The notes below the pieces were generated by a model. That model made no database searches. It had not been told where the DNA came from and saw nothing but the letters and a program-made list of their open reading frames with translations. From positions 4,864,001 through 4,928,000 of the forward strand of contig OZ253580.1 of assembly GCA_965263035.1 (NCBI GenBank): a stretch of DNA of 64,000 nucleotides, in the 5' to 3' direction. Source of the stretch: Acidobacteriota bacterium. Lineage in GTDB: Bacteria > Acidobacteriota > UBA6911 > RPQK01 > JAJDTT01. Shown piece after piece: positions 1-64,000 of this stretch (positions are counted from its first letter, which is position 1; each line of letters begins with the position of its first letter). The position numbers and the translations under genes were made by a program.

Positions 1-552
1 GGCCACGAAGCCCCGTCCCTCCGGCAGCGGCTTGAAGTACTTGTCGTTGTAACCGCTCCGGAAGAGGACCACGTCGCCGGGGCCCAGGGGCCGATGCTGT
101 TGTTCCCAGTCCAGCACGTGCTGCTTGCGGATCAGGGGACTGTGGCCGATTGGAGCATCGTCCAGCAGGGGGCGCACGTCGATGACGCAGGCCTCCCCCA
201 GGAATTGCCAGACCGGCACCCGTTCGGGCGTGATCTTGGCCGTCTCCCGGGGAACCGGACCGTGAGCGGGCGAATCGAACTGGGTGCCGGTGTTCTCGTC
301 GATGGTGATGATGTCGCTGTTGTAAGGGCCGCGCGGACCGATCCGGAGATAGTGGTTGATTTGAACGTAGGGAAAGATGTCCGGCCAGTTGACCGGATAG
401 TCGGGAGAGACCAGCAGGGTGAGGTCCAGGAACCGGGCGCTCTCTCCGGCTCCGGAAGCTTCTCCGGCCGGGGTCATGGAAGACAACGCCAGAGACAAAC
501 AAAGAAGAACCAGGGCGCTCCATCCAACTCGACTGGGAGATAGTGCTTTCAT
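1..552 (-). CDS. Cyclase family (kynurenine formamidase-like) metal-dependent hydrolase with signal peptide; 3' end runs off the window
   Basis: Not in the ORF track because it is open at the window edge. Manual translation from ATG 552 (ATGA overlap with the upstream stop): MKALSPSRVGWSALVLLCLSLAL...RFLDLTLLVSPDYP...DENTGTQFDSPAH...FLGEACVIDV...GDVVLFRSG, matching the cyclase HxGTHxDxPxH-like and GDxVLxRTG motifs. Confidence 0.8.
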   Translation of the reverse strand, partial: MKALSPSRVGWSALVLLCLSLALSSMTPAGEASGAGESARFLDLTLLVSPDYPVNWPDIFPYVQINHYLRIGPRGPYNSDIITIDENTGTQFDSPAHGPVPRETAKITPERVPVWQFLGEACVIDVRPLLDDAPIGHSPLIRKQHVLDWEQQHRPLGPGDVVLFRSGYNDKYFKPLPEGRGFVA

Positions 553-2243
553 TCGGCCTCCTCGATGCGGACGATCTGGTTTGCTTGAACGTTCATCAGA
601 ACCTGGCTCCCTCCACCGGGCCAGCGGATCTCGACCCGTTCGGCGGCGGCCGCCTCACCCAGGCCGAAATGCAGACGAAGGTCGTTCTGGGAGAGGAACC
701 CTCCGCCGCTCCGTACGCGGCCGGTCCGGGTCTTGGAGCCGGTCACGACCTTGATCCGCGTGCCGATGGCGGACCGGTTGCCGCGTCGGCCCGCGAGCCG
801 GAACTGGAGCCAGTTCCGCCGGTTTCCTCCGTCGTTGCGCAGGAGCGTGGGGGAGTCGTCGATGGCCAGCACCAGCAGATCCAGGTCCCCGTCGTTGTCG
901 TAGTCGCAGAAGGCGCCTCCCCGGCTGGACCGGACCGGCGCCTGGTCCAGTCCCACCTCATCGGTGACATCCTGAAATCCGAACTCGCCGTTCCCCCGAA
1001 ACAGAAGATCGGGTTGCCGGTAGGTTTCCAACGAAGGCTCCACCTGCGGGAAAATATGCCCATTGGCGACAAACAAGTCCAGGTTTCCGTCGTTGTCGAA
1101 GTCGAGGAAAAAGGTCGCCCATCCCAGGTAGGGCAGGGTGCGGGTGGCCAGTCCCACCGGCTGTGAGACCTCCTCGAACCCGCCTGCTCCCAGGTTTCGG
1201 AAGAAGGGGTAGTACTCTTCGGAGAAGGTCGTGGTGAACAGGTCGATCCGGCCGTCGCCGCCCACGTCCCCCGCGGCCACGCCCATGTCCGCCTGGGCCG
1301 TTCCCTGGGCGTTGTAGCCCACCCCCGCAAGCAGCGCCGTCTCCCGGAAGGTCCCGTCCCGCCGGTTCCGGTACAGGTAATTGGGGCCCGCGTCGTTGGT
1401 GACGAAGAGATCGGGGTAGCCATCGTTGTCGAAGTCCTCGAAGACCGGGGTGAATCCGTACAGGAGCTTCTCATCCTGCACCCCGGTCGCCCGAGTCACA
1501 TCGATGAAGGTGCCGTCGCCGTTGTTGCGGTAGAGGATGTCGGGCGCTCCCGTCAGCCCTTTGGGACCGCACATGACCGGGATACCCCGGTATCCGCAGA
1601 ACTCTCCTCCCAGTGGAGGGTCGTCGACGTCGAATTCCAGGTAGCGCGCCACGTACAGGTCCAGCCATCCGTCGCCGTCGTAGTCTCCGAACGCGGCTCC
1701 CGTGCTCCATTCCCATTTTCCGGCGACTCCCGCGGAGGCTCCCACTTCGGTAAAGGTTCCGTTGCCGTTGTTCCGGTACAGAAGATCGCGGCCGTAGTTG
1801 GTGACGAACAGGTCGATCCACCCGTCGTTGTCGTAGTCGGCCGCTGCCACGCCGTTGCCCAAGCCGGTCCCGGCGACTCCGGCATTGACGGTCACCTGGG
1901 AGAAGGTGCCGTCCCCACGGTTGCGGAACAGGAAATTGGGGGCGGAGGCGGCGTCCTCCCGGCCCGCCATGAGCGCGGCGCTGGAGATGCCGTTGACGAT
2001 GTAGAGATCGGTCCATCCGTCGTTGTCGTAGTCGATCCAGGCGCAACCGCTACCGTTCCCTTCGATGATGAATTTCTTCTGCGGCGTTCCGCAGGTGGTG
2101 ACCAGGTTCAAACCGGCCTCTCGGGTGACGTCTCTCAGGATTGGCAGGGGCTGGGCCAACAAAAGGAGGGATGGAGCCAGGGTGGTCATCAGGCCCAGGA
2201 GCGTTGCCTGGAGAGCCGGAGCGAGGGCCTGTCGAATCCACAT
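549..2243 (-). CDS. CRTAC1 family protein (FG-GAP/VCBS repeats + C-terminal ASPIC/UnbV domain)
   Basis: Repeated DYDNDGWxDL motifs and C-terminal GGGFLSQNDLRLHFGLG...IRWPGG. Start uncertain (2312 TTG, 2243 or 2189 ATG). Confidence 0.9.
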   Translation of the reverse strand: MWIRQALAPALQATLLGLMTTLAPSLLLLAQPLPILRDVTREAGLNLVTTCGTPQKKFIIEGNGSGCAWIDYDNDGWTDLYIVNGISSAALMAGREDAASAPNFLFRNRGDGTFSQVTVNAGVAGTGLGNGVAAADYDNDGWIDLFVTNYGRDLLYRNNGNGTFTEVGASAGVAGKWEWSTGAAFGDYDGDGWLDLYVARYLEFDVDDPPLGGEFCGYRGIPVMCGPKGLTGAPDILYRNNGDGTFIDVTRATGVQDEKLLYGFTPVFEDFDNDGYPDLFVTNDAGPNYLYRNRRDGTFRETALLAGVGYNAQGTAQADMGVAAGDVGGDGRIDLFTTTFSEEYYPFFRNLGAGGFEEVSQPVGLATRTLPYLGWATFFLDFDNDGNLDLFVANGHIFPQVEPSLETYRQPDLLFRGNGEFGFQDVTDEVGLDQAPVRSSRGGAFCDYDNDGDLDLLVLAIDDSPTLLRNDGGNRRNWLQFRLAGRRGNRSAIGTRIKVVTGSKTRTGRVRSGGGFLSQNDLRLHFGLGEAAAAERVEIRWPGGGSQVLMNVQANQIVRIEEAE

Positions 2244-2392
2244 CCCGGGACCTAACCTAGCACATGCGCGAAGCAGGAAAAGGTCACCAGGCGACACGGC
2301 GAGGAAGTCCAATTTTTACCGAACGAACAGATCACGTGTCAAAAAAAACCGAATGATCTATCGCAATAAAGACACCAAGTCCAGGCAATCTT

Positions 2393-2422
2393 TTGACTTT
2401 TTCTGACAACCTCGTCTATATT
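2393..2422 (+). promoter_or_regulatory. Putative sigma70 promoter of TonB receptor 1
   Basis: TTGACT-N18-TATATT in AT-rich intergenic DNA, upstream of AAGGAG RBS and ATG 2488. Confidence 0.35.
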
Positions 2423-2487
2423 CCAGTGCAGTAGGTGGAAGTCGACTTCCACGCTCGCCAGGGCCGTTCGCCAAGAAGGAGACGACG

Positions 2488-5400
2488 ATGCACACTTCCC
2501 TCTTTTCCATCAAGAGTGCCCTTCCATTGTTTGTTTTGATGGTTTCCCTCCCGGTATTGGCCCAGGAGCATGTGGGAACCGTTACCGGGACCGTGCGAGA
2601 CGAAGGCGGAGGCGTTCTCCCCGGCGTGGAAGTGACCCTCACCAACCTGGGCACGGGCGCGCAACGGGACGTCGTGACGAACGACGTGGGGCTTTACGGG
2701 TTCAACTCCGTGCCCATCGGCGAATATGCGCTGCAGGCCTCCTTGACCGGCTTCCGGACGCTTGAACAGACCGGGATCCGCGTCGTTTCGGGTGAGATTG
2801 TCACTCTCGACGTTGGGTTGACAGTGGGCCAAGTGACGGAAACCGTGGAGGTGGCGGCTACACTCCCCACCATTGAGAAGCAAAGCAATAAGGCAGGCTA
2901 TGCCAGGGTGAACGAGGAAATTGCCCGTCTGCCTCTGGTCGTCTCGTTCAACAACCGCCAGGCCCTGTCCTTCCTGCGGACCATGCCCGGTGTGTCTTAC
3001 GACCCCTTTAGGTATTTCGACAACGAGAACGTTGCCATGTCCAGGTCCTTCGTCCAGGGAACTCCAACTGCTTCTCCCAGCTACAACATTGACGGGGTGA
3101 GGGCGAGCGGTTCGACTCACGAGAACGCACGCGATGACACGGCGCCGATTCCAGAGATGGTTCAGGAATTCCGACTCGACACCAACACCCAGGCCGAGCA
3201 TGGCTGGGACAGCGGTGTGGCCATCAACCTGGTCTTCAAATCAGGCACCAACGACTTTCACGGCACTGGCTTCTGGTACAACCGAAACGACGTGTTCGAC
3301 GCTCGACCCTGGTTTGCGGCGAGGAGAGCCGTCACCCGGCAGAATGACTTCGGCTTCGTGCTGGGCGGTCCCATCTGGAAAAACCGCACGTTTTTCTTTG
3401 GGGGGATCGATATCTACAAATTGCGGACAGCCCCCTCCGGGACGACTGTCACCGTCCCCACCACTGCCATGCGCAGTGGCGACTTCAGTGAGATATTGGG
3501 CGATCAAATCGGGACCGATGCCCTGGGTCGGCCGGTTTTTCAGGGCCAGATTTTCGATCCGGCCAGCACTCGACCGGATGGACAAGGCGGGTTCATCCGC
3601 AATCCCTTTCCGGGAAACGTCATTCCTTCCGACCGCTCAAGCTCGATCACACAGGCCCTGCTTTCGCACATTGGTGCGCCCAACCGCCCGGGCGTCAGCA
3701 ATAACTGGGTCGGAACCCAGACTCTACGCCCGGACGACAAAGAGTCCTATTACCTCAAGATCGATCATCAGATCGATGAAGCGGGATCCCACAAGTTTAC
3801 GTTTGGCACGGAGCAGAATGTCAGGCTGAACAGGTCCACTTATCCGCAGGTCTTTGACGAGGCGGTCTCCAGCCTTCACATAAACGAGTCGGCTCAATAC
3901 CGCTATCGCTTCAATTATTACTGGACCATCCGGCCCAACGTGATCTTGAACCTTCGCACCGGTGTGACCCGGACGCCGCGAATTATCGGTACTCAGGGTC
4001 TGGACAACGACCGTTTTGGTGAAGAGATCGGAATTACCGGAGTCAGCAACCCCAATGCACCAAGAGTGAACATCGAGGGAATGACCGGGTATGGCCCGAT
4101 TTTCCGGAAGCTCAATGACCCCAGCCAGACCGTGCCCGCCCACTTCGACATGACCTGGGTCAGAGGCTCGCACAATTTCAAATTTGGCGGCTCCTATTTA
4201 CTGTCGGTCTCCAAAGGGGATTCGTCGATTTATGGTCAGGGAAATTTCAGCTTTCAGGATCGCACGACCGGTCTGCCCGGCTTCCCTGCAACCGGATGGG
4301 GCTTTGCCAGCCAGTTCCTGGGCGAGGTGGACGGTGGCACCGTCAATAGCCCAACAGCCTTCAAACGCGATGGCGGAGCCTGGGGTTTCTACTTTCAGGA
4401 CTCTTGGCGCGCCAGCCCCAAGTTGACGGTGAATTACGGCATCCGCAACGACATCTTCATAACCGCGGGAGAGAGCTACGACCGCATCGGGGCCTTCAAC
4501 CCGACCGTCCCCAACTCCGGTGCCGGTGGTCTTCCGGGGGCCCTGTGGTTCTGGGGTGAGGGCCCAGGCCGGAACGGGTTCAAACGAGTGGCCCCGACCC
4601 TCTGGAGCAACTGGGGGCCTCGTCTGGGGCTGGCTTACTCGCCTGACGAAAAGACCGTCTTGAAGGCCAGTGCCGCCTACATGTACTTTCCACACTTCGG
4701 CGCCATGACCAGCGGATTCAATACGCCCGCTATCGGCTGGATTCTCAATGTGACCGCTGCGAGTCTGGACGCCGGTGTGACCCCCGCCTTCAACTGGGAT
4801 GACGGATTTCCGGACATCCTTCCCAACCTGCCCGACCTCGACCCTTCCTTTGCCAACGGCCAGTCGGTAGTGGCCCTGAACCGGGACACCATGAAGGCGG
4901 GCAGGACGCTGACCGTCAACTTTGGTGTGGAAAGAGACCTGGGCTGGGGTACTGCTTTTCGAGCCAACTACCACGGCAAGTTCAGCCACAGTCTCCCCAG
5001 TAACGATGCCGTTCGATTGAACCAGCTTGACCCCAGGCATCTGGCGTTGGGCACCCTGCTCTTTGCCGACATCAATTCCCCGGCAGCCGCGGCGGCAGGG
5101 ATCACTGCTCCCTATGAGGGATTTACAGGACCTGTGAATCAGGCGCTCAGACCGTTTCCTCACATGCTGAACATCAACGAACGCGCCGCCCCCGTTACCG
5201 ACCTGACCTACCATGGTGTGGTGTTGTCCATGCAGAAGCGCTACGGGCACGGGTTGAGCTTCATGCTCAACTACACCATCTCCAAAGCGCTGGGCAACGC
5301 CAGGTGGGCCAACCAGGGGCATTCGCTCGCCAGCCACATCCAGCATACTTCGCAACGGCACCTTCGGTATTTGTACGACCAGGATCGGCCCCAGAATGTT

Positions 5401-5958
5401 GCCTTGAGCTGGATGTGGGAATTGCCTTTTGGACCGGGAAAGCGCTGGGGCGCAGACACGAGTTCGGTAGTGAAGAAGCTGATCGGTGGCTGGAACATTG
5501 GGATGCAGCAGGCCTATTTCTCCGCACAGCCCCTCCATATGAGCAGCCGCGTCCGCTACCCGGGCGGCTTTAACGCCATCTGGCCGGACCGGGTCGAGGG
5601 GGTATCGGTTCGGACCGGTGTTGACTGTGGAGATTACGACCCCAACGACCCATCCCGGAACCGATACATCAACATCAACGCCTTTGCCAATCCTGCGCCC
5701 TTTACCTTGGGGAATACCAGGACGTTGCCTACGACACGAGCCTGCGGCTATTTCAACGAGAACGCCACCATCCAGAAAGATACTTATGTCAACGAGGACA
5801 TCTACGTTCGCTTAGGGGCCGATTTCTTCAATCTGTTCAACCGTCATATCTGGGGCAACCCGAATACCGACATCGGCAACAAGGCGGCCTTTGGCACCAT
5901 CCGTTCTGTCTCCTTTCCTCCCAGGATCATCCAACTGAGTCTCTCGATTCACTTCTGA
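2488..5958 (+). CDS. TonB-dependent receptor (carboxypeptidase-regulatory-like N-domain, Oar-like beta-barrel), copy 1
   Basis: Signal peptide; GTVTGTVRDxxGGVLPG; KSGTNDFHG; FQDSWRASPKLTVNYGIR; C-terminal PRIIQLSLSIHF ending in Phe. Confidence 0.92.
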   Translation: MHTSLFSIKSALPLFVLMVSLPVLAQEHVGTVTGTVRDEGGGVLPGVEVTLTNLGTGAQRDVVTNDVGLYGFNSVPIGEYALQASLTGFRTLEQTGIRVVSGEIVTLDVGLTVGQVTETVEVAATLPTIEKQSNKAGYARVNEEIARLPLVVSFNNRQALSFLRTMPGVSYDPFRYFDNENVAMSRSFVQGTPTASPSYNIDGVRASGSTHENARDDTAPIPEMVQEFRLDTNTQAEHGWDSGVAINLVFKSGTNDFHGTGFWYNRNDVFDARPWFAARRAVTRQNDFGFVLGGPIWKNRTFFFGGIDIYKLRTAPSGTTVTVPTTAMRSGDFSEILGDQIGTDALGRPVFQGQIFDPASTRPDGQGGFIRNPFPGNVIPSDRSSSITQALLSHIGAPNRPGVSNNWVGTQTLRPDDKESYYLKIDHQIDEAGSHKFTFGTEQNVRLNRSTYPQVFDEAVSSLHINESAQYRYRFNYYWTIRPNVILNLRTGVTRTPRIIGTQGLDNDRFGEEIGITGVSNPNAPRVNIEGMTGYGPIFRKLNDPSQTVPAHFDMTWVRGSHNFKFGGSYLLSVSKGDSSIYGQGNFSFQDRTTGLPGFPATGWGFASQFLGEVDGGTVNSPTAFKRDGGAWGFYFQDSWRASPKLTVNYGIRNDIFITAGESYDRIGAFNPTVPNSGAGGLPGALWFWGEGPGRNGFKRVAPTLWSNWGPRLGLAYSPDEKTVLKASAAYMYFPHFGAMTSGFNTPAIGWILNVTAASLDAGVTPAFNWDDGFPDILPNLPDLDPSFANGQSVVALNRDTMKAGRTLTVNFGVERDLGWGTAFRANYHGKFSHSLPSNDAVRLNQLDPRHLALGTLLFADINSPAAAAAGITAPYEGFTGPVNQALRPFPHMLNINERAAPVTDLTYHGVVLSMQKRYGHGLSFMLNYTISKALGNARWANQGHSLASHIQHTSQRHLRYLYDQDRPQNVALSWMWELPFGPGKRWGADTSSVVKKLIGGWNIGMQQAYFSAQPLHMSSRVRYPGGFNAIWPDRVEGVSVRTGVDCGDYDPNDPSRNRYININAFANPAPFTLGNTRTLPTTRACGYFNENATIQKDTYVNEDIYVRLGADFFNLFNRHIWGNPNTDIGNKAAFGTIRSVSFPPRIIQLSLSIHF

Positions 5959-5990
5959 TTGGCGGAAATAGTAGAGGCGATTAGATCCCG

Positions 5991-6027
5991 GAGGGGGCCG
6001 GCAAATGCCGGTCCCCTCGTTTTTTTT
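5991..6027 (+). terminator. Rho-independent terminator
   Basis: GAGGGGGCCGGCA / TGCCGGTCCCCTC stem followed by a T8 run, ~30 bp after the receptor stop. Confidence 0.85.
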
Positions 6028-6071
6028 GCGCCAGTAAGAACTTGACCGTCAGCAGGACTACAATCCCTGGA

Positions 6072-6145
6072 GCAAAGTCCGGCCAGAATCGAGCAGAGGA
6101 TGAAGTTCGTCAACTTGACCCTGGCGACGGGAACACCCATGGCCG
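6072..6145 (-). pseudogene. Short fragment resembling a sugar ABC transporter permease (RbsC-like)
   Basis: MGVPVARVKLTNFILCSILAGL resembles the conserved G(I/V)xVxRVKxxxFxxxxxLAG segment; the flanks are not permease-like. Confidence 0.35.
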
Positions 6146-6193
6146 GTCCCACTTTCCCTCCCCGGTGACCGGCTGCACGTTTACTGGGGACAA

Positions 6194-6624
6194 CAGATGG
6201 TGACCAAGTTCAAACCGGCCTGCCGGGTGACGTCTCGCAGGATGGGCAGGGGCCGGGCCAGCAAAAAGAAGGATGGCGCCATGGTGGCAATCAGGCCCGG
6301 GAGCGTCGCCTGGAGAGCCGTAGCGAGGCTCTTTCGTAGTCCGCATCCCGCGACCTAACCCGCAAATCTCATCAGGCCGCTATGCTTATGCTGAAAAAGA
6401 ATTTGTTTTTCAGCATTTACTCGGATATTGGCAAGGTCTCTCGGGAACAGACTGCGCTGGGCGCGCCCTCGCTGGTCTTTTCGCCCTCAGCGCGCACATG
6501 CTCCCTCAAACGTAGTCACCACTACGCTCTCGGTCGCGAGCACGCGCTGAGGGCGAAAATCCTGCGCGATCATCGCGCCCCCTGATGAGAATTGCGGGCT
6601 GACCTAGCACCTGCGCGAAGCAGG
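6194..6624 (-). pseudogene. Degenerate copy of the 5' end and upstream region of the CRTAC1 gene (paralog of 2092-2277), interrupted by a MITE
   Basis: Colinear nucleotide similarity: TGGTGACCAxGTTCAAACCGGCCT...GGTGACGTCTC...GCCTGGAGAGCCG...GACCTA|ACCTAGCACxTGCGCGAAGCAGG in both places. Confidence 0.85.
6358..6599. mobile_element. 242-bp MITE-like non-autonomous element
   Basis: 19-bp terminal inverted repeats ACCCGCAAATCTCATCAGG / CCTGATGAGAATTGCGGGC (17/19 match). Flanked by TA and TG, and absent from the paralogous site at 2249-2263. Internal hairpins at 6388-6416 and 6478-6559. Confidence 0.8.
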
Positions 6625-6724
6625 TAACGTCGTCGGGGTTTACGGCTGGTGGGGTTGACCCGACCCGCACCAGGATCTCTCGGAGTTGTCATCTTCTTCG
6701 GTTAAGATTTCTTCCGAAGCAATC

Positions 6725-6754
6725 TTGTAATCGGAAGGGCAGATGGGTTATAAC
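6725..6754 (+). promoter_or_regulatory. Putative sigma70 promoter of TonB receptor 2
   Basis: TTGTAA-N18-TATAAC. The GCAATCTT running into the -35 is also present upstream of receptor 1. Confidence 0.3.
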
Positions 6755-6875
6755 CTGCGGCTATTCTGGCTACGCGGCGAGTTTTAGAGGGGCGAGTTTT
6801 AGAGGTTTGCAGTGTCTTTGCGCATCCACCGTGTCATCCCATCAGTCAGTTCAATTCAACATCCGAGGAGCAGCA

Positions 6876-9800
6876 ATGAGTAGAGTACTTAGTTTGAGCC
6901 TTGTTCTGGCACTCTCCTGTCTTCCCCTGCTGGCACAGGAGAATGTAGGAACCGTGACCGGTGCGGTCCGGGACGAGAGCGGCGGCGTGGTTCCGGGAGC
7001 GGAAATCTCCATCACCAACGTCGGCACCGGCATCGTGACCGACACCATCACCAGCGACGCCGGGATTTACGCCTTCAATTCGGTCGCCATCGGAGAATAC
7101 CGGCTCACGGCCACCATGCCCGGCTTCAGAACCCTGGAGCAGAGCGGGCTCCGCGTGGTGTCCGGCGAGGTCCTGACCATCGACGTCACGTTGTCGGTCG
7201 GCGACGTGGCCGAGACCGTGGAGGTGATGGCGACGCTTCCCACCATCGAGAAGCAGTCGAACAAGGCCGGATACGCCCGGGTCAACGAGGAGATCGCCCG
7301 TCTGCCCATTGCGGTCTCCAACAACAACCGCCAGGCGCTTTCGTTCCTGCGCACCATGCCGGGGGTGAACTACAATCCCAATGACAGCAACGAAAACAAC
7401 GCCATGAGCACCGCCTTCATTCATGGCACGCCCAATGCTTCTCCCAGCTACACCATCGACGGCGTGCGGGCGGGCAGCTCCACCCACCAGAATTCCCGGG
7501 ACGACACGGCGCCGATTCCCGAGATGGTGCAGGAGTTCCGGCTCGACACCAACACGAATGCGGAGCATGGCTGGGACAGCGGCGTGGCGATCACCCTGAT
7601 CTTCAAGTCGGGCACCAACGAATTTCACGGCGACGCCTTCTGGTACTTCCGAAACAACATTCTCGACGCCCGGCCCTGGCTGGCCCCGAGCAAGAGCGTC
7701 AACCGGCAGAACGACTACGGGTTCGTCCTGGGAGGTCCCATCTGGAAGAACCGCACGTTCTTCTTCGGCGGGTTTGACGGCTACAAGTTGCGGACTGCTC
7801 CGGGAGACTCGGTGCAGACCGTTCCCACCGCAGCCATGCGCAACGGTGACTTCAGCGAGATTCTGGGTGCCGAGATCGGGACCGACGCTCTGGGCCGGCC
7901 GATCCACCAGGGCGCCATCTATGACCCCATGAGCACTCGTTCGGACGGTCAGGGCGGGTTCATTCGAGACCCGTTCCCCAACAACATGATTCCTGCGGAT
8001 CGTTTCAGCACCGTCACCAAGAACCTGATTTCGCGGTTCGGGCTGCCCAATCGGCCGGGTGTGACCAACAACTGGATCGGCGGCCTGACCTCCACCCCGG
8101 TCGACAAGACCTCCTACTACCTGAAGGTCGATCATCAGCTTGACGAGGCGGGCGACCACCGGCTCACGGTCGGATGGGAACAGTCGTGGAAGGCATCCCG
8201 GTCCAACTACCCCTCGGTCCAGGACGAGTCGATCTCCAGTCTTCACAGGAACGACGAGGTCCAGTACCGCTACCGTTTCAACTACCACTACACGATCCGG
8301 CCCAACGTCCTCTTCAACCTCCGGACCGGCGTCACCCGGACGCCTCGGGTCATCGGCACCCAGGGTCTCGCCAACGACAATACCGGTGCGGAAGTCGGCA
8401 TCAAGGGAGTGCCGGGGCCCATCGCCCCCCAGGTCGGCGTTCAGGGCCAGAGTGCCTACGGACCCATCTTCCAGAAACTCATCGACCCCAGCCAGACCAT
8501 TCCGGCCAACATGGACGTGACCTGGGTCAAGGGGTCCCACAACTTCAAAGTGGGCGCTGCCTATCTACTTTCCGTCTCCAAGCAGAACCTGGCCCTCTTC
8601 GATCAGGGATCGTTCAGTTTCTCGGCCCTGGAGACCGGATTGCCAGGCAACGCGAACACCGGGTTCGGTTTCGCCAGCCAGTTGTTGGGCGAAGTGGACT
8701 CGGCGTTTGTCTGGAGCCAACGTGACTTCCGTCACAACGGCGGGGCTTGGGGCATTTATTTCCAAGACTCGTGGCGCGCCACCAGCAAGTTGACCATCAA
8801 CTACGGTCTCCGGAACGACGTTTTCGTTCCTTTGGGCGAGACCTATGACCGGATCGGAGCCTTCAATCCCACCATTCCCAACCCGGGAGCGGGGGGACTT
8901 CCCGGATCCCTCTGGTTCTGGGGCGACGGCCCGGGACGCAACGGGTTCAAGCGGGTGGCGGACACGCTCTGGAGCCAATGGGGACCCCGTTTGGGATTCG
9001 CCTATTCTCCGGATGACAACACCGTCATCCGGGCCAGCGGCGCCTACATGTACTTTCCGCTCTTCGGCGCCATGACCAGCGGGTTCAATACCCCCTTCCT
9101 GGGTTGGACTCTGGACCCGTCCGTCAGGAGCCTGGACGGCGGTCTGACCCCGGCTTTCAACTGGGACAACGGTTACCCGGACCCCATCCCGGATCTACCC
9201 GTCCTGGAACCGGACTTTGCCAACGACCAGGCGGTGCAGTATCTCAACCGGGACGACTTCAAGGCGGGCCGCACCTTGACGCTCAACTTCGGGCTGGAGC
9301 GGGATCTGGGTTGGGGGCTGGCCATGCGGGCCAACTACCACGGCAAGTTCTCGCACAATCTGCCCAGCCACGAGGCGGTACGGATGAACCAGCTCAGTGT
9401 CGCCAACTTGAGCTTGGGAAACACTCTGTTGGCGCCGGTCGGTTCAGACCAGGCCATGGCCGCCGGGATTGCCGCTCCGTATCCGGGATTCGGGGGACCT
9501 GTCGCCCAGGCGCTCCGACCGTTCCCGCACTTTTTGGACATCCAGCAACGGGCCGCCCCCGTGAGCGATCTGAACTACCACGCCCTGGTCCTGTCGTTGC
9601 AAAAGCGGTATGGACACGGTTTGAGCTTCATGCTCAACCACACGATCTCCAAGGCCCTCGGCAACGTCGGTTTCTCCCAGCAGGGGCATGGCTTCGCACC
9701 GATCCAGCATACCTCGCAGCGGCATCTCCGATATCACTACCAGCACGATCGGCCCCAGAACCTCTCTCTGAGTTGGCTGTATGAACTGCCGTTCGGTCCG

Positions 9801-10307
9801 GGAAAGCGCCTTTTCAACGGTGGAAATCTATTCTCCAAATATGTGCTCAGCGGTTGGACCCTCGGCGTACAGCACAACTACTTCTCCGGGCAGCCGATCA
9901 GCGTGAGCAGCCGGGTCAGATATCCGGGAGGTTTCGGACCCATCTGGCCGGTCTTGCGTCTGAACTCGCAGATCAAGACCAACACCATTTGCGGGGAGTA
10001 CAGTCCCGGTGGCCGATTCCTGAACGTCAACGCGTTCATGAATGCAGCTCCTTGGACTTTGGGGAACACCAGAACCTTGCCCAAGGAACGGGGCTGCAGC
10101 TATTTCAACGAGAACGCGACGCTCCAGAAGGACACTCAGGTCAACGAGGACGTGAATGTTCGCCTGGGAGTCGATTTCTTCAACATGTTCAACCGCCACA
10201 TTTGGGGCGGTCTGAACACCGACACCGGAAACGCGGCGGGATTCGGCCTGTTCGGCTCCACGTCCCGTCCCAGGTTCATCCAGTTGCACCTCTCGATCCA
10301 CTTCTGA
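6876..10307 (+). CDS. TonB-dependent receptor (Oar-like), copy 2
   Basis: GAGGAG RBS before ATG 6876. Close paralog of 2488-5958 with long identical peptides (TLPTIEKQSNKAGYARVNEEIARLP, RDDTAPIPEMVQEFRLDTNT); ends HLSIHF. Confidence 0.92.
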   Translation: MSRVLSLSLVLALSCLPLLAQENVGTVTGAVRDESGGVVPGAEISITNVGTGIVTDTITSDAGIYAFNSVAIGEYRLTATMPGFRTLEQSGLRVVSGEVLTIDVTLSVGDVAETVEVMATLPTIEKQSNKAGYARVNEEIARLPIAVSNNNRQALSFLRTMPGVNYNPNDSNENNAMSTAFIHGTPNASPSYTIDGVRAGSSTHQNSRDDTAPIPEMVQEFRLDTNTNAEHGWDSGVAITLIFKSGTNEFHGDAFWYFRNNILDARPWLAPSKSVNRQNDYGFVLGGPIWKNRTFFFGGFDGYKLRTAPGDSVQTVPTAAMRNGDFSEILGAEIGTDALGRPIHQGAIYDPMSTRSDGQGGFIRDPFPNNMIPADRFSTVTKNLISRFGLPNRPGVTNNWIGGLTSTPVDKTSYYLKVDHQLDEAGDHRLTVGWEQSWKASRSNYPSVQDESISSLHRNDEVQYRYRFNYHYTIRPNVLFNLRTGVTRTPRVIGTQGLANDNTGAEVGIKGVPGPIAPQVGVQGQSAYGPIFQKLIDPSQTIPANMDVTWVKGSHNFKVGAAYLLSVSKQNLALFDQGSFSFSALETGLPGNANTGFGFASQLLGEVDSAFVWSQRDFRHNGGAWGIYFQDSWRATSKLTINYGLRNDVFVPLGETYDRIGAFNPTIPNPGAGGLPGSLWFWGDGPGRNGFKRVADTLWSQWGPRLGFAYSPDDNTVIRASGAYMYFPLFGAMTSGFNTPFLGWTLDPSVRSLDGGLTPAFNWDNGYPDPIPDLPVLEPDFANDQAVQYLNRDDFKAGRTLTLNFGLERDLGWGLAMRANYHGKFSHNLPSHEAVRMNQLSVANLSLGNTLLAPVGSDQAMAAGIAAPYPGFGGPVAQALRPFPHFLDIQQRAAPVSDLNYHALVLSLQKRYGHGLSFMLNHTISKALGNVGFSQQGHGFAPIQHTSQRHLRYHYQHDRPQNLSLSWLYELPFGPGKRLFNGGNLFSKYVLSGWTLGVQHNYFSGQPISVSSRVRYPGGFGPIWPVLRLNSQIKTNTICGEYSPGGRFLNVNAFMNAAPWTLGNTRTLPKERGCSYFNENATLQKDTQVNEDVNVRLGVDFFNMFNRHIWGGLNTDTGNAAGFGLFGSTSRPRFIQLHLSIHF

Positions 10308-10310
10308 TTG

Positions 10311-10561
10311 GAGGGGGGACGTTCCTGTCCCCCTCTTCACTGGAGGGGCGACTTTCTTGTCGCCCACTGGGACAGGCGGCTTTCTTGCCGCCTGCTCTTC
10401 TGTCGTTGCTATGCGATTCGGTGGCCGGCAAGTGTAGAGGCCGGCAAGTGTAGAGGGGGGCAAGTGTAGAGGGGGGCAAGTGTAGAGGGGGGACTACCGT
10501 CCCCCCTAACCCCCCCTGGTCGGCGGCCGCTCCCATTCGGCGACAAGAAAGTCGCCGCTCC
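10311..10561. repeat. Cluster of REP-like palindromes between convergent genes
   Basis: GGCGAC-TTTCTT-GTCGCC (10347-10364), GGCGGC-TTTCTT-GCCGCC (10375-10392), inverted copy CGGCGAC-AAGAAA-GTCGCCGCTCC (10538-10561), plus GGGGGAC...GTCCCCC hairpins. Confidence 0.7.
10425..10488. repeat. 16-bp tandem repeat x4
   Basis: (CC/GG)GGCAAGTGTAGAGG at 10425, 10441, 10457 and 10473, with no spacers. Confidence 0.9.
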
Positions 10562-10567
10562 TGGTCC

Positions 10568-12034
10568 CTACTTCGCCGTGTCGGCAACGGCGAACAAGGC
10601 ATTTCGGTTGGTGATGTAGAGCACTCCGTTGGTCGCCACGGCCGTCGTGTAGACGGAATCTCCCATCTCGTTGACGGCCAGCTCCTTCATCGTCGTGCCG
10701 TGCTCCAGCACCGCCACGTCGCCGTCCTCGTCTCCCAGATAGACCTTGCCGTCCACCAGATAGGGAGACCCCCAGACCGCGGCCAGCATGTCGTATCTCC
10801 AGTGCCTCTTTCCGGTGGCGAGATCCAGGCAGTAGAGAAACCCGGTCAGATCGGCCGCATAGAGCAAGCCGTCCCGAATCGCCACGGTGGACATGCTGCG
10901 GCGGAAGTCCTCGCCACCCACGTGCCAGATCCGTCCCTTCTCGGTAATCTCTCCGGTCTGGGTCGCGTCGATGGAATAGAGGTGACCGGGACCCTCGCCA
11001 TGTTCCGGGTCCTGCCCCACGCTGAGCAGCACCTTGTCCTGGTATAGGACCGGCGTGGAGATGATGTTGTTCCGGGTGCCGCGCCCGCCGAGCTTCCACT
11101 CGGAGACCTTGGGATTGAGGTCGAACTTCCAGATCAACTCTCCACCCTGGGGCTCGTAGGCGTAAGCCCAACCGTCACCCCCGGCAAAAATGACCTGGGG
11201 CCGGCCCTTGACCAGCCCGTATGTGGGTGAGGACCATTGCCCGTGCAGGGTGTTCTCGCCCGGATCGCTCCGCTCCCAGACCAGTTCGCCGGTCTTCTTA
11301 TGCACGGCGATGAACGCGGGCGCGTCCGGCATGGGGAGATCCAGGTGCCCCTCGTCCACGCCGTTGGAGGTGAGCAGGAAGATCAAATCGCCGGCTCCCA
11401 CCGGGGAGGAGGTGGCCAGATTGTGAGGGAAGACCCCCAGCTCCTCGATCATGTCGTACACCCAGACGATGTCCGCGTCCTCGTTCTCCCGGTATTTTTC
11501 GTCCTGAAACGGGCCGTCGTTCTCCCCGTCCAGAAACCCCTCCACGTCGGCGCAGACCAGCTCGGCCCGGTTGCTGACGTAGTAGATCCGGTCCCCGTCC
11601 ACGAAGGGAGAGGAACAGATTCCCTGTTCCGGCCAGTCGTTGACCCGTCCCGTGGGGAGCTTGTCGTGGGTGGCCTGCCACAGCATCTTTCCGGAGGCCT
11701 CGTCCAGACAGACGATCACCCCCTTGTCACCCGTGATTCCGGGCCGGTGATGGGCGTTGTTGTTGGTGCCGATGAAGATCCTTCCATCGGAGATCACGGG
11801 GTTGCCATAGGTCTGGGACCCCAGCGGCATCTTCCAACGGATGTTCTCGCCGCTGGAGACGTTCCATCGGTGGGGCATTCCCTTCTCCTCCGAGACCATG
11901 TTCCGGTCCGGAGTCCCGCCCCACATCTTCCAGTCCCCCGCGTGGACCTGAGGCTGACCCGGCGCGGCAAGAATTGCCGCGGCCAGCAGGATGCACGGAA
12001 CGCGGACGATCCTGGCTCGACTGCTAGTCATCAT
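10568..12034 (-). CDS. PQQ-binding-like beta-propeller repeat protein (BamB-like), secreted
   Basis: Signal peptide, DWKMWGGTPDRN, repeated SSP and CLDxxTGKxxW propeller motifs. Confidence 0.85.
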   Translation of the reverse strand: MMTSSRARIVRVPCILLAAAILAAPGQPQVHAGDWKMWGGTPDRNMVSEEKGMPHRWNVSSGENIRWKMPLGSQTYGNPVISDGRIFIGTNNNAHHRPGITGDKGVIVCLDEASGKMLWQATHDKLPTGRVNDWPEQGICSSPFVDGDRIYYVSNRAELVCADVEGFLDGENDGPFQDEKYRENEDADIVWVYDMIEELGVFPHNLATSSPVGAGDLIFLLTSNGVDEGHLDLPMPDAPAFIAVHKKTGELVWERSDPGENTLHGQWSSPTYGLVKGRPQVIFAGGDGWAYAYEPQGGELIWKFDLNPKVSEWKLGGRGTRNNIISTPVLYQDKVLLSVGQDPEHGEGPGHLYSIDATQTGEITEKGRIWHVGGEDFRRSMSTVAIRDGLLYAADLTGFLYCLDLATGKRHWRYDMLAAVWGSPYLVDGKVYLGDEDGDVAVLEHGTTMKELAVNEMGDSVYTTAVATNGVLYITNRNALFAVADTAK

Positions 12035-14252
12035 TCTTCACCACCTTGAAGTTGTCGAAGAGAATCTCGGGACCGTCGCTCTTGGATGTGGTTCCGACGG
12101 AGTAGCCGTAAATGCCGGCGCTGCCTTCCCGGTTCGGATGCGGGTCCAGCACCTCAATGTTCCAAGCCTCGGGCTCCGGTTCCTCCCTGGGCCAGACCTT
12201 CGCTCGGACCCGTGCCTGTCCATCCTCCAGCGACACCGAGAACTTGGCTCGATACCAGACCTCCGGTTCCCAGGGAAATGCAACGTCGTGCCTCAGGCGC
12301 GGCAGCGGGGACCAGGTCTCGATCCGCAGCCGCTTTCTCATGCCCATCATGACGAATCGGTAGCGGCTGTTGATCAGCCCCATGTCCGGCTTGAAGCGTT
12401 TGCGTGCCAGCTTTCCCAGCAGGTCCGCTTCGACCGTATACCCTCCCGGGACGGGGGGAGTGGCATAGGCTCGAAGCCTCATGAAGGGCGGGGAAGGCCG
12501 CGTCTTGGAGGCCAGCTTCTTGAGCACCTTGCCTCCCGCCTCGATGACTTGCGTCTTGGACGCCACGCCTATCCAGCCGGGAGGCACCGAGCCGACCGCC
12601 AGCGACTCGAAGTCCTCGTGGATCGGCAGATTCGGAGCGATCCGAATCCGAGCAGCGGCGCTCAGACCACTGGGGCTCTTGGCGGTCACGAGACCCGCCG
12701 AGAATGCCTGCTCCTTGCCGGCGTTGAAATTGCCGTCCGCGCCGACTGTTCCCGAGACGCCGCTTGCCGACCACTCGACGCTGGCCGGGGAGGGAGTCGA
12801 TCCCACTGAGTCGAATCGAAGCGCCTTCAGCTGGATCTGCTCTCCGGGTCTCAGCGTCGCTTCCGCCGGCACGACCCGAAGGCTGCCCTTGGACCCCGCT
12901 GCCGGGCGCGCCGTCTCTACTGGAGTCGAGGCTAGCTCTTGCGCCTGTACCTGTTGCCCCGCTTTTCCTAGGCAGTAGATGCCGTAGCGGCTCATGAAAT
13001 AGACGCGTCCGCTGACCACGGCGGGAGAGCCGAAGATCTCGTCCACGGTGCCGTCGGGACGCTCGAACACCTCCTTGTCCAGGGACACGCAACGATCGCC
13101 CTCGTCGCGGAGAATGTGGAAGATGCCGTTCTGTTCTCCCACGTAGATCACGCCGTCGCTGGTCACCACGGGCGACCCCTTGCCCACCCGGCCCAGGTTG
13201 TATTCCCAGTGGATGTCACCGCTGGCGGCGTCCATGCAGTAGAGATTGGCGCTGTTGTCCACGGCATAGAGCCGGCCGTTGGCGATGGCGGGCGAGGCAT
13301 ACCCGAAGGTGTAGCCGTCATGGCGCCAGACCACTCCGCTCTCCGTGATGTCCCCCGTCCGGGTTCCGTCGACGCAGACGATGCCTCCCATCCTGGAGGT
13401 GTGCAGGTTCTCTTCGCTGTGAGAGAGGTACGCTCGGTCTCCGTCCACCACCACGGAAGCGTTGAGACCGCGCTTGCTGAGCCGGAGAGTCCAGGCCTTC
13501 TCACCGTTTCGGGCCCGCATTCCATACGCGTTTCCGTCAGCCGTCGCGGCCACCAACATCCGTTGACCGCCCATGACGGCTGTCGCCGGAACGGCGTAGG
13601 TGGTGTCCAGGGGCGTGCCTCCCGGTGCCGACCACCACTGGATGGCGCCGCTCCCTTTGTGGAATGCCACATATCGATGGAGAGGCCGAGCCTGATTCCC
13701 CCAACTGGAATTGAGAAAGCTCACCACGACCCGGTCCTCGTCCAGGATCGGCGTGTGCAGCCGCCCCCCGTAACCGCTGATGCGGCCCAACTCCTCCGTC
13801 ATGGAGACCTTCCAGACCTCGTCGCCGTCACGGCTGAGACAGAAGAACTCTCCCCCGGTGGCGTGAGCGTAGATCCGGCCCGAATCCGGGTCCCCGACCA
13901 GGGCCGTCCATCCCACCCGGTTCTCCACGATGTCGGTATGGAAGACGTTGAATCGCTTCTCCCACAGCTTGCGGCCGGTCCGGGCGTCGAGCGCCACGAT
14001 CCGTTCCCCCCGCGTCGCCCCTTTCCCCACCGGCAGGATGGCGAAGAGCCGGTCGTCCAGGATGATGGGCGTGGTCCTCCCACCCTCGTCGAACTTCCAG
14101 AGAAGCCCATCCCCACCCTGATCCCAGGAGGTGACGGCGGCTGCTTCCGGGGCGGCGCCGTTCTGGTTCGGGCCGCGCCAGTACGGCCAGTCCGCGCCCA
14201 GGGCCGGTTGGATGGTGATCCAAACCAGGGAAAAGACTCCAAGTATTCTCAA
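12024..14252 (-). CDS. PQQ-binding-like beta-propeller protein with C-terminal Ig-like and lectin-like beta domains
   Basis: ADWPYWRGP N-terminus, ALDARTGRKLW repeats, C-terminal beta-rich extension; TTG start with GGAGG RBS. Confidence 0.85.
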   Translation of the reverse strand: MRILGVFSLVWITIQPALGADWPYWRGPNQNGAAPEAAAVTSWDQGGDGLLWKFDEGGRTTPIILDDRLFAILPVGKGATRGERIVALDARTGRKLWEKRFNVFHTDIVENRVGWTALVGDPDSGRIYAHATGGEFFCLSRDGDEVWKVSMTEELGRISGYGGRLHTPILDEDRVVVSFLNSSWGNQARPLHRYVAFHKGSGAIQWWSAPGGTPLDTTYAVPATAVMGGQRMLVAATADGNAYGMRARNGEKAWTLRLSKRGLNASVVVDGDRAYLSHSEENLHTSRMGGIVCVDGTRTGDITESGVVWRHDGYTFGYASPAIANGRLYAVDNSANLYCMDAASGDIHWEYNLGRVGKGSPVVTSDGVIYVGEQNGIFHILRDEGDRCVSLDKEVFERPDGTVDEIFGSPAVVSGRVYFMSRYGIYCLGKAGQQVQAQELASTPVETARPAAGSKGSLRVVPAEATLRPGEQIQLKALRFDSVGSTPSPASVEWSASGVSGTVGADGNFNAGKEQAFSAGLVTAKSPSGLSAAARIRIAPNLPIHEDFESLAVGSVPPGWIGVASKTQVIEAGGKVLKKLASKTRPSPPFMRLRAYATPPVPGGYTVEADLLGKLARKRFKPDMGLINSRYRFVMMGMRKRLRIETWSPLPRLRHDVAFPWEPEVWYRAKFSVSLEDGQARVRAKVWPREEPEPEAWNIEVLDPHPNREGSAGIYGYSVGTTSKSDGPEILFDNFKVVKNDD

Positions 14253-14809
14253 ACCCGACCTCCTGCGATGAAAAGGTTCACGTGACGCTCATTATCAACG
14301 CAATGCCCACGACGTTTCACATTCTCCCCCTCCCCTGTATGGGTAGCAAGAGAAGAGGGAGCAGAGGGATAAGAGGGATAAGACCCTCTCCTAAGAGAAG
14401 ATTGGCATTTTCCCTCTCCCGCGAAAGCCCGAATATCGTCTTGGGACTGAATCTGCCGCCGAATCTGTCCGCACCGCTGGCGAGTCAGTTTGAAGCGACT
14501 CCCGATCACTGACAGTCTGACACCCTGAGAAGCGAGGCGCCAGATCTTCCTGTCTCGCGGTCTCAGGTCGATGAGCCCGTTCTTGATGCCCGTCTTTTCT
14601 AGTGTCCACCGGCAGTTAGCCCGCATCCGCTGAGTCTCCGGAGTTCGGTCGGTGGGATCCTCATTCCCCACAACATGACGCCGGCAGCCGGCCCGGATGT
14701 TGGTCCACTCAAGGCACGGCTTGCGGTGAACCTTCCACGCCTCCGTGGGTGAAGGTTCAGGCTTCCGGTGGAGTCGGATCTCAAGCAATTCCAACAGCCG
14801 GAAATTCAT
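14249..14809 (-). CDS. Hypothetical protein with sigma70 region 4-like helix-turn-helix
   Basis: LRPRDRKIWRLASQGVRLSVIGSRFKLTRQRCGQIRRQI fits an HTH pattern; ATGA-coupled to the upstream ORF; low-complexity tail crosses the element boundary. Confidence 0.5.
   Translation of the reverse strand: MNFRLLELLEIRLHRKPEPSPTEAWKVHRKPCLEWTNIRAGCRRHVVGNEDPTDRTPETQRMRANCRWTLEKTGIKNGLIDLRPRDRKIWRLASQGVRLSVIGSRFKLTRQRCGQIRRQIQSQDDIRAFAGEGKCQSSLRRGSYPSYPSAPSSLATHTGEGENVKRRGHCVDNERHVNLFIAGGRV
14291..14305 (+). repeat. Candidate att core, left copy
   Basis: ATTATCAACGCAATG vs ATTGTCAACGGAATG at 23605-23619 (13/15 identical); lies at the compositional boundary. Confidence 0.45.
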
Positions 14810-15171
14810 GCGGCCGCCTCAGAGCTTCGGGAGAGACCCGCCGCCTTAGCCGATGTTTTGACTTCTCGCAACCACCACGGCGACGCACGGAAACGGATCG
14901 CGCAGGATCTCCCGTCCGTAGGATCGTTCAGAGCCTCCACATCCACCAGATCCGGGGTGATCCTGGGCTTTTCGTTATCGTCGAAGGGCAAAGGCTCATT
15001 TTGATCCTTTGCCTCGTAAACCCTACCGGATGCTGGATTCTGATCTCGTCGGTCGCTGCCGGGAGTCTCCCAGTCGGTCGCGGGAGCATTCGACCGAGCC
15101 AGTGTGACCAGCTCGGATTTCAGCTCCGCTTTCTGTGCGGCGGTTCGTCGTGTTCTCTTGTGCTTGCCCAT
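14806..15171 (-). CDS. Hypothetical protein, possible C-terminal ribbon-helix-helix
   Basis: Basic N-terminus; AIRFRASPWWLREVKTSAKAAGLSRS resembles an RHH/CopG strand-helix-helix. Confidence 0.4.
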   Translation of the reverse strand: MGKHKRTRRTAAQKAELKSELVTLARSNAPATDWETPGSDRRDQNPASGRVYEAKDQNEPLPFDDNEKPRITPDLVDVEALNDPTDGRSCAIRFRASPWWLREVKTSAKAAGLSRSSEAAA

Positions 15172-15663
15172 TGTCCCGAATCTAGCCGGGACAAGGATAA
15201 ACTACGCGACTGACGTTCGAGAGAAGGGAAAGGCGCGGGGATCAGGAGGGTTGGCTAGATCCGGTTCCGATGGTCCCGCGCCCGTTGTACGAATCAGGAG
15301 AGATCATTCTCCAGAGTGACAGTGCGTCACCCCGAGAGAGTAGCAGAATCGGCTGACCATAAAAAGCCTAAAAGTGTTCTAAAGTCTCCCCGGTGGAAGC
15401 GCCATGGAGGACCGCTCGGAAGCGGAGGAACGCTTAACGGACTCCTCATGACTAGACCATCCGACAGCACCAAACGTCGGTGAGGAAGGGGACGCGAGAG
15501 TTAGGTTTAAGGTGTCCAAGCCGGATCCAACGGGCGCGCCCCCATAGAGCGTCTATTGTATCAGTAAAAACTGTTGCGATCCCATAGCTGAGAAGCGGAT
15601 GGCGTCTAACTCCCTGTACTGCGTTGGAAGGATTGAACGGACGGGAGCATGGCCCGTTTGGGG

Positions 15664-16767
15664 CTAGTCCCGCTCGGCCTCGACAGAGCCCAACAAGCCG
15701 GTGAGGTTTGCTGCCTCTTCCAAGGATTTGCCCGACTGGACAAGTTTCGAAAACGCTGAAGCTCTTCCGATCAAATCCCCAGCCCATTGGTCGAAGTCGA
15801 GGCGGATCTCCGCTTCCAGCTTCACGCTCAGTTCAAGCTGCACCAGCCGAGCAATGGGTTGGATCAGGTTCAAAAATGTACGCCGGAGCCCTTCTCTTTG
15901 GGCAGTACCCGTCGCGGACGGGTCAAAAATGGATGGACTCACCCCGCAAGCGGCCAAGATCGCGGCCTGGGCATCCCGTCTCAATTCCACGAGCGCCGCC
16001 CCTGGGGAAGGGCCAAGCCGAGAAGGTACGAAATCTTTTCGAGGAGCTGCGCTGCGGCCCTCGCCCCAGCCGCCCGACGTCGTTTCAACCAATATCGATC
16101 TGCCGCGCGCGTTTCGGATATCACCGCTCAAGGCAGCCAACGGATCGGCCGCCGGGTCACCATCCGCATTTTCCCCCGAAGCCGAGTCAGGAACCGCGAG
16201 GAGATTCGCAATCGGCCCGGATACTTCGTCGGCGAGACTTCGTTCAACCTCAGAGTTTAGCTTCGAGGATATGGCGGAGAATTTCAGAGGAGAAACACCC
16301 GCATGAGGGCTGCCTGGGTTGGTGCCCCAGGTGACGTGGACCACTCCCTCGTAACCGACCCGCCGGGTTGTCGTCATCGAGGGACCGGCCAGGTCTACGT
16401 CTACGACCCAACTTTTCTGGTCGTAGCTGCCAGTGAACATCCAGGAAGCAACGGGAAACAACCTCACGATGCCCGCCTCCGAAACGTCGATCATGTGCAT
16501 GGATTCGCCCCGGAGAATGAGGGCCCGCCCGATCTGCGCCAGGACTCCCGGAGTCACGGCCGCACGAATGTAGCCTGGACCGCTCACCTTTGCCCCGGCC
16601 AAACTTCGAGCCAACAGGCCCGCCGCCATCTCCGTCGCCGCGGTCGCAGATGATCCCCCGGTCGAGGCTTGGCTCTGGAGCGCCTGGAGCGCGAGCGCCG
16701 TCACGTCGGCCTGTCGCCGCTCCGCCCGCCGCCATGGGATACCAACTTCCCTCCCCTGGAACTTCAC
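15664..16767 (-). CDS. Phage portal protein (HK97/lambda-like)
   Basis: 367 aa; ALILRGES, VVHV, GVSPL, ILAACGVSPSIF and IQPIARLVQLELSVKL match the portal pattern; lies next to head genes. Confidence 0.8.
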   Translation of the reverse strand: MKFQGREVGIPWRRAERRQADVTALALQALQSQASTGGSSATAATEMAAGLLARSLAGAKVSGPGYIRAAVTPGVLAQIGRALILRGESMHMIDVSEAGIVRLFPVASWMFTGSYDQKSWVVDVDLAGPSMTTTRRVGYEGVVHVTWGTNPGSPHAGVSPLKFSAISSKLNSEVERSLADEVSGPIANLLAVPDSASGENADGDPAADPLAALSGDIRNARGRSILVETTSGGWGEGRSAAPRKDFVPSRLGPSPGAALVELRRDAQAAILAACGVSPSIFDPSATGTAQREGLRRTFLNLIQPIARLVQLELSVKLEAEIRLDFDQWAGDLIGRASAFSKLVQSGKSLEEAANLTGLLGSVEAERD

Positions 16768-17075
16768 GCTAGAGACCCCCGACGAACTCGCCAGGAAGAG
16801 AGCAACCCTGCTGCTCCAGAATGCGCTAGGGCGCTGGATTCGCCTTTGAAGCGCGTCTTGCGGATCGTGATGCTGCCGGTTTTGATGTTCAGGTTCGGCG
16901 TCATGTCGGCCAGCCAGCCCGCCGCCCTGATTGCGGCTTCGTTCTGGATGGAGTCCGGAGCGTCCGGCGCATATCGCTCTACCAACTCAGTGACCACCGG
17001 CAACAGGCGAGAAGCGACGGCGGGTTTCCCGTTGATTGCGGCCGCTAATTCGGCTTCATTGAGTGTGACTGCCAT
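16764..17075 (-). CDS. Putative head-tail connector (HK97 gp6 / SPP1 gp15-like)
   Basis: ~103 aa helical protein (RLLPVVTELVERYAP...IQNEAAIRAAGWL...GLLSSWR) between protease and portal; GTGA coupling to the portal gene. Confidence 0.55.
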   Translation of the reverse strand: MAVTLNEAELAAAINGKPAVASRLLPVVTELVERYAPDAPDSIQNEAAIRAAGWLADMTPNLNIKTGSITIRKTRFKGESSALAHSGAAGLLSSWRVRRGSLA

Positions 17076-17115
17076 TCGTTCCCCGCGCTGACTACGGATA
17101 AATTTTCGAAGTGGT

Positions 17116-17598
17116 CTACCAGTAAGGCTTCCATCGAAGTCCCGCCCGTCGCCCCTTCTCCCGGACACTGACGCCGGACCCCGAGTAACTGGGATCGTCT
17201 ACCAAGCCAGCACCGGCCAAAATTGCCTTTTCGATCATTCTCACGTTGCCCTCATAACGCTCACTCTGCGCCCGAAACTCGACACTCAAGCCGGTGTAGA
17301 CGCCAGCCCTGACCATTTCTGCCGCATCGCGGCCGCTGGCAGTATTCAAGAATGGCGCTTCAACGCGGACCTCTTTCCCTTCCACCTTCGGGACGAAGCG
17401 CAAAAGCGCCTGTTTCCGATCGTGCTGAACGTTGAGGATCACCCCGGACTCTGGCCACGACAGCGAATTCTCCAGGAAGATTTCCGCCCGATCGCTCGCC
17501 CGCTCGCCGTACGTCAACAAAACGCCCGCCAGCAAGCCGGGAGATTGCCTTGAGTCGTCTTCCCGAAACTCAACCGCGCAACACCTAATTTCTAGCAT
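17116..17598 (-). CDS. HK97-family prohead protease
   Basis: ILNVQHD (catalytic His), GLSVEF (catalytic Ser), LVDDPSYSGS. Confidence 0.85.
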   Translation of the reverse strand: MLEIRCCAVEFREDDSRQSPGLLAGVLLTYGERASDRAEIFLENSLSWPESGVILNVQHDRKQALLRFVPKVEGKEVRVEAPFLNTASGRDAAEMVRAGVYTGLSVEFRAQSERYEGNVRMIEKAILAGAGLVDDPSYSGSGVSVREKGRRAGLRWKPYW

Positions 17599-17608
17599 TT
17601 CCTACCTA

Positions 17609-17899
17609 CTACGACGGCGTTAGAATTAAGGTGGCCGCGCCCGAATCGACCCGGATCCAAACCGTCTCATTTCCAACTTCAAGAATTCGAGTCGGGACCG
17701 CAGTTCCGCGAGCCGTCGGCCTCCAGGGGTGCCCGGTGACCGTCGGTTCTACCAGGTCGTCGGTTCGTGCCGTGAATACGGTAGCCAGCGGCGATAGGCC
17801 ACGAATGTCCATGGTCCACACGTCGCCCGCTTCAAATCCCGCCGCCAGGGTCAGGTTCAGCCAGCTTGTCGTCAGGTCGATTTGTTGCGTCCAGGCCAT
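17609..17899 (-). CDS. Small beta-rich hypothetical protein, possible virion decoration protein
   Basis: 96 aa, Thr/Val/Trp-rich; TAATG coupling within the head operon. Confidence 0.5.
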   Translation of the reverse strand: MAWTQQIDLTTSWLNLTLAAGFEAGDVWTMDIRGLSPLATVFTARTDDLVEPTVTGHPWRPTARGTAVPTRILEVGNETVWIRVDSGAATLILTPS

Positions 17900-18357
17900 T
17901 ACCTATTCCTGTTGATGCGTTCGTACCATCTACCGATCGCCCGCCCGCATTCTGGATCAAGGATGCCCGAGCTCGCCGACTTCAGCCGCTCGACAACCGT
18001 TGCCTCGCCGGGATCGAGGACGATCTCCTTCGCACCCGGCCCGAGCATTTCCAACAGCCGCCGCCGTCTCGCCGGTGATCCGTCTGAGTTGGTGGCCACG
18101 ATATCGAAACCCATTTCCCGGCCTCGCCGGATTACGTCCTGCCTCAAACGCTCAGTTATCGGCAACAGGGAGAGATCCGCACCGCGCCGGATCGGGAATC
18201 GGCCTGTAGTCGGGTCGCGCCTGGTCCCGGTGATCGAATTAAAGACAGAAGTGAAATCCGCGAGGATCGCGTTCCGACCAGTCGTTCCGAGAGTCGCCAA
18301 GGCAAGTTTGCTCTTCCCGGTCCCGGCTGGCCCTGAGATCAATACGCTACCAGGCAT
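17899..18357 (-). CDS. Small P-loop NTPase/kinase (AAA_33-like)
   Basis: Walker A VLISGPAGTGKS at the N-terminus, 152 aa, GGAGG RBS. Confidence 0.7.
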   Translation of the reverse strand: MPGSVLISGPAGTGKSKLALATLGTTGRNAILADFTSVFNSITGTRRDPTTGRFPIRRGADLSLLPITERLRQDVIRRGREMGFDIVATNSDGSPARRRRLLEMLGPGAKEIVLDPGEATVVERLKSASSGILDPECGRAIGRWYERINRNR

Positions 18358-18383
18358 TTTACGCCAGTGCCTCCGCTCACCCG

Positions 18384-19580
18384 CTAAGAGTGCTGAACCT
18401 GGACGCGCTTCCAGCCGTCAGTCTCGATGACTTTGAACGCGACCAGCAAAATCGCAGTCAAGGAGATGATTCCTGTGGCCTTGCCCGAAATTTCGTCTAC
18501 CAAAAGCTGTATACCCTGCCACACGGGAGCAACCGCGTCCTGCCTGCCGCTGCCGAGACGGACGATGCAATCCTGCTTAGGATTGCTCCCGGTTGTCGCT
18601 GCCGGGACATGCGCCGAGATCCTGACGCCCGCCGTGATGTCCCGGAGACGTTCGATCGCGTTTCTCTCGCCGCTACTCGTGTTTCGATACAAGCTGGCCA
18701 TGCTGACCAAAGTCTCGTTCCCGATCAGAACCCGGAGTTCCGATTCGGAGGAAACCCGCCTGCCCGTAACCAGCCCGTAAGCAAGTCGAGAGAGATACGT
18801 GGTGTGAGTTGCGACCGCTGACGACGATGTGCGGGAAACGTCCGAGACGATCTGAGCAACCATCCGAGAATCGAGCCGTTCCGACAATCCACTCGAAAGC
18901 GCGAGCCTCAAGGCTTGATCCATGTTTGGGAATTTCGCCAAATCTGTCCTGCGGAATGAGAACGCGGCAGAAATTCGACCAGGTTCCAAAAGTTCCGCGC
19001 TGAACGCGCCGTCGGTCTCGGCATGACTTGTCGACGTGGTACTCGGCCCGTGGACCGTCGGCCTTGTCGTCAACACCGGAAAAGACGCCGCCCCCGCCTC
19101 GACCCTGGGAGAAAAAATTCCCATCCAAGCGGAATCTCCGAGAGCGAAAGCCGGTTGCAAGATCGGTGCCTGAGAAGCCGCCGCCGGAGTGTGAGATGTG
19201 GACGCCGGGACAGTCGCCACGGCCCGCTGTTCCAGCATCTCCAGCGGGATCATGTCAGCCGGGAGCTTGAAGTGATCCTGGATCTCCTTCTCCGCTCCGG
19301 AGCTGCTTGAACGCCGCTCGATTACCGCCTGGAAGATGTTTCCGACGTTCGCCCGATCCGACAGCCGCGCCAAAGCGGAATTCTCTCCGCCGTCACTCGG
19401 CTGGATGTCGCCCTCGGCCTTGATCGCGGCCCGGAGCTGGATCTCAGTATTGCCGAGATCCGTTTCGGCCTTCGTGATCGTTTCCTTGTCTTCCGCAGTG
19501 ATCGTTTCCTTGCGAGAAAGATCGAGCAACTTCGAGCGAATTTCCGACGCCCGAATGGTGAGCTTCTGTGCTTGAGTCAA
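18384..19580 (-). CDS. Phage major capsid protein (HK97 fold with N-terminal coiled-coil scaffold)
   Basis: TTG start with GGAGG RBS; helical N-terminus; LEPGRISAAFSFRRTDL...DQALRLALSSGLSERLD resembles the HK97 spine helix; ~398 aa; clustered with protease and portal. Confidence 0.75.
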   Translation of the reverse strand: MTQAQKLTIRASEIRSKLLDLSRKETITAEDKETITKAETDLGNTEIQLRAAIKAEGDIQPSDGGENSALARLSDRANVGNIFQAVIERRSSSSGAEKEIQDHFKLPADMIPLEMLEQRAVATVPASTSHTPAAASQAPILQPAFALGDSAWMGIFSPRVEAGAASFPVLTTRPTVHGPSTTSTSHAETDGAFSAELLEPGRISAAFSFRRTDLAKFPNMDQALRLALSSGLSERLDSRMVAQIVSDVSRTSSSAVATHTTYLSRLAYGLVTGRRVSSESELRVLIGNETLVSMASLYRNTSSGERNAIERLRDITAGVRISAHVPAATTGSNPKQDCIVRLGSGRQDAVAPVWQGIQLLVDEISGKATGIISLTAILLVAFKVIETDGWKRVQVQHS

Positions 19581-19630
19581 CGTGCTGTCCTCCGGTTGAT
19601 TGATCGGTTCCAGGTCGATTTTAGCACAGT

Positions 19631-19646
19631 TGGCACGGGAATTGCT
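19631..19646 (+). promoter_or_regulatory. Sigma54 -24/-12 motif pointing antisense into HNH/terL
   Basis: TGGCACGGGAATTGCT matches the consensus TGGCACG-N4-TTGCW exactly. Confidence 0.55.
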
Positions 19647-19651
19647 CATAG

Positions 19652-19667
19652 AGCAATCATAGTGCCA
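19652..19667 (-). promoter_or_regulatory. Sigma54 -24/-12 promoter of the capsid operon
   Basis: Minus strand TGGCACTATGATTGCT (GG-N10-GC), ~70 bp upstream of the capsid start. Confidence 0.6.
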
Positions 19668-19671
19668 AATC

Positions 19672-20046
19672 TCAGTCCACCTTCCTCAAATATCGGTTGG
19701 AGGCTGTTTCAGTCTCGACCAGGTGATCGACCAGCCGGCTCCACCGCTTCTCAGCAGCCGTCAACGGCCTGGAATTCTCACGTGCCGTCTTGCGGATGTG
19801 GCAATCCCGGCAGAGCGTTTGCAGGTTGTCCGTATGCTCCCGCCCGCCCTGAGAAAGCGGGATTATGTGATCCACTTCCAGGCGGCCCGCCTTGCCGCAG
19901 TCGATGTTCTGGCAACGGAAGTTGTCTCGATGTAGCACCCGCATCCGAAGCACCCGCCACGCCCGTTGAGAGATCGTGTGCCGCTTCGCCCGCTTCGCCC
20001 GCTTCGCCAGTGGAGAGCCCGGCGTACCGCCCCAATTCGCCATCAT
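19672..20046 (-). CDS. HNH endonuclease (HK97 gp74-like terminase cofactor)
   Basis: RDNFRCQNIDCG...LEVDHIIPLSQGG...NLQTLCRDCHIRKT; ATGA-coupled to terL. Confidence 0.9.
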   Translation of the reverse strand: MMANWGGTPGSPLAKRAKRAKRHTISQRAWRVLRMRVLHRDNFRCQNIDCGKAGRLEVDHIIPLSQGGREHTDNLQTLCRDCHIRKTARENSRPLTAAEKRWSRLVDHLVETETASNRYLRKVD

Positions 20047-21467
20047 GCCAATGCCGTCCTCAATCGGCGGGGCGCCGCGTTCTTCTCGGACCTATGGAAC
20101 ACCCCCGCCACAAGCACCAGGGAAGCCGCCACGTCGTCTCTTCCTCGGTTGGAGCTATCCTTCTTCACCAACCGGACGGACCCTTGGTCGTCCGACTTGA
20201 CCCGAGCCGCGGCGAGCGAAGCCTCGAACAGGGAGTGAGAGCTTTTAGGGCATGACAATGGGCCATCCCTCACAATGCGCCGTAGAGAGTCAATGTCCTC
20301 CGTGGCCTCCGACCACCTGGCAACCCGTGGGACAATCGGAATCCCAGGACCGATAGCATCCTTCAGTGCCTTCAACCGGAACCTGTCACAGACGACAGAC
20401 GCCGGACGCCCCCAGCGCCTCATGACAGCTTGATGTAGATGATGCGGTTCGGGGTCACGCTTTCCAGGTACGGTGACAAGCTGGCCGCCATCCTCGAGGA
20501 GCTGGTAAAGGCCCGCAGGGACATTATCCCGCTGTTCCTGCTTGCGGAGGCTGGGGATACCCGGTGCCACCGCTATGCACTCTGTACGCCCATTCCTCCA
20601 CATCCCGCAGGCCGCGTCCCATGCTCTTCCCCCTCCGATATCAATCGAAACGATCGGGCGACCTACTCGGGGAGGGACCGGTCGGGCCTTCACCATCTCC
20701 CACTCCTCGACCGTGATTAAAGTGACCTCCTCGTCCATGGTCGGGAGGTTCATGCGGTAGCTGAGGAACCGCGACTTCAAGCGGGAGTCCCGCAAAGCCG
20801 CGTCCCTTTCCTCGATCAACTTCGCCAGGAACCGACCCGATATCCGAGTCAGGGGATTGACCCGCTTGATCTCCTCTATGTCGTCCCACAGCTTGCGCTT
20901 CCCCTGGAGCGTCATGACGTAGGTGCTCCCGTGGGAGCCACCGGCCACCATGTCCGGCCACCAGCCTGTCGTAGTGGGAGCCAGAGTTCCGATCAAGATC
21001 AATCGAAGTGGTGAGCCCGGCTTCCCCATTGCCGTCGAAAGGGAGTCGTATAACAACTGACCATTATTCACCTGCCAAGCTCCAGGTTCGTCCCCTACCA
21101 CCAGCGGCACATTGACCAGTCCAAACGACCCCTTCGCGTTGGAGCTCAACACCCGCACCCGCGTGTTCGATTCCACGTGGCGGATGCCGATCCTGTTGAA
21201 GGAATCCAGGAACCTGTAACCGCCCAGCGGTTCCAGATCGGCCCGGACGAAGTTGTAGACGATCCTCGCCTGTTCGAGGCTTGCCGCCGTCAGAACAACC
21301 TCTTTCCCGGGATGGAAAAGGGAGTCGCCCGGAATCATCGCCCGCTTCACCAGGTGAGCCCCGAGGAAAGATTTCCCATTGCCACGAGGGGCACTGAGAC
21401 AGGCCAGGTCAATCCCGTCGGCCGTCGCCCGCTCGATGAACTTCCGCTGAAACGGTTCAAGCCTCAT
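20043..21467 (-). CDS. Phage terminase large subunit
   Basis: LEPFQ adenine-binding motif, Walker A PRGNGKS, Walker B VVGDE, LILIGT, nuclease-domain SIDIG and RDD. Confidence 0.88.
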   Translation of the reverse strand: MRLEPFQRKFIERATADGIDLACLSAPRGNGKSFLGAHLVKRAMIPGDSLFHPGKEVVLTAASLEQARIVYNFVRADLEPLGGYRFLDSFNRIGIRHVESNTRVRVLSSNAKGSFGLVNVPLVVGDEPGAWQVNNGQLLYDSLSTAMGKPGSPLRLILIGTLAPTTTGWWPDMVAGGSHGSTYVMTLQGKRKLWDDIEEIKRVNPLTRISGRFLAKLIEERDAALRDSRLKSRFLSYRMNLPTMDEEVTLITVEEWEMVKARPVPPRVGRPIVSIDIGGGRAWDAACGMWRNGRTECIAVAPGIPSLRKQEQRDNVPAGLYQLLEDGGQLVTVPGKRDPEPHHLHQAVMRRWGRPASVVCDRFRLKALKDAIGPGIPIVPRVARWSEATEDIDSLRRIVRDGPLSCPKSSHSLFEASLAAARVKSDDQGSVRLVKKDSSNRGRDDVAASLVLVAGVFHRSEKNAAPRRLRTALA

Positions 21468-21567
21468 TTTGACCCCCGGAGGCCCTTTTCCATGCACGCT
21501 CTAGCCCACCCCACGGATCTGGGCCCCTCCCCCCGGATCGGCGGTGCCATATGCCCGCGCCCCGGCC

Positions 21568-21825
21568 CTACTCAGCAACACGCCAGCGGGCCTGCGCCCG
21601 CTGCTCGGTTCGAACGTCCTCAGCAATCATGGCGTCAGCAATCTCAAAGCAAACCGCCGCAAGCGCAGGGATTCGCGCTTGGAGATCCGCTTCCGGTTGT
21701 TCATGCCCAGTAGTCCAATTCGAGGACGCCAATGCCTGCCCCGCGTACCACTGCCGCAGGTTCATGTTCTTCATGGGCATTCTCGCCCGGTACAACATTT
21801 TTTCATTCAGTTCCTTGTCAGTCAT
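21568..21825 (-). CDS. Phage hypothetical protein (MTLRDYFA...ADAM family)
   Basis: MNLRQWYAGQAL...CFEIADAMIAE matches a common small phage protein pattern; GGAGGG RBS. Confidence 0.7.
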   Translation of the reverse strand: MTDKELNEKMLYRARMPMKNMNLRQWYAGQALASSNWTTGHEQPEADLQARIPALAAVCFEIADAMIAEDVRTEQRAQARWRVAE

Positions 21826-22019
21826 GATTCCCTCCATTCGTTCCCACTCTGCCAAGTGCACACATAAACACAGTGCACAGAGGATCCCCTATGACTACTG
21901 CAATCCGTTACACTTCTCCGTCCATATATAGAGCGCTCTGAGCACTCCCAGCAGAGCGGCTCGTCAGTGGCACCATGTCTCCGCCTTTCCATGTGATATC
22001 GTTTCTCACTCATCATCAT
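21822..22019 (-). CDS. Small Cys-rich hypothetical protein
   Basis: AAGGAGGA RBS; CWEC and CVYVC; ATGA overlap with the next gene. Confidence 0.5.
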   Translation of the reverse strand: MMMSEKRYHMERRRHGATDEPLCWECSERSIYGRRSVTDCSSHRGSSVHCVYVCTWQSGNEWRES

Positions 22020-22038
22020 TCCTCCTTGTAAGTTCAAC

Positions 22039-22347
22039 TTAGATTGCTCGTTCCTTCCACAGGATCTGCACAGGGACTCGACCCCGACCGATGACGCTCC
22101 GGTAGTCTCCGGCCAGCACGTCGGCGGCTGGCTTAAGGCACCATTTATGAGCTGCCCCAATATGCCCCCACCCCTCCGCGATGAACCTCGTTCCCCGATG
22201 CGGAAGGCGAAGCACCCGCACACAGTCGAAGTCCGGAGCCGAGAGCCCCGACAGAGTGAACAGCTCGAAGTCGAATACGACTCGGTGCGGTTCGCTCCGC
22301 TGTCGATAGATGGCGAATACCATGCTCTGTTCCTCCAAGTGATTCAC
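22039..22347 (-). CDS. Hypothetical protein
   Basis: GTGA overlap with the recombinase stop; 102 aa. Confidence 0.5.
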   Translation of the reverse strand: MNHLEEQSMVFAIYRQRSEPHRVVFDFELFTLSGLSAPDFDCVRVLRLPHRGTRFIAEGWGHIGAAHKWCLKPAADVLAGDYRSVIGRGRVPVQILWKERAI

Positions 22348-23522
22348 CCTTGCCCATTCTGAGATTCGTGTAGCCGAGAGACAGCCCCGCGTCGAGCATC
22401 AGTTGTCTCTGTGTACCGCAGCACGGTCGCAGTACTCTTCCACCGGCCAGCCCGCGCGACTTCCTGGATTGGCTCGCGGTTTTCGGTGAGGGTCTGCGCC
22501 ATGCCACGCCGGAAAGAGTGACCGCCATACCGTCCCTTGAGCCCGCATTGCTCACACCTGTTCTTGGTGATGTCCCGGATCGTGCGAGGATGCATCCCTG
22601 TATCGGATGGTCGCCCCGAGTGAAACACCTTACGGAACAGCGGTCCCGGACCGATCCGGGAGCTCTCAGTCCAGACCCGCACCTTCATCATGGCTGGCGG
22701 GCTGATAAACAGGGTAGCTCCCTCGCCGTTCTGGTCTGTCTTGGAGCGTCGAATAGTGAGCAGCCCGGACCCGTCGTCTTGGTCTTCCAGGTCCGACACT
22801 TCAAGCGCGGCCAACTCGCCGACCCGCAACAATCCGTCGAATAGCAAGCTGAAGATCGCCGCATCCCGGATGCCCCGGAGCCCGTACTCCCCTTCACAGT
22901 GAGCCACCAGTTTCGCCACGTCCGCCGCCCTCAGTTCCTTCACAGACCCCTTCGCCCGGGACGCTCCTTCCCGTCTGATGCGCTTCATGACCGCCCTACT
23001 CAGCACCCCGTAGGGATCAGGGTCGCCCATGGCCTTGGCCCGGAACACCAAGACCCGAACATCAAGACCGATCGTTCCCGGCGACACGGGAGGATCGGTT
23101 TGCTCGAAGCGATCTTCCAGGTATCGGGAAAGGATGGCGTCCGTGATCTCGGAAGAGCCGGAGCAGTTCACCAAGTGCTTGTCGATGCGGTTGATGATGC
23201 CCAGGTATTGGGTCCGCGTAGACAGCGCCAGACTCGCCAGCGCGACGTCCAGCTTGTCACCAGCGGTCAGCTCGGCCGCCGGCGTGGTCCACCGCTCCGA
23301 AGTCTCCGTGCTGGGCAGACCAGCTTCCGCCCGGTACTCCTCGTAATCGTTCAGAGCTTGCTGCTTCATGCAGAGCAGGGAGTGCATCCTGTAGTCGATC
23401 AGAGCCTGAAACTCCTCGATGGCTTGATCGATTTTCTCGATGTGAGTTTCCATCCGTGCTACTTCGTCGTGCGGGAGAATCTGGATATTGAATTTCACCG
23501 GCTCCCGCTTCTTCTCTGCCAT
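22344..23522 (-). CDS. Tyrosine recombinase/integrase, Cre-like clade
   Basis: RDAAI...LLRVGEL (R), RRSKTDQ (K), GHSFRRG (HxxR), GRWKS (W), VLRY (Y); AGGAG RBS before ATG 23522. Confidence 0.92.
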   Translation of the reverse strand: MAEKKREPVKFNIQILPHDEVARMETHIEKIDQAIEEFQALIDYRMHSLLCMKQQALNDYEEYRAEAGLPSTETSERWTTPAAELTAGDKLDVALASLALSTRTQYLGIINRIDKHLVNCSGSSEITDAILSRYLEDRFEQTDPPVSPGTIGLDVRVLVFRAKAMGDPDPYGVLSRAVMKRIRREGASRAKGSVKELRAADVAKLVAHCEGEYGLRGIRDAAIFSLLFDGLLRVGELAALEVSDLEDQDDGSGLLTIRRSKTDQNGEGATLFISPPAMMKVRVWTESSRIGPGPLFRKVFHSGRPSDTGMHPRTIRDITKNRCEQCGLKGRYGGHSFRRGMAQTLTENREPIQEVARAGRWKSTATVLRYTETTDARRGAVSRLHESQNGQG

Positions 23523-23583
23523 TTCGTTCTCCTGGTTGGGTTGGTGATGATCGGTCACCAGGAGAGCTTACCAGAGTTGGGGG

Positions 23584-23612
23584 ATAATGGGTAGTGTCCC
23601 GTCTATTGTCAA
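23584..23612 (-). promoter_or_regulatory. Putative sigma70 promoter of the recombinase operon
   Basis: Minus strand TTGACA-N17-CATTAT; the -35 box lies inside the right att-like repeat. Confidence 0.5.
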
Positions 23613-23619
23613 CGGAATG
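23605..23619 (+). repeat. Candidate att core, right copy
   Basis: ATTGTCAACGGAATG, ~80 bp from the recombinase start. Confidence 0.45.
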
Positions 23620-23663
23620 GACGGTGTCTTCAAAACTCATATAGGCCGGTAGACGGTAAGCCG

Positions 23664-25517
23664 TCACCGGGCGACCAGGGGCAGGGTGACATGTGACGGC
23701 CGGCTCCGGTCATGGAACACGGTGTTGCGGGCGATGGTCCAACTCCGTTCCCGGCCCAGCGGCTCCCCGGTGTTGGGATTGACGTCGAACCGCGGGAAGT
23801 TGCTGGAGGAGACGTCCAGGCGAATCCGGTGTCCCTTTTGGAAGCGGTTGGCCGTGGGGTAGAGGACGATGGTGATGGACGCCACCTCTCCCGGCTCCAA
23901 GAGCCGTGCCGTGCCGCCGCTCTCGCGGTAGCGGACCCTGAGAATGCTGTCGCTCAGGTTCAGCGCGTAGCCTAGGGGATAGTCCGGGCCGGGGGGATAG
24001 ACGTCGATGAGCTTGGCGGTGAAGTCGGTGTCCCGTGCGGAGGAGGCGACCCAGAGCTTGACCTCCATGGGCCCTGCGATTTCCAGATCCTGTTCCAGCG
24101 GCGGCGTCTCGAACACCAGGACGTCGGGACGGGAGCCCAGGGGCAGATAGGGCGGCGTGCATCCGAAGAAGTCCGGACCCTCGGTCTGGTCAAACCCCCC
24201 GGACGGAGTCACGGCCTCGATCATGGTCGGTGTGGGGACCGATTCCGGCCGAACTCCCTGGGGCCAGGGCCGAACGTAGCTCAGGGAGGAGAAGTTCCCT
24301 CCGATGGTGGGGACCGGACGCCGCGGATCGTAGCGATAGCTGGTGGAGGATTCCTTCCGGTCGGAGGGGCGGGGCGACAGGGTCCGGTCCGGATGCAGGT
24401 AATAGGGCGTGGGCGCCGCCTGCGACAGCGGCCAGCCGTCTCCCTCGCGCCAATGCCCGCCGTGGTCCAGATTCCCCAAGCGGGTCCTGCGCCCGCTGCC
24501 GCCGCCCATGAGGAACCATCGGATGGCCGGCATGCGGGCCGCGTCCGTCTCCCGGCCCTTGAGCCACTGGTCGAACCAGTCCAGATGGAGGCGGTCCAGA
24601 CTCGCCAGTGGCGCTTCCGGTCCCAGGTCCGCGTCTCCGGACAGTTGTTCCTCGGTCGTGTAGGTGCCGTGCACCCAGGGACCCATGACGACCTTCACCG
24701 GCCCCGTCTTGGCACTCCTCAGAGCCTGGAAAGCCTCCAGCGTGGCGCGGGTGTAGGAGTCGTACCAGCCTCCGATCAGGAGAATGGGGACATCCGAGTG
24801 CTGCTCCAGGAACTCCTCGATGGCGAATCCGGGTTGTTTCCAGTACTCGTCGTAATCCCCGTGCCGGACCAGCTCCAGGGCCCAGCGCTCGTAACCGGGA
24901 AGTAACGAGAGCTGGCTCTGTCCCCTTCGCAGCGGCAGCCGCCGGAGCCAATGCCGAAAATCGGGACCCGACGACAGCCCCTCCTGCAACCAGGGGAGAG
25001 CGTTGGTTTCGGCGTTCCCGTGATTGACGGAGTGCCAGAAGGCCCAAGCCAGAAAACGGAGCTCGTAGGCCCCACCCTGGCGGACCGAGCTGGTATAGGC
25101 GTTCCAGCCGCCCATGACGGGGATCATGCAGGCGAGATGAGGAGGGTTCTGCGTGGCCAGGGTGCTCTGGGTCCAGGCCACGTAGGAGGTGCCGTAGGTC
25201 CCCACCTTCCCGTCGCACCACTCCTGCCGGGCCGTCCACTCCACGGCGTCGTAACCGTCGAAGGGTTCGTTGACCAGAAAGACCAGATCTCCCTCGGAGG
25301 AATGGCAGCCCCGGCAGTCCTGGACAACCACCGCATAGCCATGCTCGGCGTAGCGCTCGGCCCGCCGCATCCGCTCCAGTTCCTGCTTGCCGTAGGGAGT
25401 CCGTTCCAGGAGGGCAGGGAAGGGCCCCGAGGCGTCGGCGGGCCGGTAGACGTCGGTTCCCAGGCGGACTCCGTCCCGCATCGTGACCATGACGTTTCGA
25501 TCGATCCTCAGGGCCAT
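23664..25517 (-). CDS. CocE/NonD family hydrolase
   Basis: VMVTMRDGVRLGTDVYRP, RTPY, GTSY nucleophile, GGWYD, GPWVH, RIRLDVSSSNFPRFDVNPNTG. Confidence 0.92.
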   Translation of the reverse strand: MALRIDRNVMVTMRDGVRLGTDVYRPADASGPFPALLERTPYGKQELERMRRAERYAEHGYAVVVQDCRGCHSSEGDLVFLVNEPFDGYDAVEWTARQEWCDGKVGTYGTSYVAWTQSTLATQNPPHLACMIPVMGGWNAYTSSVRQGGAYELRFLAWAFWHSVNHGNAETNALPWLQEGLSSGPDFRHWLRRLPLRRGQSQLSLLPGYERWALELVRHGDYDEYWKQPGFAIEEFLEQHSDVPILLIGGWYDSYTRATLEAFQALRSAKTGPVKVVMGPWVHGTYTTEEQLSGDADLGPEAPLASLDRLHLDWFDQWLKGRETDAARMPAIRWFLMGGGSGRRTRLGNLDHGGHWREGDGWPLSQAAPTPYYLHPDRTLSPRPSDRKESSTSYRYDPRRPVPTIGGNFSSLSYVRPWPQGVRPESVPTPTMIEAVTPSGGFDQTEGPDFFGCTPPYLPLGSRPDVLVFETPPLEQDLEIAGPMEVKLWVASSARDTDFTAKLIDVYPPGPDYPLGYALNLSDSILRVRYRESGGTARLLEPGEVASITIVLYPTANRFQKGHRIRLDVSSSNFPRFDVNPNTGEPLGRERSWTIARNTVFHDRSRPSHVTLPLVAR

Positions 25518-25525
25518 GGGCGACC

Positions 25526-26614
25526 TCAATCCAGCAGTCTGTCCGGCTCCACCATGGGAATGGACCGGGAGCGGACGGCCCGCTCCACCGATTCCAGGTC
25601 CTTGAAACCGTGGCCCGTGACGATGCAGACGGCTCGGCCGGAAGGGGGCGCCGACCCCGCCGATCGGGCCTTCAGGTAGCCGGCGTAGGCGGTGGCCCCG
25701 GCGGGCTCGCAGTAGACGCCCCGGCTGAACAGCGCCTCCTGAGCCGAGAAGACTTCCTGGTCGCTCACCGGCTGTCCGCTACCGCCCGTCTCCAGGACCG
25801 CGTCCAGGGCCAGTTGGGCGTCGATGACGTTGGGGACCTGAAGACCCGAGATGGCCGAGGTGCACTCCACCTCCACCGCTAGGAATTCCCCCCGGTCCAA
25901 GGGGCCGGTGACGGTAGCGCAGCCTCGGGGCTGCACGGCGTGGATCCGGGGCACCCGGGAGATCCTGCCCTCGCGGAAATAGTCGGTGAACCCCCGGGCG
26001 ATAGCCGTCAGCAAACCTCCTCCGCCGATGGGAACGAAGACGTCGTCGACCTCGCCCAACTCGTCTGCGATCTCGTAGGCGATGCTCTTGACCCCGTCCA
26101 TCCCCTCGGGGCTGTAGGTGAAGGCGGAGATCTGGAGCGCGGCGCCTCTCGCCGGCGCCTCCCGCTGCAGGCGTACCATCACGTCGCGGCTGGCCGCCGG
26201 GTCCAGCCCGAATCCCCGGACCCGTTTCAAGACCGCCCCGTACGCGAGCATCTGAAGCGCCTTCCCTGCCGGTGTGGTCTCCACCAGAAAGATGTGGCAG
26301 GGGATCCCGGCTCGGGCGCAGTAGGCGGCCAGGGCCGAGCCGGTATTGCCCGAGGAAGTGGCCAGACAGGAGCGAAGACCCTCTTCCCGCATCCAGGAGA
26401 CGGCGCAACTGGCGAATCGATCCTTGTAGGAACCGGAGGGGTTGAGCTGCTCCATCTTCAGGAACGGTCCGTCATCCAATTGGACCAGGGGTGTTGCCCC
26501 CTCGCCCAGGGTGAGGACATGCCGGGTATCGCGAACCGGAAGGTATCGATGGTAATTCCACATGAACGTGATGGCGCCGGGCGGCGAACCGAGTCGGTTC
26601 GGGACGGCTGTCAA
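25526..26614 (-). CDS. Threonine synthase-like fold-type II PLP enzyme
   Basis: C-terminal part of ORF 25526..28030: TLGEGATPL, NPSGSYKDR (PLP Lys), SSGNTG, VPIGGGGL, CEPAGA, TGHGFKD. Start 26614 (TTG) or 26563 (ATG). Confidence 0.85.
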   Translation of the reverse strand: MTAVPNRLGSPPGAITFMWNYHRYLPVRDTRHVLTLGEGATPLVQLDDGPFLKMEQLNPSGSYKDRFASCAVSWMREEGLRSCLATSSGNTGSALAAYCARAGIPCHIFLVETTPAGKALQMLAYGAVLKRVRGFGLDPAASRDVMVRLQREAPARGAALQISAFTYSPEGMDGVKSIAYEIADELGEVDDVFVPIGGGGLLTAIARGFTDYFREGRISRVPRIHAVQPRGCATVTGPLDRGEFLAVEVECTSAISGLQVPNVIDAQLALDAVLETGGSGQPVSDQEVFSAQEALFSRGVYCEPAGATAYAGYLKARSAGSAPPSGRAVCIVTGHGFKDLESVERAVRSRSIPMVEPDRLLD

Positions 26615-28554
26615 CTTTCCGGCTGTTGCTTGAAAAAGTACCTCCGGACCAGATGGCGGGGCGGCGGTGGCGTCGCTTTGCTGACGGCGATGACCAGAAA
26701 GAAGGAGGCCACCAAGCCCCAGATGATCGGATCGAGTCCCAGGAGCCGGTAGGACGAGAATCGGCCGTAGGCGAGATAGCCGGCCCCGTAGAGCGAGAGG
26801 TGGATCAGGAATCCTCCCAACATGCCTGCCATGGCTCCCCAGGTGTTGACTCGCGGCCAGTAGAGCCCCAGGACGACGGGAGCCAGGAAGCAGGAGGCGA
26901 GTCCGCTTCCCGTGTAGACGATGATGTCCTGCAGGAACAGGGGCGGGCTCACCGCTCCCAGTACCGCGGCGAAACCGACCACGCAGGTGAAGACGTAGCT
27001 CATCCTCTTGATGGTGCGCTCCGGCGCCTGCGGATTGATATTGCGCTGGTAGACGTCCCGAACCAGGGCGGAGGAGATGACCAGCAGGAAGCTGTCCACC
27101 GTGGACATGACGGCGGCGAACGGGGCCGCCACCAGGATTCCGGCCATCCAGGGCGCGCCGGCGAAGCCACTGAGAAAGACGGCGGTGGCCGGCATGATCC
27201 GGTCCGACTCCAGCTCCATCCCGGGCAGGAAGATGCGGGCGCAACAGAAGATGATCACCAGCGGGAAGTAGATCAGGGAGTAGTAGATGGCGACGGCGAA
27301 GATGGAGCGCTTCAGCGTGCCGGAGCCCTTGAAGGCCATCAGGCGGACCATGGTGCCGGGCTGACCGGTGCCGGAGATGGCCCACATGAAGAAGAAGGAG
27401 AAGGCCAGGCTGAGAGGGAGAAAACCCAAGTCGCTGTAGCGGTCCGGACCGGGTCCGCTCACGTACACTCCGGGACGATCCGCGCCGTAGCGGTAGGGAT
27501 CGGTCGCGATCCGCTTGGCGCTGACGGACGGCGGGGCGGCCGGAAGCGTTCCTGCCGCGAGTCGTTCCCGGATACTTGCCGCCTCTTCCTCCGAAACGAT
27601 CTCCACCACCTGAATCTCCGGGGCCCGGATCGAGCCTCGGGGGATCACCGCTTCCTGGCTGGTTCGCAGGAGGCGCGGCGCTCCTCCATCGCCGGACGCG
27701 CTTAACCAGACTCCGGAACGGATGATGGTGTCCTGGGAGGCGGGTGTGGCCAATTCCAGATCGACGACGCCCAGCCGGGGCGGGACCATGCGGCCCATCC
27801 GTTGGGTGGCCGAATCCAGTCCGCCGACGGCCACCAGCGCCAGTGGCAGCATGATGACCACGCCGGCCACCATGACCACGCCCTGCATCACGTCGGTCCA
27901 GACCACGGCATGGAATCCGCCGTAGGTGGTGTAGAGAATCACGGCCACGGCGAAAGTCAAAAGGCAGAGCAGATAGCCTGGATCGACGCCCTGGGTGAAG
28001 CTCAGATCCTGGGTCACGTCCGCGACCCACAGGACCGACCTGCGGAAGAAGGGGACGTCCAGCAGCAGGGTCTTGAGGATCAGGCTGCCCGACTTGAACT
28101 GGGCCACCAGGTTCACCGACATGAAGAAGATGATCATGCCGGTACAGAGGAGACCGAATCCGGCGCTTTCAAACCGGTCACGCAGGATGTCGGGGATGGT
28201 GATGGCTCCCGTCCGGCGGGCCAGCTGATTGATCCGCTTTCCCAGGAGGCCCATCCCGCAGATGGGCACCACTATGTAGCTGCCGATCCAGAACCCCAGG
28301 ATCCAACCGTGGGTGTAGATCTTGGAAGGGAAGCCGGTGAAGCTCCCTCCCGATGCACTGGTGGCGGCGAAGGTGAGGGCGAAAGCCCAAACGCCCAGAC
28401 TCCGGCTCCCCAGGAAGTACTCGGAGAGGAAGCTCTTGGTCTTGCGCAGACGGTTGGACATCCAGGCCAGGAACAGGACGCCCAGGGTGTAGATGAGGAA
28501 GGTGAACAGGGCCGCGTTCGATCCGTAGGAGGGGGAAGGCGCCAAGTCGGTCAA
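26611..28554 (-). CDS. Sodium:solute symporter (PanF-like) with an extracytoplasmic insertion
   Basis: EYFLGSRSLG, SGGSFTG, YGGFHAVVWTD, AAVMSTVDS; many transmembrane segments. Confidence 0.9.
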   Translation of the reverse strand: MTDLAPSPSYGSNAALFTFLIYTLGVLFLAWMSNRLRKTKSFLSEYFLGSRSLGVWAFALTFAATSASGGSFTGFPSKIYTHGWILGFWIGSYIVVPICGMGLLGKRINQLARRTGAITIPDILRDRFESAGFGLLCTGMIIFFMSVNLVAQFKSGSLILKTLLLDVPFFRRSVLWVADVTQDLSFTQGVDPGYLLCLLTFAVAVILYTTYGGFHAVVWTDVMQGVVMVAGVVIMLPLALVAVGGLDSATQRMGRMVPPRLGVVDLELATPASQDTIIRSGVWLSASGDGGAPRLLRTSQEAVIPRGSIRAPEIQVVEIVSEEEAASIRERLAAGTLPAAPPSVSAKRIATDPYRYGADRPGVYVSGPGPDRYSDLGFLPLSLAFSFFFMWAISGTGQPGTMVRLMAFKGSGTLKRSIFAVAIYYSLIYFPLVIIFCCARIFLPGMELESDRIMPATAVFLSGFAGAPWMAGILVAAPFAAVMSTVDSFLLVISSALVRDVYQRNINPQAPERTIKRMSYVFTCVVGFAAVLGAVSPPLFLQDIIVYTGSGLASCFLAPVVLGLYWPRVNTWGAMAGMLGGFLIHLSLYGAGYLAYGRFSSYRLLGLDPIIWGLVASFFLVIAVSKATPPPPRHLVRRYFFKQQPES

Positions 28555-28892
28555 GACGTGGCCTCGGCCCGATTTCGCGTGGTTGCGGTGTCAGACTCAG
28601 TCCGGTCCTCGCCCAGGTCGTCTTCGACAAAGTAAAAGAAGCAGAACCAGGCCGTGAACAGATCAGCGGCGATCCAGGGGACCAGGATGCCCCAGAAGAG
28701 CCAGGTGGGAACGCCGAGCGTGGTTCCGACCTCCCCCGGAGGCAGACCGTAACCGTTCAGATAACAGTAGGGGACGGCCCACACCAGCCCCAGCGCCCAC
28801 CCACTGGCGATGAGGATGGCCTCCCGCCGGGAGTGGAGAAATACCGGGTCGTAGTGGTCTTCGGGCGTGGGTCGAGTGTCCGCCGTGTCCAT
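28551..28892 (-). CDS. DUF997/YhdT-like small membrane protein (symporter partner)
   Basis: HSRREA, GVPTWLFWG, two TM helices, DDLG end; directly upstream of the symporter as in yhdT-panF. Confidence 0.75.
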   Translation of the reverse strand: MDTADTRPTPEDHYDPVFLHSRREAILIASGWALGLVWAVPYCYLNGYGLPPGEVGTTLGVPTWLFWGILVPWIAADLFTAWFCFFYFVEDDLGEDRTESDTATTRNRAEATS

Positions 28893-28937
28893 ATGAGGAG
28901 TGAAGCCTACTAATCCGTGGGAGCAAGGGCAAGACGG

Positions 28938-28961
28938 GGAGCGGCGACTTTCTTGTCGCCG
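28938..28961 (+). repeat. REP-like palindrome
   Basis: GGAGCGGCGAC-TTTCTT-GTCGCCG, the reverse complement of 10538-10561. Confidence 0.7.
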
Positions 28962-29090
28962 ATCCCCAGTGCGGCAATGCAGCGACGAGCGACCGGACTA
29001 GTCGGAATGTGGGCGAGTAAGACGTCGCCTCTCCAGCCGCCGAACCCCGGAAGGCGTGCAGGTGAAAATGTTTGTTAAACTGAAACCCCC

Positions 29091-29954
29091 ATGGCTCGAC
29101 GAAAACCGAACTTCGAGGTTTCCACCGGCAGGACAAACGGCGGAGCCTCGCCTGCGCAGATGGTGATCGGAGCCGTCCTCATACTGGCTCTGATGGCCGG
29201 GCTCTTCATCTACCGGGGATGCGGTCGGTTGAACGCCCTGGAATGGCAGACTGCCGAGGTGAACGAGTCCTTGAAGTCGGTGCTCCAGCGCTTGGAGCAG
29301 GTGGAGAAGAGGACTGGCCAAGCCCTCGACCGGGCCCAGGATGCCGAAATCAGTGCCCTGGAGGCGGCTCGGGGAAGGGATGCGGCGGACGTGGCCCGGC
29401 GCAAGGCGGAGCGGGACCGGTCTGAAGCCCGCCGGAAAGCGGAGGCTGCCCAGGAGGAGGCCCGAGCCGCCCGGGAAGAGTCGGATCGGATTCGCCGGGA
29501 ACGGGAACAGGAGCTGAATCGCCTGCATGAGGTCTTGAGCGGGATCGTCGAAACCCGCAGGACGGCGTTGGGCGTCGTGATGAACCTGGGCAGCGATGCC
29601 GTCGAGTTCGACTTCGACAAGGCGACGCTACGTCCCGAGAACCGGGAGCTGCTCAGCCGGATTGCCGGCGTTCTCCTCACCTCCAAGGGATTTCGGGTCC
29701 AGATCCACGGGCACACCGACGACATCGGCAGCAGCGAATACAACCAGAGGCTTTCTGTGCGGAGAGCCAAGGCGGTTCGTGACTATCTCGTGGACGCCGG
29801 CATCGATCCCGAGATCGTGAGCACCGAGGGCCACGGCAAGACCAACCCGCTGCTGCCGGGGACCAACCCCAAGGCCAGGGCCAAGAACCGGCGGGTCGAA
29901 ATCGGAATCATCGACACCACCATCAACTACGGACAGGTCGTCGCCGGTCCCTGA
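29091..29954 (+). CDS. OmpA-family peptidoglycan-binding protein with TM anchor and coiled coil
   Basis: FDFDKATL, HGHTDDIGS, NQRLSVRRAKAV, RAKNRRVEI. Confidence 0.9.
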   Translation: MARRKPNFEVSTGRTNGGASPAQMVIGAVLILALMAGLFIYRGCGRLNALEWQTAEVNESLKSVLQRLEQVEKRTGQALDRAQDAEISALEAARGRDAADVARRKAERDRSEARRKAEAAQEEARAAREESDRIRREREQELNRLHEVLSGIVETRRTALGVVMNLGSDAVEFDFDKATLRPENRELLSRIAGVLLTSKGFRVQIHGHTDDIGSSEYNQRLSVRRAKAVRDYLVDAGIDPEIVSTEGHGKTNPLLPGTNPKARAKNRRVEIGIIDTTINYGQVVAGP

Positions 29955-29972
29955 GACGGGCCCCGCCCCGGA

Positions 29973-30431
29973 TCATTCGACCTCGTAGATAGCCTCCACC
30001 TCGACCGGGATGTTGCCGGGCAGGGATCCCATTCCCACGGCGCTGCGAGCGCCTTTTCCGGGGTCGCCGAAGACCTCCATCATGAGCTCGCTGAACCCGT
30101 TGATGACCTGGGGCTGCTCCTCGAAATCGGGGGTCGCGTTGACCATTCCCAGAACCTTCACGACTCGGACCACGCGGTCCAGGGATCCCAGCGTGTTCCG
30201 GACGGTGCTGAGGATCGCCAGGCCGGTGACCCGCGCCGCCTCTTTGGCCTCCTCGGTGGTCAGTTCGACCCCTACCTTTCCGGTGATCTGGGTGCCGTCG
30301 ACCCGCGTCGGCCCGTGACCGGAAACGAACAAGAGATTGCCGACCTGGACCGCCGGGCGATAGATGGCCACCGGCTGGGGTGCGTCCGGAAGCTGGATAT
30401 TCAGTTCTTCAAGTCGTTGTTCAGCTGTCAT
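29973..30431 (-). CDS. RidA/YjgF family protein
   Basis: MTAEQRLEEL..., LLFVSGHGP, INGFSEL, GARSAVGMGSLP, VEVEA; AAGGAG RBS. Confidence 0.9.
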   Translation of the reverse strand: MTAEQRLEELNIQLPDAPQPVAIYRPAVQVGNLLFVSGHGPTRVDGTQITGKVGVELTTEEAKEAARVTGLAILSTVRNTLGSLDRVVRVVKVLGMVNATPDFEEQPQVINGFSELMMEVFGDPGKGARSAVGMGSLPGNIPVEVEAIYEVE

Positions 30432-30796
30432 TGAATGCTCCTTGGAAGTCGTGCGCGGCCGGGCGACAGTCACCTTCTGCCCCGGCAGTTGGAATCTCCA
30501 CGCCGATGGGAACCCACCCGGAAAACCCGCAAAGGATAACCCGCGGCAGGAGGAGGTTTCAACTTTCGGAGATCGCTCATCTCCCGGCGACCCGACGCCT
30601 CCTCCCCTCTCTTTCCTTTTTCCTCTTTCCTCGCCCCCGGTCTTCCCTTGACTTGAACCGGGGCCTGGGTCAATCTTCCGCAGGAGGGACCGAATAACGA
30701 TTTCCGGCCGTGTGCGGTGCACCATGGACCGTGGTCGCCCGGCGTTGTCCGGAACGGCGCGCATGCCCTGAACTGGATGATCGACGCGGCCAGACC

Positions 30797-32080
30797 ATGA
30801 TCTCTTCCATCCGTTCCGGAACCGACCTGCCGCCGTTCCTCGCCGATCTCGAGTCGCGCGGTCTTGTCTCGCAGAAGACCGTCGAGCTGACCGATCCGCT
30901 GCTTGCCGACACGCTGCCACCCCTTTATGTCGGGTACGACCCGAGCGCCGGCAGCCTGCACGCAGGCAGCCTCATCCCGCTCCTGGGCATGGACCGCTAC
31001 AAGCGCCGGGGCGGGCAGATCATCGTGCTGCTGGGCGGGGCTACGGGCCTCATCGGCGACCCTTCGGGCAAGGATCGGGAGCGCACGCTGGAGACCGACC
31101 AGGTGATCGCCCGGCGCATCGGGCGGTTGAAGCGCCAGGTCTCGGAGTTTTTCGGGCGAACCGAAGGGCCGGAGCCCATCTTCGTCAACAACGCCGACTG
31201 GTACCGGGACATGCACGTCATCGCCTTCCTGCGTGACGTGGGCAAGAACTTCTCGGTCAATCAAATGCTGACCCGCGACTCGGTGCGCACGCGGATCGAG
31301 AACCGGGAGCAGGGAATTTCCTTTACCGAGTTCTCCTACCAGCTCCTGCAGTCCTACGATTTCCTGCATCTGTTCCGGGAGCACGGCTGCAGGATCCAGA
31401 TGGGGGCTTCGGACCAGTGGGGCAATATCGTTTCCGGCGTGGACCTGGTGCGGCGGGCCGAAGGGGCCGCGGTCTACGGGCTCACCTTCCCGCTGTTGAC
31501 CAACTCGGAAGGGAAGAAATACGGCAAGTCGGAGCAGGGCGCGGTCTGGCTCGACCCGGAGTTGACCAGTCCCTACGAGTTCTACCAGTTCTGGCTGAAC
31601 TCCGCCGATGACGACGTGGGGCGTTTCCTGCGCTGGCTGACCGATCTGACTGGCGAAGAGATCGAGTCGCTGGCAGCAGCCCCGGCGCATGAACGTCGGC
31701 CTCAGAAAGCTCTGGCCGAGGCGCTGACCGTCCGGGTGCATGGGGCGCGGGACGCCGAGACCGCGCAGCGTGCCAGCCGGGTCATCTTCTCCGGGGGAGC
31801 GGCCGACATGGACGCCGCCGTCGTAGCCATGGTGGCTCGATCCGTGCCCACCCTGGAGGCGAACCCTGACCTCCCCTGTCCCATCGGCGATGCCATGGTC
31901 CGGGTCGGTGCGGCCCCGTCCAAGGGGGGCGCGAGACGCCTGGTGAAGCAGAACGCGGTCACCGTAAACGGAACCAGGATCACCGACGCCAACGAGGACC
32001 TGCTCCGGCACCGCGCCGGCGCCGGCGTGGTCGTCCTGTCGGTCGGCAAGTCGAGGCGTTACCTGGTTCGATTTCGTTAG
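30797..32080 (+). CDS. tyrS: Tyrosine--tRNA ligase
   Basis: YVGYDPSAGSLHAG, GGATGLIGDPSG, EFSYQLLQSYDF, ASDQWGNI, KYGKS, C-terminal S4-like domain. Confidence 0.95.
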   Translation: MISSIRSGTDLPPFLADLESRGLVSQKTVELTDPLLADTLPPLYVGYDPSAGSLHAGSLIPLLGMDRYKRRGGQIIVLLGGATGLIGDPSGKDRERTLETDQVIARRIGRLKRQVSEFFGRTEGPEPIFVNNADWYRDMHVIAFLRDVGKNFSVNQMLTRDSVRTRIENREQGISFTEFSYQLLQSYDFLHLFREHGCRIQMGASDQWGNIVSGVDLVRRAEGAAVYGLTFPLLTNSEGKKYGKSEQGAVWLDPELTSPYEFYQFWLNSADDDVGRFLRWLTDLTGEEIESLAAAPAHERRPQKALAEALTVRVHGARDAETAQRASRVIFSGGAADMDAAVVAMVARSVPTLEANPDLPCPIGDAMVRVGAAPSKGGARRLVKQNAVTVNGTRITDANEDLLRHRAGAGVVVLSVGKSRRYLVRFR

Positions 32081-32148
32081 CCTGCATCAAACCCGGGGGA
32101 GCACGCCCAGCGTAGCCGGCGCTCGGGAGAATTCGACAGCAAGCGCAT

Positions 32149-32304
32149 AACCCCGTTGAATCGGGTTCGGCCAGCTTACCCGGAGCGCCGCCCGGAAATC
32201 CTGTCGACCGCATTCTTGTAGCGACGGCCAATACGCTGGTGACTCGCGACCGGAAACTTCCCGGGTACGGGCGCCACGGCCATGTGCAGGTTCTGGGATG
32301 TTGA
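32149..32304 (+). pseudogene. C-terminal remnant of a PIN-domain (VapC-like) toxin
   Basis: Manual translation LPGAPPGNPVDRILVATANTLVTRDRKLPGYGRHGHVQVLGC*, resembling DPxDRxxxATA...LVTxD; in-frame TAG at 32113 and no start codon. Confidence 0.6.
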
Positions 32305-32511
32305 TGCAAGACGCTGAGGTCTCCGGCTATAAACCCTGACAACTATTCCACGCACTGACGTTCGCGCCAGTCCCGTTACCCCGCGAGGCGGCAACCACAC
32401 ACTCCTGCAGAACCTGCTTCAATTGCGAGGCAGAGTCGGAAGGCGGTAGAATCCCGTTCCCTGATTGTGTCCGGGGACCGTCCGACCTCGGATCAGGGAT
32501 TGGAGGACACC

Positions 32512-33849
32512 ATGTCAGAATCAACGAGGCGCAGCTTCATACAAGGTAGTGCCGCCGCGACGGCGGCCCTGTCGGGCGGATGGCCGGCCGTCCTGCACGG
32601 CAGCGACGACCGGGTGGTCCGTCTCGGGTTTATCGGCGTCGGCGGGAGGGGAACCCACCTGTTGAAGCTGGTCCTGGCCCGGAAAGACACCCAGGTGAAC
32701 GCGGTCTGCGACCTCCGAGCCGAGGCGGCGAACCGGGCCGCCTCCCTGGTGCGGGAATCGAGAGGCAACGATCCCGGAGTCTACGCCGGGGAAGATGACG
32801 ACTTCCGCAAGCTCCTGGCGCGAGAGGACCTGGACGCCATCGTAGTTGCGACTCCGTGGCGCTGGCACACTCCCATGTCGGTGGCGGCCATGAAGGCGGG
32901 CAAGGCGGTGGCGGTCGAGGTGCCGGCGGCCGTGACCTTGCAGGAGTGTTGGGATCTGGTCAACACCTCCGAAGCCACGAAAAAGCCTTGCATGATGCTG
33001 GAGAACGTCTGCTACCGGCGGGACGTGATGGCGGCTCTGAAGATGGTCCGGGACGGACTCTTCGGAGAGCTCATCCATTGCCAGTGCGGCTACCAGCACG
33101 ATTTGCGGGAGGTCAAGTTCAATCCTGGAGCCAAGTTTGGACCCGGCTCCAGGGGTGAGGCCAATTGGCGGACCCAGCACTCGGTCCAGCGCAACGGCGA
33201 CGTCTACCCGACTCACGGCGCAGGTCCCATGGCCAACTGCCTGGATATCGACCGGGGGAACCGGTTCGTGACTCTGACCTCGACGGCCACCAAGGCGCGG
33301 GGGCTTCAGGAGTACATTGTCCGCAAAGCAGGCGCGGACCATCCCAACGCCAAGATCCAGTTCGCCCTGGGGGATGTCGTGACTTCGGTGATCAAGTGCG
33401 CCCGGGGGGAGACTCTCCTGGTCAGTCACGACACCAACCTTCCCCGGCCCTATTCCCTGAACTTCCGGGTGCAGGGAACCCGGGGCATCTGGATGAGCGA
33501 CAACAAGTCGATCTACATCGAAGACCTCAGCCCCGAAGAGCACCGGTGGGAGCCTTTCGAGAAGTACCAGAAGGAGCATGATCACGCACTCTGGAAACGT
33601 TTCGGGGAACAGGCTGCAGGCGCGGGACACGGGGGGATGGACTTCTTCGTCGTCAACGGTTTCGTGGAAGCGTTGAAGCGGGGCCGGCCCACGCCCATCG
33701 ACGTCTACGAGTCGGCCTCGTGGAGCGCCATCGGTCCGCTGTCCGAGCGCTCCATCGCCCGGGGTAGCGCACCGGTTTTCTTTCCCGACTTCACCCGGGG
33801 ACAATGGGTCGTTTCCGAACCGACCTTCGGTCTGACTGACGAATATTAG
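32512..33849 (+). CDS. Gfo/Idh/MocA family, GH109 alpha-N-acetylgalactosaminidase-like, Tat-exported
   Basis: STRRSF Tat motif, GFIGVGGRG, LENVCY, YPTHG, GHGGMDF. Confidence 0.88.
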   Translation: MSESTRRSFIQGSAAATAALSGGWPAVLHGSDDRVVRLGFIGVGGRGTHLLKLVLARKDTQVNAVCDLRAEAANRAASLVRESRGNDPGVYAGEDDDFRKLLAREDLDAIVVATPWRWHTPMSVAAMKAGKAVAVEVPAAVTLQECWDLVNTSEATKKPCMMLENVCYRRDVMAALKMVRDGLFGELIHCQCGYQHDLREVKFNPGAKFGPGSRGEANWRTQHSVQRNGDVYPTHGAGPMANCLDIDRGNRFVTLTSTATKARGLQEYIVRKAGADHPNAKIQFALGDVVTSVIKCARGETLLVSHDTNLPRPYSLNFRVQGTRGIWMSDNKSIYIEDLSPEEHRWEPFEKYQKEHDHALWKRFGEQAAGAGHGGMDFFVVNGFVEALKRGRPTPIDVYESASWSAIGPLSERSIARGSAPVFFPDFTRGQWVVSEPTFGLTDEY

Positions 33850-33908
33850 AGAACCTCTCTCCGGGCTCGCGGCCGCCCGGCCCGAACTACGAAGAGGATC
33901 TTGCACCT

Positions 33909-35411
33909 ATGTTCGGACTGCATTGGCTGGATCTCACCACGCTTCTGGTTTACCTGCTGGGAGTCACCGTCGCGGGTCTGTGGGCGGCCCGGAAGGTCAC
34001 CAACCTCCACGACTACTTCATGGGGTCCCGCAAGTTCGGGAAGGCGTTCATGGTCATGCACGCCTTCGGGACCGGGACCCATACGGACCACGCCGTTACC
34101 GTGGCCGGCGCCTCCTACCGGATGGGGATGGCGGGGATCTGGTACCAGTGGCTCTACCTCTTCGCCACGCCCTTCTACTGGCTGGTGGCGCCCCTCCTGA
34201 GGCGGATGCGCTACCTGACCACCGCCGACTACTTCGAAGACCGGTTCAGTCCTGCCCTGGCCATCCTCTACACCATCTACGGCCTGCTCTATCTCTCCCT
34301 GCAGATCGGTCTCATGCTCCTGGGAACCGGGAAGGCGGCCAACGCCATCTCGGGCGGTGCCATAAGTCCCGAGTTGGCCATCGGCGTCATGACCATTCTC
34401 TTCCTCAGCTACGGTCTGCTGGGAGGTCTCCCGGCGGCCGTGGTCACCGATTTCATCCAGGGCTTCTTCATCATCGTCCTCTCGTTTCTGCTGCTCCCCT
34501 TCGTGATGGAGGCGGTGGGCGGATTCACCGGACTGCACCAGAAGGTGCCGGAGGAGATGTTCAGCCTGATGGCGCCGGGCGACCCTCCGGCGGGCTACGA
34601 TCGGGTCACGCCCTTTTACATCTTCATGATCGTCATCAACGCCTTGGTCGGCATCGTGGCCCAGCCCCATCACATGGAGATCGCCGGGGCGGGGAAGACG
34701 GAGCTGGAGGGCCGCATCGGATTCACCTTCGGCAACATGCTCAAGCGAATCTGCACCCTGGCCTGGGCCCTGACCGGTGTGGCCTGCATTGCCCTCTATC
34801 CGGACCTGGCCGATTCCGAGCACGCCTTCGGGCTGGCCAGCCGGGATCTGCTGCCCGTGGGACTGGTGGGTGTCATGCTGGCCTCCATGGTGGCGGCCGC
34901 CATGTCCAGCTGCGACTCCTTGATGGTGGACGGCTCGGCCCTCTTCGTGAAGAACGTCTACCAGCGTTACCTGCGGCCCCAGGCATCGGTCCGCCATTAT
35001 CTGAATGTGGGCCGGCTGGTCGGAGTCGCCGTGGTCATGGGCGGGATCGTCGTCGCCACCTACGCCACCACCGTAGTGGGAATTCTCAAGCTGACCTGGT
35101 CGCTGGTGGCCTTCTTCGGGATCGCCTTCTGGGGCGGGGTATTGTGGCGGCGCTGCAACGCCTATGGAGCCTGGGCGGGGATTCTGGTATCGGCCCTTCT
35201 CTGGTATCTTTCCCGCTTCGTCTGGGGCTGGGAACTGCACCAGCAGTTCCTGGTCTACCTGCTGGGCGGGTTCTTCTGCATGATCGTCGTCAGTCTCCTC
35301 ACGCCGCCGGCGGATCAGGATCGGCTGAACCGCTTCTACGCCATCCTGCAAACGCCTGTGGGAGAGGAGCATCGCCTGCGGGAAGCGGGCATCCGGCTGG
35401 ACAGGGAGTGA
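33909..35411 (+). CDS. Sodium:solute symporter family protein
   Basis: DYFMGSRKFG, GGLPAAVVTDFIQG, AAAMSSCDS; many TM segments. Confidence 0.9.
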   Translation: MFGLHWLDLTTLLVYLLGVTVAGLWAARKVTNLHDYFMGSRKFGKAFMVMHAFGTGTHTDHAVTVAGASYRMGMAGIWYQWLYLFATPFYWLVAPLLRRMRYLTTADYFEDRFSPALAILYTIYGLLYLSLQIGLMLLGTGKAANAISGGAISPELAIGVMTILFLSYGLLGGLPAAVVTDFIQGFFIIVLSFLLLPFVMEAVGGFTGLHQKVPEEMFSLMAPGDPPAGYDRVTPFYIFMIVINALVGIVAQPHHMEIAGAGKTELEGRIGFTFGNMLKRICTLAWALTGVACIALYPDLADSEHAFGLASRDLLPVGLVGVMLASMVAAAMSSCDSLMVDGSALFVKNVYQRYLRPQASVRHYLNVGRLVGVAVVMGGIVVATYATTVVGILKLTWSLVAFFGIAFWGGVLWRRCNAYGAWAGILVSALLWYLSRFVWGWELHQQFLVYLLGGFFCMIVVSLLTPPADQDRLNRFYAILQTPVGEEHRLREAGIRLDRE

Positions 35412-35413
35412 CC

Positions 35414-35533
35414 ATGTGGGGTCTGGAGCTCGGCAAGCCCTCCAAGCAGACGGTGGTGGGCTTTCTGCTGGCCTGGGCGTGCGTCATCGTCATCATCCTG
35501 GTCACCCTGGTCCTGGTCCGGATCGGGGCCTGA
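35414..35533 (+). CDS. Small single-TM protein (symporter-associated)
   Basis: MWGLELGKPSKQTVVGFLLAWACVIVIILVTLVLVRIGA; GGAG RBS; similar to the tail segment of such symporters. Confidence 0.6.
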   Translation: MWGLELGKPSKQTVVGFLLAWACVIVIILVTLVLVRIGA

Positions 35534-35565
35534 TCCACGGGGCGCAACTGCGGGAGGGTAAGACC

Positions 35566-36672
35566 ATGGCCCGAGAACCCATCATCGATTGCGACGTCCA
35601 CCACGCGATCGCCGAACCGGAAGAACTCTTCCCCTACCTACCTCGCGACTATGTGGAGCACATCCAGGACTTCGGCCTGATGATGCCCGGCGGCTTCTCC
35701 ACCGGCTACACCAACATGCCGAAAGGAGGCGCCCGGGTCGATGTCTGGGACGGTGACATTCATCCCGCCAACAACATCGACATGGCTCGGAAACGACACT
35801 TGGACGAGTATGGAGTGGCGGCAGCGGTCCTTACCGGCTCGACGGTGTACGGAGCTTCGGTGCATCCCAACGTGGATTACGCGGCCGCCCTCTGCCGCGC
35901 CTTCAACGACTGGACCCTGGACACCTGGATCGCGGCGGACCGCCGCTTTTTTGGTTCCATATCGGTCTCTGCCGCAGACCCATTCCAGGCGGCCCAGGAG
36001 ATTCACCGGCTGGGCAAGCACCCGCGAATGGTCCAGGTCATCATTCCCGCGGGCGCACGGATGCCCTTCGGAAATCGCTTCTACCATCCCATGTACGAGG
36101 CGGCCCACGAGTACGGCTTGCCCGTATGCGTCCACTTCGGCTCCGAGGGGACGGGAGTTTCGGGTGCTCCCACCGGAGTCGGATACCCTTCCTACTACCT
36201 GGAGATGCGGATGGCCCGTCCCCAGACCGCCATGGCGCACGTGTCGAGTCTCATCTGCGAAGGGGTCTTCGAGAAGTTTCCCAACCTTCGGTTCCTCTTC
36301 GTGGAGCACGACACGTTCTGGGTTCCGGGGCTCATGTGGCATATGGACGCGGACTGGAAATCGACGCGGGAGTATATCCCATGGGTCAAGCGGCCCCCCA
36401 GCGAGTACATCCGCCGCAACATCCGTTTCGGTACCCAACCGATGGAACAGCCTCCGAGCCTGGACGACCTGAAGGTCTTTCTCCGCTGGTTGCACGCCGA
36501 TGAGATCCTGGTCTTCGGCAGCGACTATCCGCATTGGGACTGGGATGCCCCGGACCGGGTGCTGCGAGGCGTGTCTCCGGAGTTGAGGCGGCGGGTCTTC
36601 TACGAAAACGCCCGGGAGCTCTACGGTGACCGGCTGGGCGACCTGGACTCGGCTTCCAACGGGAGAGGGTAG
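35566..36672 (+). CDS. Amidohydrolase_2-fold protein (putative amidohydrolase-related dinuclear oxygenase)
   Basis: IIDCDVH, CRAFNDW, VHFG, EGVFEKFPNL..VE, FGSDYPHWD; Rieske gene adjacent. Confidence 0.85.
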   Translation: MAREPIIDCDVHHAIAEPEELFPYLPRDYVEHIQDFGLMMPGGFSTGYTNMPKGGARVDVWDGDIHPANNIDMARKRHLDEYGVAAAVLTGSTVYGASVHPNVDYAAALCRAFNDWTLDTWIAADRRFFGSISVSAADPFQAAQEIHRLGKHPRMVQVIIPAGARMPFGNRFYHPMYEAAHEYGLPVCVHFGSEGTGVSGAPTGVGYPSYYLEMRMARPQTAMAHVSSLICEGVFEKFPNLRFLFVEHDTFWVPGLMWHMDADWKSTREYIPWVKRPPSEYIRRNIRFGTQPMEQPPSLDDLKVFLRWLHADEILVFGSDYPHWDWDAPDRVLRGVSPELRRRVFYENARELYGDRLGDLDSASNGRG

Positions 36673-36684
36673 AGGGAAGTCGGG

Positions 36685-37050
36685 ATGCGGCACCACGTGG
36701 GGAAGGTCGAGGATCTGCCTCCCGGCTCCAGGAAGATCGTCCCACTCGGCGGCCGGAGCGGCATCGGCGTCTTCAACGTCAGCGGCAAATACTACGCCGT
36801 AAAAAACGTCTGCCCTCACCAAGGAGGGCCCCTCTGCCTGGGACGTCTCCGGCCCCACGTCGGTTCCAGCGGCCCCTACCACGTCACCTGGGAGCGGGAG
36901 GGCGAAATCCTCAAGTGCCCCTGGCACAACTGGGAGTTCGACCTGAAGACGGGCCGGGCCCTCTACGACCCCCGGTTGCGCGTGAGGGCGTACCGGGTGA
37001 CGGTCGAGGGAGATGACATCTATCTCCACCTGACCCGGCCGGAGGGGTGA
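36685..37050 (+). CDS. Rieske [2Fe-2S] ferredoxin
   Basis: CPHQGGPL and CPWHNWEFDLKTG. Confidence 0.92.
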   Translation: MRHHVGKVEDLPPGSRKIVPLGGRSGIGVFNVSGKYYAVKNVCPHQGGPLCLGRLRPHVGSSGPYHVTWEREGEILKCPWHNWEFDLKTGRALYDPRLRVRAYRVTVEGDDIYLHLTRPEG

Positions 37051-37053
37051 CTT

Positions 37054-37197
37054 GGAGGGGGGACAGTCTTGTCCCCCACTCTTCCTCCACGTTCAATTAG
37101 GCGCCCTCTTCTGTCCCCTTGTGGGCGCCCTCTTCTGTTCGAATCGGAACAGGGCGCGGCCAGATGAAGAAGTCGGCGGCAAGAAAGCCGCCGCTCC
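37054..37197. repeat. REP-like cluster between convergent genes
   Basis: GGGGGAC...GTCCCC hairpin, GGCGCCCTCTTCTGT twice, and CGGCGGC-AAGAAA-GCCGCCGCTCC (37174-37197). Confidence 0.65.
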
Positions 37198-37733
37198 TAC
37201 TCTCCCAGCTCGTGGCAGAGATGGCATTCGGTGGAAACGGAGGAGGCCTGGTGGCAGTTCATGCACATCTCCATGTTGCTGGAGACCTCCTGGGCCAGAA
37301 CCTCTCGTCTCTCTACGGGACCGTGGCAGGACTTGCAGGGAAGCTGGGCCTTCACATGACTGGCGTGACTGAAGAAGACGAAGTCGGGAAGCTGGTAGAC
37401 TCGGACCCATTCGGGTTCCTTGCTCTCACGATGCAGGGCCTTTAACGCCTGAATACCCGGGTGGTTCTTGCGGACGCTGTCGTGGCAGGTCAGGCAGACG
37501 GCCGGCGCCGGAAACTTGGCTCGCTCCCCCTCGGATGCTCCGGAATGACAGCCTCCGCAGGTCAGGCCGAGGCGGGAGTGGAGCTTGTGGCTGAAGGGGA
37601 TCGGCTGAGGCGCCACCACACGGGGAAGATTCTCCTTCTTTCCCCGGTACTGGGGCACCACCTGGGCGAGACCAGGCAGCGAGGAGCAGGGAAGGGTCAA
37701 GAGGCATAGCCACCCCAGCCGCTTGGCGTGCAT
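37197..37733 (-). CDS. Periplasmic pentaheme cytochrome c (c3/c7, ActA-like)
   Basis: Five CxxCH motifs (CGGCH, CLTCH, CKSCH, CMNCH, CHLCH), QPIPFSHKLH, LPDFVFFSH. Confidence 0.88.
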   Translation of the reverse strand: MHAKRLGWLCLLTLPCSSLPGLAQVVPQYRGKKENLPRVVAPQPIPFSHKLHSRLGLTCGGCHSGASEGERAKFPAPAVCLTCHDSVRKNHPGIQALKALHRESKEPEWVRVYQLPDFVFFSHASHVKAQLPCKSCHGPVERREVLAQEVSSNMEMCMNCHQASSVSTECHLCHELGE

Positions 37734-37943
37734 CGGCAGATAGTAACATCACGCCGACGTCTCTTCTCTCACCCCTGTCGGGCAGTTGAACTGCCTGTGG
37801 CCGCCGGATAAAGTCAGGGCAGACTTATGCTTGATTCAGATCTTGCCGCTTCGTCCTGTGGAGCACGCCGCTCCGACCCCGGTTTCCCATGCCCAACCGA
37901 CAGGTTCGTGGGTCGTATCCAATGGACGGTCACACGGGCGGTA

Positions 37944-40934
37944 ATGGCAGGCCTTCACATGCTGCTCCTGGCGGTAACGCCTCTCCTGAGCGAATCCGCA
38001 CCGAAGACTTCGGCCGGAGAAGTCTCTTCAGTCCTTCAGAAGTGCCAGGTCTGCCACCGTGGGGTCGGCGCCATGGCCGGTCTGGATCTGACGACCCGGG
38101 GCGGGGCCCTACTGGGTGGGAGTTCCGGCCCGGCGTTGGAGCCGGGAGCCTCCGCGAAGAGCCTCCTCTATGAGAAGGTCCGATCCGGCGAGATGCCCCC
38201 GGGCGGTCCCTTGTCGAAAGCGGAAGTGGACTCGGTCCGGCACTGGATCGATCAGGGCGCCGCCTGGCCGGCTGGAGACCCGGACGCATCCCAGGCCGGA
38301 GCGGCTTCGCCCGAACCGCTCTGGTGGTCTCTGAAGCCGGTTCATCGCCCGGCCATACCCTCGGTGAAGCGGGGAGCATGGGTCGGGCGACCCATCGACG
38401 CCTTCATCCTGGCAGCTCTGGAGGAGCGGGGGCTGGAGCCTTCTCCGCCGGCGGCCCGGGAGGTGTTGATCCGGCGGGCGACGTTGGATCTGCTGGGGTT
38501 GCCCCCCACGCCCGGGGAGATCGAGGCGTTCGTCTCAGACACCTCGCCCCGAGCCTACGAGAATCTGGTGAGCCGCCTGCTGGCCTCGCCTCACTACGGC
38601 GAGCGCTGGGGCCGGCATTGGCTGGATCTGGCCCGTTTCGGGGAAAGCCAGGGCTACGAACGGGACAAGATCCGGGACCATGCCTGGCCCTACCGCGACT
38701 ATGTGATTCGCAGCTTCAATCAGGACAAGCCCTATGCCCGGTTCATCCTGGAGCAGCTCGCCGGAGACGTTCTGGAGCCTCGGACCCGGGACGGGGTCGC
38801 GGCCACCGGTTTCCTGGTCGCGGCTGCCTGGGACGAGGTGGGGAACACGCAGCAGAGCGACCTCATGCGAGCCCGGGTCCGGGCCGAGGAAATGGAAGAG
38901 ATGGTGGGGACGGTGGCCCAGACCTTCCTCGGCATGACGGTCAACTGTGCGAGATGCCATGACCACAAGTTCGACCCCATCTCCCAGCGGGACTACTATC
39001 GTCTGAAGGCCTGCCTGGACGGAATCCGGCCCGGAAACCGGCCCTGGATGACGCTGGCGGAGACGGCCGCCCACAAGGAACGAACCGAGCCTCTCACGGA
39101 TGCAATCCGTCTCCTGAAGCGGCGTCTGGCCCAGCTTCAGGACCAGGTCCGGGAGCGGGTCCTGAGGAAGCGGGGGATCGCTCCGCAACCAGTCCCCGAA
39201 CCCATCTCTCGTTGGACCTTCGACCTGAACGGGATCGACTCGGTTGGTGACGGGCATCTGTCCCTGGAACCGGAAGCGTTGGCAGAAGATGGCGGTATCC
39301 GGTTCGAGGATGGCGCCATCCGGATCAAGGACGCCGAGGGCCGATCCGAGGCGTTGCCCGTAGAACTGTCGGAAAAGACACTTGAGGCATGGGTCCGGGT
39401 CTCAAAAGAGAACCACGAATTCCACTTCTTCAAGGTCGACGATACCGATTCGCCGCTGCCCAGGGGGAGGTTCGATGCCATCTACTACCACCACAAATCC
39501 CGCTCCTGGCGAAACCTGAGCGAGTTCAAGAATCGCACCGTCGATCCCGAGCGGCCCAAGGAGACGAAGACAGAGACTCCGATTCACATCGCCATTGCCT
39601 ATGACTCCCAGAGCCGGATCCGAATCTACCGTGAGGGGCTGCTCTATTGGGCCCAGGATCCCAAGGGAGAGGGTCCCGAGTCCGCTCTTCAAGTCTTTTC
39701 CCGGGGCCGGGCCAGGGTCGTTTTCGGCGGGAGCAGGACAGGGGCGGTGGAGGAAGCTCGGCTCTACGATCGGGCCCTGGGCTCGGAGGAGATCGCTGCC
39801 TCCTTCCGGGCCGGCATCCAGCGGGTCACTCCCGAGGAGTGGAACGCCGAGGCCAGCTCTCAAGAGCGGCTCACCGGAGATGAACTGCTGGAGGAGGTGG
39901 CTCGTCAGGAACGGTTGCTGGAAGGTGCTGCCCCGGTTCCCCTGGTCTACGCCGTCCGGACTTATTGGGCTGCGCCGCCGGTGGTCATGGAGCGGGGGGA
40001 CCCGGCGACGCCGGGCGACCCGGTCGTTCCCGGAGGCCTCCTCGCCATCTCTTCTCCGGAGCCGGAATTCGGATTGCCTCCCGATGGGCACGAGGGCCAG
40101 CGCCGGCTTCGCTTGGCGCAATGGATCACCGACCCGGACCATCCCCTCACGGCGCGTGTCCTGATGAACCGGGTCTGGCACTATCACTTCGGGCGGGGAA
40201 TCGTCTCGACCCCCAATGATTTCGGATTCAACGGCGGCCGTGCCTCACACCCCGAGCTTCTGGACTGGCTGGCACAGTCCTTCCTCCGGCAAGGGGGCAG
40301 CGTGAAACAGTTGCACCGGGAGATCATGCTCTCCAACACGTACCAACAGTCGTCGGGGTTCCGGGCGGACGCGGCGGAGGCCGACGCGGAAAACAGGCTG
40401 CTCTGGCGCTTCTCCCCCCGGCGACTGGAGGCCGAAGTGATCCGGGACTCGTTGCTCGCCGTCAGCGGCCGCCTGAACCGGGAGTTCGGTGGACCCGGAT
40501 TCCGCCCCTTCGAGGTGAAGTTTTTCAACAGTCACTTCTACGACCTGGTCGACTCCGCCGAGCCGCCGATGCGGAAACGCACCGTCTACCGGATCGTGGT
40601 CCGATCTGGGCACGATCCCATGTTGGAAGCGTTCGATTGCCCTGACGCCTCCAGCAAGGCGCCTCGCCGGAGCAACACCACGACGCCCATCCAAGCCCTG
40701 GCGCTCATGAACAGTCCCTTCGTGCTGCGCCAGGCGGATCATCTGGCCGATCGGCTCCGCCGGGCGCTTCCCGGCGACAGCGCGGCGCAGATCGACTTGG
40801 CCTATCGACTGGCCCTGGGAAGACCCCCCAATCCGCAGGAATCGGGCCGGGCCGCGGCCCATGCCGGCGACCAGGGCCTGGAGAGCTTCTGCTGGGCGCT
40901 CCTGAACTCGAGCGAATTCCTCTACCTGAATTGA
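37944..40934 (+). CDS. Planctomycete cytochrome c / DUF1549 / DUF1553 protein with LamG-like insert
   Basis: CQVCH, YGERWGRHWLD, CARCHDHKFDP, HPLTARVLMNRVW, QALALMNS; start uncertain. Confidence 0.9.
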   Translation: MAGLHMLLLAVTPLLSESAPKTSAGEVSSVLQKCQVCHRGVGAMAGLDLTTRGGALLGGSSGPALEPGASAKSLLYEKVRSGEMPPGGPLSKAEVDSVRHWIDQGAAWPAGDPDASQAGAASPEPLWWSLKPVHRPAIPSVKRGAWVGRPIDAFILAALEERGLEPSPPAAREVLIRRATLDLLGLPPTPGEIEAFVSDTSPRAYENLVSRLLASPHYGERWGRHWLDLARFGESQGYERDKIRDHAWPYRDYVIRSFNQDKPYARFILEQLAGDVLEPRTRDGVAATGFLVAAAWDEVGNTQQSDLMRARVRAEEMEEMVGTVAQTFLGMTVNCARCHDHKFDPISQRDYYRLKACLDGIRPGNRPWMTLAETAAHKERTEPLTDAIRLLKRRLAQLQDQVRERVLRKRGIAPQPVPEPISRWTFDLNGIDSVGDGHLSLEPEALAEDGGIRFEDGAIRIKDAEGRSEALPVELSEKTLEAWVRVSKENHEFHFFKVDDTDSPLPRGRFDAIYYHHKSRSWRNLSEFKNRTVDPERPKETKTETPIHIAIAYDSQSRIRIYREGLLYWAQDPKGEGPESALQVFSRGRARVVFGGSRTGAVEEARLYDRALGSEEIAASFRAGIQRVTPEEWNAEASSQERLTGDELLEEVARQERLLEGAAPVPLVYAVRTYWAAPPVVMERGDPATPGDPVVPGGLLAISSPEPEFGLPPDGHEGQRRLRLAQWITDPDHPLTARVLMNRVWHYHFGRGIVSTPNDFGFNGGRASHPELLDWLAQSFLRQGGSVKQLHREIMLSNTYQQSSGFRADAAEADAENRLLWRFSPRRLEAEVIRDSLLAVSGRLNREFGGPGFRPFEVKFFNSHFYDLVDSAEPPMRKRTVYRIVVRSGHDPMLEAFDCPDASSKAPRRSNTTTPIQALALMNSPFVLRQADHLADRLRRALPGDSAAQIDLAYRLALGRPPNPQESGRAAAHAGDQGLESFCWALLNSSEFLYLN

Positions 40935-40948
40935 TACGGGAAGACTCC

Positions 40949-42391
40949 ATGGACAAATTCAATCCGCCGGCCACCGCGCTGCTGCCCAGGCGGCACTTTC
41001 TCTGGAACTCGGGTGGCGGCCTCGGCGCCATCGCTCTTGCCTGCCTACTCCAGGACGAGTCCCGGGGAGGTGAGGACCGGTCCCGGTTTGGGGCTCGCTC
41101 TCCTCATTTTCCGGGTCCCGCCAAACGGATCCTGCACATTTACGCCGCTGGAGGTGTCAGTCACGTGGACACCTTCGACTACAAGCCCGAGTTGGCCCGG
41201 CTGGACGGCAAGACCATGACCGGGAAGGGAAAAGTCGACACCTTCTTCGGACGGCCCGGAACCTTGATGAAGAGTCCGTTCGAGTTCCGAAGAAGGGGCC
41301 GGAGTGGGCTCTGGGTCAGCGATCTGCTGCCCCACTTGGCGGAGCGCGCCGACGACCTCTGCGTGATTCGGTCCATGGAGGCCAAGAGCTCCAATCACAC
41401 TCCCGCCACGTTTCATATGAATTCGGGGTTCACCCGCAACGGATTCCCTTCCATGGGTTCGTGGGTCACCTATGGCCTGGGATCCGAGAACCGGGACCTG
41501 CCCGGTTTCATCGTACTTCCCGATCCCCGGGGCCTACCCGCCGGAGGGTCCATCAACTGGACGGCCGGTTTTCTGCCGGCGTCCCACCAGGGTGTGGCCT
41601 TCCGCAACTCGGGCGACCCCCTGCCCTACCTGTCGACCCCGCCCACCATCTCCTCCCGGCGCCGGACCAGTGAGATGAAACTGCTGGCTCGGATGAACCG
41701 GGAACACCTGGAAACCAATCCCGGAGACAGCGCCCTGGAGGCACGGATCCAGTCCTACGAGCTGGCGGCCCGCATGCAGATGACCATTCCCGACATTGTG
41801 GACCTGGACACGGAGCGGTCCGAGACGCGGCGGCTCTACGGCCTGGACCAGGAAAAGACGGCCGCCTTCGGCCGGAACTGCCTTTTAGCTCGCCGGCTGC
41901 TGGAGAAGGGTGTCCGAGTGGTGCAGGTCTGGTGCGGGGGCGCCTTCGGCCGGCCCCGCATCAACTGGGACGGGCACGAGGACATCGTGGAGAACCACAC
42001 CGAGCAGGCCCAGACCATGGATCGTCCCCTGGCCGGACTCCTGAAGGATCTTAAGGACCGGGGCATGCTACAGGACACTCTGGTGGTATGGTCGACGGAA
42101 TTCGGCCGAACCCCGTTCACCGAGGGACTGGGCGCCCGGGGCCGCGACCATCATCAGCACGCGTTCACCTGCTGGCTCGCCGGAGCGGGTGTCCGAAAGG
42201 GTTTCAGCTACGGCGTTTCGGACGACGTGGGTTACTACGTGGGCGAGGATCCGGTCACCATCTACGACTTCCACGCCACCATCCTTCATCTGCTGGGGCT
42301 GGACCACAAGCAGCTCACCTTCTACCACAACGGCATTCAGCGACGCCTCACCGACGTCCACGGCCACGTGGTGCGGGGTGTGTTGGCGTAA
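40949..42391 (+). CDS. DUF1501 domain protein (sulfatase-like)
   Basis: GGVSHVDTFDYKP, PSMGSWVTYGLG, WDGH, EFGRTP, GRDHH, RLTDVHG. Confidence 0.9.
   Translation: MDKFNPPATALLPRRHFLWNSGGGLGAIALACLLQDESRGGEDRSRFGARSPHFPGPAKRILHIYAAGGVSHVDTFDYKPELARLDGKTMTGKGKVDTFFGRPGTLMKSPFEFRRRGRSGLWVSDLLPHLAERADDLCVIRSMEAKSSNHTPATFHMNSGFTRNGFPSMGSWVTYGLGSENRDLPGFIVLPDPRGLPAGGSINWTAGFLPASHQGVAFRNSGDPLPYLSTPPTISSRRRTSEMKLLARMNREHLETNPGDSALEARIQSYELAARMQMTIPDIVDLDTERSETRRLYGLDQEKTAAFGRNCLLARRLLEKGVRVVQVWCGGAFGRPRINWDGHEDIVENHTEQAQTMDRPLAGLLKDLKDRGMLQDTLVVWSTEFGRTPFTEGLGARGRDHHQHAFTCWLAGAGVRKGFSYGVSDDVGYYVGEDPVTIYDFHATILHLLGLDHKQLTFYHNGIQRRLTDVHGHVVRGVLA
42292..42368 (+). repeat. 77-bp direct repeat, copy 1 (3' end of the DUF1501 gene)
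   Basis: About 70/77 identical (hand count) to 44850-44926. Confidence 0.85.
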
Positions 42392-42471
42392 GGTCGAGTC
42401 ACCACCATCGAGTTCGAAGATGGGGAGCCGGCTCCAAAAGGCCGATTCCATCCAGGAGTGCGCATTTCAGG

Positions 42472-44799
42472 ATGGACAACGAAACACTCGAGAAGCTGCT
42501 GCAGTCTATTGACCGCCCGGGAAACTTTTTCACCCACGGCCGGTTGCTGATCCCCATGCCGGTGCTGAAGGTCGACGGCGTCGGGTTGCTCGCTTTCCCG
42601 GTTCCCGACGTACAGGTTCGCGCATTGATCGAGGTGGCCGAACGTGCTCCCTACGGCAAGGGGCCGGAGACGTTGGTCGATACGTCCGTCCGCGACTGCC
42701 GGCAGATCGACGCGGCGCGAGTTCGCCTCGGCGGCCGAGCGTGGCCGGAGACGTTTTCCGAAATTCTCGGCGCCACCGCGACCGGTCTCGGCTTCCCCGT
42801 CGAGCGGCTGGACGCGCAACTCTACAAAATGCTCGTCTACCCATCGGGAGGGTTCTTTTCGTCGCACCGCGACACCGCGAAAGCCGACGGTATGATCGCC
42901 ACCCTCACGATCTCGCTGCCGACAGCAGGCGCCGGCGGCGAGTTGATCGTCCGCCACCACGGCCGGGAGGTGACGCTCGACATGAACGCCGACGAGCCCT
43001 CGGAACTGGCCTTCGCGGCGTTCTACGCCGATTGCCCGCACGAAACGCGGCCCGTCCGCCGGGGCCACCGGCTGTCCCTCGTCTTCAACCTCTGCCTTCG
43101 CTCCGGCGACACCGATACACCGCGGCGCGCTCCCGACTATTCCGATCGGGTCGAGAGTGTCACCGAGCATCTCGTCAACTGGCGGGAGAGCGATCATCCG
43201 CCCGAAAAGTACGTCTGGGTCATGGAGCACGACTACAGCGAGAACGGACGCTCCTTCGCCGCATTGAAGAATACCGACGCGGCGGTGGCTCGGGTTCTGT
43301 CGCAGTCGGCAGATCGCGCCGAGTGCGAGTTGTATCTGGCGATCGTACACATCAACGAAGAGGGCATCGCCGTACCCGACATCGATTACGGCCACTGGGA
43401 TGAAATGAATGCCGCTGAGATGGTGATGGACGAGTTGCTCGAACGCAGCCGCTGGCTCGACGGCTGGATCGACCGGGACGGACGCCGCCCGCCTTTCGGA
43501 ACGGTCCCGTTGGTCAGGCAGGAACTCTTGCCCGAGGGCGCGCTCGACGACGCCGAACCGGACGACCGATGGCTGCACGAAGCGACGGGCAACGCGAACA
43601 TGACCATCGAGCAGGTCTATCGTCGTGCGGCCTTCGTGATCTGGCCGCGGTCGAAGACGCTCGACGTCATCAGGAGCGGCGGCATCGACCCGGCGGTGGC
43701 CTGGGTGGCCGAGCAATTCGACGGCGCCGGTGGGATTGCCAACGCGCGAATCAGCGATCTGGTGGACCGGTTGATCGGGATCTGGCCCTTCGAACCATAC
43801 GTCTCCGACGAGCAGGCCCGCGTCAAGATGCTTCGCCTGCTCGCTGTGATCGGAGACAAAAACCTCACCTTCCGCTTCCTTCATCAAGTCGTGTTACGCA
43901 AGTATGTCGGCAGTGAGAACGAAGACTTGCTGAAGGCGTTGCGTGGGATCGGGCCGGATGCCGGCGGAAAATTCCTGGTCGCATTCGTCAAAACGCACCT
44001 GGTATACCGGCCGGGCGATACGCTGGCGCTGCTGGAGCGCGTCGGTGAGACGGAGGGACCCGCATGGAGCGGCGTGCTCCGGGACGCCGCCGGGCAGGCT
44101 TTGGCCGACTGGCCCGCCGTTATGAAGCCGCCGGTGAAGACTGACCGGACAACGTGGGTCGATCAGGAACGGAAGCGGGAACCCATCGACCATGGAGCGA
44201 TCCGTGATCTCTTCGGGCTGGCTTCGCGTTGCGGGTTGGCGGAGGACGCCAAGATTGCCGCCGCGGCCATCGCTGACCACCCACAGCTCATCACACCGGA
44301 GCGGATGGTTCCGGCGGCGCTGAAACAACTCCGCCTCCAGGAGGCGCTGCCGAGGTCAGCCGCCTACGCTTGGTTATGGCGCCACGCCGTAGCTTCGCTG
44401 CTGGAGCGTAGCGCGACGGCTCCCGAGGTGCCGCGGGACTGGAGGACTGCAGCCCCCACCGGCTGCCATTGCCAGCACTGCGCCAAGCTCCGGGCCTTCT
44501 GCGACAGCCCCGTCGCCAGGACGGAGCGTTTCAAGCTGCGCAAGGACCTGCGCAAACACCTGCATCGGGTCATCGACGGCCACCGGCTCGACATGTCCCA
44601 CGTGACCCAACGCAAGGGCAGACCGTTCACCCTCGTGTGCACCAAGAACCGGGCGAGCTACCGGCGCCGGCTCACGGAGTATGGCAAGGACGCCTCTTGG
44701 ATGCGTTCGTTGATCCGTTCGGCGCCCTGCGGGGAGTGGAGGAAACTCTGCGCGGCCGAATTGGAGCGGTTGCACGAGGCGGTCGCCGAGTCGAAGTGA
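42472..44799 (+). CDS. Large 2OG-Fe(II) oxygenase domain protein
   Basis: AGGAG RBS; APYGKG, LYKMLVY..GGFFSSHRDT (HxD), GGEL, AFYADCPHETRPV (distal His), RLSLVFNL; helical C-terminus with CxCxxC. Confidence 0.85.
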   Translation: MDNETLEKLLQSIDRPGNFFTHGRLLIPMPVLKVDGVGLLAFPVPDVQVRALIEVAERAPYGKGPETLVDTSVRDCRQIDAARVRLGGRAWPETFSEILGATATGLGFPVERLDAQLYKMLVYPSGGFFSSHRDTAKADGMIATLTISLPTAGAGGELIVRHHGREVTLDMNADEPSELAFAAFYADCPHETRPVRRGHRLSLVFNLCLRSGDTDTPRRAPDYSDRVESVTEHLVNWRESDHPPEKYVWVMEHDYSENGRSFAALKNTDAAVARVLSQSADRAECELYLAIVHINEEGIAVPDIDYGHWDEMNAAEMVMDELLERSRWLDGWIDRDGRRPPFGTVPLVRQELLPEGALDDAEPDDRWLHEATGNANMTIEQVYRRAAFVIWPRSKTLDVIRSGGIDPAVAWVAEQFDGAGGIANARISDLVDRLIGIWPFEPYVSDEQARVKMLRLLAVIGDKNLTFRFLHQVVLRKYVGSENEDLLKALRGIGPDAGGKFLVAFVKTHLVYRPGDTLALLERVGETEGPAWSGVLRDAAGQALADWPAVMKPPVKTDRTTWVDQERKREPIDHGAIRDLFGLASRCGLAEDAKIAAAAIADHPQLITPERMVPAALKQLRLQEALPRSAAYAWLWRHAVASLLERSATAPEVPRDWRTAAPTGCHCQHCAKLRAFCDSPVARTERFKLRKDLRKHLHRVIDGHRLDMSHVTQRKGRPFTLVCTKNRASYRRRLTEYGKDASWMRSLIRSAPCGEWRKLCAAELERLHEAVAESK

Positions 44800-44849
44800 G
44801 ATTAGTGGATCCGATCCAATTCGTAGTGGAATCATCTTGAATTTCACCG

Positions 44850-44926
44850 GCTGGGGCTGGACCCCAGGAAGCTCACCCTCTACCACAACTGCATTCAGCG
44901 CCGCCTCACCGATGTCCACGGCCACG
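44850..44926 (+). repeat. 77-bp direct repeat, copy 2 (orphan DUF1501 3' fragment)
   Basis: GCTGGGGCTGGACC...CTACCACAAC...CATTCAGCG...CGCCTCACCGA.GTCCACGGCCACG. Confidence 0.85.
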
Positions 44927-45046
44927 GGGAACCGGCATCCGGCTCTTCAAAAAGAAGTGCTATAGTCAAAGTCCGGCCGCCGATAGTCTGAGTACCGCTC
45001 GTGGTGTGTGACTGGCGAATGGGATGAGAGCACTACCGGCCGCCCC

Positions 45047-46822
45047 CTACGCCGTCGTTCGCACCTGCCAGTGCCGTGACGTGTCCTGAGCCGTCCAGAG
45101 ACGTTCGTAGAGGCCTCCGGTGCGGATCAGCCGCGAGTGGGTTCCTGTCTCCACGACCCGTCCCTCTTGCAGCACCACGATCTGATCGGCGTTGCGGACC
45201 GTGAACAGACGGTGTGCGATGACCATAACCGTTCGGTACCGGGTCAAGCGCGTGATGGCTTCCCGGATCTCCAACTCCGACTCGGTGTCCACGCTCGAGG
45301 TGGCTTCATCCAGGATCAGGATGGGCGCGTCCTTGAGGAGTGCGCGGGCGATGGAGATCCGTTGTTTCTCGCCTCCCGAGAGCCGCGCGCCCCTTTCCCC
45401 GACCATGGTGTCGTAGCCCTGAGGCAGGGAGAGGATGAACTCCTCCGCGTTGGCGGCCTGGGCGGCCTCCCGAATCTGAGCTTCCGTGGCCTCGGGGTTG
45501 CCCACCAGGATGTTCTCCCGGATCGTGGCGTGGAAGAGATACACGTCCTGCATGACGTGCGCCACGCTCCGGCGCAATGGTCCCAGAGCCAGGTTCCGAA
45601 CGTCGATCCCGCCGACCTTGACCGCTCCGAACTGGGGTTCGTAGAACCTGGGGACCAGGTTGCAGGAGGTGGTCTTGCCGGCGCCGGTGGGACCCACCAG
45701 AGCCAGAACCTCGCCCGCTTCGGCCCGGAAACTCACGTCCCGAAGGACGGGAATCTCGGGCGCGTAGCCAAAGGTGACCCGGTCCAGTTGCACCGACCAT
45801 CGGAGGTCGCTGGGAATGGCGACCAGGCCGGCCGCCTGCGACTCCACCGGCAGTTCCAGGAGCTCGAAGACCCGGCGCGCCGAGGCCGCCGCCTTCTGGA
45901 TCACATCGTTCAGATTGGCCAGCCGCAACAGAGGCTGGAAGATCTGTCCCAGGTAGAGGATGAAGACCACCAGGTCGGCCAGGGCCACGTCTCCGCCCAG
46001 GGCCAGATGTCCTCCCGCGGCGACGACCAGGAGGTAGGCCAGGCCGCCCGCGAATTCGACCACTCCTGCCGGGATCAGCGACCAGCGGTTGGCTCTCTCG
46101 ATGCTGTCGCGATAGCGGGCGCTGGCCTGCCGGACCCGCTGCAGCTCGGATTCTTCCCTGACGAAGGACTTGATCACCGAGTGCCCGCCGATCCGGTCCA
46201 GAATCTCGGCCACCAGGTCGGCCCGGCGGCCCCGGGTCTTTCTCCAGGCTCGACTGGTCCGACCCGAGAGGCGGTAGACCAGCCAGGCGATCAGCGGCAA
46301 CGGCAGGGTGACGATGAGGGCCAGCTCGAAATGGATGTTGAAGAGGATCAGGAGCATGGCCACCGGCATCACCGCCGCCAGGAAGATCTCCGGCACCCCG
46401 TGGGCCAGGAAGTCCTCGATGACCTCCACGTCGTTGACGGTCCGGGACATGAGGGCGCCGCTGCGGCGGTGGGTGTAGGCTCCGGGGGGGAGGGCCTGAA
46501 CCCGGGCGTAGGTGTGGCCCAGGAGGTTGTGCAGCGTGCGATAGGCGGCCACGTGGGAAAAGACTCCGTAGCCGTAGCGGAAGACGCCGCGCAGGAGAAA
46601 GAGTCCGGCCAGGGTGAGGGCCATCCAGATCAGCGTGGACCCCACCAGGCTCCCTTCCTGAAGCAACTGGATCAGCCGTCTCAGGACCAAAGGAGGGAAG
46701 AGGCCGACCAGCGAGAAGAGGAGGCCGCACAGGAGCGAAAAGACCAGCAGTTTCCGGCTCTCCACGGCCAGATGGAACAGTCGGACGATGAGGGTTCGAG
46801 TCGAGTTGCTGCTCTGGTCCAT
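45047..46822 (-). CDS. ABC exporter, fused permease/ATP-binding (MsbA-like)
   Basis: TM domain, GPTGAGKT, LSGGEKQR, ILILDEATS. Confidence 0.93.
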   Translation of the reverse strand: MDQSSNSTRTLIVRLFHLAVESRKLLVFSLLCGLLFSLVGLFPPLVLRRLIQLLQEGSLVGSTLIWMALTLAGLFLLRGVFRYGYGVFSHVAAYRTLHNLLGHTYARVQALPPGAYTHRRSGALMSRTVNDVEVIEDFLAHGVPEIFLAAVMPVAMLLILFNIHFELALIVTLPLPLIAWLVYRLSGRTSRAWRKTRGRRADLVAEILDRIGGHSVIKSFVREESELQRVRQASARYRDSIERANRWSLIPAGVVEFAGGLAYLLVVAAGGHLALGGDVALADLVVFILYLGQIFQPLLRLANLNDVIQKAAASARRVFELLELPVESQAAGLVAIPSDLRWSVQLDRVTFGYAPEIPVLRDVSFRAEAGEVLALVGPTGAGKTTSCNLVPRFYEPQFGAVKVGGIDVRNLALGPLRRSVAHVMQDVYLFHATIRENILVGNPEATEAQIREAAQAANAEEFILSLPQGYDTMVGERGARLSGGEKQRISIARALLKDAPILILDEATSSVDTESELEIREAITRLTRYRTVMVIAHRLFTVRNADQIVVLQEGRVVETGTHSRLIRTGGLYERLWTAQDTSRHWQVRTTA

Positions 46823-46859
46823 CCGTGCCCCCGTTCCCTCGTCCGGACCCGCGAGAAGC

Positions 46860-48080
46860 CTACTCGTAGTGGAGCGCTTCGATGGGGTCCAGACGGGCCG
46901 CCTTGTGGGCCGGATAATATCCGAAAAAGATCCCGATGGCAGCCGAGAAGACGATGGAGACGACGATGGAGTTGGGGGAGATCTGCGTCGGCCATCCCAT
47001 GGCCTGGGATACGAGCAGCGATCCGCCGAGTCCCATTCCGAGCCCGATGAAACCTCCCACCAGGCAGAGCACGATGGCTTCGGCCAGGAACTGGATTCTC
47101 ACGTGTCCGGGCCGGGCGCCGATGGCCATGCGGATCCCGATCTCCCGGGTCCGTTCGGTCACCGAGACCAGCATGATGTTCATGATCCCGATGCCCCCCA
47201 CCAGCAGGGAGACGGCGGCGATGCTGGCCAGCAGGCTGGTCATGACCCGGTTCGTGGCCTCGGCCGCTTCGGCGAACTCGCTCAGGTTTCGAACCCGGAA
47301 GTCGTTGGCCTGGTCTGAACTGAGGTCATGGCGCTGCCGCAGGAGCGCGGTGATCTGCTCCTGGGCCGCAAAGCTGGCGCGGGCGCTCACCGCGGAAATG
47401 AGACCGGACTGGACATAGAGGACTCCGCCCTGGAACTTCTTCTGGACGGTGGTGTAGGGAACGATGATGGTGTCGTCCTGGTCACGGCCCCAGTTGTTGG
47501 CCCCCTTCTTCTTGAGCACGCCCAGCACCTGGAAGGGGAGGTTCTTGACCCGGATGGTCTGACCCACCGGGTCGCCCCCGCCGAAGAGTTCGTCCACCAC
47601 GGTCTGGCCCAGAACGGCGACCCGGGAGGCCGTCTTGACGTGGCTGTCTTCGAAGAAGCTCCCCTGGGTCAGGGGCCAGTTGCGCAGTAGCGGATACTGC
47701 TCGTTGTAGCCTTCGATGCGGGTGTTCCAGTTCTGGTTGCCGAACACGACCTGGGCCATGGTGGAGGCGCTGGGACTCACGGCCTGGACCGTAGGAACCT
47801 CCTGGGCGATGGCTTCGAAATCGGCGGCGTTGAGGGTGTTCATGGTCCCCGATCCGCTCCGGATCCCCCAGGAGCGGCGGCTCCCGGCCCGGATCCAGAG
47901 GGTGTTGGTGCCCATGGCGGCGATCTCTTCCTGGACCTGCCGCTGCGCCCCCTGGCCCAGGCTGACCATGGTGATGACGGCGGCGACGCCGATGATGATC
48001 CCCAGCATGGTCAGGATGGAGCGGATCTTGTTCCGGCCCAGAGACTTGAGGGAGATTTTCAAGATCATCCAGAAACCCAT
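46860..48080 (-). CDS. MacB/FtsX-like ABC permease
   Basis: RSILTMLGIIIGV, GGIGIMNIMLVSVTERTREIGIR, PAHKAARLDPIEAL. Confidence 0.93.
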   Translation of the reverse strand: MGFWMILKISLKSLGRNKIRSILTMLGIIIGVAAVITMVSLGQGAQRQVQEEIAAMGTNTLWIRAGSRRSWGIRSGSGTMNTLNAADFEAIAQEVPTVQAVSPSASTMAQVVFGNQNWNTRIEGYNEQYPLLRNWPLTQGSFFEDSHVKTASRVAVLGQTVVDELFGGGDPVGQTIRVKNLPFQVLGVLKKKGANNWGRDQDDTIIVPYTTVQKKFQGGVLYVQSGLISAVSARASFAAQEQITALLRQRHDLSSDQANDFRVRNLSEFAEAAEATNRVMTSLLASIAAVSLLVGGIGIMNIMLVSVTERTREIGIRMAIGARPGHVRIQFLAEAIVLCLVGGFIGLGMGLGGSLLVSQAMGWPTQISPNSIVVSIVFSAAIGIFFGYYPAHKAARLDPIEALHYE

Positions 48081-48095
48081 GACGATTCTCCTCGA

Positions 48096-48839
48096 TTAAC
48101 GAGTCGTGTCGCTGATGATGAGCCCGTCCCGCACCTGGATCGTGCGCTTGGCGTGAGCCGCGATGAAAGCCTCGTGGGTCACCATGATCAGGGTGATGCC
48201 CTGCTGCTGATTCAGGTCCTTGAGGAAACGCAGGATCTCTTCCGACGTGGCCGAGTCCAGGTTGCCCGTCGGCTCGTCGGCCAGAAGGATGGCCGGCCGG
48301 TTGACCAGGGCCCGGGCCACGGCGACCCGCTGCTGCTGTCCGCCCGAGAGCTGATTGGGCATGACCTGGGCCTTCTCCGGGATCCCGACAACTTCCAGCG
48401 CCTCCTCGATTCGGCGGACCCGCTCTTGGCGCGGCACGCCGGCGTAGAGCATGGGGGCTTCCACGTTCTCCCAGATGGAGGTGCGGGGCAGCAGGTTGAA
48501 GCTCTGAAAGATGAATCCGATCTTCTGGTTCCGGATGTCCGCCCGCTGGGACGCCGAAAACGTGGAGACGTCGATTCCATCGAGCCGATACCGTCCCCGC
48601 GTCGGCCGGTCCAGGCACCCCAGCAGGTTCAACAAGGTCGACTTGCCCGATCCCGAGGCCCCCATGACGGCCACGAACTCGCCTGGGACCACCTCCAGGG
48701 AGACTCCTCTCAGAGCCTCGACCTGGACTTCTCCCAGATCGTAGATCTTCCAGACATTTTCCAGAGAAAGGAGACTGTCCCCGTTTGCCTGAGGCGTGTG
48801 TGGGGGATTCTGCTGCGCTTCAGCCACCTGAACCATCAA
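48096..48839 (-). CDS. ABC ATP-binding protein (MacB/LolD-like)
   Basis: [28 protein letters not shown]. Confidence 0.93.
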
Positions 48840-50560
48840 CGGCCTCGACTGCCGGTGCCGCCCCCTCGGGTGCCGGTCCCACCCCCTCGGGCGCCGCCAC
48901 GGCTACTCGTGCTCCGGCCCCGGCGCGGTCCGAAGGCGCCGCTGAACGGCGAGGTGCTGCCGCGCTGGACCTGGCCCGATTCGTCCAGTTTCCAGGTGAT
49001 GATCTCCTCGCCCTCCTCCAGATCTCCCCGCAGGATGGCCGTCTCCCTCCCGTCGGTGATTCCCAGGAGAACACGGCGCGGCTGAGGTTCGGCGTTTTCG
49101 TCCAGCACCCAGAGCAGACCGGGCCGGGGCCGCATCTGCTCGGCGCGGGGAAACCGGATCTTGGGTCCCGGCCGGATTCCATACTGCTCGATGGTGGAGA
49201 TACCGACCTCGGCGTGGGACATTTCTTCACCACCCCCGCGTGGTCCTCTCCGGCGTTCTCCCGGATCTCTGCCCCATCGTCCCCGTTCCGGGCGGTCGCC
49301 GTCCGCCGCAGCTTCAGAAAGGCCGGCCCGGTCCGGTCCGGGACCGGCCATGGCGGTGCTGGACCCGGCGCCCGCCGGTCGCCGTCCCCCGCCGCCCCGC
49401 ATCAGCGCGCGGATCTCTTCCGGACCCATCCCCTCGGGTCGAAAGCGGAGGGCTGAGTTGGCTACCTTCAGCACCTCCGATTCACGGGCGACCACGAAGT
49501 TGACGTTGGCCGTCATGGCGGGCCGCAGCTTCAACTGAGGGTTCTCCACGTCGATGATGACGTTGTAGACCACCACGTTGGTGGCCCCGCCGCCACTCTG
49601 ATTCTGTGTGTCCGAGTTGGGGAGCTTGGAACTGAGACGGATCTCGGAGATCTTCCCCTCGAAGCTCTGTCCCGGGAAGGCGTCCACAGCGAAATCGACC
49701 TGGGCCATCTCCGAGATGGCGCCGATGTCCGCCTCGTCGATCTGGGCGATGACCTGCATCTTGGTCAAGTCGTTGGCGATCAGGAAGAGGACAGGCGCCT
49801 GAAAGCTGGCAGCCACGGTCTGGCCGATGTCCACGTTGCGCTCGATCACGACACCGTCGATGGGAGACGTGATGGTGGTGTAACGCAGATTGACGTCGGC
49901 CATCTTGAGGCTGGCGGTCGCCTCCTGCACGTTGGCGGCGGCTTGATCGTTCTGGGCGTGGGCCGAACGGATGGAGGCCTCCACCTGGCTGACTTGAGCA
50001 CGATTCTGGCTCAGACGGGCCTTGGCCTGGTCGAAGTGGGCTTGCGCGGTCTCCAGATCGCGATCCGAGATCACCTCGGCCTCGTAGAGCTCGTGGCTTC
50101 GCTTCAACTCGCGCTCGGCTTCCTTCAGGTTGACCTCCCCCACCTCCACGTTGGCCCGGGCGCTCTCCAGCTCGGCCTTCCGGTTGATGAGGTTGGCGGC
50201 GGCGCTCTTGACGGTGGCCTTGGCGGTGGCCAACGAAGCCTTGGCCCGTTCCAACTGGGCCTCGAAGTTGGCCGGGTCGATGATGGCCAGGGTCTGGTCC
50301 TTCTTGACCACGCTGTTGAAGTCGGCGTGGAGTTCCTTGATCCGTCCCGAGACCTGACTTCCCACCTGCACCGTCACCACGGCCTGTAAGAGGCCGGTGG
50401 AACTGACGGTTCGGCTCACTTCTCCGCGACTCACCGGGACCGTGAGGTAGTCTTCGCCCGGCTGCATCTCGGAGGGGCCCAGGTAGTGGTAGCCGGCCGC
50501 CGCGACGGCCAGGACCAGGATGATGGTGACGACGGTGCGGAGGTTGCGCTTTTTTCTCAC
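48836..50560 (-). CDS. Efflux periplasmic adaptor subunit (MacA-like)
   Basis: VQVGSQVSGRI, alpha-hairpin, ITSPIDGVV, GQTVAASFQAP. Confidence 0.9.
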   Translation of the reverse strand: MRKKRNLRTVVTIILVLAVAAAGYHYLGPSEMQPGEDYLTVPVSRGEVSRTVSSTGLLQAVVTVQVGSQVSGRIKELHADFNSVVKKDQTLAIIDPANFEAQLERAKASLATAKATVKSAAANLINRKAELESARANVEVGEVNLKEAERELKRSHELYEAEVISDRDLETAQAHFDQAKARLSQNRAQVSQVEASIRSAHAQNDQAAANVQEATASLKMADVNLRYTTITSPIDGVVIERNVDIGQTVAASFQAPVLFLIANDLTKMQVIAQIDEADIGAISEMAQVDFAVDAFPGQSFEGKISEIRLSSKLPNSDTQNQSGGGATNVVVYNVIIDVENPQLKLRPAMTANVNFVVARESEVLKVANSALRFRPEGMGPEEIRALMRGGGGRRPAGAGSSTAMAGPGPDRAGLSEAAADGDRPERGRWGRDPGERRRGPRGGGEEMSHAEVGISTIEQYGIRPGPKIRFPRAEQMRPRPGLLWVLDENAEPQPRRVLLGITDGRETAILRGDLEEGEEIITWKLDESGQVQRGSTSPFSGAFGPRRGRSTSSRGGARGGGTGTRGGGTGSRGR

Positions 50561-50612
50561 GGAATGATTATACGCTTGGCGACCTCACATGTTTCAACGA
50601 AAGATGAATGAA

Positions 50613-52415
50613 TTACCGGGTCTCCGGTAAGGGTGTCCCGCCGCCGTCCTTGGCAGCAGAAATCTCCGCGTAACGGACGCCCACTTGTCTCCCGCCCATC
50701 TGAAGCACGGCTTCAAGCCGGGCCTCGCCTTCCTCCAGCGGGACGTGATCGAAGGTGAGCTCCATGGCACCGGCACCGAAGGGTTGTTTCCGCTCGAACC
50801 GTTGCACCTTCAACTCCGCCGTCCCGCCGTCCGGGGCCGGCCCGAAGAGGAAACGGATCTGATAGTTTCCCGCGCCGTGGGCACGGATCTCCCAGAATCC
50901 CAGGTCCGAGTCGCCCCAGCCGTCGGGACCCACCATGCGCCAGTCCTGGCGAGTGAGGATGACGGGGTCCTCGTGGGGGGTGCCCACGGCGATCCGGGGC
51001 GGGGCATAGCCTCGGGTGGAGGAGACGTCCCGGAGCCAGTCCGCATAGGCGGAGCGAAGCCGCGCCACGACCTGGGGATGTTCTGCTGAGAGGTTGCGCG
51101 TCTCTCCGGGATCGGCCTCCAGGTCGTACAGCTCGAGGGGATAGTCCTCGAATTTCTCGCCCGGGGGCAGGCCCCGCGTGGGGAAGGCCACCGGCTGGAC
51201 CAGCTTGTACCGCTGCTCGATGGCGGCGAAGTGGCGAAACGGTTGGGGCTCGTTGCCGCGGTGGGACTGGATGAAGAGAGTTCGGCCCTCTGGAGCTTCG
51301 CCGACCCCCTCCAGCCGGGGCATGAGGCTGACTCCGTCGAAGGAGGGCGCTGCGGGGGCCGTGACTCCGGCCGCCTCCAGCAGCGTGGGCATGAGGTCGA
51401 TGTGTGCGGCGGTGCGGTCGTCGGAGCCCGGCTGGAGGCGCGCCGGCCAGCGAAACAGGAAGGGCACCCGGATGCCTCCCTCGTAGACCGTGCCCTTGAG
51501 GCCCCGAAGACCGGCGGTGTAACGCCGGGTGGTGGCTCCGTTGTCGGTCATGAAGATGAGGATCGTGTTCTCCTCCAGTTCCATGCGCTCCAGCCCCTGG
51601 AGCAGTCGGCCCACGTTGTCGTCGATGTTGGTGATCATCCCGTAGATCCGGGCGTCCTTGTCCTCCAGTCCGGCCTCCAGGTAGGACTGGCGGTAGGACT
51701 CGGGAACGTCGTAGGGGGAGTGCGGCGCGTTGGTGGGGATGTAGACGAAGAAGGGGTTCTCCCGATTCCGTTCGATGAAGTCCAGCGCCTCCCGGAAGAA
51801 GATGTCGGTGCAGTAGCCCAGGTACGGTTTGGCCTCTCCGTTGTGCTGCAGGATGGGGTCGAAATAGGAGGTTTCGGGGGGATCGGAAGGCTGTCCGATG
51901 CCTCCGCCCTTGTGGACCACCGACTCCTGAAATCCCTGGTCCATGGCCCGGAGGGGGTAGTTGTCCCCCAGGTGCCACTTGCCGAAGATGCCGGTCCGGT
52001 AACCCGCCTTCGTGAGAGTCTCGGCCAGGGTGACCTCGTCCGAGTGCATCATGGCCCGTCCCACGTACGTGTCGACCACGCCGGTCCGGTAGTTGTAGCG
52101 GCCGGTCATGAGGCTGGCCCGGGTGGGGGCGCAGACGGGAGAGACGTAAAAACGGGTCAGCTCCACACTCTCAGCGGCCAGACGATCCAGGTGGGGAGTT
52201 CGGAGGACGTCGTCGCCATGGCTTCCCAACTGGGCCCAGCCCTGGTCGTCGGTGATGACGACGATGATGTTGGGTCGGCCGGTTTCCTGAGCCGGGGGCG
52301 GCGAACAACCGAACGACAGACAGCCCAACAGGAGCAAGAGCCCGGTTCGAGTTCCGGTCCCGCGGGGGTGACGGCCGACTACGGACGAAAGCGGAGAATT
52401 AGCTGTAGCGGACAT
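50613..52415 (-). CDS. Arylsulfatase
   Basis: PNIIVVITDDQG, CAPTRASLMTGR (CxPxR), GKWHLG, TDNG, YEGGIRVP. Confidence 0.93.
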   Translation of the reverse strand: MSATANSPLSSVVGRHPRGTGTRTGLLLLLGCLSFGCSPPPAQETGRPNIIVVITDDQGWAQLGSHGDDVLRTPHLDRLAAESVELTRFYVSPVCAPTRASLMTGRYNYRTGVVDTYVGRAMMHSDEVTLAETLTKAGYRTGIFGKWHLGDNYPLRAMDQGFQESVVHKGGGIGQPSDPPETSYFDPILQHNGEAKPYLGYCTDIFFREALDFIERNRENPFFVYIPTNAPHSPYDVPESYRQSYLEAGLEDKDARIYGMITNIDDNVGRLLQGLERMELEENTILIFMTDNGATTRRYTAGLRGLKGTVYEGGIRVPFLFRWPARLQPGSDDRTAAHIDLMPTLLEAAGVTAPAAPSFDGVSLMPRLEGVGEAPEGRTLFIQSHRGNEPQPFRHFAAIEQRYKLVQPVAFPTRGLPPGEKFEDYPLELYDLEADPGETRNLSAEHPQVVARLRSAYADWLRDVSSTRGYAPPRIAVGTPHEDPVILTRQDWRMVGPDGWGDSDLGFWEIRAHGAGNYQIRFLFGPAPDGGTAELKVQRFERKQPFGAGAMELTFDHVPLEEGEARLEAVLQMGGRQVGVRYAEISAAKDGGGTPLPETR

Positions 52416-54075
52416 GGAGAAGAATCTGCTTCAGGATCAGTTTGCCGCCGGCGCGCGAGCCCCGATTCGCCACGCCGACCTCGAACCGGTTCATCCCCTG
52501 GCGGATCTGGGTGGCTGAGAGCGTCCCGGACCGGAAGGGGACTCCTTTTTCTCCCTCCTTGCGGGGCGGCCGGACCGCTTCCGACACCAGCTCCATGGGA
52601 GCTTGGTTCAGGGTCACCTCCAAGCGTTCGCCTGGCATCAGGTTGTGGACCTCCACTTCGATTCCCACGCCTTTCAACCGTCCTGCCTGCTCGGCCGCGG
52701 CCAGGTCGTCTCCGACCCGCATCTCGACCGCCGTCCGGTCCTGACCGGGACTTCCCGCCAACTCCACCGGCACCTGGCCCGGATAGCTGGCGATGGAGTA
52801 GGGGCCTACGTTGCCCATGACGTCCACCGTCTGAACGTAGTCGATGGCGAAGGTCTTGTCCTGGTAACGGAGCGCGTCGCCGGAGCCGATGTGGTTCAGG
52901 ACCTCGTACCCTTCGGCGGTGGGACGCCCGTAGGAGATCTGGGGCACCTTCCGGTATTGGAAGTTCCAGAGATAGATACCGTCGGCTCCGGCCCAGAGGA
53001 TGTTGGAGGCCGCTCCCCGGAACGCGGAGTCGGAGCCGAACATCTGGGTGCCGCAGTTGATGCAGGGGTAGACGGGAACCTGGTGCTGGTGGCCCAGTTG
53101 GACCAGTTCTTCGGCCGGGTTGGTGAAGGGGACGTAGCCTCCGCCGATGAGGAGGCGGTCCACCAGTCCTTCCTTCAGCCAGGTCTCGATATCGATGCCG
53201 ATGCGGCGGCAGGCGGCCACGGTACCCGGGCTGCGGATTCCCAGCATGAGTGGATGTCCCCGGCGCTCCGACTCCCGGTCCAGGACCTTTCGGGCCGAGC
53301 GGATCAGGTCGGTCATGAGGGGCATTCCCTCCTCCTCCTTGCCCGTCTTGAAGTACCAGGGCATGCGGAAGAAGTTCAGGTCGACGCCGGCAACGTCGTA
53401 TTTTCCCACCGTGTTCCGGATCCACCAGAGCCGGTCCTCCCGGACCTGGGGCACGGCGAAATCCAGGCCCGACCAGATGGCCGCCGCCTGGCTGCTGAAG
53501 ACCGGCCCCTTCATGCTCTCGTCCCCCAGCAGCCATTCCGGGTGCTCCACCTTGAGGGGATAGATCAGCTTGCCCGCCGGCATGCCGTAGGAGTCGTGGG
53601 TGTCGTTCATCCGCAGGGACCCGAAGAGTTCGATCTGCCGGCTGCGGGCGGCTTCCGCCATGACGGGAGTCGGGTCGGAGATGACCGGGTTCAGGGGTTT
53701 GCCCAGTTGCTGGGTCTCCCAGTAGCGGGTCTTGCCTTTGCCGATGGCGATGGCCCACATGATGCACCAGGCGATGCTGTCCACGGGGGTTTCCAGGATG
53801 GGAACGAAACGCTGGGCCAGAAAGGCCTCCACGCTCTTTTCGGCGTCTTCGCTATAGCAGAGGTCTCCGTCATCGTCCAGGATGACGCGCCGCCGGCGCC
53901 AGGCAGCCTGCCGCCGCCGTTCTACGAGCTTCGCCGACTGATTTCCTCCGCAACCAGTCAGCGCTCCGGCAAGAGAGGCGGACAGGGCCAACCCCGTTCC
54001 TCGCAGGAACTGCCGGCGGGAGGGAGACTTGAGGATCGAAGCGTGCTTGGGGTCGCTCGGGGGCCAGTTTGTCAT
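52399..54075 (-). CDS. Tat-exported putative glycoside hydrolase-like TIM-barrel protein (GHL10/DUF187-like)
   Basis: SRRQFLRG Tat motif, LTGC lipobox-like, ILDDDGD, SLRMNDTH, LDFAVPQVRE, GADGIYLWNF. Confidence 0.65.
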   Translation of the reverse strand: MTNWPPSDPKHASILKSPSRRQFLRGTGLALSASLAGALTGCGGNQSAKLVERRRQAAWRRRRVILDDDGDLCYSEDAEKSVEAFLAQRFVPILETPVDSIAWCIMWAIAIGKGKTRYWETQQLGKPLNPVISDPTPVMAEAARSRQIELFGSLRMNDTHDSYGMPAGKLIYPLKVEHPEWLLGDESMKGPVFSSQAAAIWSGLDFAVPQVREDRLWWIRNTVGKYDVAGVDLNFFRMPWYFKTGKEEEGMPLMTDLIRSARKVLDRESERRGHPLMLGIRSPGTVAACRRIGIDIETWLKEGLVDRLLIGGGYVPFTNPAEELVQLGHQHQVPVYPCINCGTQMFGSDSAFRGAASNILWAGADGIYLWNFQYRKVPQISYGRPTAEGYEVLNHIGSGDALRYQDKTFAIDYVQTVDVMGNVGPYSIASYPGQVPVELAGSPGQDRTAVEMRVGDDLAAAEQAGRLKGVGIEVEVHNLMPGERLEVTLNQAPMELVSEAVRPPRKEGEKGVPFRSGTLSATQIRQGMNRFEVGVANRGSRAGGKLILKQILLHVRYS

Positions 54076-54153
54076 GTTCCAGAGAATAGCACCTCGAAGT
54101 GCCTGCGACATGACGTTGGTCAGTTCCTGAAGGGGCGACCTATAATCGGACCA

Positions 54154-55047
54154 GTGCGTCTATTCTGCGGCATTTCACTGCTGTCGGTTCTGTTGGGGAG
54201 CCAGACCGCGCCCGCCCGGGAGTTGACCGAGAAATCGATCCGGGAGTTGCGGTTGATGGTGGTGGAGTTCATCAACCAGGACCGGAAAAAGGCCTCGGCT
54301 CCGCCGGCGGCGTACTCGGAAACCCTCTCCAAGTTGGCCGACGAGCATTGCCGGGAGATGCTTCGGGAAGGCTACACCAGCCACTGGAACCGGGCCGGCT
54401 GGAAGCCGTACATGCGCTATTCGCAGGGCGGGGTCACGGATCACACCTCCGAGAACATCTCCAGCCTGAACAGCACCGGTTTCAAGGTGAGCTTCGACTC
54501 CGTGAAGGCCGAGATGACCGCACGCCACGAGGGCCTCATCGGCGAGGAACCGCCGTATGACCAGCACCGCCGAAACATCCTGGACCCCCTCCATACCCAC
54601 GTGGGGATCGGCGTGGCGTACAACAAGGCGGGTCTGCGGATGATCCAGATCTTCGCCAAGCGGTACGTGAGGCTGGAGCCGATTCCCCGGAAGCAGGAGC
54701 CCTCCTCCGCCGTTCAACTGAAGGGCAAGGTGCTCCAGCCCGGGTACGAATTCCAGGCGATTTCGGTCTACTACGAACCCCTGCCTGAAGAGATGTCCCT
54801 GGCCCAGCTCATGGGCACGTATTCCTATGCCTTGCCCGATGACGAGAAGATCTACTGGGTCCGGCTGCCCCTGCGGATGCGGTACGGCGACGGCACCCGG
54901 GGATCGGTCCAGGTCCGCGGCCGGTCCTTCTCCCAGACCATCTCCATCCCCTCCCGTAAGGGGGTCTACACCTTCGTGGTGTGGGTCCAGAAAAAGTCCG
55001 GGGTTCGAGGTGTCACGGCCACCAACGCCACGGTCTTCGTGGAATAG
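54154..55047 (+). CDS. CAP/SCP domain protein
   Basis: C-terminal part of ORF 52603..55047: signal peptide, INQDR, ADEHCREM, ENI, HRRNILDP.HTHVGIGVA. Confidence 0.8.
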   Translation: MRLFCGISLLSVLLGSQTAPARELTEKSIRELRLMVVEFINQDRKKASAPPAAYSETLSKLADEHCREMLREGYTSHWNRAGWKPYMRYSQGGVTDHTSENISSLNSTGFKVSFDSVKAEMTARHEGLIGEEPPYDQHRRNILDPLHTHVGIGVAYNKAGLRMIQIFAKRYVRLEPIPRKQEPSSAVQLKGKVLQPGYEFQAISVYYEPLPEEMSLAQLMGTYSYALPDDEKIYWVRLPLRMRYGDGTRGSVQVRGRSFSQTISIPSRKGVYTFVVWVQKKSGVRGVTATNATVFVE

Positions 55048-55401
55048 CCGAGGCGAGTTCCGGATCGTTGAGTTCTTTCCCGAGATGGTTCTCGCACACA
55101 TGAGGTTTCCTGCGTCGCCGTTCACCGCAAGGATCACCCGCCAGTAGGCAAGCGACCATTGACGGGCTGATCGCCGGACAGCGGCCGTGGAATGCGGAGA
55201 CCTATGTGAGTTCGGAGGGGAACATCGCTGTCATGCTGCATGGAAAGGGCATGATCCGGGTCCAGTATCCGTTTCGGACGGTGAGCAATAAGAGACCCGG
55301 GAGATCGGGAGGACGCCGCAGCTCGCAAACCGATTGTACCAACATATCTGTTGCCAACAAATCGGTTGGTATCTATGGTGGGCTGTGTCGAGGAGCCAGT
55401 C

Positions 55402-56648
55402 GTGAAAGGACTCAAGAAAGCCGGTGGCAACTGGGTCGACGGAGACCGATTTTTCGACCGGGAGGCCGAACTCGAGGCATTGAGTGAACGTGTCGGGGAA
55501 GGAACCCACACTTTGCTGACGGCGCAGCGCCGGATGGGCAAGACGAGCCTGGTGAGGGAACTGCTGCGTCGTCTGGCGGACGAAAGAAAATTCAAACCAT
55601 TTTCGTCGATCTCGAAGGCGCAGACGACTCCGCGGACGCCGTCGCCGAGATTGCAATCCAGGCACGATCAGTCCGGACCGTCTGGAGCCGCATCAGGTCC
55701 GGTTTCGCAAACTTCCTGAAAGGCGTTGGCGATCGGGTCGAAGCATTGGAAGTCGCCGATGTGAAGGTCAGGTTACGCGCCGGAATCGATGCCGGAAACT
55801 GGCGCCAGCGAGGTGATCAGATTTTCACTGCACTTGCATTGAGCGAGAAACCAGTCGTTCCGGCAATCGATGAGTTGCCGATCCTCATCAACAGACTGCT
55901 CAAGGGTCAGGACTACCGGATCACGCCGGAACGGCGGGAGGCAGCAGACCAGTTCTTGAGTTGGCTGCGCAAAAATGGGCAGACCCATCGGGGCGGCGTA
56001 TCCATGATCGTATCGGGCAGCGTCGGTCTCGAACCCATTCTCAAACAAGCTGGTCTCAGCGCGCAGGCGAATATCTTTTCGTCGTTCGAGTTGAAACCCT
56101 GGAGCCAGGACACTTCCGTCAAATGTCTCGACGCATTGGCGTGTATGTACGGTTTGGAACTATCCCGTGAGGTCCGATGCGAGATGTGCCGCCTTCTCCG
56201 ATGCTGCGTGCCCCACCACGTGCAGCAGTTTTTCGGCCATCTTCATGAACAATTGCGCCGGAACAGAAGACATATGGCGACAGTTGCCGATGTCGGCCAT
56301 GTGTATGAGCAGGACCTGCTCAGCGTCGGGGGGCAGATCGATCTGGAGCACTATGAGAGTCGACTGAGGATGATTCTCGGGAGTCAAAGCTACAAGACCG
56401 CCCTCAGCCTATTGACGGAGGCTGCGGTAAACGATGGACTGCTGAAGCGGGAATCGATCGAGAGGTATCGCACCGAACTTTCTTCAGGTCCCGTGGACTC
56501 GGCCTCAATCGACGATGTCCTGTACACCCTGGAGCATGATGGCTATCTGGCCGCCCAACCCGGCGGCTACCGGTTCGTGTCGGGTCTGCTTGAAGACTGG
56601 TGGAAGGCCCGACACGGTGCGTACTTCATTCCGATCAACAAGCGATGA
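55402..56648 (+). pseudogene. AAA+/STAND-like ATP-binding protein, frameshifted near 55595
   Basis: Frame 1 gives FFDREAEL...TAQRRMGKTS (Walker A). The alternative frame continues TIFVDLEG...AIDELP (Walker B)...SGSVGL...LEHDGYL..YRFVSGLLEDWW. Confidence 0.8.
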
Positions 56649-58246
56649 TCGAAACCAAGGGTCGAGTGATGAGAACACCTGCCCCAAAATACAATCCGGG
56701 GTTTCTGACCGACGACGAACTGGTGACATCATTCTGTGTACGGACCAACGAAGTTGAATCGATCATCGAGACCCTGAGCGAGAGCACCGGAAACTCGAAT
56801 CCACACATGATCGTCGTCGGTCCGCGGGGCAGCGGCAAGACTCACCTGTTGCTGCGCGTGGCGGTCGAGATACGGCGCAATTCCAAGTTGGCGAGGTTCT
56901 TTCCCGTTGTATTCGCCGAAGAGAGTTACGAGGTCACGACCTGCGGTGAGTTCTGGTTGGAATGCCTGGGTCGTCTCGCGGATCAGGCACCGCACGCGGA
57001 TGGCGTGGATTTGCACCGTACCTACGAAGACCTGAGATCCAGTCCGGACGACCGCATCTTGGCGGAGCGGTGCCTCGGGGTGCTCCTGGATTTTGCCGAC
57101 CGTCACAGTCAACGCCTGGTGCTGATGGTCGAGAATCTGAACATGTTGTTCGCGGACATGCTCGACCCGGACGCGGGATGGCGGTTGCGAAAGACATTCC
57201 AGACCGAGCCTCGGATTTTTTTTCTGGGTAGCGCCACCAGCCGTTTTGAGGAGATCGACCATCCGGAAAGTGCTCTCTATGCCTTCTTTCGGATGATCAC
57301 GCTGCATGCGCTCGACACGAGTGAGTGCGCAGCCCTTTGGCAGACCGTATCCGGAGAATCTGCTGCCTCGCGGACGATCAGGGCGCTACAGATTCTCACT
57401 GGCGGCAGCCCCCGCTTGCTCACCATCGTCGCTCGGTTCGGGGGGGGGCAATCATTACGTGAACTAATGGTTAACTTGCTCGATCTTGTCGATGATCACA
57501 CGGAGTATTTCAAGAGTCATCTCGACTCATTGCCGGTCCAGGAACGACGCGTGTACCTGGCACTTGCCAGGCTGTGGAAGCCGGCGGCCACGAAGGAAAT
57601 CGCCGACTTGTCCCGGCTCGACACGAACCGTTGCAGCGCTCTGCTCCGGCGTCTCGTCCAGCGCGGTGCAGTGATCATCAAAGGAGGAACCGCCCGGCGC
57701 AGGCAGTACTATGTGGCCGAGCGTCTGTACAACATCTACTACTTGCTCCGTCGAGGCGCCGGAGTATCGTCCACGGTGGAAACTCTGATTCAGTTCATGG
57801 TGTCGTACTATTCGCCCGTCGAGTTGCCGGATGCGGGCGAGGCCTTCGCGGCCGAGGCCGGAGTGACCTATCGCCGGAGAAGAGATGTCGCCCGGTTCAA
57901 GATCGGACCTCCCTCTGACCTTCTGGGGCCCGACTCAGATTCGAAAGACCCCCCGGGACGAGTGGGAATTGTCGGTGAGAATGAGGTCTCAACGCTTCTG
58001 GCGTGCCTTCCAGAGATGCACAGTTTGCCCGAAGGCTGCGTGTCGGTATTTATCCAATTTGCCGCCGTGGCTGGCCCCGCGCGTGCGCTTGATTTGATTC
58101 AAGAATCACTGTCTGCAAACCGATTGCTACCACTGGTCACGGCGTTGGAACAGATGCTTGGCCGGTCGCCCCAGGTCGCGCGGGAGGTCGAAGAGATCGC
58201 GGCTGACATTCGAATGGAACTGGCGGAAACGATGACCCCCACTTGA
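56645..58246 (+). CDS. AAA+/STAND-like ATPase with winged-helix domain
   Basis: KYNPGFL, GPRGSGKT, LMVENL, TGGSPRL, wHTH (ATKEIADLSRLDTNRCSALLRRLVQRG); ATGA-coupled to the upstream gene. Confidence 0.8.
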   Translation: MIETKGRVMRTPAPKYNPGFLTDDELVTSFCVRTNEVESIIETLSESTGNSNPHMIVVGPRGSGKTHLLLRVAVEIRRNSKLARFFPVVFAEESYEVTTCGEFWLECLGRLADQAPHADGVDLHRTYEDLRSSPDDRILAERCLGVLLDFADRHSQRLVLMVENLNMLFADMLDPDAGWRLRKTFQTEPRIFFLGSATSRFEEIDHPESALYAFFRMITLHALDTSECAALWQTVSGESAASRTIRALQILTGGSPRLLTIVARFGGGQSLRELMVNLLDLVDDHTEYFKSHLDSLPVQERRVYLALARLWKPAATKEIADLSRLDTNRCSALLRRLVQRGAVIIKGGTARRRQYYVAERLYNIYYLLRRGAGVSSTVETLIQFMVSYYSPVELPDAGEAFAAEAGVTYRRRRDVARFKIGPPSDLLGPDSDSKDPPGRVGIVGENEVSTLLACLPEMHSLPEGCVSVFIQFAAVAGPARALDLIQESLSANRLLPLVTALEQMLGRSPQVAREVEEIAADIRMELAETMTPT

Positions 58247-58347
58247 CCCCCAGCCGGGAGCTCGCAGCGGGGCGAAATACTTCCAGAGACCGGGAATAGC
58301 GGGCGGCGGGCGGTTGTCACGAGGCAACAAGTTGCCTCGACACCCGC

Positions 58348-59820
58348 TCAGGCCAGCGACTGCTCGATCACCTGACCCCGCTGACCGGTGAGGCGCTCTT
58401 CGAGGCCGTGGTAGAAGAAGGTGAGCTTGGTGTGATCCAGGCCCATCAGGTGCAGCACCGTGGCGTGCAGGTCCGAGACGTGGTAGGGGGATTCCACCGC
58501 CTCGAAGCCCAGCTCGTCGGTGGCTCCGATGGCCTGCCCGCCCTTGACCCCGGCGCCGGCCAGCCACATGGTGAACCCGAGCCAGTTGTGGTCGCGTCCC
58601 GGTTTGCCGACGCCCTCGCTGGTGGGGGTCCGCCCGAACTCTCCGCCCCAGATCAGGAGTGTCTCGTCCCAGAGTCCGGTCCGCTTCAGGTCTTCGATCA
58701 GGGCCGCCATGGGCTGGTCGGTCTCGTAGCCGTGGAGGCTGTGGTTCTTGATGCAGTCCACATGGCCGTCCCAGGTGTCCGGGCCGTGCCCGCCTCCCGA
58801 GTAGAGCTGGACGAAACGGACACCCTTCTCGATGAGCCGCCGCGCGATGAGGCACTTGCCGCCGAAGTCGGCGGTGAGACGGTTATTGAGCCCGTACATC
58901 TCCCGGGTCTGCTCGTTCTCCTGTTCCAGGTCCACCACCTCGGAGGCCGTGGTCTGCATCCGGTAAGCCAGTTCGTAGGAATGGATCCGGGCGGCCAGCT
59001 CCGACTCCTGCTCCCGGTTCTTCAGGTGCTTCCGGTTCAGCCGTTGCAGCAGGTTCAGGGAATGGCGCTGGGTCCGCCCGCTGACCTCGTCCGGAGTCGC
59101 CAGGTTCAGGAGTGGACTCCCCTTGCTCCTGAAAAGGGTCCCCTGGAAGGCGGCCGGCATGAAACCGGCGGTCCAGTTGGAGGTCCCTCCGATGGGCCCG
59201 CCGCGGGGATCGGTCATGACCACGAAGCTGGGCAGGTCGTTGCCGAGAGTCCCCAGACCGTAGCTGAGCCAGGAGCCCAGGGAAGGTCTCCCGATGATGA
59301 CGTTGCCCGTGTTCATCTGGATGTTCCCCGAGGCATGGGCCGCCGTGTCCGTGTACAGGGAACGAATGACGCAGAGGTCGTCGGCGAAGCGGGAAAGATG
59401 GGGGTAGACGCTGCTGATCTCCAAGCCGCTCTGGCCGTGTTTCCGGAACTCGAAAGGAGACTGCATGAGGTAGCCGATGGCGCGGTTGTTGGATCCCACC
59501 TTCACCTTCCCCCTGTAAGGGGTGCCGTGGTGCTTGGCCAGGGCCGGCTTGGGGTCGAACAGGTCCACGTGGCTGGGACCGCCGTTCATGAAGAGGAAGA
59601 TGACGTGCTTGGCGCGCGTCGGGAAATGAGGGAGTTTGGGAGCCATGAGCACCGGAGGGGTGCCGTCGGTAGAAGCTCCTTCCAGCCGTCCGAAGAAACC
59701 GTCTGACGAGAGGAGGTCGATGAGGGCCAGCCCGGCGAATCCTCCCCCCGTCTCCCACAGGAACTCTCTTCGGGTCCGGCCACAGGGCGGGTTGTTGGGT
59801 GTGAACCGTTTCGCCTGCAT
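58348..59820 (-). CDS. DUF1501 domain protein, Tat-exported
   Basis: TRREFL, GGPSHVDLFDPKP, WDGH, GEFGRTP, GRDHN. Confidence 0.9.
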   Translation of the reverse strand: MQAKRFTPNNPPCGRTRREFLWETGGGFAGLALIDLLSSDGFFGRLEGASTDGTPPVLMAPKLPHFPTRAKHVIFLFMNGGPSHVDLFDPKPALAKHHGTPYRGKVKVGSNNRAIGYLMQSPFEFRKHGQSGLEISSVYPHLSRFADDLCVIRSLYTDTAAHASGNIQMNTGNVIIGRPSLGSWLSYGLGTLGNDLPSFVVMTDPRGGPIGGTSNWTAGFMPAAFQGTLFRSKGSPLLNLATPDEVSGRTQRHSLNLLQRLNRKHLKNREQESELAARIHSYELAYRMQTTASEVVDLEQENEQTREMYGLNNRLTADFGGKCLIARRLIEKGVRFVQLYSGGGHGPDTWDGHVDCIKNHSLHGYETDQPMAALIEDLKRTGLWDETLLIWGGEFGRTPTSEGVGKPGRDHNWLGFTMWLAGAGVKGGQAIGATDELGFEAVESPYHVSDLHATVLHLMGLDHTKLTFFYHGLEERLTGQRGQVIEQSLA

Positions 59821-59858
59821 CGTTATTCTCCCGGCTGAGCCGTTCTCTCGGCGCCTCC

Positions 59859-62387
59859 TCAGTTGGGGTAGACGAATTCATTCAGGTTGAAGACCACCCG
59901 GCAGAGCTGCACCAGGCTCTTCTCCCGGGCCACGAGCCGGTCCCGATTCCTGGCACTTGTCTCCCACAGGTGAGCCTCCGTTTCCCGATTCAGGAAGTCC
60001 ACCATCTCCCGGTGTTCCAGGGGGGTCGCTCTGCGGCAGAGCGCCAACCGATAGACCAGGTCCACCTGCGCGGCCGGGTCCGGACCCGCCTCCTCCAGGA
60101 CGCGGCGGGCCAGGTGCAGGGCCTGCCCGTTGGCGAAGTCTCCGTTGAAGAGGGTCAGAGCCTGGGGAGCAATGCTGGTCACCGGCCGCTGGGCGGAGCT
60201 CCGGGTCGTGTCGCAGAAGTCCAGGACCTCCAGCATGGGGATGAGCATGGAGCGCTTGACGAAGGCGTAGACGGTCCTGCGGCTGGCTTCCCGATCATCG
60301 GAAGTGTGCCAGATCTTGTCCGGGTCCGGGTGCCCCTCCAGTGCGGCCTCCGGAATGGGCGGCACCATGCTGGGTCCGTACATCTTCCGATTGAGCTGTC
60401 CGCTGGCCGCCAGCATCGAATCCCGTATGGCCTCCGCCTCCAGGCGCCGGTAGTGGACCCGCCAGAGGAGGCGGTTCTCCGGGTCCGCCTCCAGGTACTC
60501 GTCCACCGGCGTCTTGTCCATGCGGTAGGTGTTGCTGGTCATGATCAGGGTGTGGAGCTTCTTGAGGGACCAGCCCTCCTGGATGAAGCGGCCGGCCAGC
60601 CAGTCCAGGAGCTCGGGATGGCTGGGCCGGTCTCCCATGGCCCCGAAATCGCCGCCGGTGCGGACCAGTCCCTGGCCCAGGTGCTGTTGCCAGACCCGGT
60701 TGACCAGGACCCGTGCGGTGAGGGGGTTCTCGGAGTTGGCGATCCAGCGGGCCAGGGCCAGTCTCCTCCCGCTGCTGTCGCCGTTGGAGGAGAAGGCGGG
60801 TTGGGACGTGACCAGGGCCTCGGGCAGCACGGGAGGAGCCACCTCGCCGGGACTGGCGGCGCGGCCCCGCAGCAGCACGTGGACCACTTCCGGGGGCTTC
60901 GACTCGTGGAGAAAGTAGCCGCGGTCCAGATCGGGGGAGGAACGGCGAACCAGGTCGATCCGGGCTTCCAACGCGGCGATCCCCTCCACCAGTTCAGGTG
61001 AGAGGGCCTGGGCGGTCTCGGTGATCATTTCCGAGAAGTATTGCCCGGCCAGGCGCTTCTGCTCCTCCGTTCTCTTCTTGACCTCCTCCAGCAGGGCCGC
61101 GACGGCCTGCTCCGGAATTCCGCTCCGCCCCGATCGAAGGAACTCGATCCGGAAGTCTTCCCGCAGCTTGTCGATCCGGGCTTCCAGCTCCTGGATTCGA
61201 TGGTCCTTCTCCGCCTGCTGCGTCAGTTGGGCGTGGTCTCCCACCGGGAGGCTGTCTTCGCGGCGTCCGGTCTGGGACCGGCGCAGGCCGTTGAAGAGGG
61301 CCGCCATTCCGTAATAGTCCTTCTGGGTGAGGGGATCGAACTTGTGGTCGTGGCAGCGGGCGCAACCCATGGTGAGGCCCAGGAAGGCCTCCGAGGTGGT
61401 TCGGACCACGTCATCCAGCTGATCGAAGCGGTCCTGGTCGAAGTCGGCCGGCTCGTCGTCCCAGGGACCCAAGCGGTTGAAGCCCAGCGCGACATGAGTC
61501 TCGGCGGTGGCGTCGTCCAGCTCGTCTCCGGCCAATTGCTCCAGAATGAAGCGGTCGTAGGGCTTGTCCCGGTTCAGGGATCGGATCACGTAGTCCCGGT
61601 ACTTCCACACCTCCGGTTTGGTGGCGTCCCGCTCGTAACCGTTGGTCTCGGCGTAGCGGACCACGTCCAGCCAGTGCCGGCCCCATCGCTCTCCGTATCC
61701 CGGCCGATCCAGAAGCTCACCGACCAGGCGGTCGAACTGCTCCGGCGAACTCTGCTTCAGGAACTCCTGCTGTTCCCGGGGAGTCGGAGGCAGGCCGACG
61801 AGGTCGAGGTAGATACGCCGCAACAGGGCCTCGTTACCCGCCGGAGGAGACGGCTTCCAGCCCCGCGCCTCCAGCTTGGCCAGGACGAAGGAGTCGATGG
61901 GGTTTCGGACCCAGCCGGCGTTCTTCACCGCTGGGACCGCGGGTGAAGCCAGCGGTTGAAACGACCAGTGATCCTTGCCGTCCGCCGCCGGCCTCGAGTC
62001 GGCCGACTCGGTGTAGTCGGCGCCGGCGTCGATCCAGGTCCGGAGCAGCCCGATCTCCTCGGAAGTGAGCCGATCACCGGTCTTGGGCATGATCCGGTCG
62101 GGGTCCAGACCGGCCACGGTCCGGATCAGGAGACTCTGGGCGCTGTCGCCGGGGATCACCGAGGGAAGGCCCGAGTCTCCCCCCTTGAGGGCGTGGCTGC
62201 GCTCGTCCAGCCGCAGTCCGCTCAACTGGACGTTGGCGCCGTGACAGGCGAAGCAGCGGTCCCGGAGGATCGGTTCGACTTGCCGGGAAAAGTCCACGTC
62301 GGTGGTCGCCGGTGGAGGGAGATCCCGATTCCCGGCGACGGCCGGGGCGACCGACAGGAGCAGCAACAACCCGAGCGGATTAAACAT
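59859..62387 (-). CDS. Planctomycete cytochrome c / DUF1549 / DUF1553 protein
   Basis: CFACHG, YGERWGRHWLD, CARCHDHKFDP, NPLTARVLVNRVW. Confidence 0.9.
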   Translation of the reverse strand: MFNPLGLLLLLSVAPAVAGNRDLPPPATTDVDFSRQVEPILRDRCFACHGANVQLSGLRLDERSHALKGGDSGLPSVIPGDSAQSLLIRTVAGLDPDRIMPKTGDRLTSEEIGLLRTWIDAGADYTESADSRPAADGKDHWSFQPLASPAVPAVKNAGWVRNPIDSFVLAKLEARGWKPSPPAGNEALLRRIYLDLVGLPPTPREQQEFLKQSSPEQFDRLVGELLDRPGYGERWGRHWLDVVRYAETNGYERDATKPEVWKYRDYVIRSLNRDKPYDRFILEQLAGDELDDATAETHVALGFNRLGPWDDEPADFDQDRFDQLDDVVRTTSEAFLGLTMGCARCHDHKFDPLTQKDYYGMAALFNGLRRSQTGRREDSLPVGDHAQLTQQAEKDHRIQELEARIDKLREDFRIEFLRSGRSGIPEQAVAALLEEVKKRTEEQKRLAGQYFSEMITETAQALSPELVEGIAALEARIDLVRRSSPDLDRGYFLHESKPPEVVHVLLRGRAASPGEVAPPVLPEALVTSQPAFSSNGDSSGRRLALARWIANSENPLTARVLVNRVWQQHLGQGLVRTGGDFGAMGDRPSHPELLDWLAGRFIQEGWSLKKLHTLIMTSNTYRMDKTPVDEYLEADPENRLLWRVHYRRLEAEAIRDSMLAASGQLNRKMYGPSMVPPIPEAALEGHPDPDKIWHTSDDREASRRTVYAFVKRSMLIPMLEVLDFCDTTRSSAQRPVTSIAPQALTLFNGDFANGQALHLARRVLEEAGPDPAAQVDLVYRLALCRRATPLEHREMVDFLNRETEAHLWETSARNRDRLVAREKSLVQLCRVVFNLNEFVYPN

Positions 62388-62603
62388 TCAGGTGCTCTGG
62401 GATGAGACGGACCAGTAAATTGACGATGCCGCAGGTATTCTAGCAGTGCCCGGTGAAGGTCGCCAAGACGTGCGACCCATGCCGAAGCTCTACGGACCCT
62501 GTCAACGCAGGGCCGAAACGGCTGGTGGAGTCTGCCGCTGGCAGGATTCGGGACGAAAGATCGTAGTAGACTGGAAAGGCAAGAGGCTCGATTCTCTGTG
62601 GCT

Positions 62604-64000
62604 ATGAAGCACTTGGATCCCACGAAGCTGAAAGGCTGGCAGGTGGCCGAGGCGGCAGAGAGGTCGGCCCAGCCAATCGACCGATTGGGTTCGGAACTGG
62701 GCCTTCGGGCGGCGGAGTTGATTCCCGCCGGCCGTGGACTCGCGAAGGTGGATCACCGGGCAGTCATGGGACGGCTCGGAGGCTCCACCCGCGGGCGGTA
62801 CATTGACGTGACCGCCATCACACCCACCCCTTTGGGAGAAGGAAAGACCACCACCACCATCGGACTGGTGCAGGGCCTGGCCCGGATCGGCTGCCGAGTG
62901 GCGGGCGCCATCCGCCAGCCCAGCGGCGGACCCACCTTCAACCTCAAGGGGTCCGGCGCCGGCGGCGGCCTTTCCCAGTGCATTCCCCTGGCCCCTCTGT
63001 CGGTCCGGCTCACCGGAGACCTGGATTCCATCACCAATGCCCACAATCTGGCCATGGTGGCCCTCACGGCCAGGATGCAGCACGAGCGCAACTACGACGA
63101 CCGCAAGCTGGAGTCGCTGGGCCTGAGTCGTCTCGACCTCGATCCCGACCGGGTGGAGATGAAGTGGGCCATCGATTTCTGTGCCCAGTCCCTGCGCCGG
63201 ATCAACATCGGGAACGGCGGCAAGATGGACGGCTATCCCATGGAGTCGGGCTTCCAGATCACCGCCTCCAGCGAGCTCATGGCGATTCTGGCCGTTTCCC
63301 GGAACCTGTCGGATCTGCGGGACCGGATCGGCAAGATCGTCGTGGCCTGGGACCGCCGGGGAAGGGAAGTCACCACCGCCGACCTGGAGGTGGACGGGGC
63401 CATGACGGCCTGGATGACCGACGCGGTCCATCCCAACCTGCTCCAGACCATCGAAGGGCAGCCCATGCTGGTTCACGCGGGTCCCTTCGCCAACATCGCC
63501 CTGGGTCAGAGCTCCGTCATCGCCGACCGGATGGGAACCCTCCTGACCGACTATCTGGTCACCGAAAGCGGGTTCGGATCCGACATCGGTTACGAGAAGT
63601 TCTGGAACCTCAAATGCCGGTACTCCGGACTCCGGCCCGACGCGGTGGTGCTGGTGGCCACGATCCGCGCCCTCAAGAGCCACGGGGGCGGGCCTCGGGT
63701 GCGTCCCGGCCAGCCTCTGGATCCGGCCTACATCGAGGAGAACCTGGAGCTGGTGGAAAGAGGTTGCTCCAATCTGCTGGCCCACATCGACATCGTCCGG
63801 AAGAGCGGCATACAACCGGTGGTCTGCGTCAATCGGTTCGTGACCGATTCCGACGAGGAGATCGCCGTGGTGAAGCGGATCGCCGGTGCGGCCGGGGCTC
63901 CCTTCGCCATGTCGGACCACTGGCTCAAGGGAGGCGAGGGGGCCGTGGAATTGGCCGAGGCGGTGGTGGCGGCCTGCGAGCGGAAGCAGGATTTCCGGTT
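62604..64000 (+). CDS. fhs: Formate--tetrahydrofolate ligase, 3' end runs off the window
   Basis: Not in the ORF track because it is open at the window edge. Manual translation: VTAITPTPLGEGKTTTTIGL, IRQPSGGPTFNLKG, GFQITASSELMA, VHAGPFANIA, VTESGFGSDIGYEKF. Confidence 0.95.
   Translation, partial: MKHLDPTKLKGWQVAEAAERSAQPIDRLGSELGLRAAELIPAGRGLAKVDHRAVMGRLGGSTRGRYIDVTAITPTPLGEGKTTTTIGLVQGLARIGCRVAGAIRQPSGGPTFNLKGSGAGGGLSQCIPLAPLSVRLTGDLDSITNAHNLAMVALTARMQHERNYDDRKLESLGLSRLDLDPDRVEMKWAIDFCAQSLRRINIGNGGKMDGYPMESGFQITASSELMAILAVSRNLSDLRDRIGKIVVAWDRRGREVTTADLEVDGAMTAWMTDAVHPNLLQTIEGQPMLVHAGPFANIALGQSSVIADRMGTLLTDYLVTESGFGSDIGYEKFWNLKCRYSGLRPDAVVLVATIRALKSHGGGPRVRPGQPLDPAYIEENLELVERGCSNLLAHIDIVRKSGIQPVVCVNRFVTDSDEEIAVVKRIAGAAGAPFAMSDHWLKGGEGAVELAEAVVAACERKQDFR

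Follow-up and report, generated by a model that had tools for sequence, protein, structure and literature searches.

A 9.3-kb integrative element of an acidobacterial genome carries its own HK97-type head genes and is probably a tail-less, capsid-forming phage satellite

Within the 64,000-nucleotide stretch that we analysed (the window), we delimited a 9,314-bp element, E1, which looks intact and probably belongs to a family of tail-less phage satellites that integrate and form their own capsids. Its HK97-type head set includes a portal, an S78 protease and a capsid protein whose N-terminal part is helical, and we infer that E1 depends on a helper. The module recurs at four sites of the genome, in other genera of the phylum and as a circle, which supports the original prediction of a distinct family that is capsid-encoding, tail-less and integrase-bearing; these minimal satellites are widespread and apparently undescribed. 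That prediction had also placed a single-strand cassette nearly where we find it, and the ORFs and family matches bear this out:

14301 to 23614, genes on the minus strand: E1, a discrete integrative element of 9,314 bp
23605 to 23619: right att repeat, minus strand CATTCCGTTGACAAT; host junction between 23614 and 23615
22344 to 23558, minus strand: tyrosine recombinase (integrase), 404 aa; PF00589 1.8e-15, phrog_1 1.6e-21
22039 to 22347, minus strand: 102-aa ORF, chosen by codon-position GC; its start overlaps the int stop by 4 nt
21568 to 21861, minus strand: 97-aa ORF upstream of TerL, in the position expected for TerS; weak phrog_2201 match, 0.0023
20043 to 21497, minus strand: large terminase (TerL); phrog_9 1.2e-33
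19672 to 20046, minus strand: HNH endonuclease, overlapping the TerL stop by 4 nt; PF01844 1.3e-13, phrog_589 1.9e-22
18384 to 19649, minus strand: major capsid protein; HK97 fold from model m87a2b59ffc0c, pLDDT 66
17899 to 18357, minus strand: P-loop NTPase, AAA_33/kinase-like, 152 aa; weak AAA matches
17609 to 17899, minus strand: 96-aa ORF of no assignable family
17116 to 17598, minus strand: prohead serine protease (S78, HK97 type); PF04586 6.4e-5, phrog_80 8.6e-12
16764 to 17075, minus strand: gp6-like head-to-tail adaptor, 103 aa; start M32 set by alignment
15664 to 16767, minus strand: portal protein, 367 aa; PF04860 6.2e-7, below the Pfam cut-off
15172 to 15663: non-coding gap of 492 nt without a convincing ORF
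14806 to 15171, minus strand: 121-aa ORF (o121), no family match
14249 to 14809, minus strand: 186-aa ORF (o186), extending across the left att repeat into host sequence
14291 to 14305: left att repeat, minus strand CATTGCGTTGATAAT; junction between 14300 and 14301

Site-specific recombination at a short core brought E1 in as one unit, between two host genes. The orthologous site is empty in 8/8 congeneric genomes, where the flanks abut exactly (14300 joined to 23615), and the ends of E1 (14291-14305 and 23605-23619) carry a 15-nt direct repeat that is imperfect, 13/15 positions matching. As predicted, the neighbours are co-oriented host genes, encoding a PQQ-like beta-propeller protein and an S15 peptidase. 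Near-identical strains in runs X5 and X8, from two other studies, are mostly without E1; over 3,193 letters, their left-flank contigs show 11-12 differences from the window. Depth in these runs is 33-43 and 113-126 in the flanks, E1 pieces reach just 0.5-35, and the left-flank unitigs of both stop precisely at 14300. One contig, 451 nt long, matches the window from 24035 back to 23605 and continues with 20 extra letters, the pattern expected of an empty-site unitig. The source-like run covers E1 at a depth of 81.8 and its flanks at 82-86, so that this run gives no sign of excised or amplified copies. The recombinase had been called Cre-type, a label that fits in the broad sense only: the nearest models, the best NCBIfam matches, are XerA/XerC-type and fall below model cut-offs. 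The TTGACA (-35-like) of a promoter-like site upstream of int falls inside the right att repeat; the number of such promoter-like sites is not above chance.

The head genes were assigned by profile and structure comparison. The capsid protein has no Pfam or PHROG match; its model gave 298 PDB matches with Foldseek at E<=1e-3, those listed being capsids and encapsulins, and 243 BFVD matches at E<=1e-3, the named ones being HK97-family major capsid proteins, and the capsid paralogue of a second element of the genome, E2, matches PF05065 at 1.9e-9. The N-terminal helical part of the model, ~130-140 aa, is read as a putative fused scaffold (delta-like) domain. The protease also matches TIGR01543 (3.8e-6, below cut-off), and portal paralogues and relatives pass the PF04860 cut-off at 6.8e-11 to 3.3e-13. 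The adaptor ORF was first called as 16764-17168, and alignment moves its start to M32. Foldseek alone found no match for it; its best VIA-align match is HK97 gp6 (3jvo_A, a middling Z of 7.1, rmsd 3.9 over 82 aligned residues), the 13 best VIA-align matches comprise only neck/connector chains of phages, GTAs or satellites and B. subtilis YqbG, and in the Atlas it falls to a PF05135 cluster at 0.95. In HK97-like phages gp6 is seated on the portal, in the neck joining head to tail. A second head-tail connector was not recognised in E1; a further element of the genome, E3, encodes the head closure protein Hc1 (PF05521). The P-loop protein resembles AAA_33 clusters in the Atlas (score 0.95, 190 shared features), and its gene is kept in E2, E4, E7, G001b and G007; the E4 copy matches positions 124-256 of phrog_4581, of which HNH proteins match positions 47-118. 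The 96-aa ORF beside it has no homologue in the other elements.

TerL, which has no Pfam match, likely starts at M11, giving the 474 aa called in the protein collection. The pairing of HNH with TerL is typical of HK97-like cos packaging. The available part of the cf-PICI preprint likewise supports the two as an HK97-like cos packaging pair. No TerS match was found in E1 in Pfam, PHROG and NCBIfam scans. Upstream of TerL, codon-position GC marks two ORFs in the 21568-22347 stretch as likely real, of 102 and 97 aa: the former has no match in NCBIfam, PADLOC or PHROGs scans, and the latter is unrelated to the TerS candidates of other elements, which are small genes conserved upstream of TerL in E3, E6, G003 and G004, match no known family and are unlike the E1 ORFs. 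At the other end of E1, the 492-nt gap has no Rfam match and holds an 18-nt inverted repeat (15270-15287 and 15528-15545); it is a possible candidate for a regulatory or packaging (cos) region. The last two ORFs match no family, DNA-binding or other. Judged by eye, the C-terminus of the 121-aa ORF looks ribbon-helix-helix-like and the 186-aa ORF is a possible HTH protein candidate; in the circular relative L036, an RHH protein (PF01402, 7.5e-5) is encoded two genes upstream of TerL. The one homologue of the 186-aa ORF, 54% identical, lies on a contig of 438,913, the same size as the contig that carries the closest TerL relative (77%).

All ORFs of E1 are open, and the anticipated translational coupling is seen as stop/start overlaps at five gene pairs (int/102-aa, TerL/HNH, P-loop/96-aa, adaptor/portal and o121/o186). 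The absences that had been reported hold as well: Pfam, PHROG and NCBIfam recognise no tail, holin/lysis or replication gene and no clear TerS among the E1 ORFs, no AlpA/MerR-type regulator among its small ORFs, no tail, lysis or replication match inside any bounded element scanned, and no primase-replicase in E1 or in the ORFs scanned from E2, E3, E4, L035 and L036. E1 resembles HK97-like phages in its HK97-fold capsid with N-terminal scaffold-like domain, S78 protease, portal, gp6-like adaptor and HNH-assisted TerL. HK97 itself has the gene order TerS-TerL-portal-protease-MCP-adaptor, whereas E1 has TerL-HNH-MCP-protease-adaptor-portal, lacks tail, lysis, replication and immunity modules, and is a quarter of the genome size. 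A complete HK97-like prophage was rejected for E1, which is bounded at 14301-23614 and has no tail, lysis or replication modules.

Four unrelated sites of the genome carry elements of this kind, 9.2-10.5 kb long and in the same gene order: E1 and three further bounded relatives, E2 (10.5 kb), E3 (~9.19 kb) and E4 (9,890 bp), whose TerL proteins are 45-48% identical to that of E1. The orthologous sites of E2 and E4 are empty in 7/7 congeners examined, E3 and E4 interrupt symporter genes, and three additional copies are decayed by stop codons, IS insertions or fragmentation. This bears on the suggestion, made in the original prediction, that E1 is a domesticated GTA-like head module; the host would retain such a module for gene transfer or another function. 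A head-only gene set without replication genes would fit such a module, and RcGTA-type particles likewise have a small HK97-type head with an adaptor, the RcGTA adaptor being among our structural matches. GTAs, however, have tail genes, lack an integrase and occupy a fixed, vertically inherited locus, whereas E1 has its own integrase and att repeats and is an insertion missing from all eight congeners. The elements are also multi-copy, with paralogues at 45-48% and GC of 0.54-0.66 against 0.62 for the genome, they disrupt host genes, and they are patchily distributed, in 7/401 genomes of a phylum sample and 5/137 of the class, the latter five within one genus. We consider a domesticated module highly improbable, and GTA identity was rejected for E1 on its integrase and the lack of a fixed shared locus.

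Beyond this genome, the order TerL-HNH-MCP-(NTPase)-protease-adaptor-portal with an integrase is also found in G001 (two loci, one rearranged), G003 and G007, with a rearranged version in G004 and a partial one in G348; G389 carries the module twice, with excisionase and integrase, and between xis and int it holds cargo typical of satellites, a SIR2-like gene and a DNA methyltransferase gene. The IMG/VR contig L036 has the same genes and, because of a 99-bp exact terminal repeat, represents a 9,410-bp circle. Metagenomes hold at least 2,016 homologues of TerL at E<=1e-20, many of them on contigs of 8.7-10.4 kb; for 21 of the 119 best, the longest contigs are 8.5-11 kb, and these unit-sized contigs bunch tightly at 8.73-8.78, 8.91-8.97 and 10.28-10.35 kb. 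The capsid profile recovers 1,611 clusters (50% identity) at E<=1e-30. Among 50,697 deposited phage records no close relative was found: nothing matches the portal, and the identity of TerL does not exceed 33%, over no more than 38% of the protein.

These relatives also speak to decay, in which a tailed temperate phage would have been stripped of its tail, lysis and replication modules by deletion. The three decayed copies would agree with this, as would the G389a locus, where major-tail and tape-measure fragments lie just past the integrase and another HK97 capsid gene is found upstream, so that siphophage origin, or nesting within a siphophage, is possible. Of 18 loci, however, G389a alone has tail-gene fragments in its vicinity, and these fall beyond its integrase; close homologues are thus not confined to full prophages, and the compact organisation is common, so that neither of the two refutations foreseen in the original prediction holds. 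None of the congeners examined has an insertion at the sites of E1, E2 or E4, and the junctions of these three elements lie at short repeats, which indicates that the 9.3-10.5 kb units arrived as such, and the compact unit exists as a circle and as contigs bunched at unit size. With every E1 ORF open in addition, a deletion remnant is very unlikely.

E1 is closest in function to the capsid-forming satellites known as cf-PICIs. As far as the available text describes them, these too are integrative islands with capsid, protease, portal, head-tail joint protein(s), HNH and TerL and no tail or holin. The cf-PICI model of SatelliteFinder has 11 core components, requires at least 9 and forbids tails and holins; E1 has 7/11, combining integrase, capsid, protease, portal, head-tail adaptor, HNH and TerL with no tail or holin. 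The head gene order had been described as reversed. It does differ from the portal-protease-capsid order usual in HK97-type modules, yet it is not distinctive, being shared by Proteobacteria cf-PICIs, which in the available part of the cf-PICI preprint run capsid-protease-portal-connectors, then hnh-terS-terL. E1 differs from this arrangement in having TerL-HNH upstream of the capsid gene. Further differences are the size (9.2-10.5 kb in the E1 family against ~15 kb; the prototype EcCIEDL933 has 15.4 kb), an additional AAA_33-like P-loop gene in the head operon, a capsid protein too distant for Pfam/PHROG models, the lack of a recognisable TerS, and a host phylum outside the satellite hosts given in the available part of the survey (Proteobacteria, Firmicutes, some Actinobacteria). 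Because no AlpA/MerR-type regulator or primase-replicase was found, E1 resembles cf-PICIs in function and not in membership, although a functional analogue of the regulator may be present. The Streptomyces satellites MulchRoom and MiniFlayer, compared by description only and from partial text, likewise have encapsidation genes and miss key replication genes, but have tail structures of their own ('unique tail adaptation'), of which E1 has none. 'Twilight-zone' mini HK97 viral genomes, in the part of PMC13669383 (Nat Commun 2026) available, are <11.6 kb, the size of the smallest isolated tailed phages, and share with E1 a small genome, a capsid protein of HK97 fold and, often, an integrase. Their dominant encapsulin-like genomes are without terminase, portal and connector, whereas the E1 family has all three; membership was rejected for E1, which fits in size (9.3 kb) but has TerL, portal and adaptor.

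For E1 as a satellite, we propose the following cycle. Upon helper phage infection or induction, E1 would excise as a ~9.3 kb circle. Having no recognisable replication gene, it would rely on the helper or the host for its multiplication. Its own TerL and HNH, with a presumed TerS-like DNA-binding protein, would cut and package it into small procapsids of its own, which by volume scaling would be T=3 or T=4; the protease would mature the capsids and the adaptor would cap them. The heads would join helper-made tails and be released via the helper's lysis genes, and in a new cell the recombinase would insert E1 at a short core site. Searches of the host genome identified no helper phage: PF10145, PF04984, PF04865 and phrog_158 gave no match, and phrog_1533 gave only two marginal ones; this profile also matches in 10/14 control genomes.

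DNA-filled heads might instead spread without a helper's tail, released by host death or an unrecognised lysis function and entering through the portal-adaptor vertex or attached fibres. The seven copies or remnants in a genome without a detectable tail gene favour such an autonomous vehicle, several small ORFs have no assigned family, and the L036 adaptor domain is fused to ~650 more residues, with a weak head-fibre chain match (E 0.026), which look fibre-like by eye in their Ala-rich, coiled-coil-like stretches. Against it, gp6-like adaptors, Hc1 in E3 and a weak gp10-like match in L035 (Pfam 0.0012) are head-tail joint parts in known phages, and no lysis or entry function is recognisable. 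No bacterial virus packaged through terminase and portal is known to infect without a tail, and we consider this reading unlikely, if less so than decay.

There is very little probability, in our estimate, that the head genes of E1 act mainly against phages, competing for or sequestering tails or packaging factors, with transfer secondary. Satellites often interfere with their helpers, according to the available parts of the cf-PICI preprint and the NAR paper, though in that accessible text the prototype cf-PICI leaves its helper unblocked. TerL, HNH, portal and the unit-length contigs point instead to packaging of the element itself, and the accessory genes scanned from E1-E4 have no PADLOC match. 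In favour of such a role, G389a does carry a defence-type cargo gene.

We located the ends of E1, the element under study, from empty sites: its left flank was searched in eight other congeners, and in all eight the sequence up to window position 14300 joins directly to that from 23615 onward, which sets E1 at 14301-23614 (9,314 bp). Its ends form a 15-nt imperfect direct repeat (13/15 positions match), and the element occupies a short spacer that separates the genes for an S15 peptidase and a PQQ-propeller protein, inserted site-specifically as one unit. A repeat search at 12 nt or longer found no att repeat, and a 10-mer picked by eye at ~15555 and 23605 was dropped as att because the empty sites fixed the ends; the window contains no tRNA genes.

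Contigs from public sequencing runs agree with these ends. One contig of a source-like run spans 10533-24029, and its depth matches that of the right-flank contig (81.8 and 85.9). Two public runs from other studies with near-identical strains (X5 and X8) have left-flank contigs with 11-12 letter differences from the window in 3,193; depth there is 33-43 and 113-126 on the flanks versus 0.5-35 at most, by bin, on pieces of the element, and the left-flank unitig stops exactly at 14300. E1 is therefore polymorphic among near-identical strains. A 451-nt contig aligning from 24035 down to 23605, with 20 further letters, is by simple arithmetic as long as an empty-site unitig built with 31-letter words would be.

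The unbroken minus-strand run of ORFs claimed by the original prediction is present at window 14.2-23.6 kb. E1 carries a complete head-and-packaging gene set and a head-to-tail adaptor, with the following assignments made by profile or structural model.

Principal genes of E1 (window coordinates, strand, assignment and supporting match)
22344-23558, minus strand, tyrosine recombinase (PF00589, 1.8e-15)
20043-21497, minus strand, large terminase, TerL (phrog_9, 1.2e-33)
19672-20046, minus strand, HNH nuclease (PF01844, 1.3e-13)
18384-19649, minus strand, capsid protein of 421 aa (HK97 fold by model)
17116-17598, minus strand, S78 prohead protease (PF04586, 6.4e-5; phrog_80, 8.6e-12)
15664-16767, minus strand, portal (PF04860, 6.2e-7; under the cut-off in E1, over it in the paralogues)

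The capsid protein matched no Pfam or PHROG model. Its AlphaFold model, for which 11 family members were used (pLDDT 66), gave 298 PDB matches at E≤1e-3, those shown being HK97-fold capsids and encapsulins, and 243 BFVD matches, of which the named ones are HK97-family capsid proteins. The protein is helical over its first 130-140 residues, which we read as a fused scaffold (delta-like) domain. The ORF originally called a connector has its true start at M32 and thus occupies 16764-17075 (103 aa). The model of this protein (pLDDT 67.5) comes nearest to HK97 gp6 (3jvo_A; Z 7.1, rmsd 3.9, 82 residues), followed in rows 2-13 by YqbG and by neck or connector chains from phages, RcGTA and SaPI1; since Foldseek alone returned zero matches at E≤1e-3, its predicted role as a gp6-like head-to-tail adaptor is held with moderate confidence. 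When the alignments of adaptor, P-loop protein and capsid protein were run as profiles against PDB sequences, there was no significant match.

Among the remaining ORFs, a 152-aa P-loop protein (17899-18357) is similar to AAA_33 kinase-like clusters, and those of 96, 97, 102, 121 and 186 aa belong to no family in Pfam, PHROG, NCBIfam and PADLOC scans. As the original prediction had said, E1 ORFs match no tail, lysis, primase/helicase, AlpA or TerS model. The 96-aa ORF, tried as a head-closure protein, does not resemble that of the paralogous element E3, and neither the 97-aa nor the 186-aa ORF, tried as TerS, resembles the TerS-candidate profile of other elements. The profile phrog_4581, labelled small terminase, is matched by the HNH proteins at positions 47-118 and by the P-loop protein of the paralogous element E4 (L019:9782-10207) at positions 124-256, so the P-loop protein may have a packaging role; the elements encode these two proteins separately, on either side of the capsid gene. 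Accessory genes of E1-E4 had no convincing PADLOC match, and Rfam gave zero matches over window 13500-24500. Neither promoter-like nor terminator-like sites exceeded their frequency in shuffled sequence. In one promoter-like site upstream of the integrase (23584-23612; TTGACA, 17 nt, CATTAT) the first hexamer falls within the att repeat, and integration or excision would alter the sequence upstream of this site.

A tblastn search of E1 proteins against the 6.2-Mb source genome uncovered further copies of the module, with an integrase near each.

Further bounded copies in the source genome (genome coordinates, size, features)
362268-372804, E2, 10.5 kb, 11-nt exact repeat at the ends
~5098867-5108052, E3, 9.19 kb, TerL inverted, 16/20 repeat
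5348771-5358660, E4, 9,890 bp, 6-7-nt core

E5-E7 are three decayed copies, broken by stops and IS insertions; fragments of portal genes are scattered through the genome besides. Paralogue TerLs are 45-48% identical to that of E1, and element GC is 0.54-0.66 against 0.62 for the genome. Orthologous sites of E2 and E4, the two elements covered by this check, are uninterrupted in all seven congeners examined (an eighth genome, G008, is fragmentary and was excluded). With E1, E2 and E4 all having empty sites, no fewer than three units of 9.3-10.5 kb have entered the source genome independently, and E1 is almost certainly a mobile element. Such insertions inactivate host genes: E3 and E4 each interrupt a sodium:solute symporter gene, at differing protein positions. 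The source genome has more than 20 symporter paralogues, and an additional portal fragment lies directly downstream of another one (2068764-2071380).

Beyond the source genome, a TerL protein search of 41 relatives found matches in 6 genomes, the source included; a TerL profile run on 401 genomes of the phylum, with three candidates scored per genome, found matches in 7 at E≤1e-30; and a capsid profile matched 5 of 137 genomes of the class, all in the source genus. We scored the module as TerL-HNH-MCP-(NTPase)-protease-adaptor-portal with an integrase.

State of the module in other genomes and in two IMG/VR contigs
G001, module at two loci, one rearranged
G003 and G007, module complete
G004, module rearranged, with a transposase-like gene
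G348, module partial
G357, module decayed
G389, module present twice, with an excisionase after the portal, then a cargo slot, then the integrase
L035 (IMG/VR), 7,280 bp, module order kept, with a weak gp10-like match
L036 (IMG/VR), 99-bp exact terminal repeat, module genes and an RHH protein

The G389 cargo, between excisionase and integrase, differs by copy (L136:13622-14890 and L137:14109-15821): one holds a SIR2-like defence-type gene (PADLOC, 1e-14), the other a DNA methyltransferase (phrog_67, 2.5e-62). The exact terminal repeat of L036 makes it a 9,410-bp circle, and no integrase match was found on it. At L036:3263-5563 the adaptor domain carries a fused extension of ~650 residues, which includes Ala-rich, coiled-coil-like stretches and weakly matches a head-fibre chain (7qof_l, E 0.026); judged from its sequence, the extension may form a fibre on the portal vertex.

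Of 50,697 deposited phage records, five match TerL, with identity up to 33% and coverage up to 38% of its length, and none matches the portal. A 5.8-billion-protein collection yielded at least 2,016 TerL homologues at E≤1e-20. The best 119 of these are 56-77% identical; for 21 of the 119 the longest contig measures 8.5-11 kb (8.4 per kb versus 3.2 in the next bin), and their contig sizes include tight clusters at 8,729-8,776, 8,913-8,970 and 10,284-10,353 bp. The capsid profile matched 1,611 50%-identity clusters at E≤1e-30. A single-protein scan of genome contigs returned only six distant TerLs (Clostridia-type records, Akkermansia, Pseudoramibacter), and a scan of metagenome contigs one close partial match plus ten distant ones. 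Counts of TerL homologues and capsid clusters indicate that the family is abundant in metagenomes, and Pfam and PHROGs miss the capsid protein of its member E1.

We then looked for tail genes at 18 loci, using Pfam and/or PHROGs: E1-E7, nine from other genomes and the two IMG/VR contigs. At most of these loci the scan covered the non-core ORFs within ~5-8 kb. Tail-related matches appeared at one locus only, G389a, beyond the integrase: fragments of a major-tail protein (72 aa) and of a tape-measure protein (113 aa), and a weak match of 899 aa. These surroundings (L138:1496-9916) also hold several large ORFs that received no assignment, and upstream of the G389a TerL lie a second HK97-family capsid gene (L136:7233-8537; TIGR01554, above cut-off) and a CI-like repressor. 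In our reading, the G389a element is nested with a siphophage or inserted in tandem with one; the neighbourhood may be a remnant of a helper or ancestor phage and is the best lead to either. The source genome has no match to PF10145, PF04984, PF04865 or phrog_158, its two marginal phrog_1533 matches belong to a profile that also matches in 10 of 14 control genomes, and its single PF05065 match is the E7 capsid gene.

Seven copies or remnants in a genome with no detectable tail gene would be accounted for if these 9-10.5 kb elements were widespread 'head-only' duplodnaviral replicons, spreading as tail-less, portal-bearing capsids with no helper tail, an idea with which the fibre-like adaptor extension of some members also agrees. 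We consider this improbable; if true, no smaller self-encapsidating terminase/portal system would be known, and the elements would deliver DNA in a new way. The best supported reading is that E1 is a capsid-forming satellite, which we regard as probable. As such, the recombinase would excise the element (an excisionase is seen in the G389 and G357 copies only), a putative helper or host enzymes would multiply it, and TerL with HNH would perform cos-type cutting and packaging. A small HK97-type head would assemble from the capsid protein bearing its own scaffold, be matured by the S78 protease and be capped by the adaptor; heads would then join the putative helper's tails, and helper lysis would release the particles. 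HK97 itself has a T=7 head and 39.7 kb of DNA; volume scaling from it gives, by our own estimate, capacities of ~11 kb (T=3) and ~17 kb (T=4), so a T=3 head, or a T=4 head that is only loosely filled, would suit the 9.2-10.5 kb units. Were helper dependence confirmed, satellites would reach an under-studied phylum and could outsource replication besides tails and lysis, and the family would offer a natural minimal head-and-packaging system in which to explore the lower size limit of a terminase-packaged HK97 capsid.

The cf-PICI is the closest system in function. Capsid-forming satellites have been described in Proteobacteria and Firmicutes, where they are islands of ~15 kb that carry a regulator and a primase-replicase. 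Elements with the E1 module would be far more reduced: recombinase, packaging motor, head, head-tail adaptor and nothing else recognisable. The SatelliteFinder definition has eleven core components and requires at least nine. E1 has seven, regulator and primase-replicase being absent and TerS and a second connector not recognised, so that model would reject it. The head order, originally thought unusual, is not unique, since Proteobacterial cf-PICIs, as described in a preprint, also run capsid-protease-portal (then connectors and hnh-terS-terL); what does set E1 apart is where TerL-HNH lies, its size and the modules it lacks. A GTA-like head module, the alternative first proposed, is ruled out by the integrase, the att repeats and the absence from congeners. 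The 'twilight' mini viruses described in PMC13669383 are portal-less, unlike E1, and E1-type elements are smaller than the smallest isolated tailed phages given there (11.6 kb). EPIP satellites have a serine integrase and a tape measure, with neither TerL nor portal listed; Streptomyces satellite viruses are described as tailed, unlike E1, and the description of haloarchaeal SRCE satellites also differs. A literature search, with supplements outside its scope, found no description of the E1-type family, which may still be published.

In the depth data, aligned contigs at window 10342-10560 have a 10- to 30-fold higher summed depth with many joints, and window 23800-24400 about a twofold one, pointing to repeats present in multiple copies or to conserved paralogous stretches. 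The source genome carries 16 copies of an IS that encodes a DDE_Tnp_1_4 transposase, four of which adjoin decayed elements or portal scrap (22690-24462, 1790.8-1792.7k, 5145349-5147125 and 5229262-5231036), far above the share of the genome that the elements occupy.

Follow-up and report, generated by a model that had tools for sequence, protein, structure and literature searches.

The window (the whole 64,000-nt stretch of acidobacterial DNA analysed here) holds, between positions 14249 and 23600, what looks from its gene content like a capsid-only island of ~9.4 kb. All of its genes lie on the minus strand, and ordinary cellular genes flank it on both sides. An integrase gene is followed by two small ORFs, the gene of the large terminase subunit (terL), an HNH endonuclease gene, a gap of 91 nt, the capsid gene, two small ORFs and a prohead protease gene; a further small ORF separates the protease from a weak portal match, and three more small ORFs, the last ending near 14249, complete the island. 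No tail genes were recognised in the island (window 14249-23600), and its borders showed neither a tRNA gene nor convincing att repeats. Among the surrounding genes are two large TonB-receptor-type outer-membrane beta-barrels, each with a carboxypeptidase-regulatory-like domain (window 2488-5958 and 6807-10307), and PQQ/BamB-like beta-propeller proteins that adjoin the island (window 10568-14252). The features discussed below are as follows.

22344..23558, minus strand: tyrosine integrase of the island (PF00589, E = 1.8e-15), with a sigma70-like promoter at 23612-23584
20043..21497, minus strand: large terminase subunit, terL (phrog_9, E = 1.2e-33)
19672..20046, minus strand: HNH endonuclease (PF01844, E = 1.3e-13; phrog_589, E = 1.9e-22); stop codon TGA at 19674-19672, 3 nt before the palindrome
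19630..19668, no strand: interrupted palindrome with outer boxes TTGGCAC/GTGCCAA, inner boxes ATTGCTC/GAGCAAT, 4-nt spacers and a 3-nt centre
19631..19646, plus strand: sigma54-type site TGGCACGGGAATTGCT, GG at 19632-33 and GC at 19644-45; faces antisense into HNH/terL; predicted start ~19657
19652..19667, minus strand: sigma54-type site TGGCACTATGATTGCT, GG at 19666-65 and GC at 19654-53; faces into the capsid gene; predicted start ~19641
19588..19593, minus strand: capsid ribosome-binding site (RBS) GGAGGA, read in the sequence
18384..19580, minus strand: major capsid protein (398 aa), start TTG at 19580; N-terminal helical delta-like domain and HK97 fold
17116..17598, minus strand: prohead protease (PF04586, E = 6.4e-5; phrog_80, E = 8.6e-12)
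15664..16767, minus strand: portal-like protein, weak match (PF04860, E = 6.2e-7; 29.3 bits, under the 39.1-bit cut-off)

The 398-aa protein has no match in Pfam or PHROG. Its AF2 model, built from 10 homologues (pLDDT 65.6), retrieved encapsulins and phage HK97-fold capsids in Foldseek (E down to 3.6e-9, probability 1.00), and comparison of its alignment profile with PDB sequences returned a marginal match to a major capsid protein (E = 0.26). The modelled fold thus backs the original prediction, made from the letters of the window, that the gene downstream of the palindrome encodes a capsid protein. Aligning paralogue N-termini placed its start at TTG 19580; ATG 19649 of the ORF list lies inside the palindrome and was rejected. 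A 152-aa ORF adjoining the capsid gene (window 17899-18357, minus strand) shows a sub-threshold P-loop/AAA match at its N-terminus and, at this length, cannot be an enhancer-binding protein; the sister island in locus L021, described below, has a 149-aa ORF at the matching position.

A facing pair of sigma54-type boxes before the capsid gene

The 91-nt gap, which extends from the HNH stop codon to the capsid start (TTG 19580), contains a 39-bp interrupted palindrome at 19630-19668, in which TTGGCAC, GGGA, ATTGCTC, ATA, GAGCAAT, CATA and GTGCCAA follow one another. Its outer and inner boxes, of 7 positions each, pair perfectly (14 of 14), the four spacer positions form no Watson-Crick pairs, the loop measures 3 nt, and the 18-nt arms are 78% complementary. 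Each strand reads TGGCAC-N5-TTGCT (plus arm 19631-19646, minus arm 19667-19652), and in both arms the GG and GC that define a sigma54 site within TGGCAC-N5-TTGC are exactly 10 nt apart, as had been claimed for this very position. A chance match at the 11 specified positions is expected at ~1e-7 per arm. The two facing sites are 5 bp apart, the four boxes are spaced by about one helical turn, and the predicted 5' ends of the face-to-face pair would overlap by ~17 nt. From the capsid-facing arm, a leader of ~60 nt leads to the RBS and the TTG at 19580, the placement and orientation of a sigma54 promoter; the claim that one arm faces the capsid gene therefore holds.

Exact copies of TGGCAC-N5-TTGCT in the window are confined to the two palindrome arms. 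With one mismatch allowed, the window contains 4 matches compared with 0.78 expected from shuffles, a count reached in 1 of 100 shuffles. The whole 6.2-Mb genome holds seven occurrences of TGGCAC-N5-TTGC[AT], the palindrome's two arms included, and 0-10 occurrences of the same boxes at each of 15 other spacings, so that one such site alone is no rarity and only mildly special. The mirrored pair, on the other hand, is unique in the genome and present in only one of 401 sampled genomes of the phylum, the window's own. The exact palindrome with its fixed 3-nt centre had no match in viral contigs or in metagenome contigs. Two of the other exact sigma54 words in the genome (n = 5) lie directly upstream of genes, namely an HlyD/ABC-transporter operon and a 95-aa ORF, and a further exact word adjoins an operon for an NtrC-type activator and a histidine kinase. 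Judging from these positions, the host appears to use the canonical sigma54 consensus.

The machinery that such sites need is encoded in the host. Its genome has a single rpoN gene (PF04552, E = 1.8e-57), which answers the check on the host that the original prediction had proposed. It also has 10 matches to PF00158, the family of sigma54 activators; six of them are strong and none falls in the window. No PF00158 match was obtained among the island ORFs scanned, consistent with the original prediction, in which no enhancer-binding protein had been recognised in the element, and no upstream activator site was identified.

Sister islands and near-identical variants

Relatives of the capsid are all distant (25-41% identity), and copies occur in 6 of the 401 phylum genomes, the window's own included. 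Three more paralogues with 30-32% identity are found in the same genome, near 366973, 5103399 and 5353564; on this evidence, several capsid-only, satellite-like islands may coexist in it. The closest sister is locus L021, from a Candidatus Versatilivoraceae MAG, which is the sole capsid relative that a single-protein query detected in genome contigs (39% identity). The same query detected no close capsid relatives in viral or metagenome contigs, and a DNA search for close relatives matched only one of 15 family genomes, again the window's own. The order terL-HNH-capsid-protease-portal is unusual and is common to the sister islands.

A sigma54-like site near the capsid start is absent in all 10 relatives. 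Sites with at most one mismatch were found neither in L021 nor in seven other sister loci nor in two of the three 18-kb in-genome paralogue regions, and the third region has two, a background level (0.48 per 18 kb). Conservation in sister elements had been put forward as a test of the original prediction; for these distant sisters (25-41% capsid identity) the test fails, which counts against the sigma54 idea by that prediction's own criterion. The absence from sisters points to lineage-specific acquisition of the motif, not to a family trait.

Most relatives that keep HNH beside the capsid gene have a short gap between the two, suggesting that co-transcription with terL-HNH is the family norm. 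In L021 this gap is ~105 nt long and contains a textbook intrinsic terminator, with a 17-bp stem paired throughout its length and T8 behind it (L021:2931-2980). The terminator occupies the same position in the same gene order as the island palindrome, whereas the palindrome has unpaired spacers and no T-run. It suggests that this sub-lineage regulates the head operon apart from terL-HNH. Since it is located only ~30 nt before the capsid start, its sequence would imply read-through or antitermination control of the head operon of L021.

In metagenome contigs from runs X5, X7 and X8, which span the palindrome, 19607-19668 is unchanged; the nearest variant change is 19669 A>C, followed by eight changes at 19723-19746. 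Because overall divergence is too low, this retention is weak evidence at most. The eight substitutions within 24 nt form a local hypervariable patch in the 3' coding region of HNH among the metagenome variants (window 19723-19746); apart from 19669 A>C, the next 139 nt from the patch toward the capsid start are unchanged.

The mirrored design in viral genomes

We scanned IMG/VR with the pattern TGGCAC-N5-TTGC-N(1-15)-GCAA-N5-GTGCCA and found the mirrored design in at least 121 viral contigs (L024-L144). The backwards pattern gave one match, and the intra-arm spacing proved strict (N5 in at least 121 loci, N6 arms in one, N4 arms in none), which places the design more than 100-fold over controls in viral DNA. 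The viral loci listed form 59 DNA-similarity clusters with GC contents of 31-68%, and since one cluster accounts for 34 of them, the loci are not independent. Between the arms, the spacing is loose: the central gap of the 126 unique palindromes listed is 3 (16), 4 (27), 5 (26), 6 (19), 7 (30) or larger (8), and 7, the commonest among the matches listed, is counted as a likeness to the island copy. Spacer identity between the arms of these 126 listed palindromes is at chance (mean 1.55 of 5), so the selection for pairing expected of an RNA hairpin is not seen. At least 126 unique viral palindromes, with spacer agreement at chance and a strict N5 within the arm, thus extend to viruses the argument for conserved boxes and a free spacer that had been made from the single island copy. 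Fixed spacing within the arm, loose spacing between arms and no selection for pairing together argue for two independent bipartite sites, and not for a hairpin or the operator of a rigid dimer.

The positions left free by the search pattern are informative as well. The extended sigma54 consensus is Y-TGGCAC-G/A-N4-TTGC-W, and, to our knowledge, sigma54 is the sole factor with such bipartite specificity. In 246 arms listed, TGGCAC is preceded by Y in 74% and followed by R in 100%, and TTGC is followed by W in 84%, all of which fit this consensus. The R/Y position after TGGCAC shows no co-variation between arms in the viral class. A further count among the matches listed found R after TGGCAC in 117 of 118 viral arms, which is stricter than in the E. 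coli ChIP sites of the available part of PMC4591121 (G 8, A 10, T 6, C 2; Y in 8 of 26). At this position the island's plus arm has the G typical of the viral class, whereas its capsid-facing arm departs from the class with a T, found in none of the 118 viral arms among the matches listed and in 6 of the 26 E. coli sites.

Back-to-back pairs are frequent too (96 loci), in part because palindromes occur in arrays. These arrays comprise 2-4 tandem copies in alternating orientation with a period of 43-54 nt or ~94-108 nt (L054:2501-2619, L061:2501-2679, L064:55-227). The island copy, by comparison, is single. An all-against-all blastp of the ORFs of 80 viral loci and the island revealed no protein family common to most loci; the Pfam family GP88, an annotation without a function, occurs in 12 viral loci. 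An operator would be expected to combine fixed half-site spacing with a cognate regulator; the central gap of 3-7 and the missing shared protein family argue, though not decisively, against assigning the palindromes to that class.

For 80 viral loci with flanks, among the matches listed, crude ORF calls placed the motif between divergent genes in 27 cases, co-directional genes in 31 and convergent genes in 9. Viral copies occupy points of control, and several members share the island's design directly before head genes. In L049 the motif lies 10 nt past the stop codon of the scaffold gene and ~120 nt before the major head gene, in L091 it stands directly before a head protease/scaffold gene, and in L047 it follows a stop codon and precedes the RBS of the tail sheath gene. 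It is located upstream of or beside terminase genes in L054, L034, L072, L042, L071 and L082, and near terminase genes in 7 of 36 annotated viral clusters (among the matches listed). Cultured Nipunavirus relatives of L049 lack the motif before the capsid gene, and the equivalent scaffold-to-capsid gap of the cultured relatives holds a different hairpin. Lone half-sites near palindromes show no bias toward gene starts (12 vs 10 within 150 nt). Where a pair is imperfect and lies between co-directional genes, its perfect arm faces in the direction of the genes in 8 of 10 cases, a small sample in which related loci were kept. A perfect consensus sigma70 promoter stands between array and genes in L054. 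We found a PF00158 activator in none of 10 viral records and a sigma54 DNA-binding domain in none of five.

One locus (L067) belongs to the cultured Pseudomonas phage vB_PaeM_C2-10_Ab02 (Pakpunavirus), and its region matches 163 Pseudomonas phage records; for three other viral loci, the nearest cultured relatives infect Proteobacteria. The mirrored pair of vB_PaeM_C2-10_Ab02 lies at NC_042113.1 80960-80993 (L250:3001-3034), in the 620 nt of non-coding DNA that separate ORF142 from ORF143. More sigma54-like sites occur in the terminal repeats of this phage (137-643), where 20 were counted with at most one mismatch vs 7 in the reversed control. The sites are clustered in complete viral genomes, most densely in a 44-kb phage that has direct terminal repeats: in its 790-nt divergent control region, 10 half-sites share a stretch of 500 nt, with iterons adjoining. 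At L242:6440-6720 (G410), three copies of the 20-nt iteron cgttggttaaagctgaccag and three copies of the hairpin-forming repeat ccacaagccgttgtgg stand beside a sigma54-type array, an arrangement that looks like an origin or control hub.

Proposed reading and alternatives

Building on these observations, we propose that the palindrome is a face-to-face pair of sigma54 (RpoN) -24/-12 sites and one of a class of cis-elements found repeatedly in phages. Host sigma54 RNA polymerase would sit on it as a closed complex, and the minus arm (predicted start ~19641) would serve as a tightly silent, activator-dependent internal promoter of the capsid-protease-portal operon. The mirrored arm would be a second site with a melting region overlapping the first, so that only one could open at a time; this mutual exclusion would follow from the geometry, since the region predicted to melt at either site falls within the other. 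As the island encodes no activator, a host or helper-phage protein would have to take that part. What we infer from sequence is that sigma54 binds, that the arm acts as a promoter, that the two sites exclude each other and where the activator comes from; the same holds for the switch put forward in the original prediction. That sigma54 recognises the palindrome in some capacity, as a promoter or otherwise, seems to us probable; for the specific reading in which host sigma54 polymerase binds it and the capsid-facing arm is the activator-dependent promoter of the head operon, we would put the chances at slightly below even.

Sigma54 promoters are the tightest off-switches of bacteria; they require rpoN and an ATP-driven activator, and transcription from them starts ~12 nt downstream of the GC. 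We favour the promoter reading for the geometry of its leader, for the tight-off logic that a satellite-like island would be expected to follow, and for the terminator found in L021. Against a simple promoter stand the orientation of the lone viral sites, the arrays, the sigma70 promoter in L054, the lack of viral activators and the T in the capsid-facing arm. The promoter facing antisense, too, has no obvious use and counts against this reading.

Bidirectional sigma70 promoters arise from symmetric -10 elements. There, as in the palindrome, symmetry puts sites on both strands; they are back-to-back and divergent, whereas the palindrome pair is face-to-face. As far as the available part of PMC4591121 describes them, the canonical sigma54 promoters of E. 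coli glnA, pspA and rtcB are alike in their TGGCAC-N5-TTGC core, GG-N10-GC spacing, Y/W flanks and position upstream of an operon; the island differs from them in its two facing sites 5 bp apart, with no upstream activator site identified and no activator among the scanned ORFs. The strings 'palindrom', 'convergent' and 'bidirectional' have no occurrence in that part of the article. Pseudomonas phage YuA depends on sigma70 and sigma54, according to the available part of PMC10914365 (citing Ceyssens 2008), and its host-sigma54-dependent promoter is a precedent for the use of RpoN by mobile elements; unlike the island, YuA has no match to the strict pattern (at most one mismatch) and no mirrored pair. 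Searches of the open-access literature retrieved no paper that describes mirrored sigma54 sites for phages. While a sigma54 phage promoter itself thus has precedent, what looks new is the recurrent face-to-face arrangement of sigma54-type sites on mobile elements.

If a capsid-only island does gate its head genes via sigma54, induction would be wired to a signal from the host or helper and not to a repressor, which would offer a way of testing how satellite-like islands perceive their helper. A broader and more tentative idea, which we think rather doubtful as a whole, is that mirrored sigma54 boxes are a widespread, so far undescribed cis-element by which phages and satellites capture scarce host sigma54 polymerase. 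They might do so as a leak-proof bidirectional switch or as a sponge that shuts the host sigma54 regulon during infection, and the acidobacterial island would be one instance, with head production gated. The switch would have to use a non-PF00158 activator, proposed because no PF00158 was found in 10 viral genomes. Seen in 121 or more viral contigs, among them those of a cultured Pseudomonas phage genus, and with an activator in none of the 10 genomes checked, the design would represent a recurrent and apparently unreported phage route to engage or disable host sigma54.

Several of the viral data would also fit with sigma54 or its holoenzyme binding the pair without starting capsid transcription, either on a decoy that sequesters scarce sigma54 after DNA amplification or on a protein-based insulator or roadblock that separates the terL-HNH module from the head module. 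The dense arrays in alternating orientation, the lone sites without orientation bias, the lack of activator genes in 10 viral records and the array upstream of a perfect sigma70 promoter are all of this kind, and in two lineages the spot of the palindrome is taken by a terminator or hairpin in relatives. A single chromosomal copy, however, cannot titrate sigma54, and the sense arm is the better kept in 8 of 10 imperfect pairs. For roadblocks, the RNA-seq data of the authors of PMC4591121, as given in the available part, effectively ruled out repression by intragenic E. coli sigma54 sites. We regard a role of this kind as unlikely, though worth keeping in mind.

It is less likely still that the palindrome is an operator with a half-site that happens to be sigma54-like and serves another DNA-binding protein, whether of island, helper-phage or host origin. 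A central gap of 3-7 bp combined with fixed intra-arm spacing would be hard to accommodate for one rigid oligomer, no protein family is common to most of the 80 loci or to the island, and all extended positions fit sigma54. The same motif in 59 listed clusters with GC contents of 31-68% points to a conserved host factor. Such an operator would nevertheless account for the symmetry of the site with its four boxes about one helical turn apart, for the resemblance of the arrays to operator or iteron clusters, and for an R after TGGCAC that is stricter than in E. coli sigma54 sites.

The palindrome might also act as RNA, that is, as a stem-loop in a terL-HNH-capsid transcript that serves in 3'-end protection, in processing or as an attenuator setting the capsid/terminase ratio, with the likeness to sigma54 sites being coincidental. 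It begins 3 nt past the HNH stop codon, and RNA folding predicts a hairpin of 7 bp, a 3x3 internal loop and 8 bp (z-score of the 141-nt region, -3.28). The terminator hairpin in the same place in L021, the closest sister, and the hairpin before the capsid gene in Nipunavirus relatives of L049 make a role in punctuation or at the RNA level plausible. Yet neither strand of the palindrome has a T-run, the terminator scan has no entry for it, and it does not have the make-up of an intrinsic terminator, a GC-rich paired stem with a T-run behind it. All four spacer positions are unpaired, viral spacers are no more complementary than expected by chance, co-variation is missing at the R/Y position, a search of the region in Rfam returned no relevant family, and coincidence would have to produce an 11-position match (~1e-7) in each arm. 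Overall, we hold the RNA explanation to be improbable.

We give very little credence to a packaging (cos/pac) site or a recognition site of the HNH endonuclease or terminase, for which one might cite the adjoining terL-HNH genes and the 7 of 36 annotated viral clusters (among the matches listed) with the motif near terminase genes. Terminase recognition sites are phage-specific, whereas the same motif stands beside terminase small subunits of different PHROG families; many viral copies lie far from any terminase gene, and the HNH-capsid gap is too short in most sister islands. A functionless chance palindrome is the most far-fetched of the explanations: single exact sigma54-like words are only mildly enriched (7 at N5 vs 0-10 at other spacings) and the motif is not conserved in distant sisters, but the mirrored pair is unique among 401 phylum genomes, its design exceeds controls more than 100-fold in viral DNA and, as a weak point, metagenome variants keep the palindrome unchanged.

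Downstream of the palindrome, a second stem is predicted on the minus strand (window 19570-19629), in which CUGUGCU pairs with AGCACAG. It would enclose the capsid RBS and start codon and, if it forms as modelled, could limit translation initiation.
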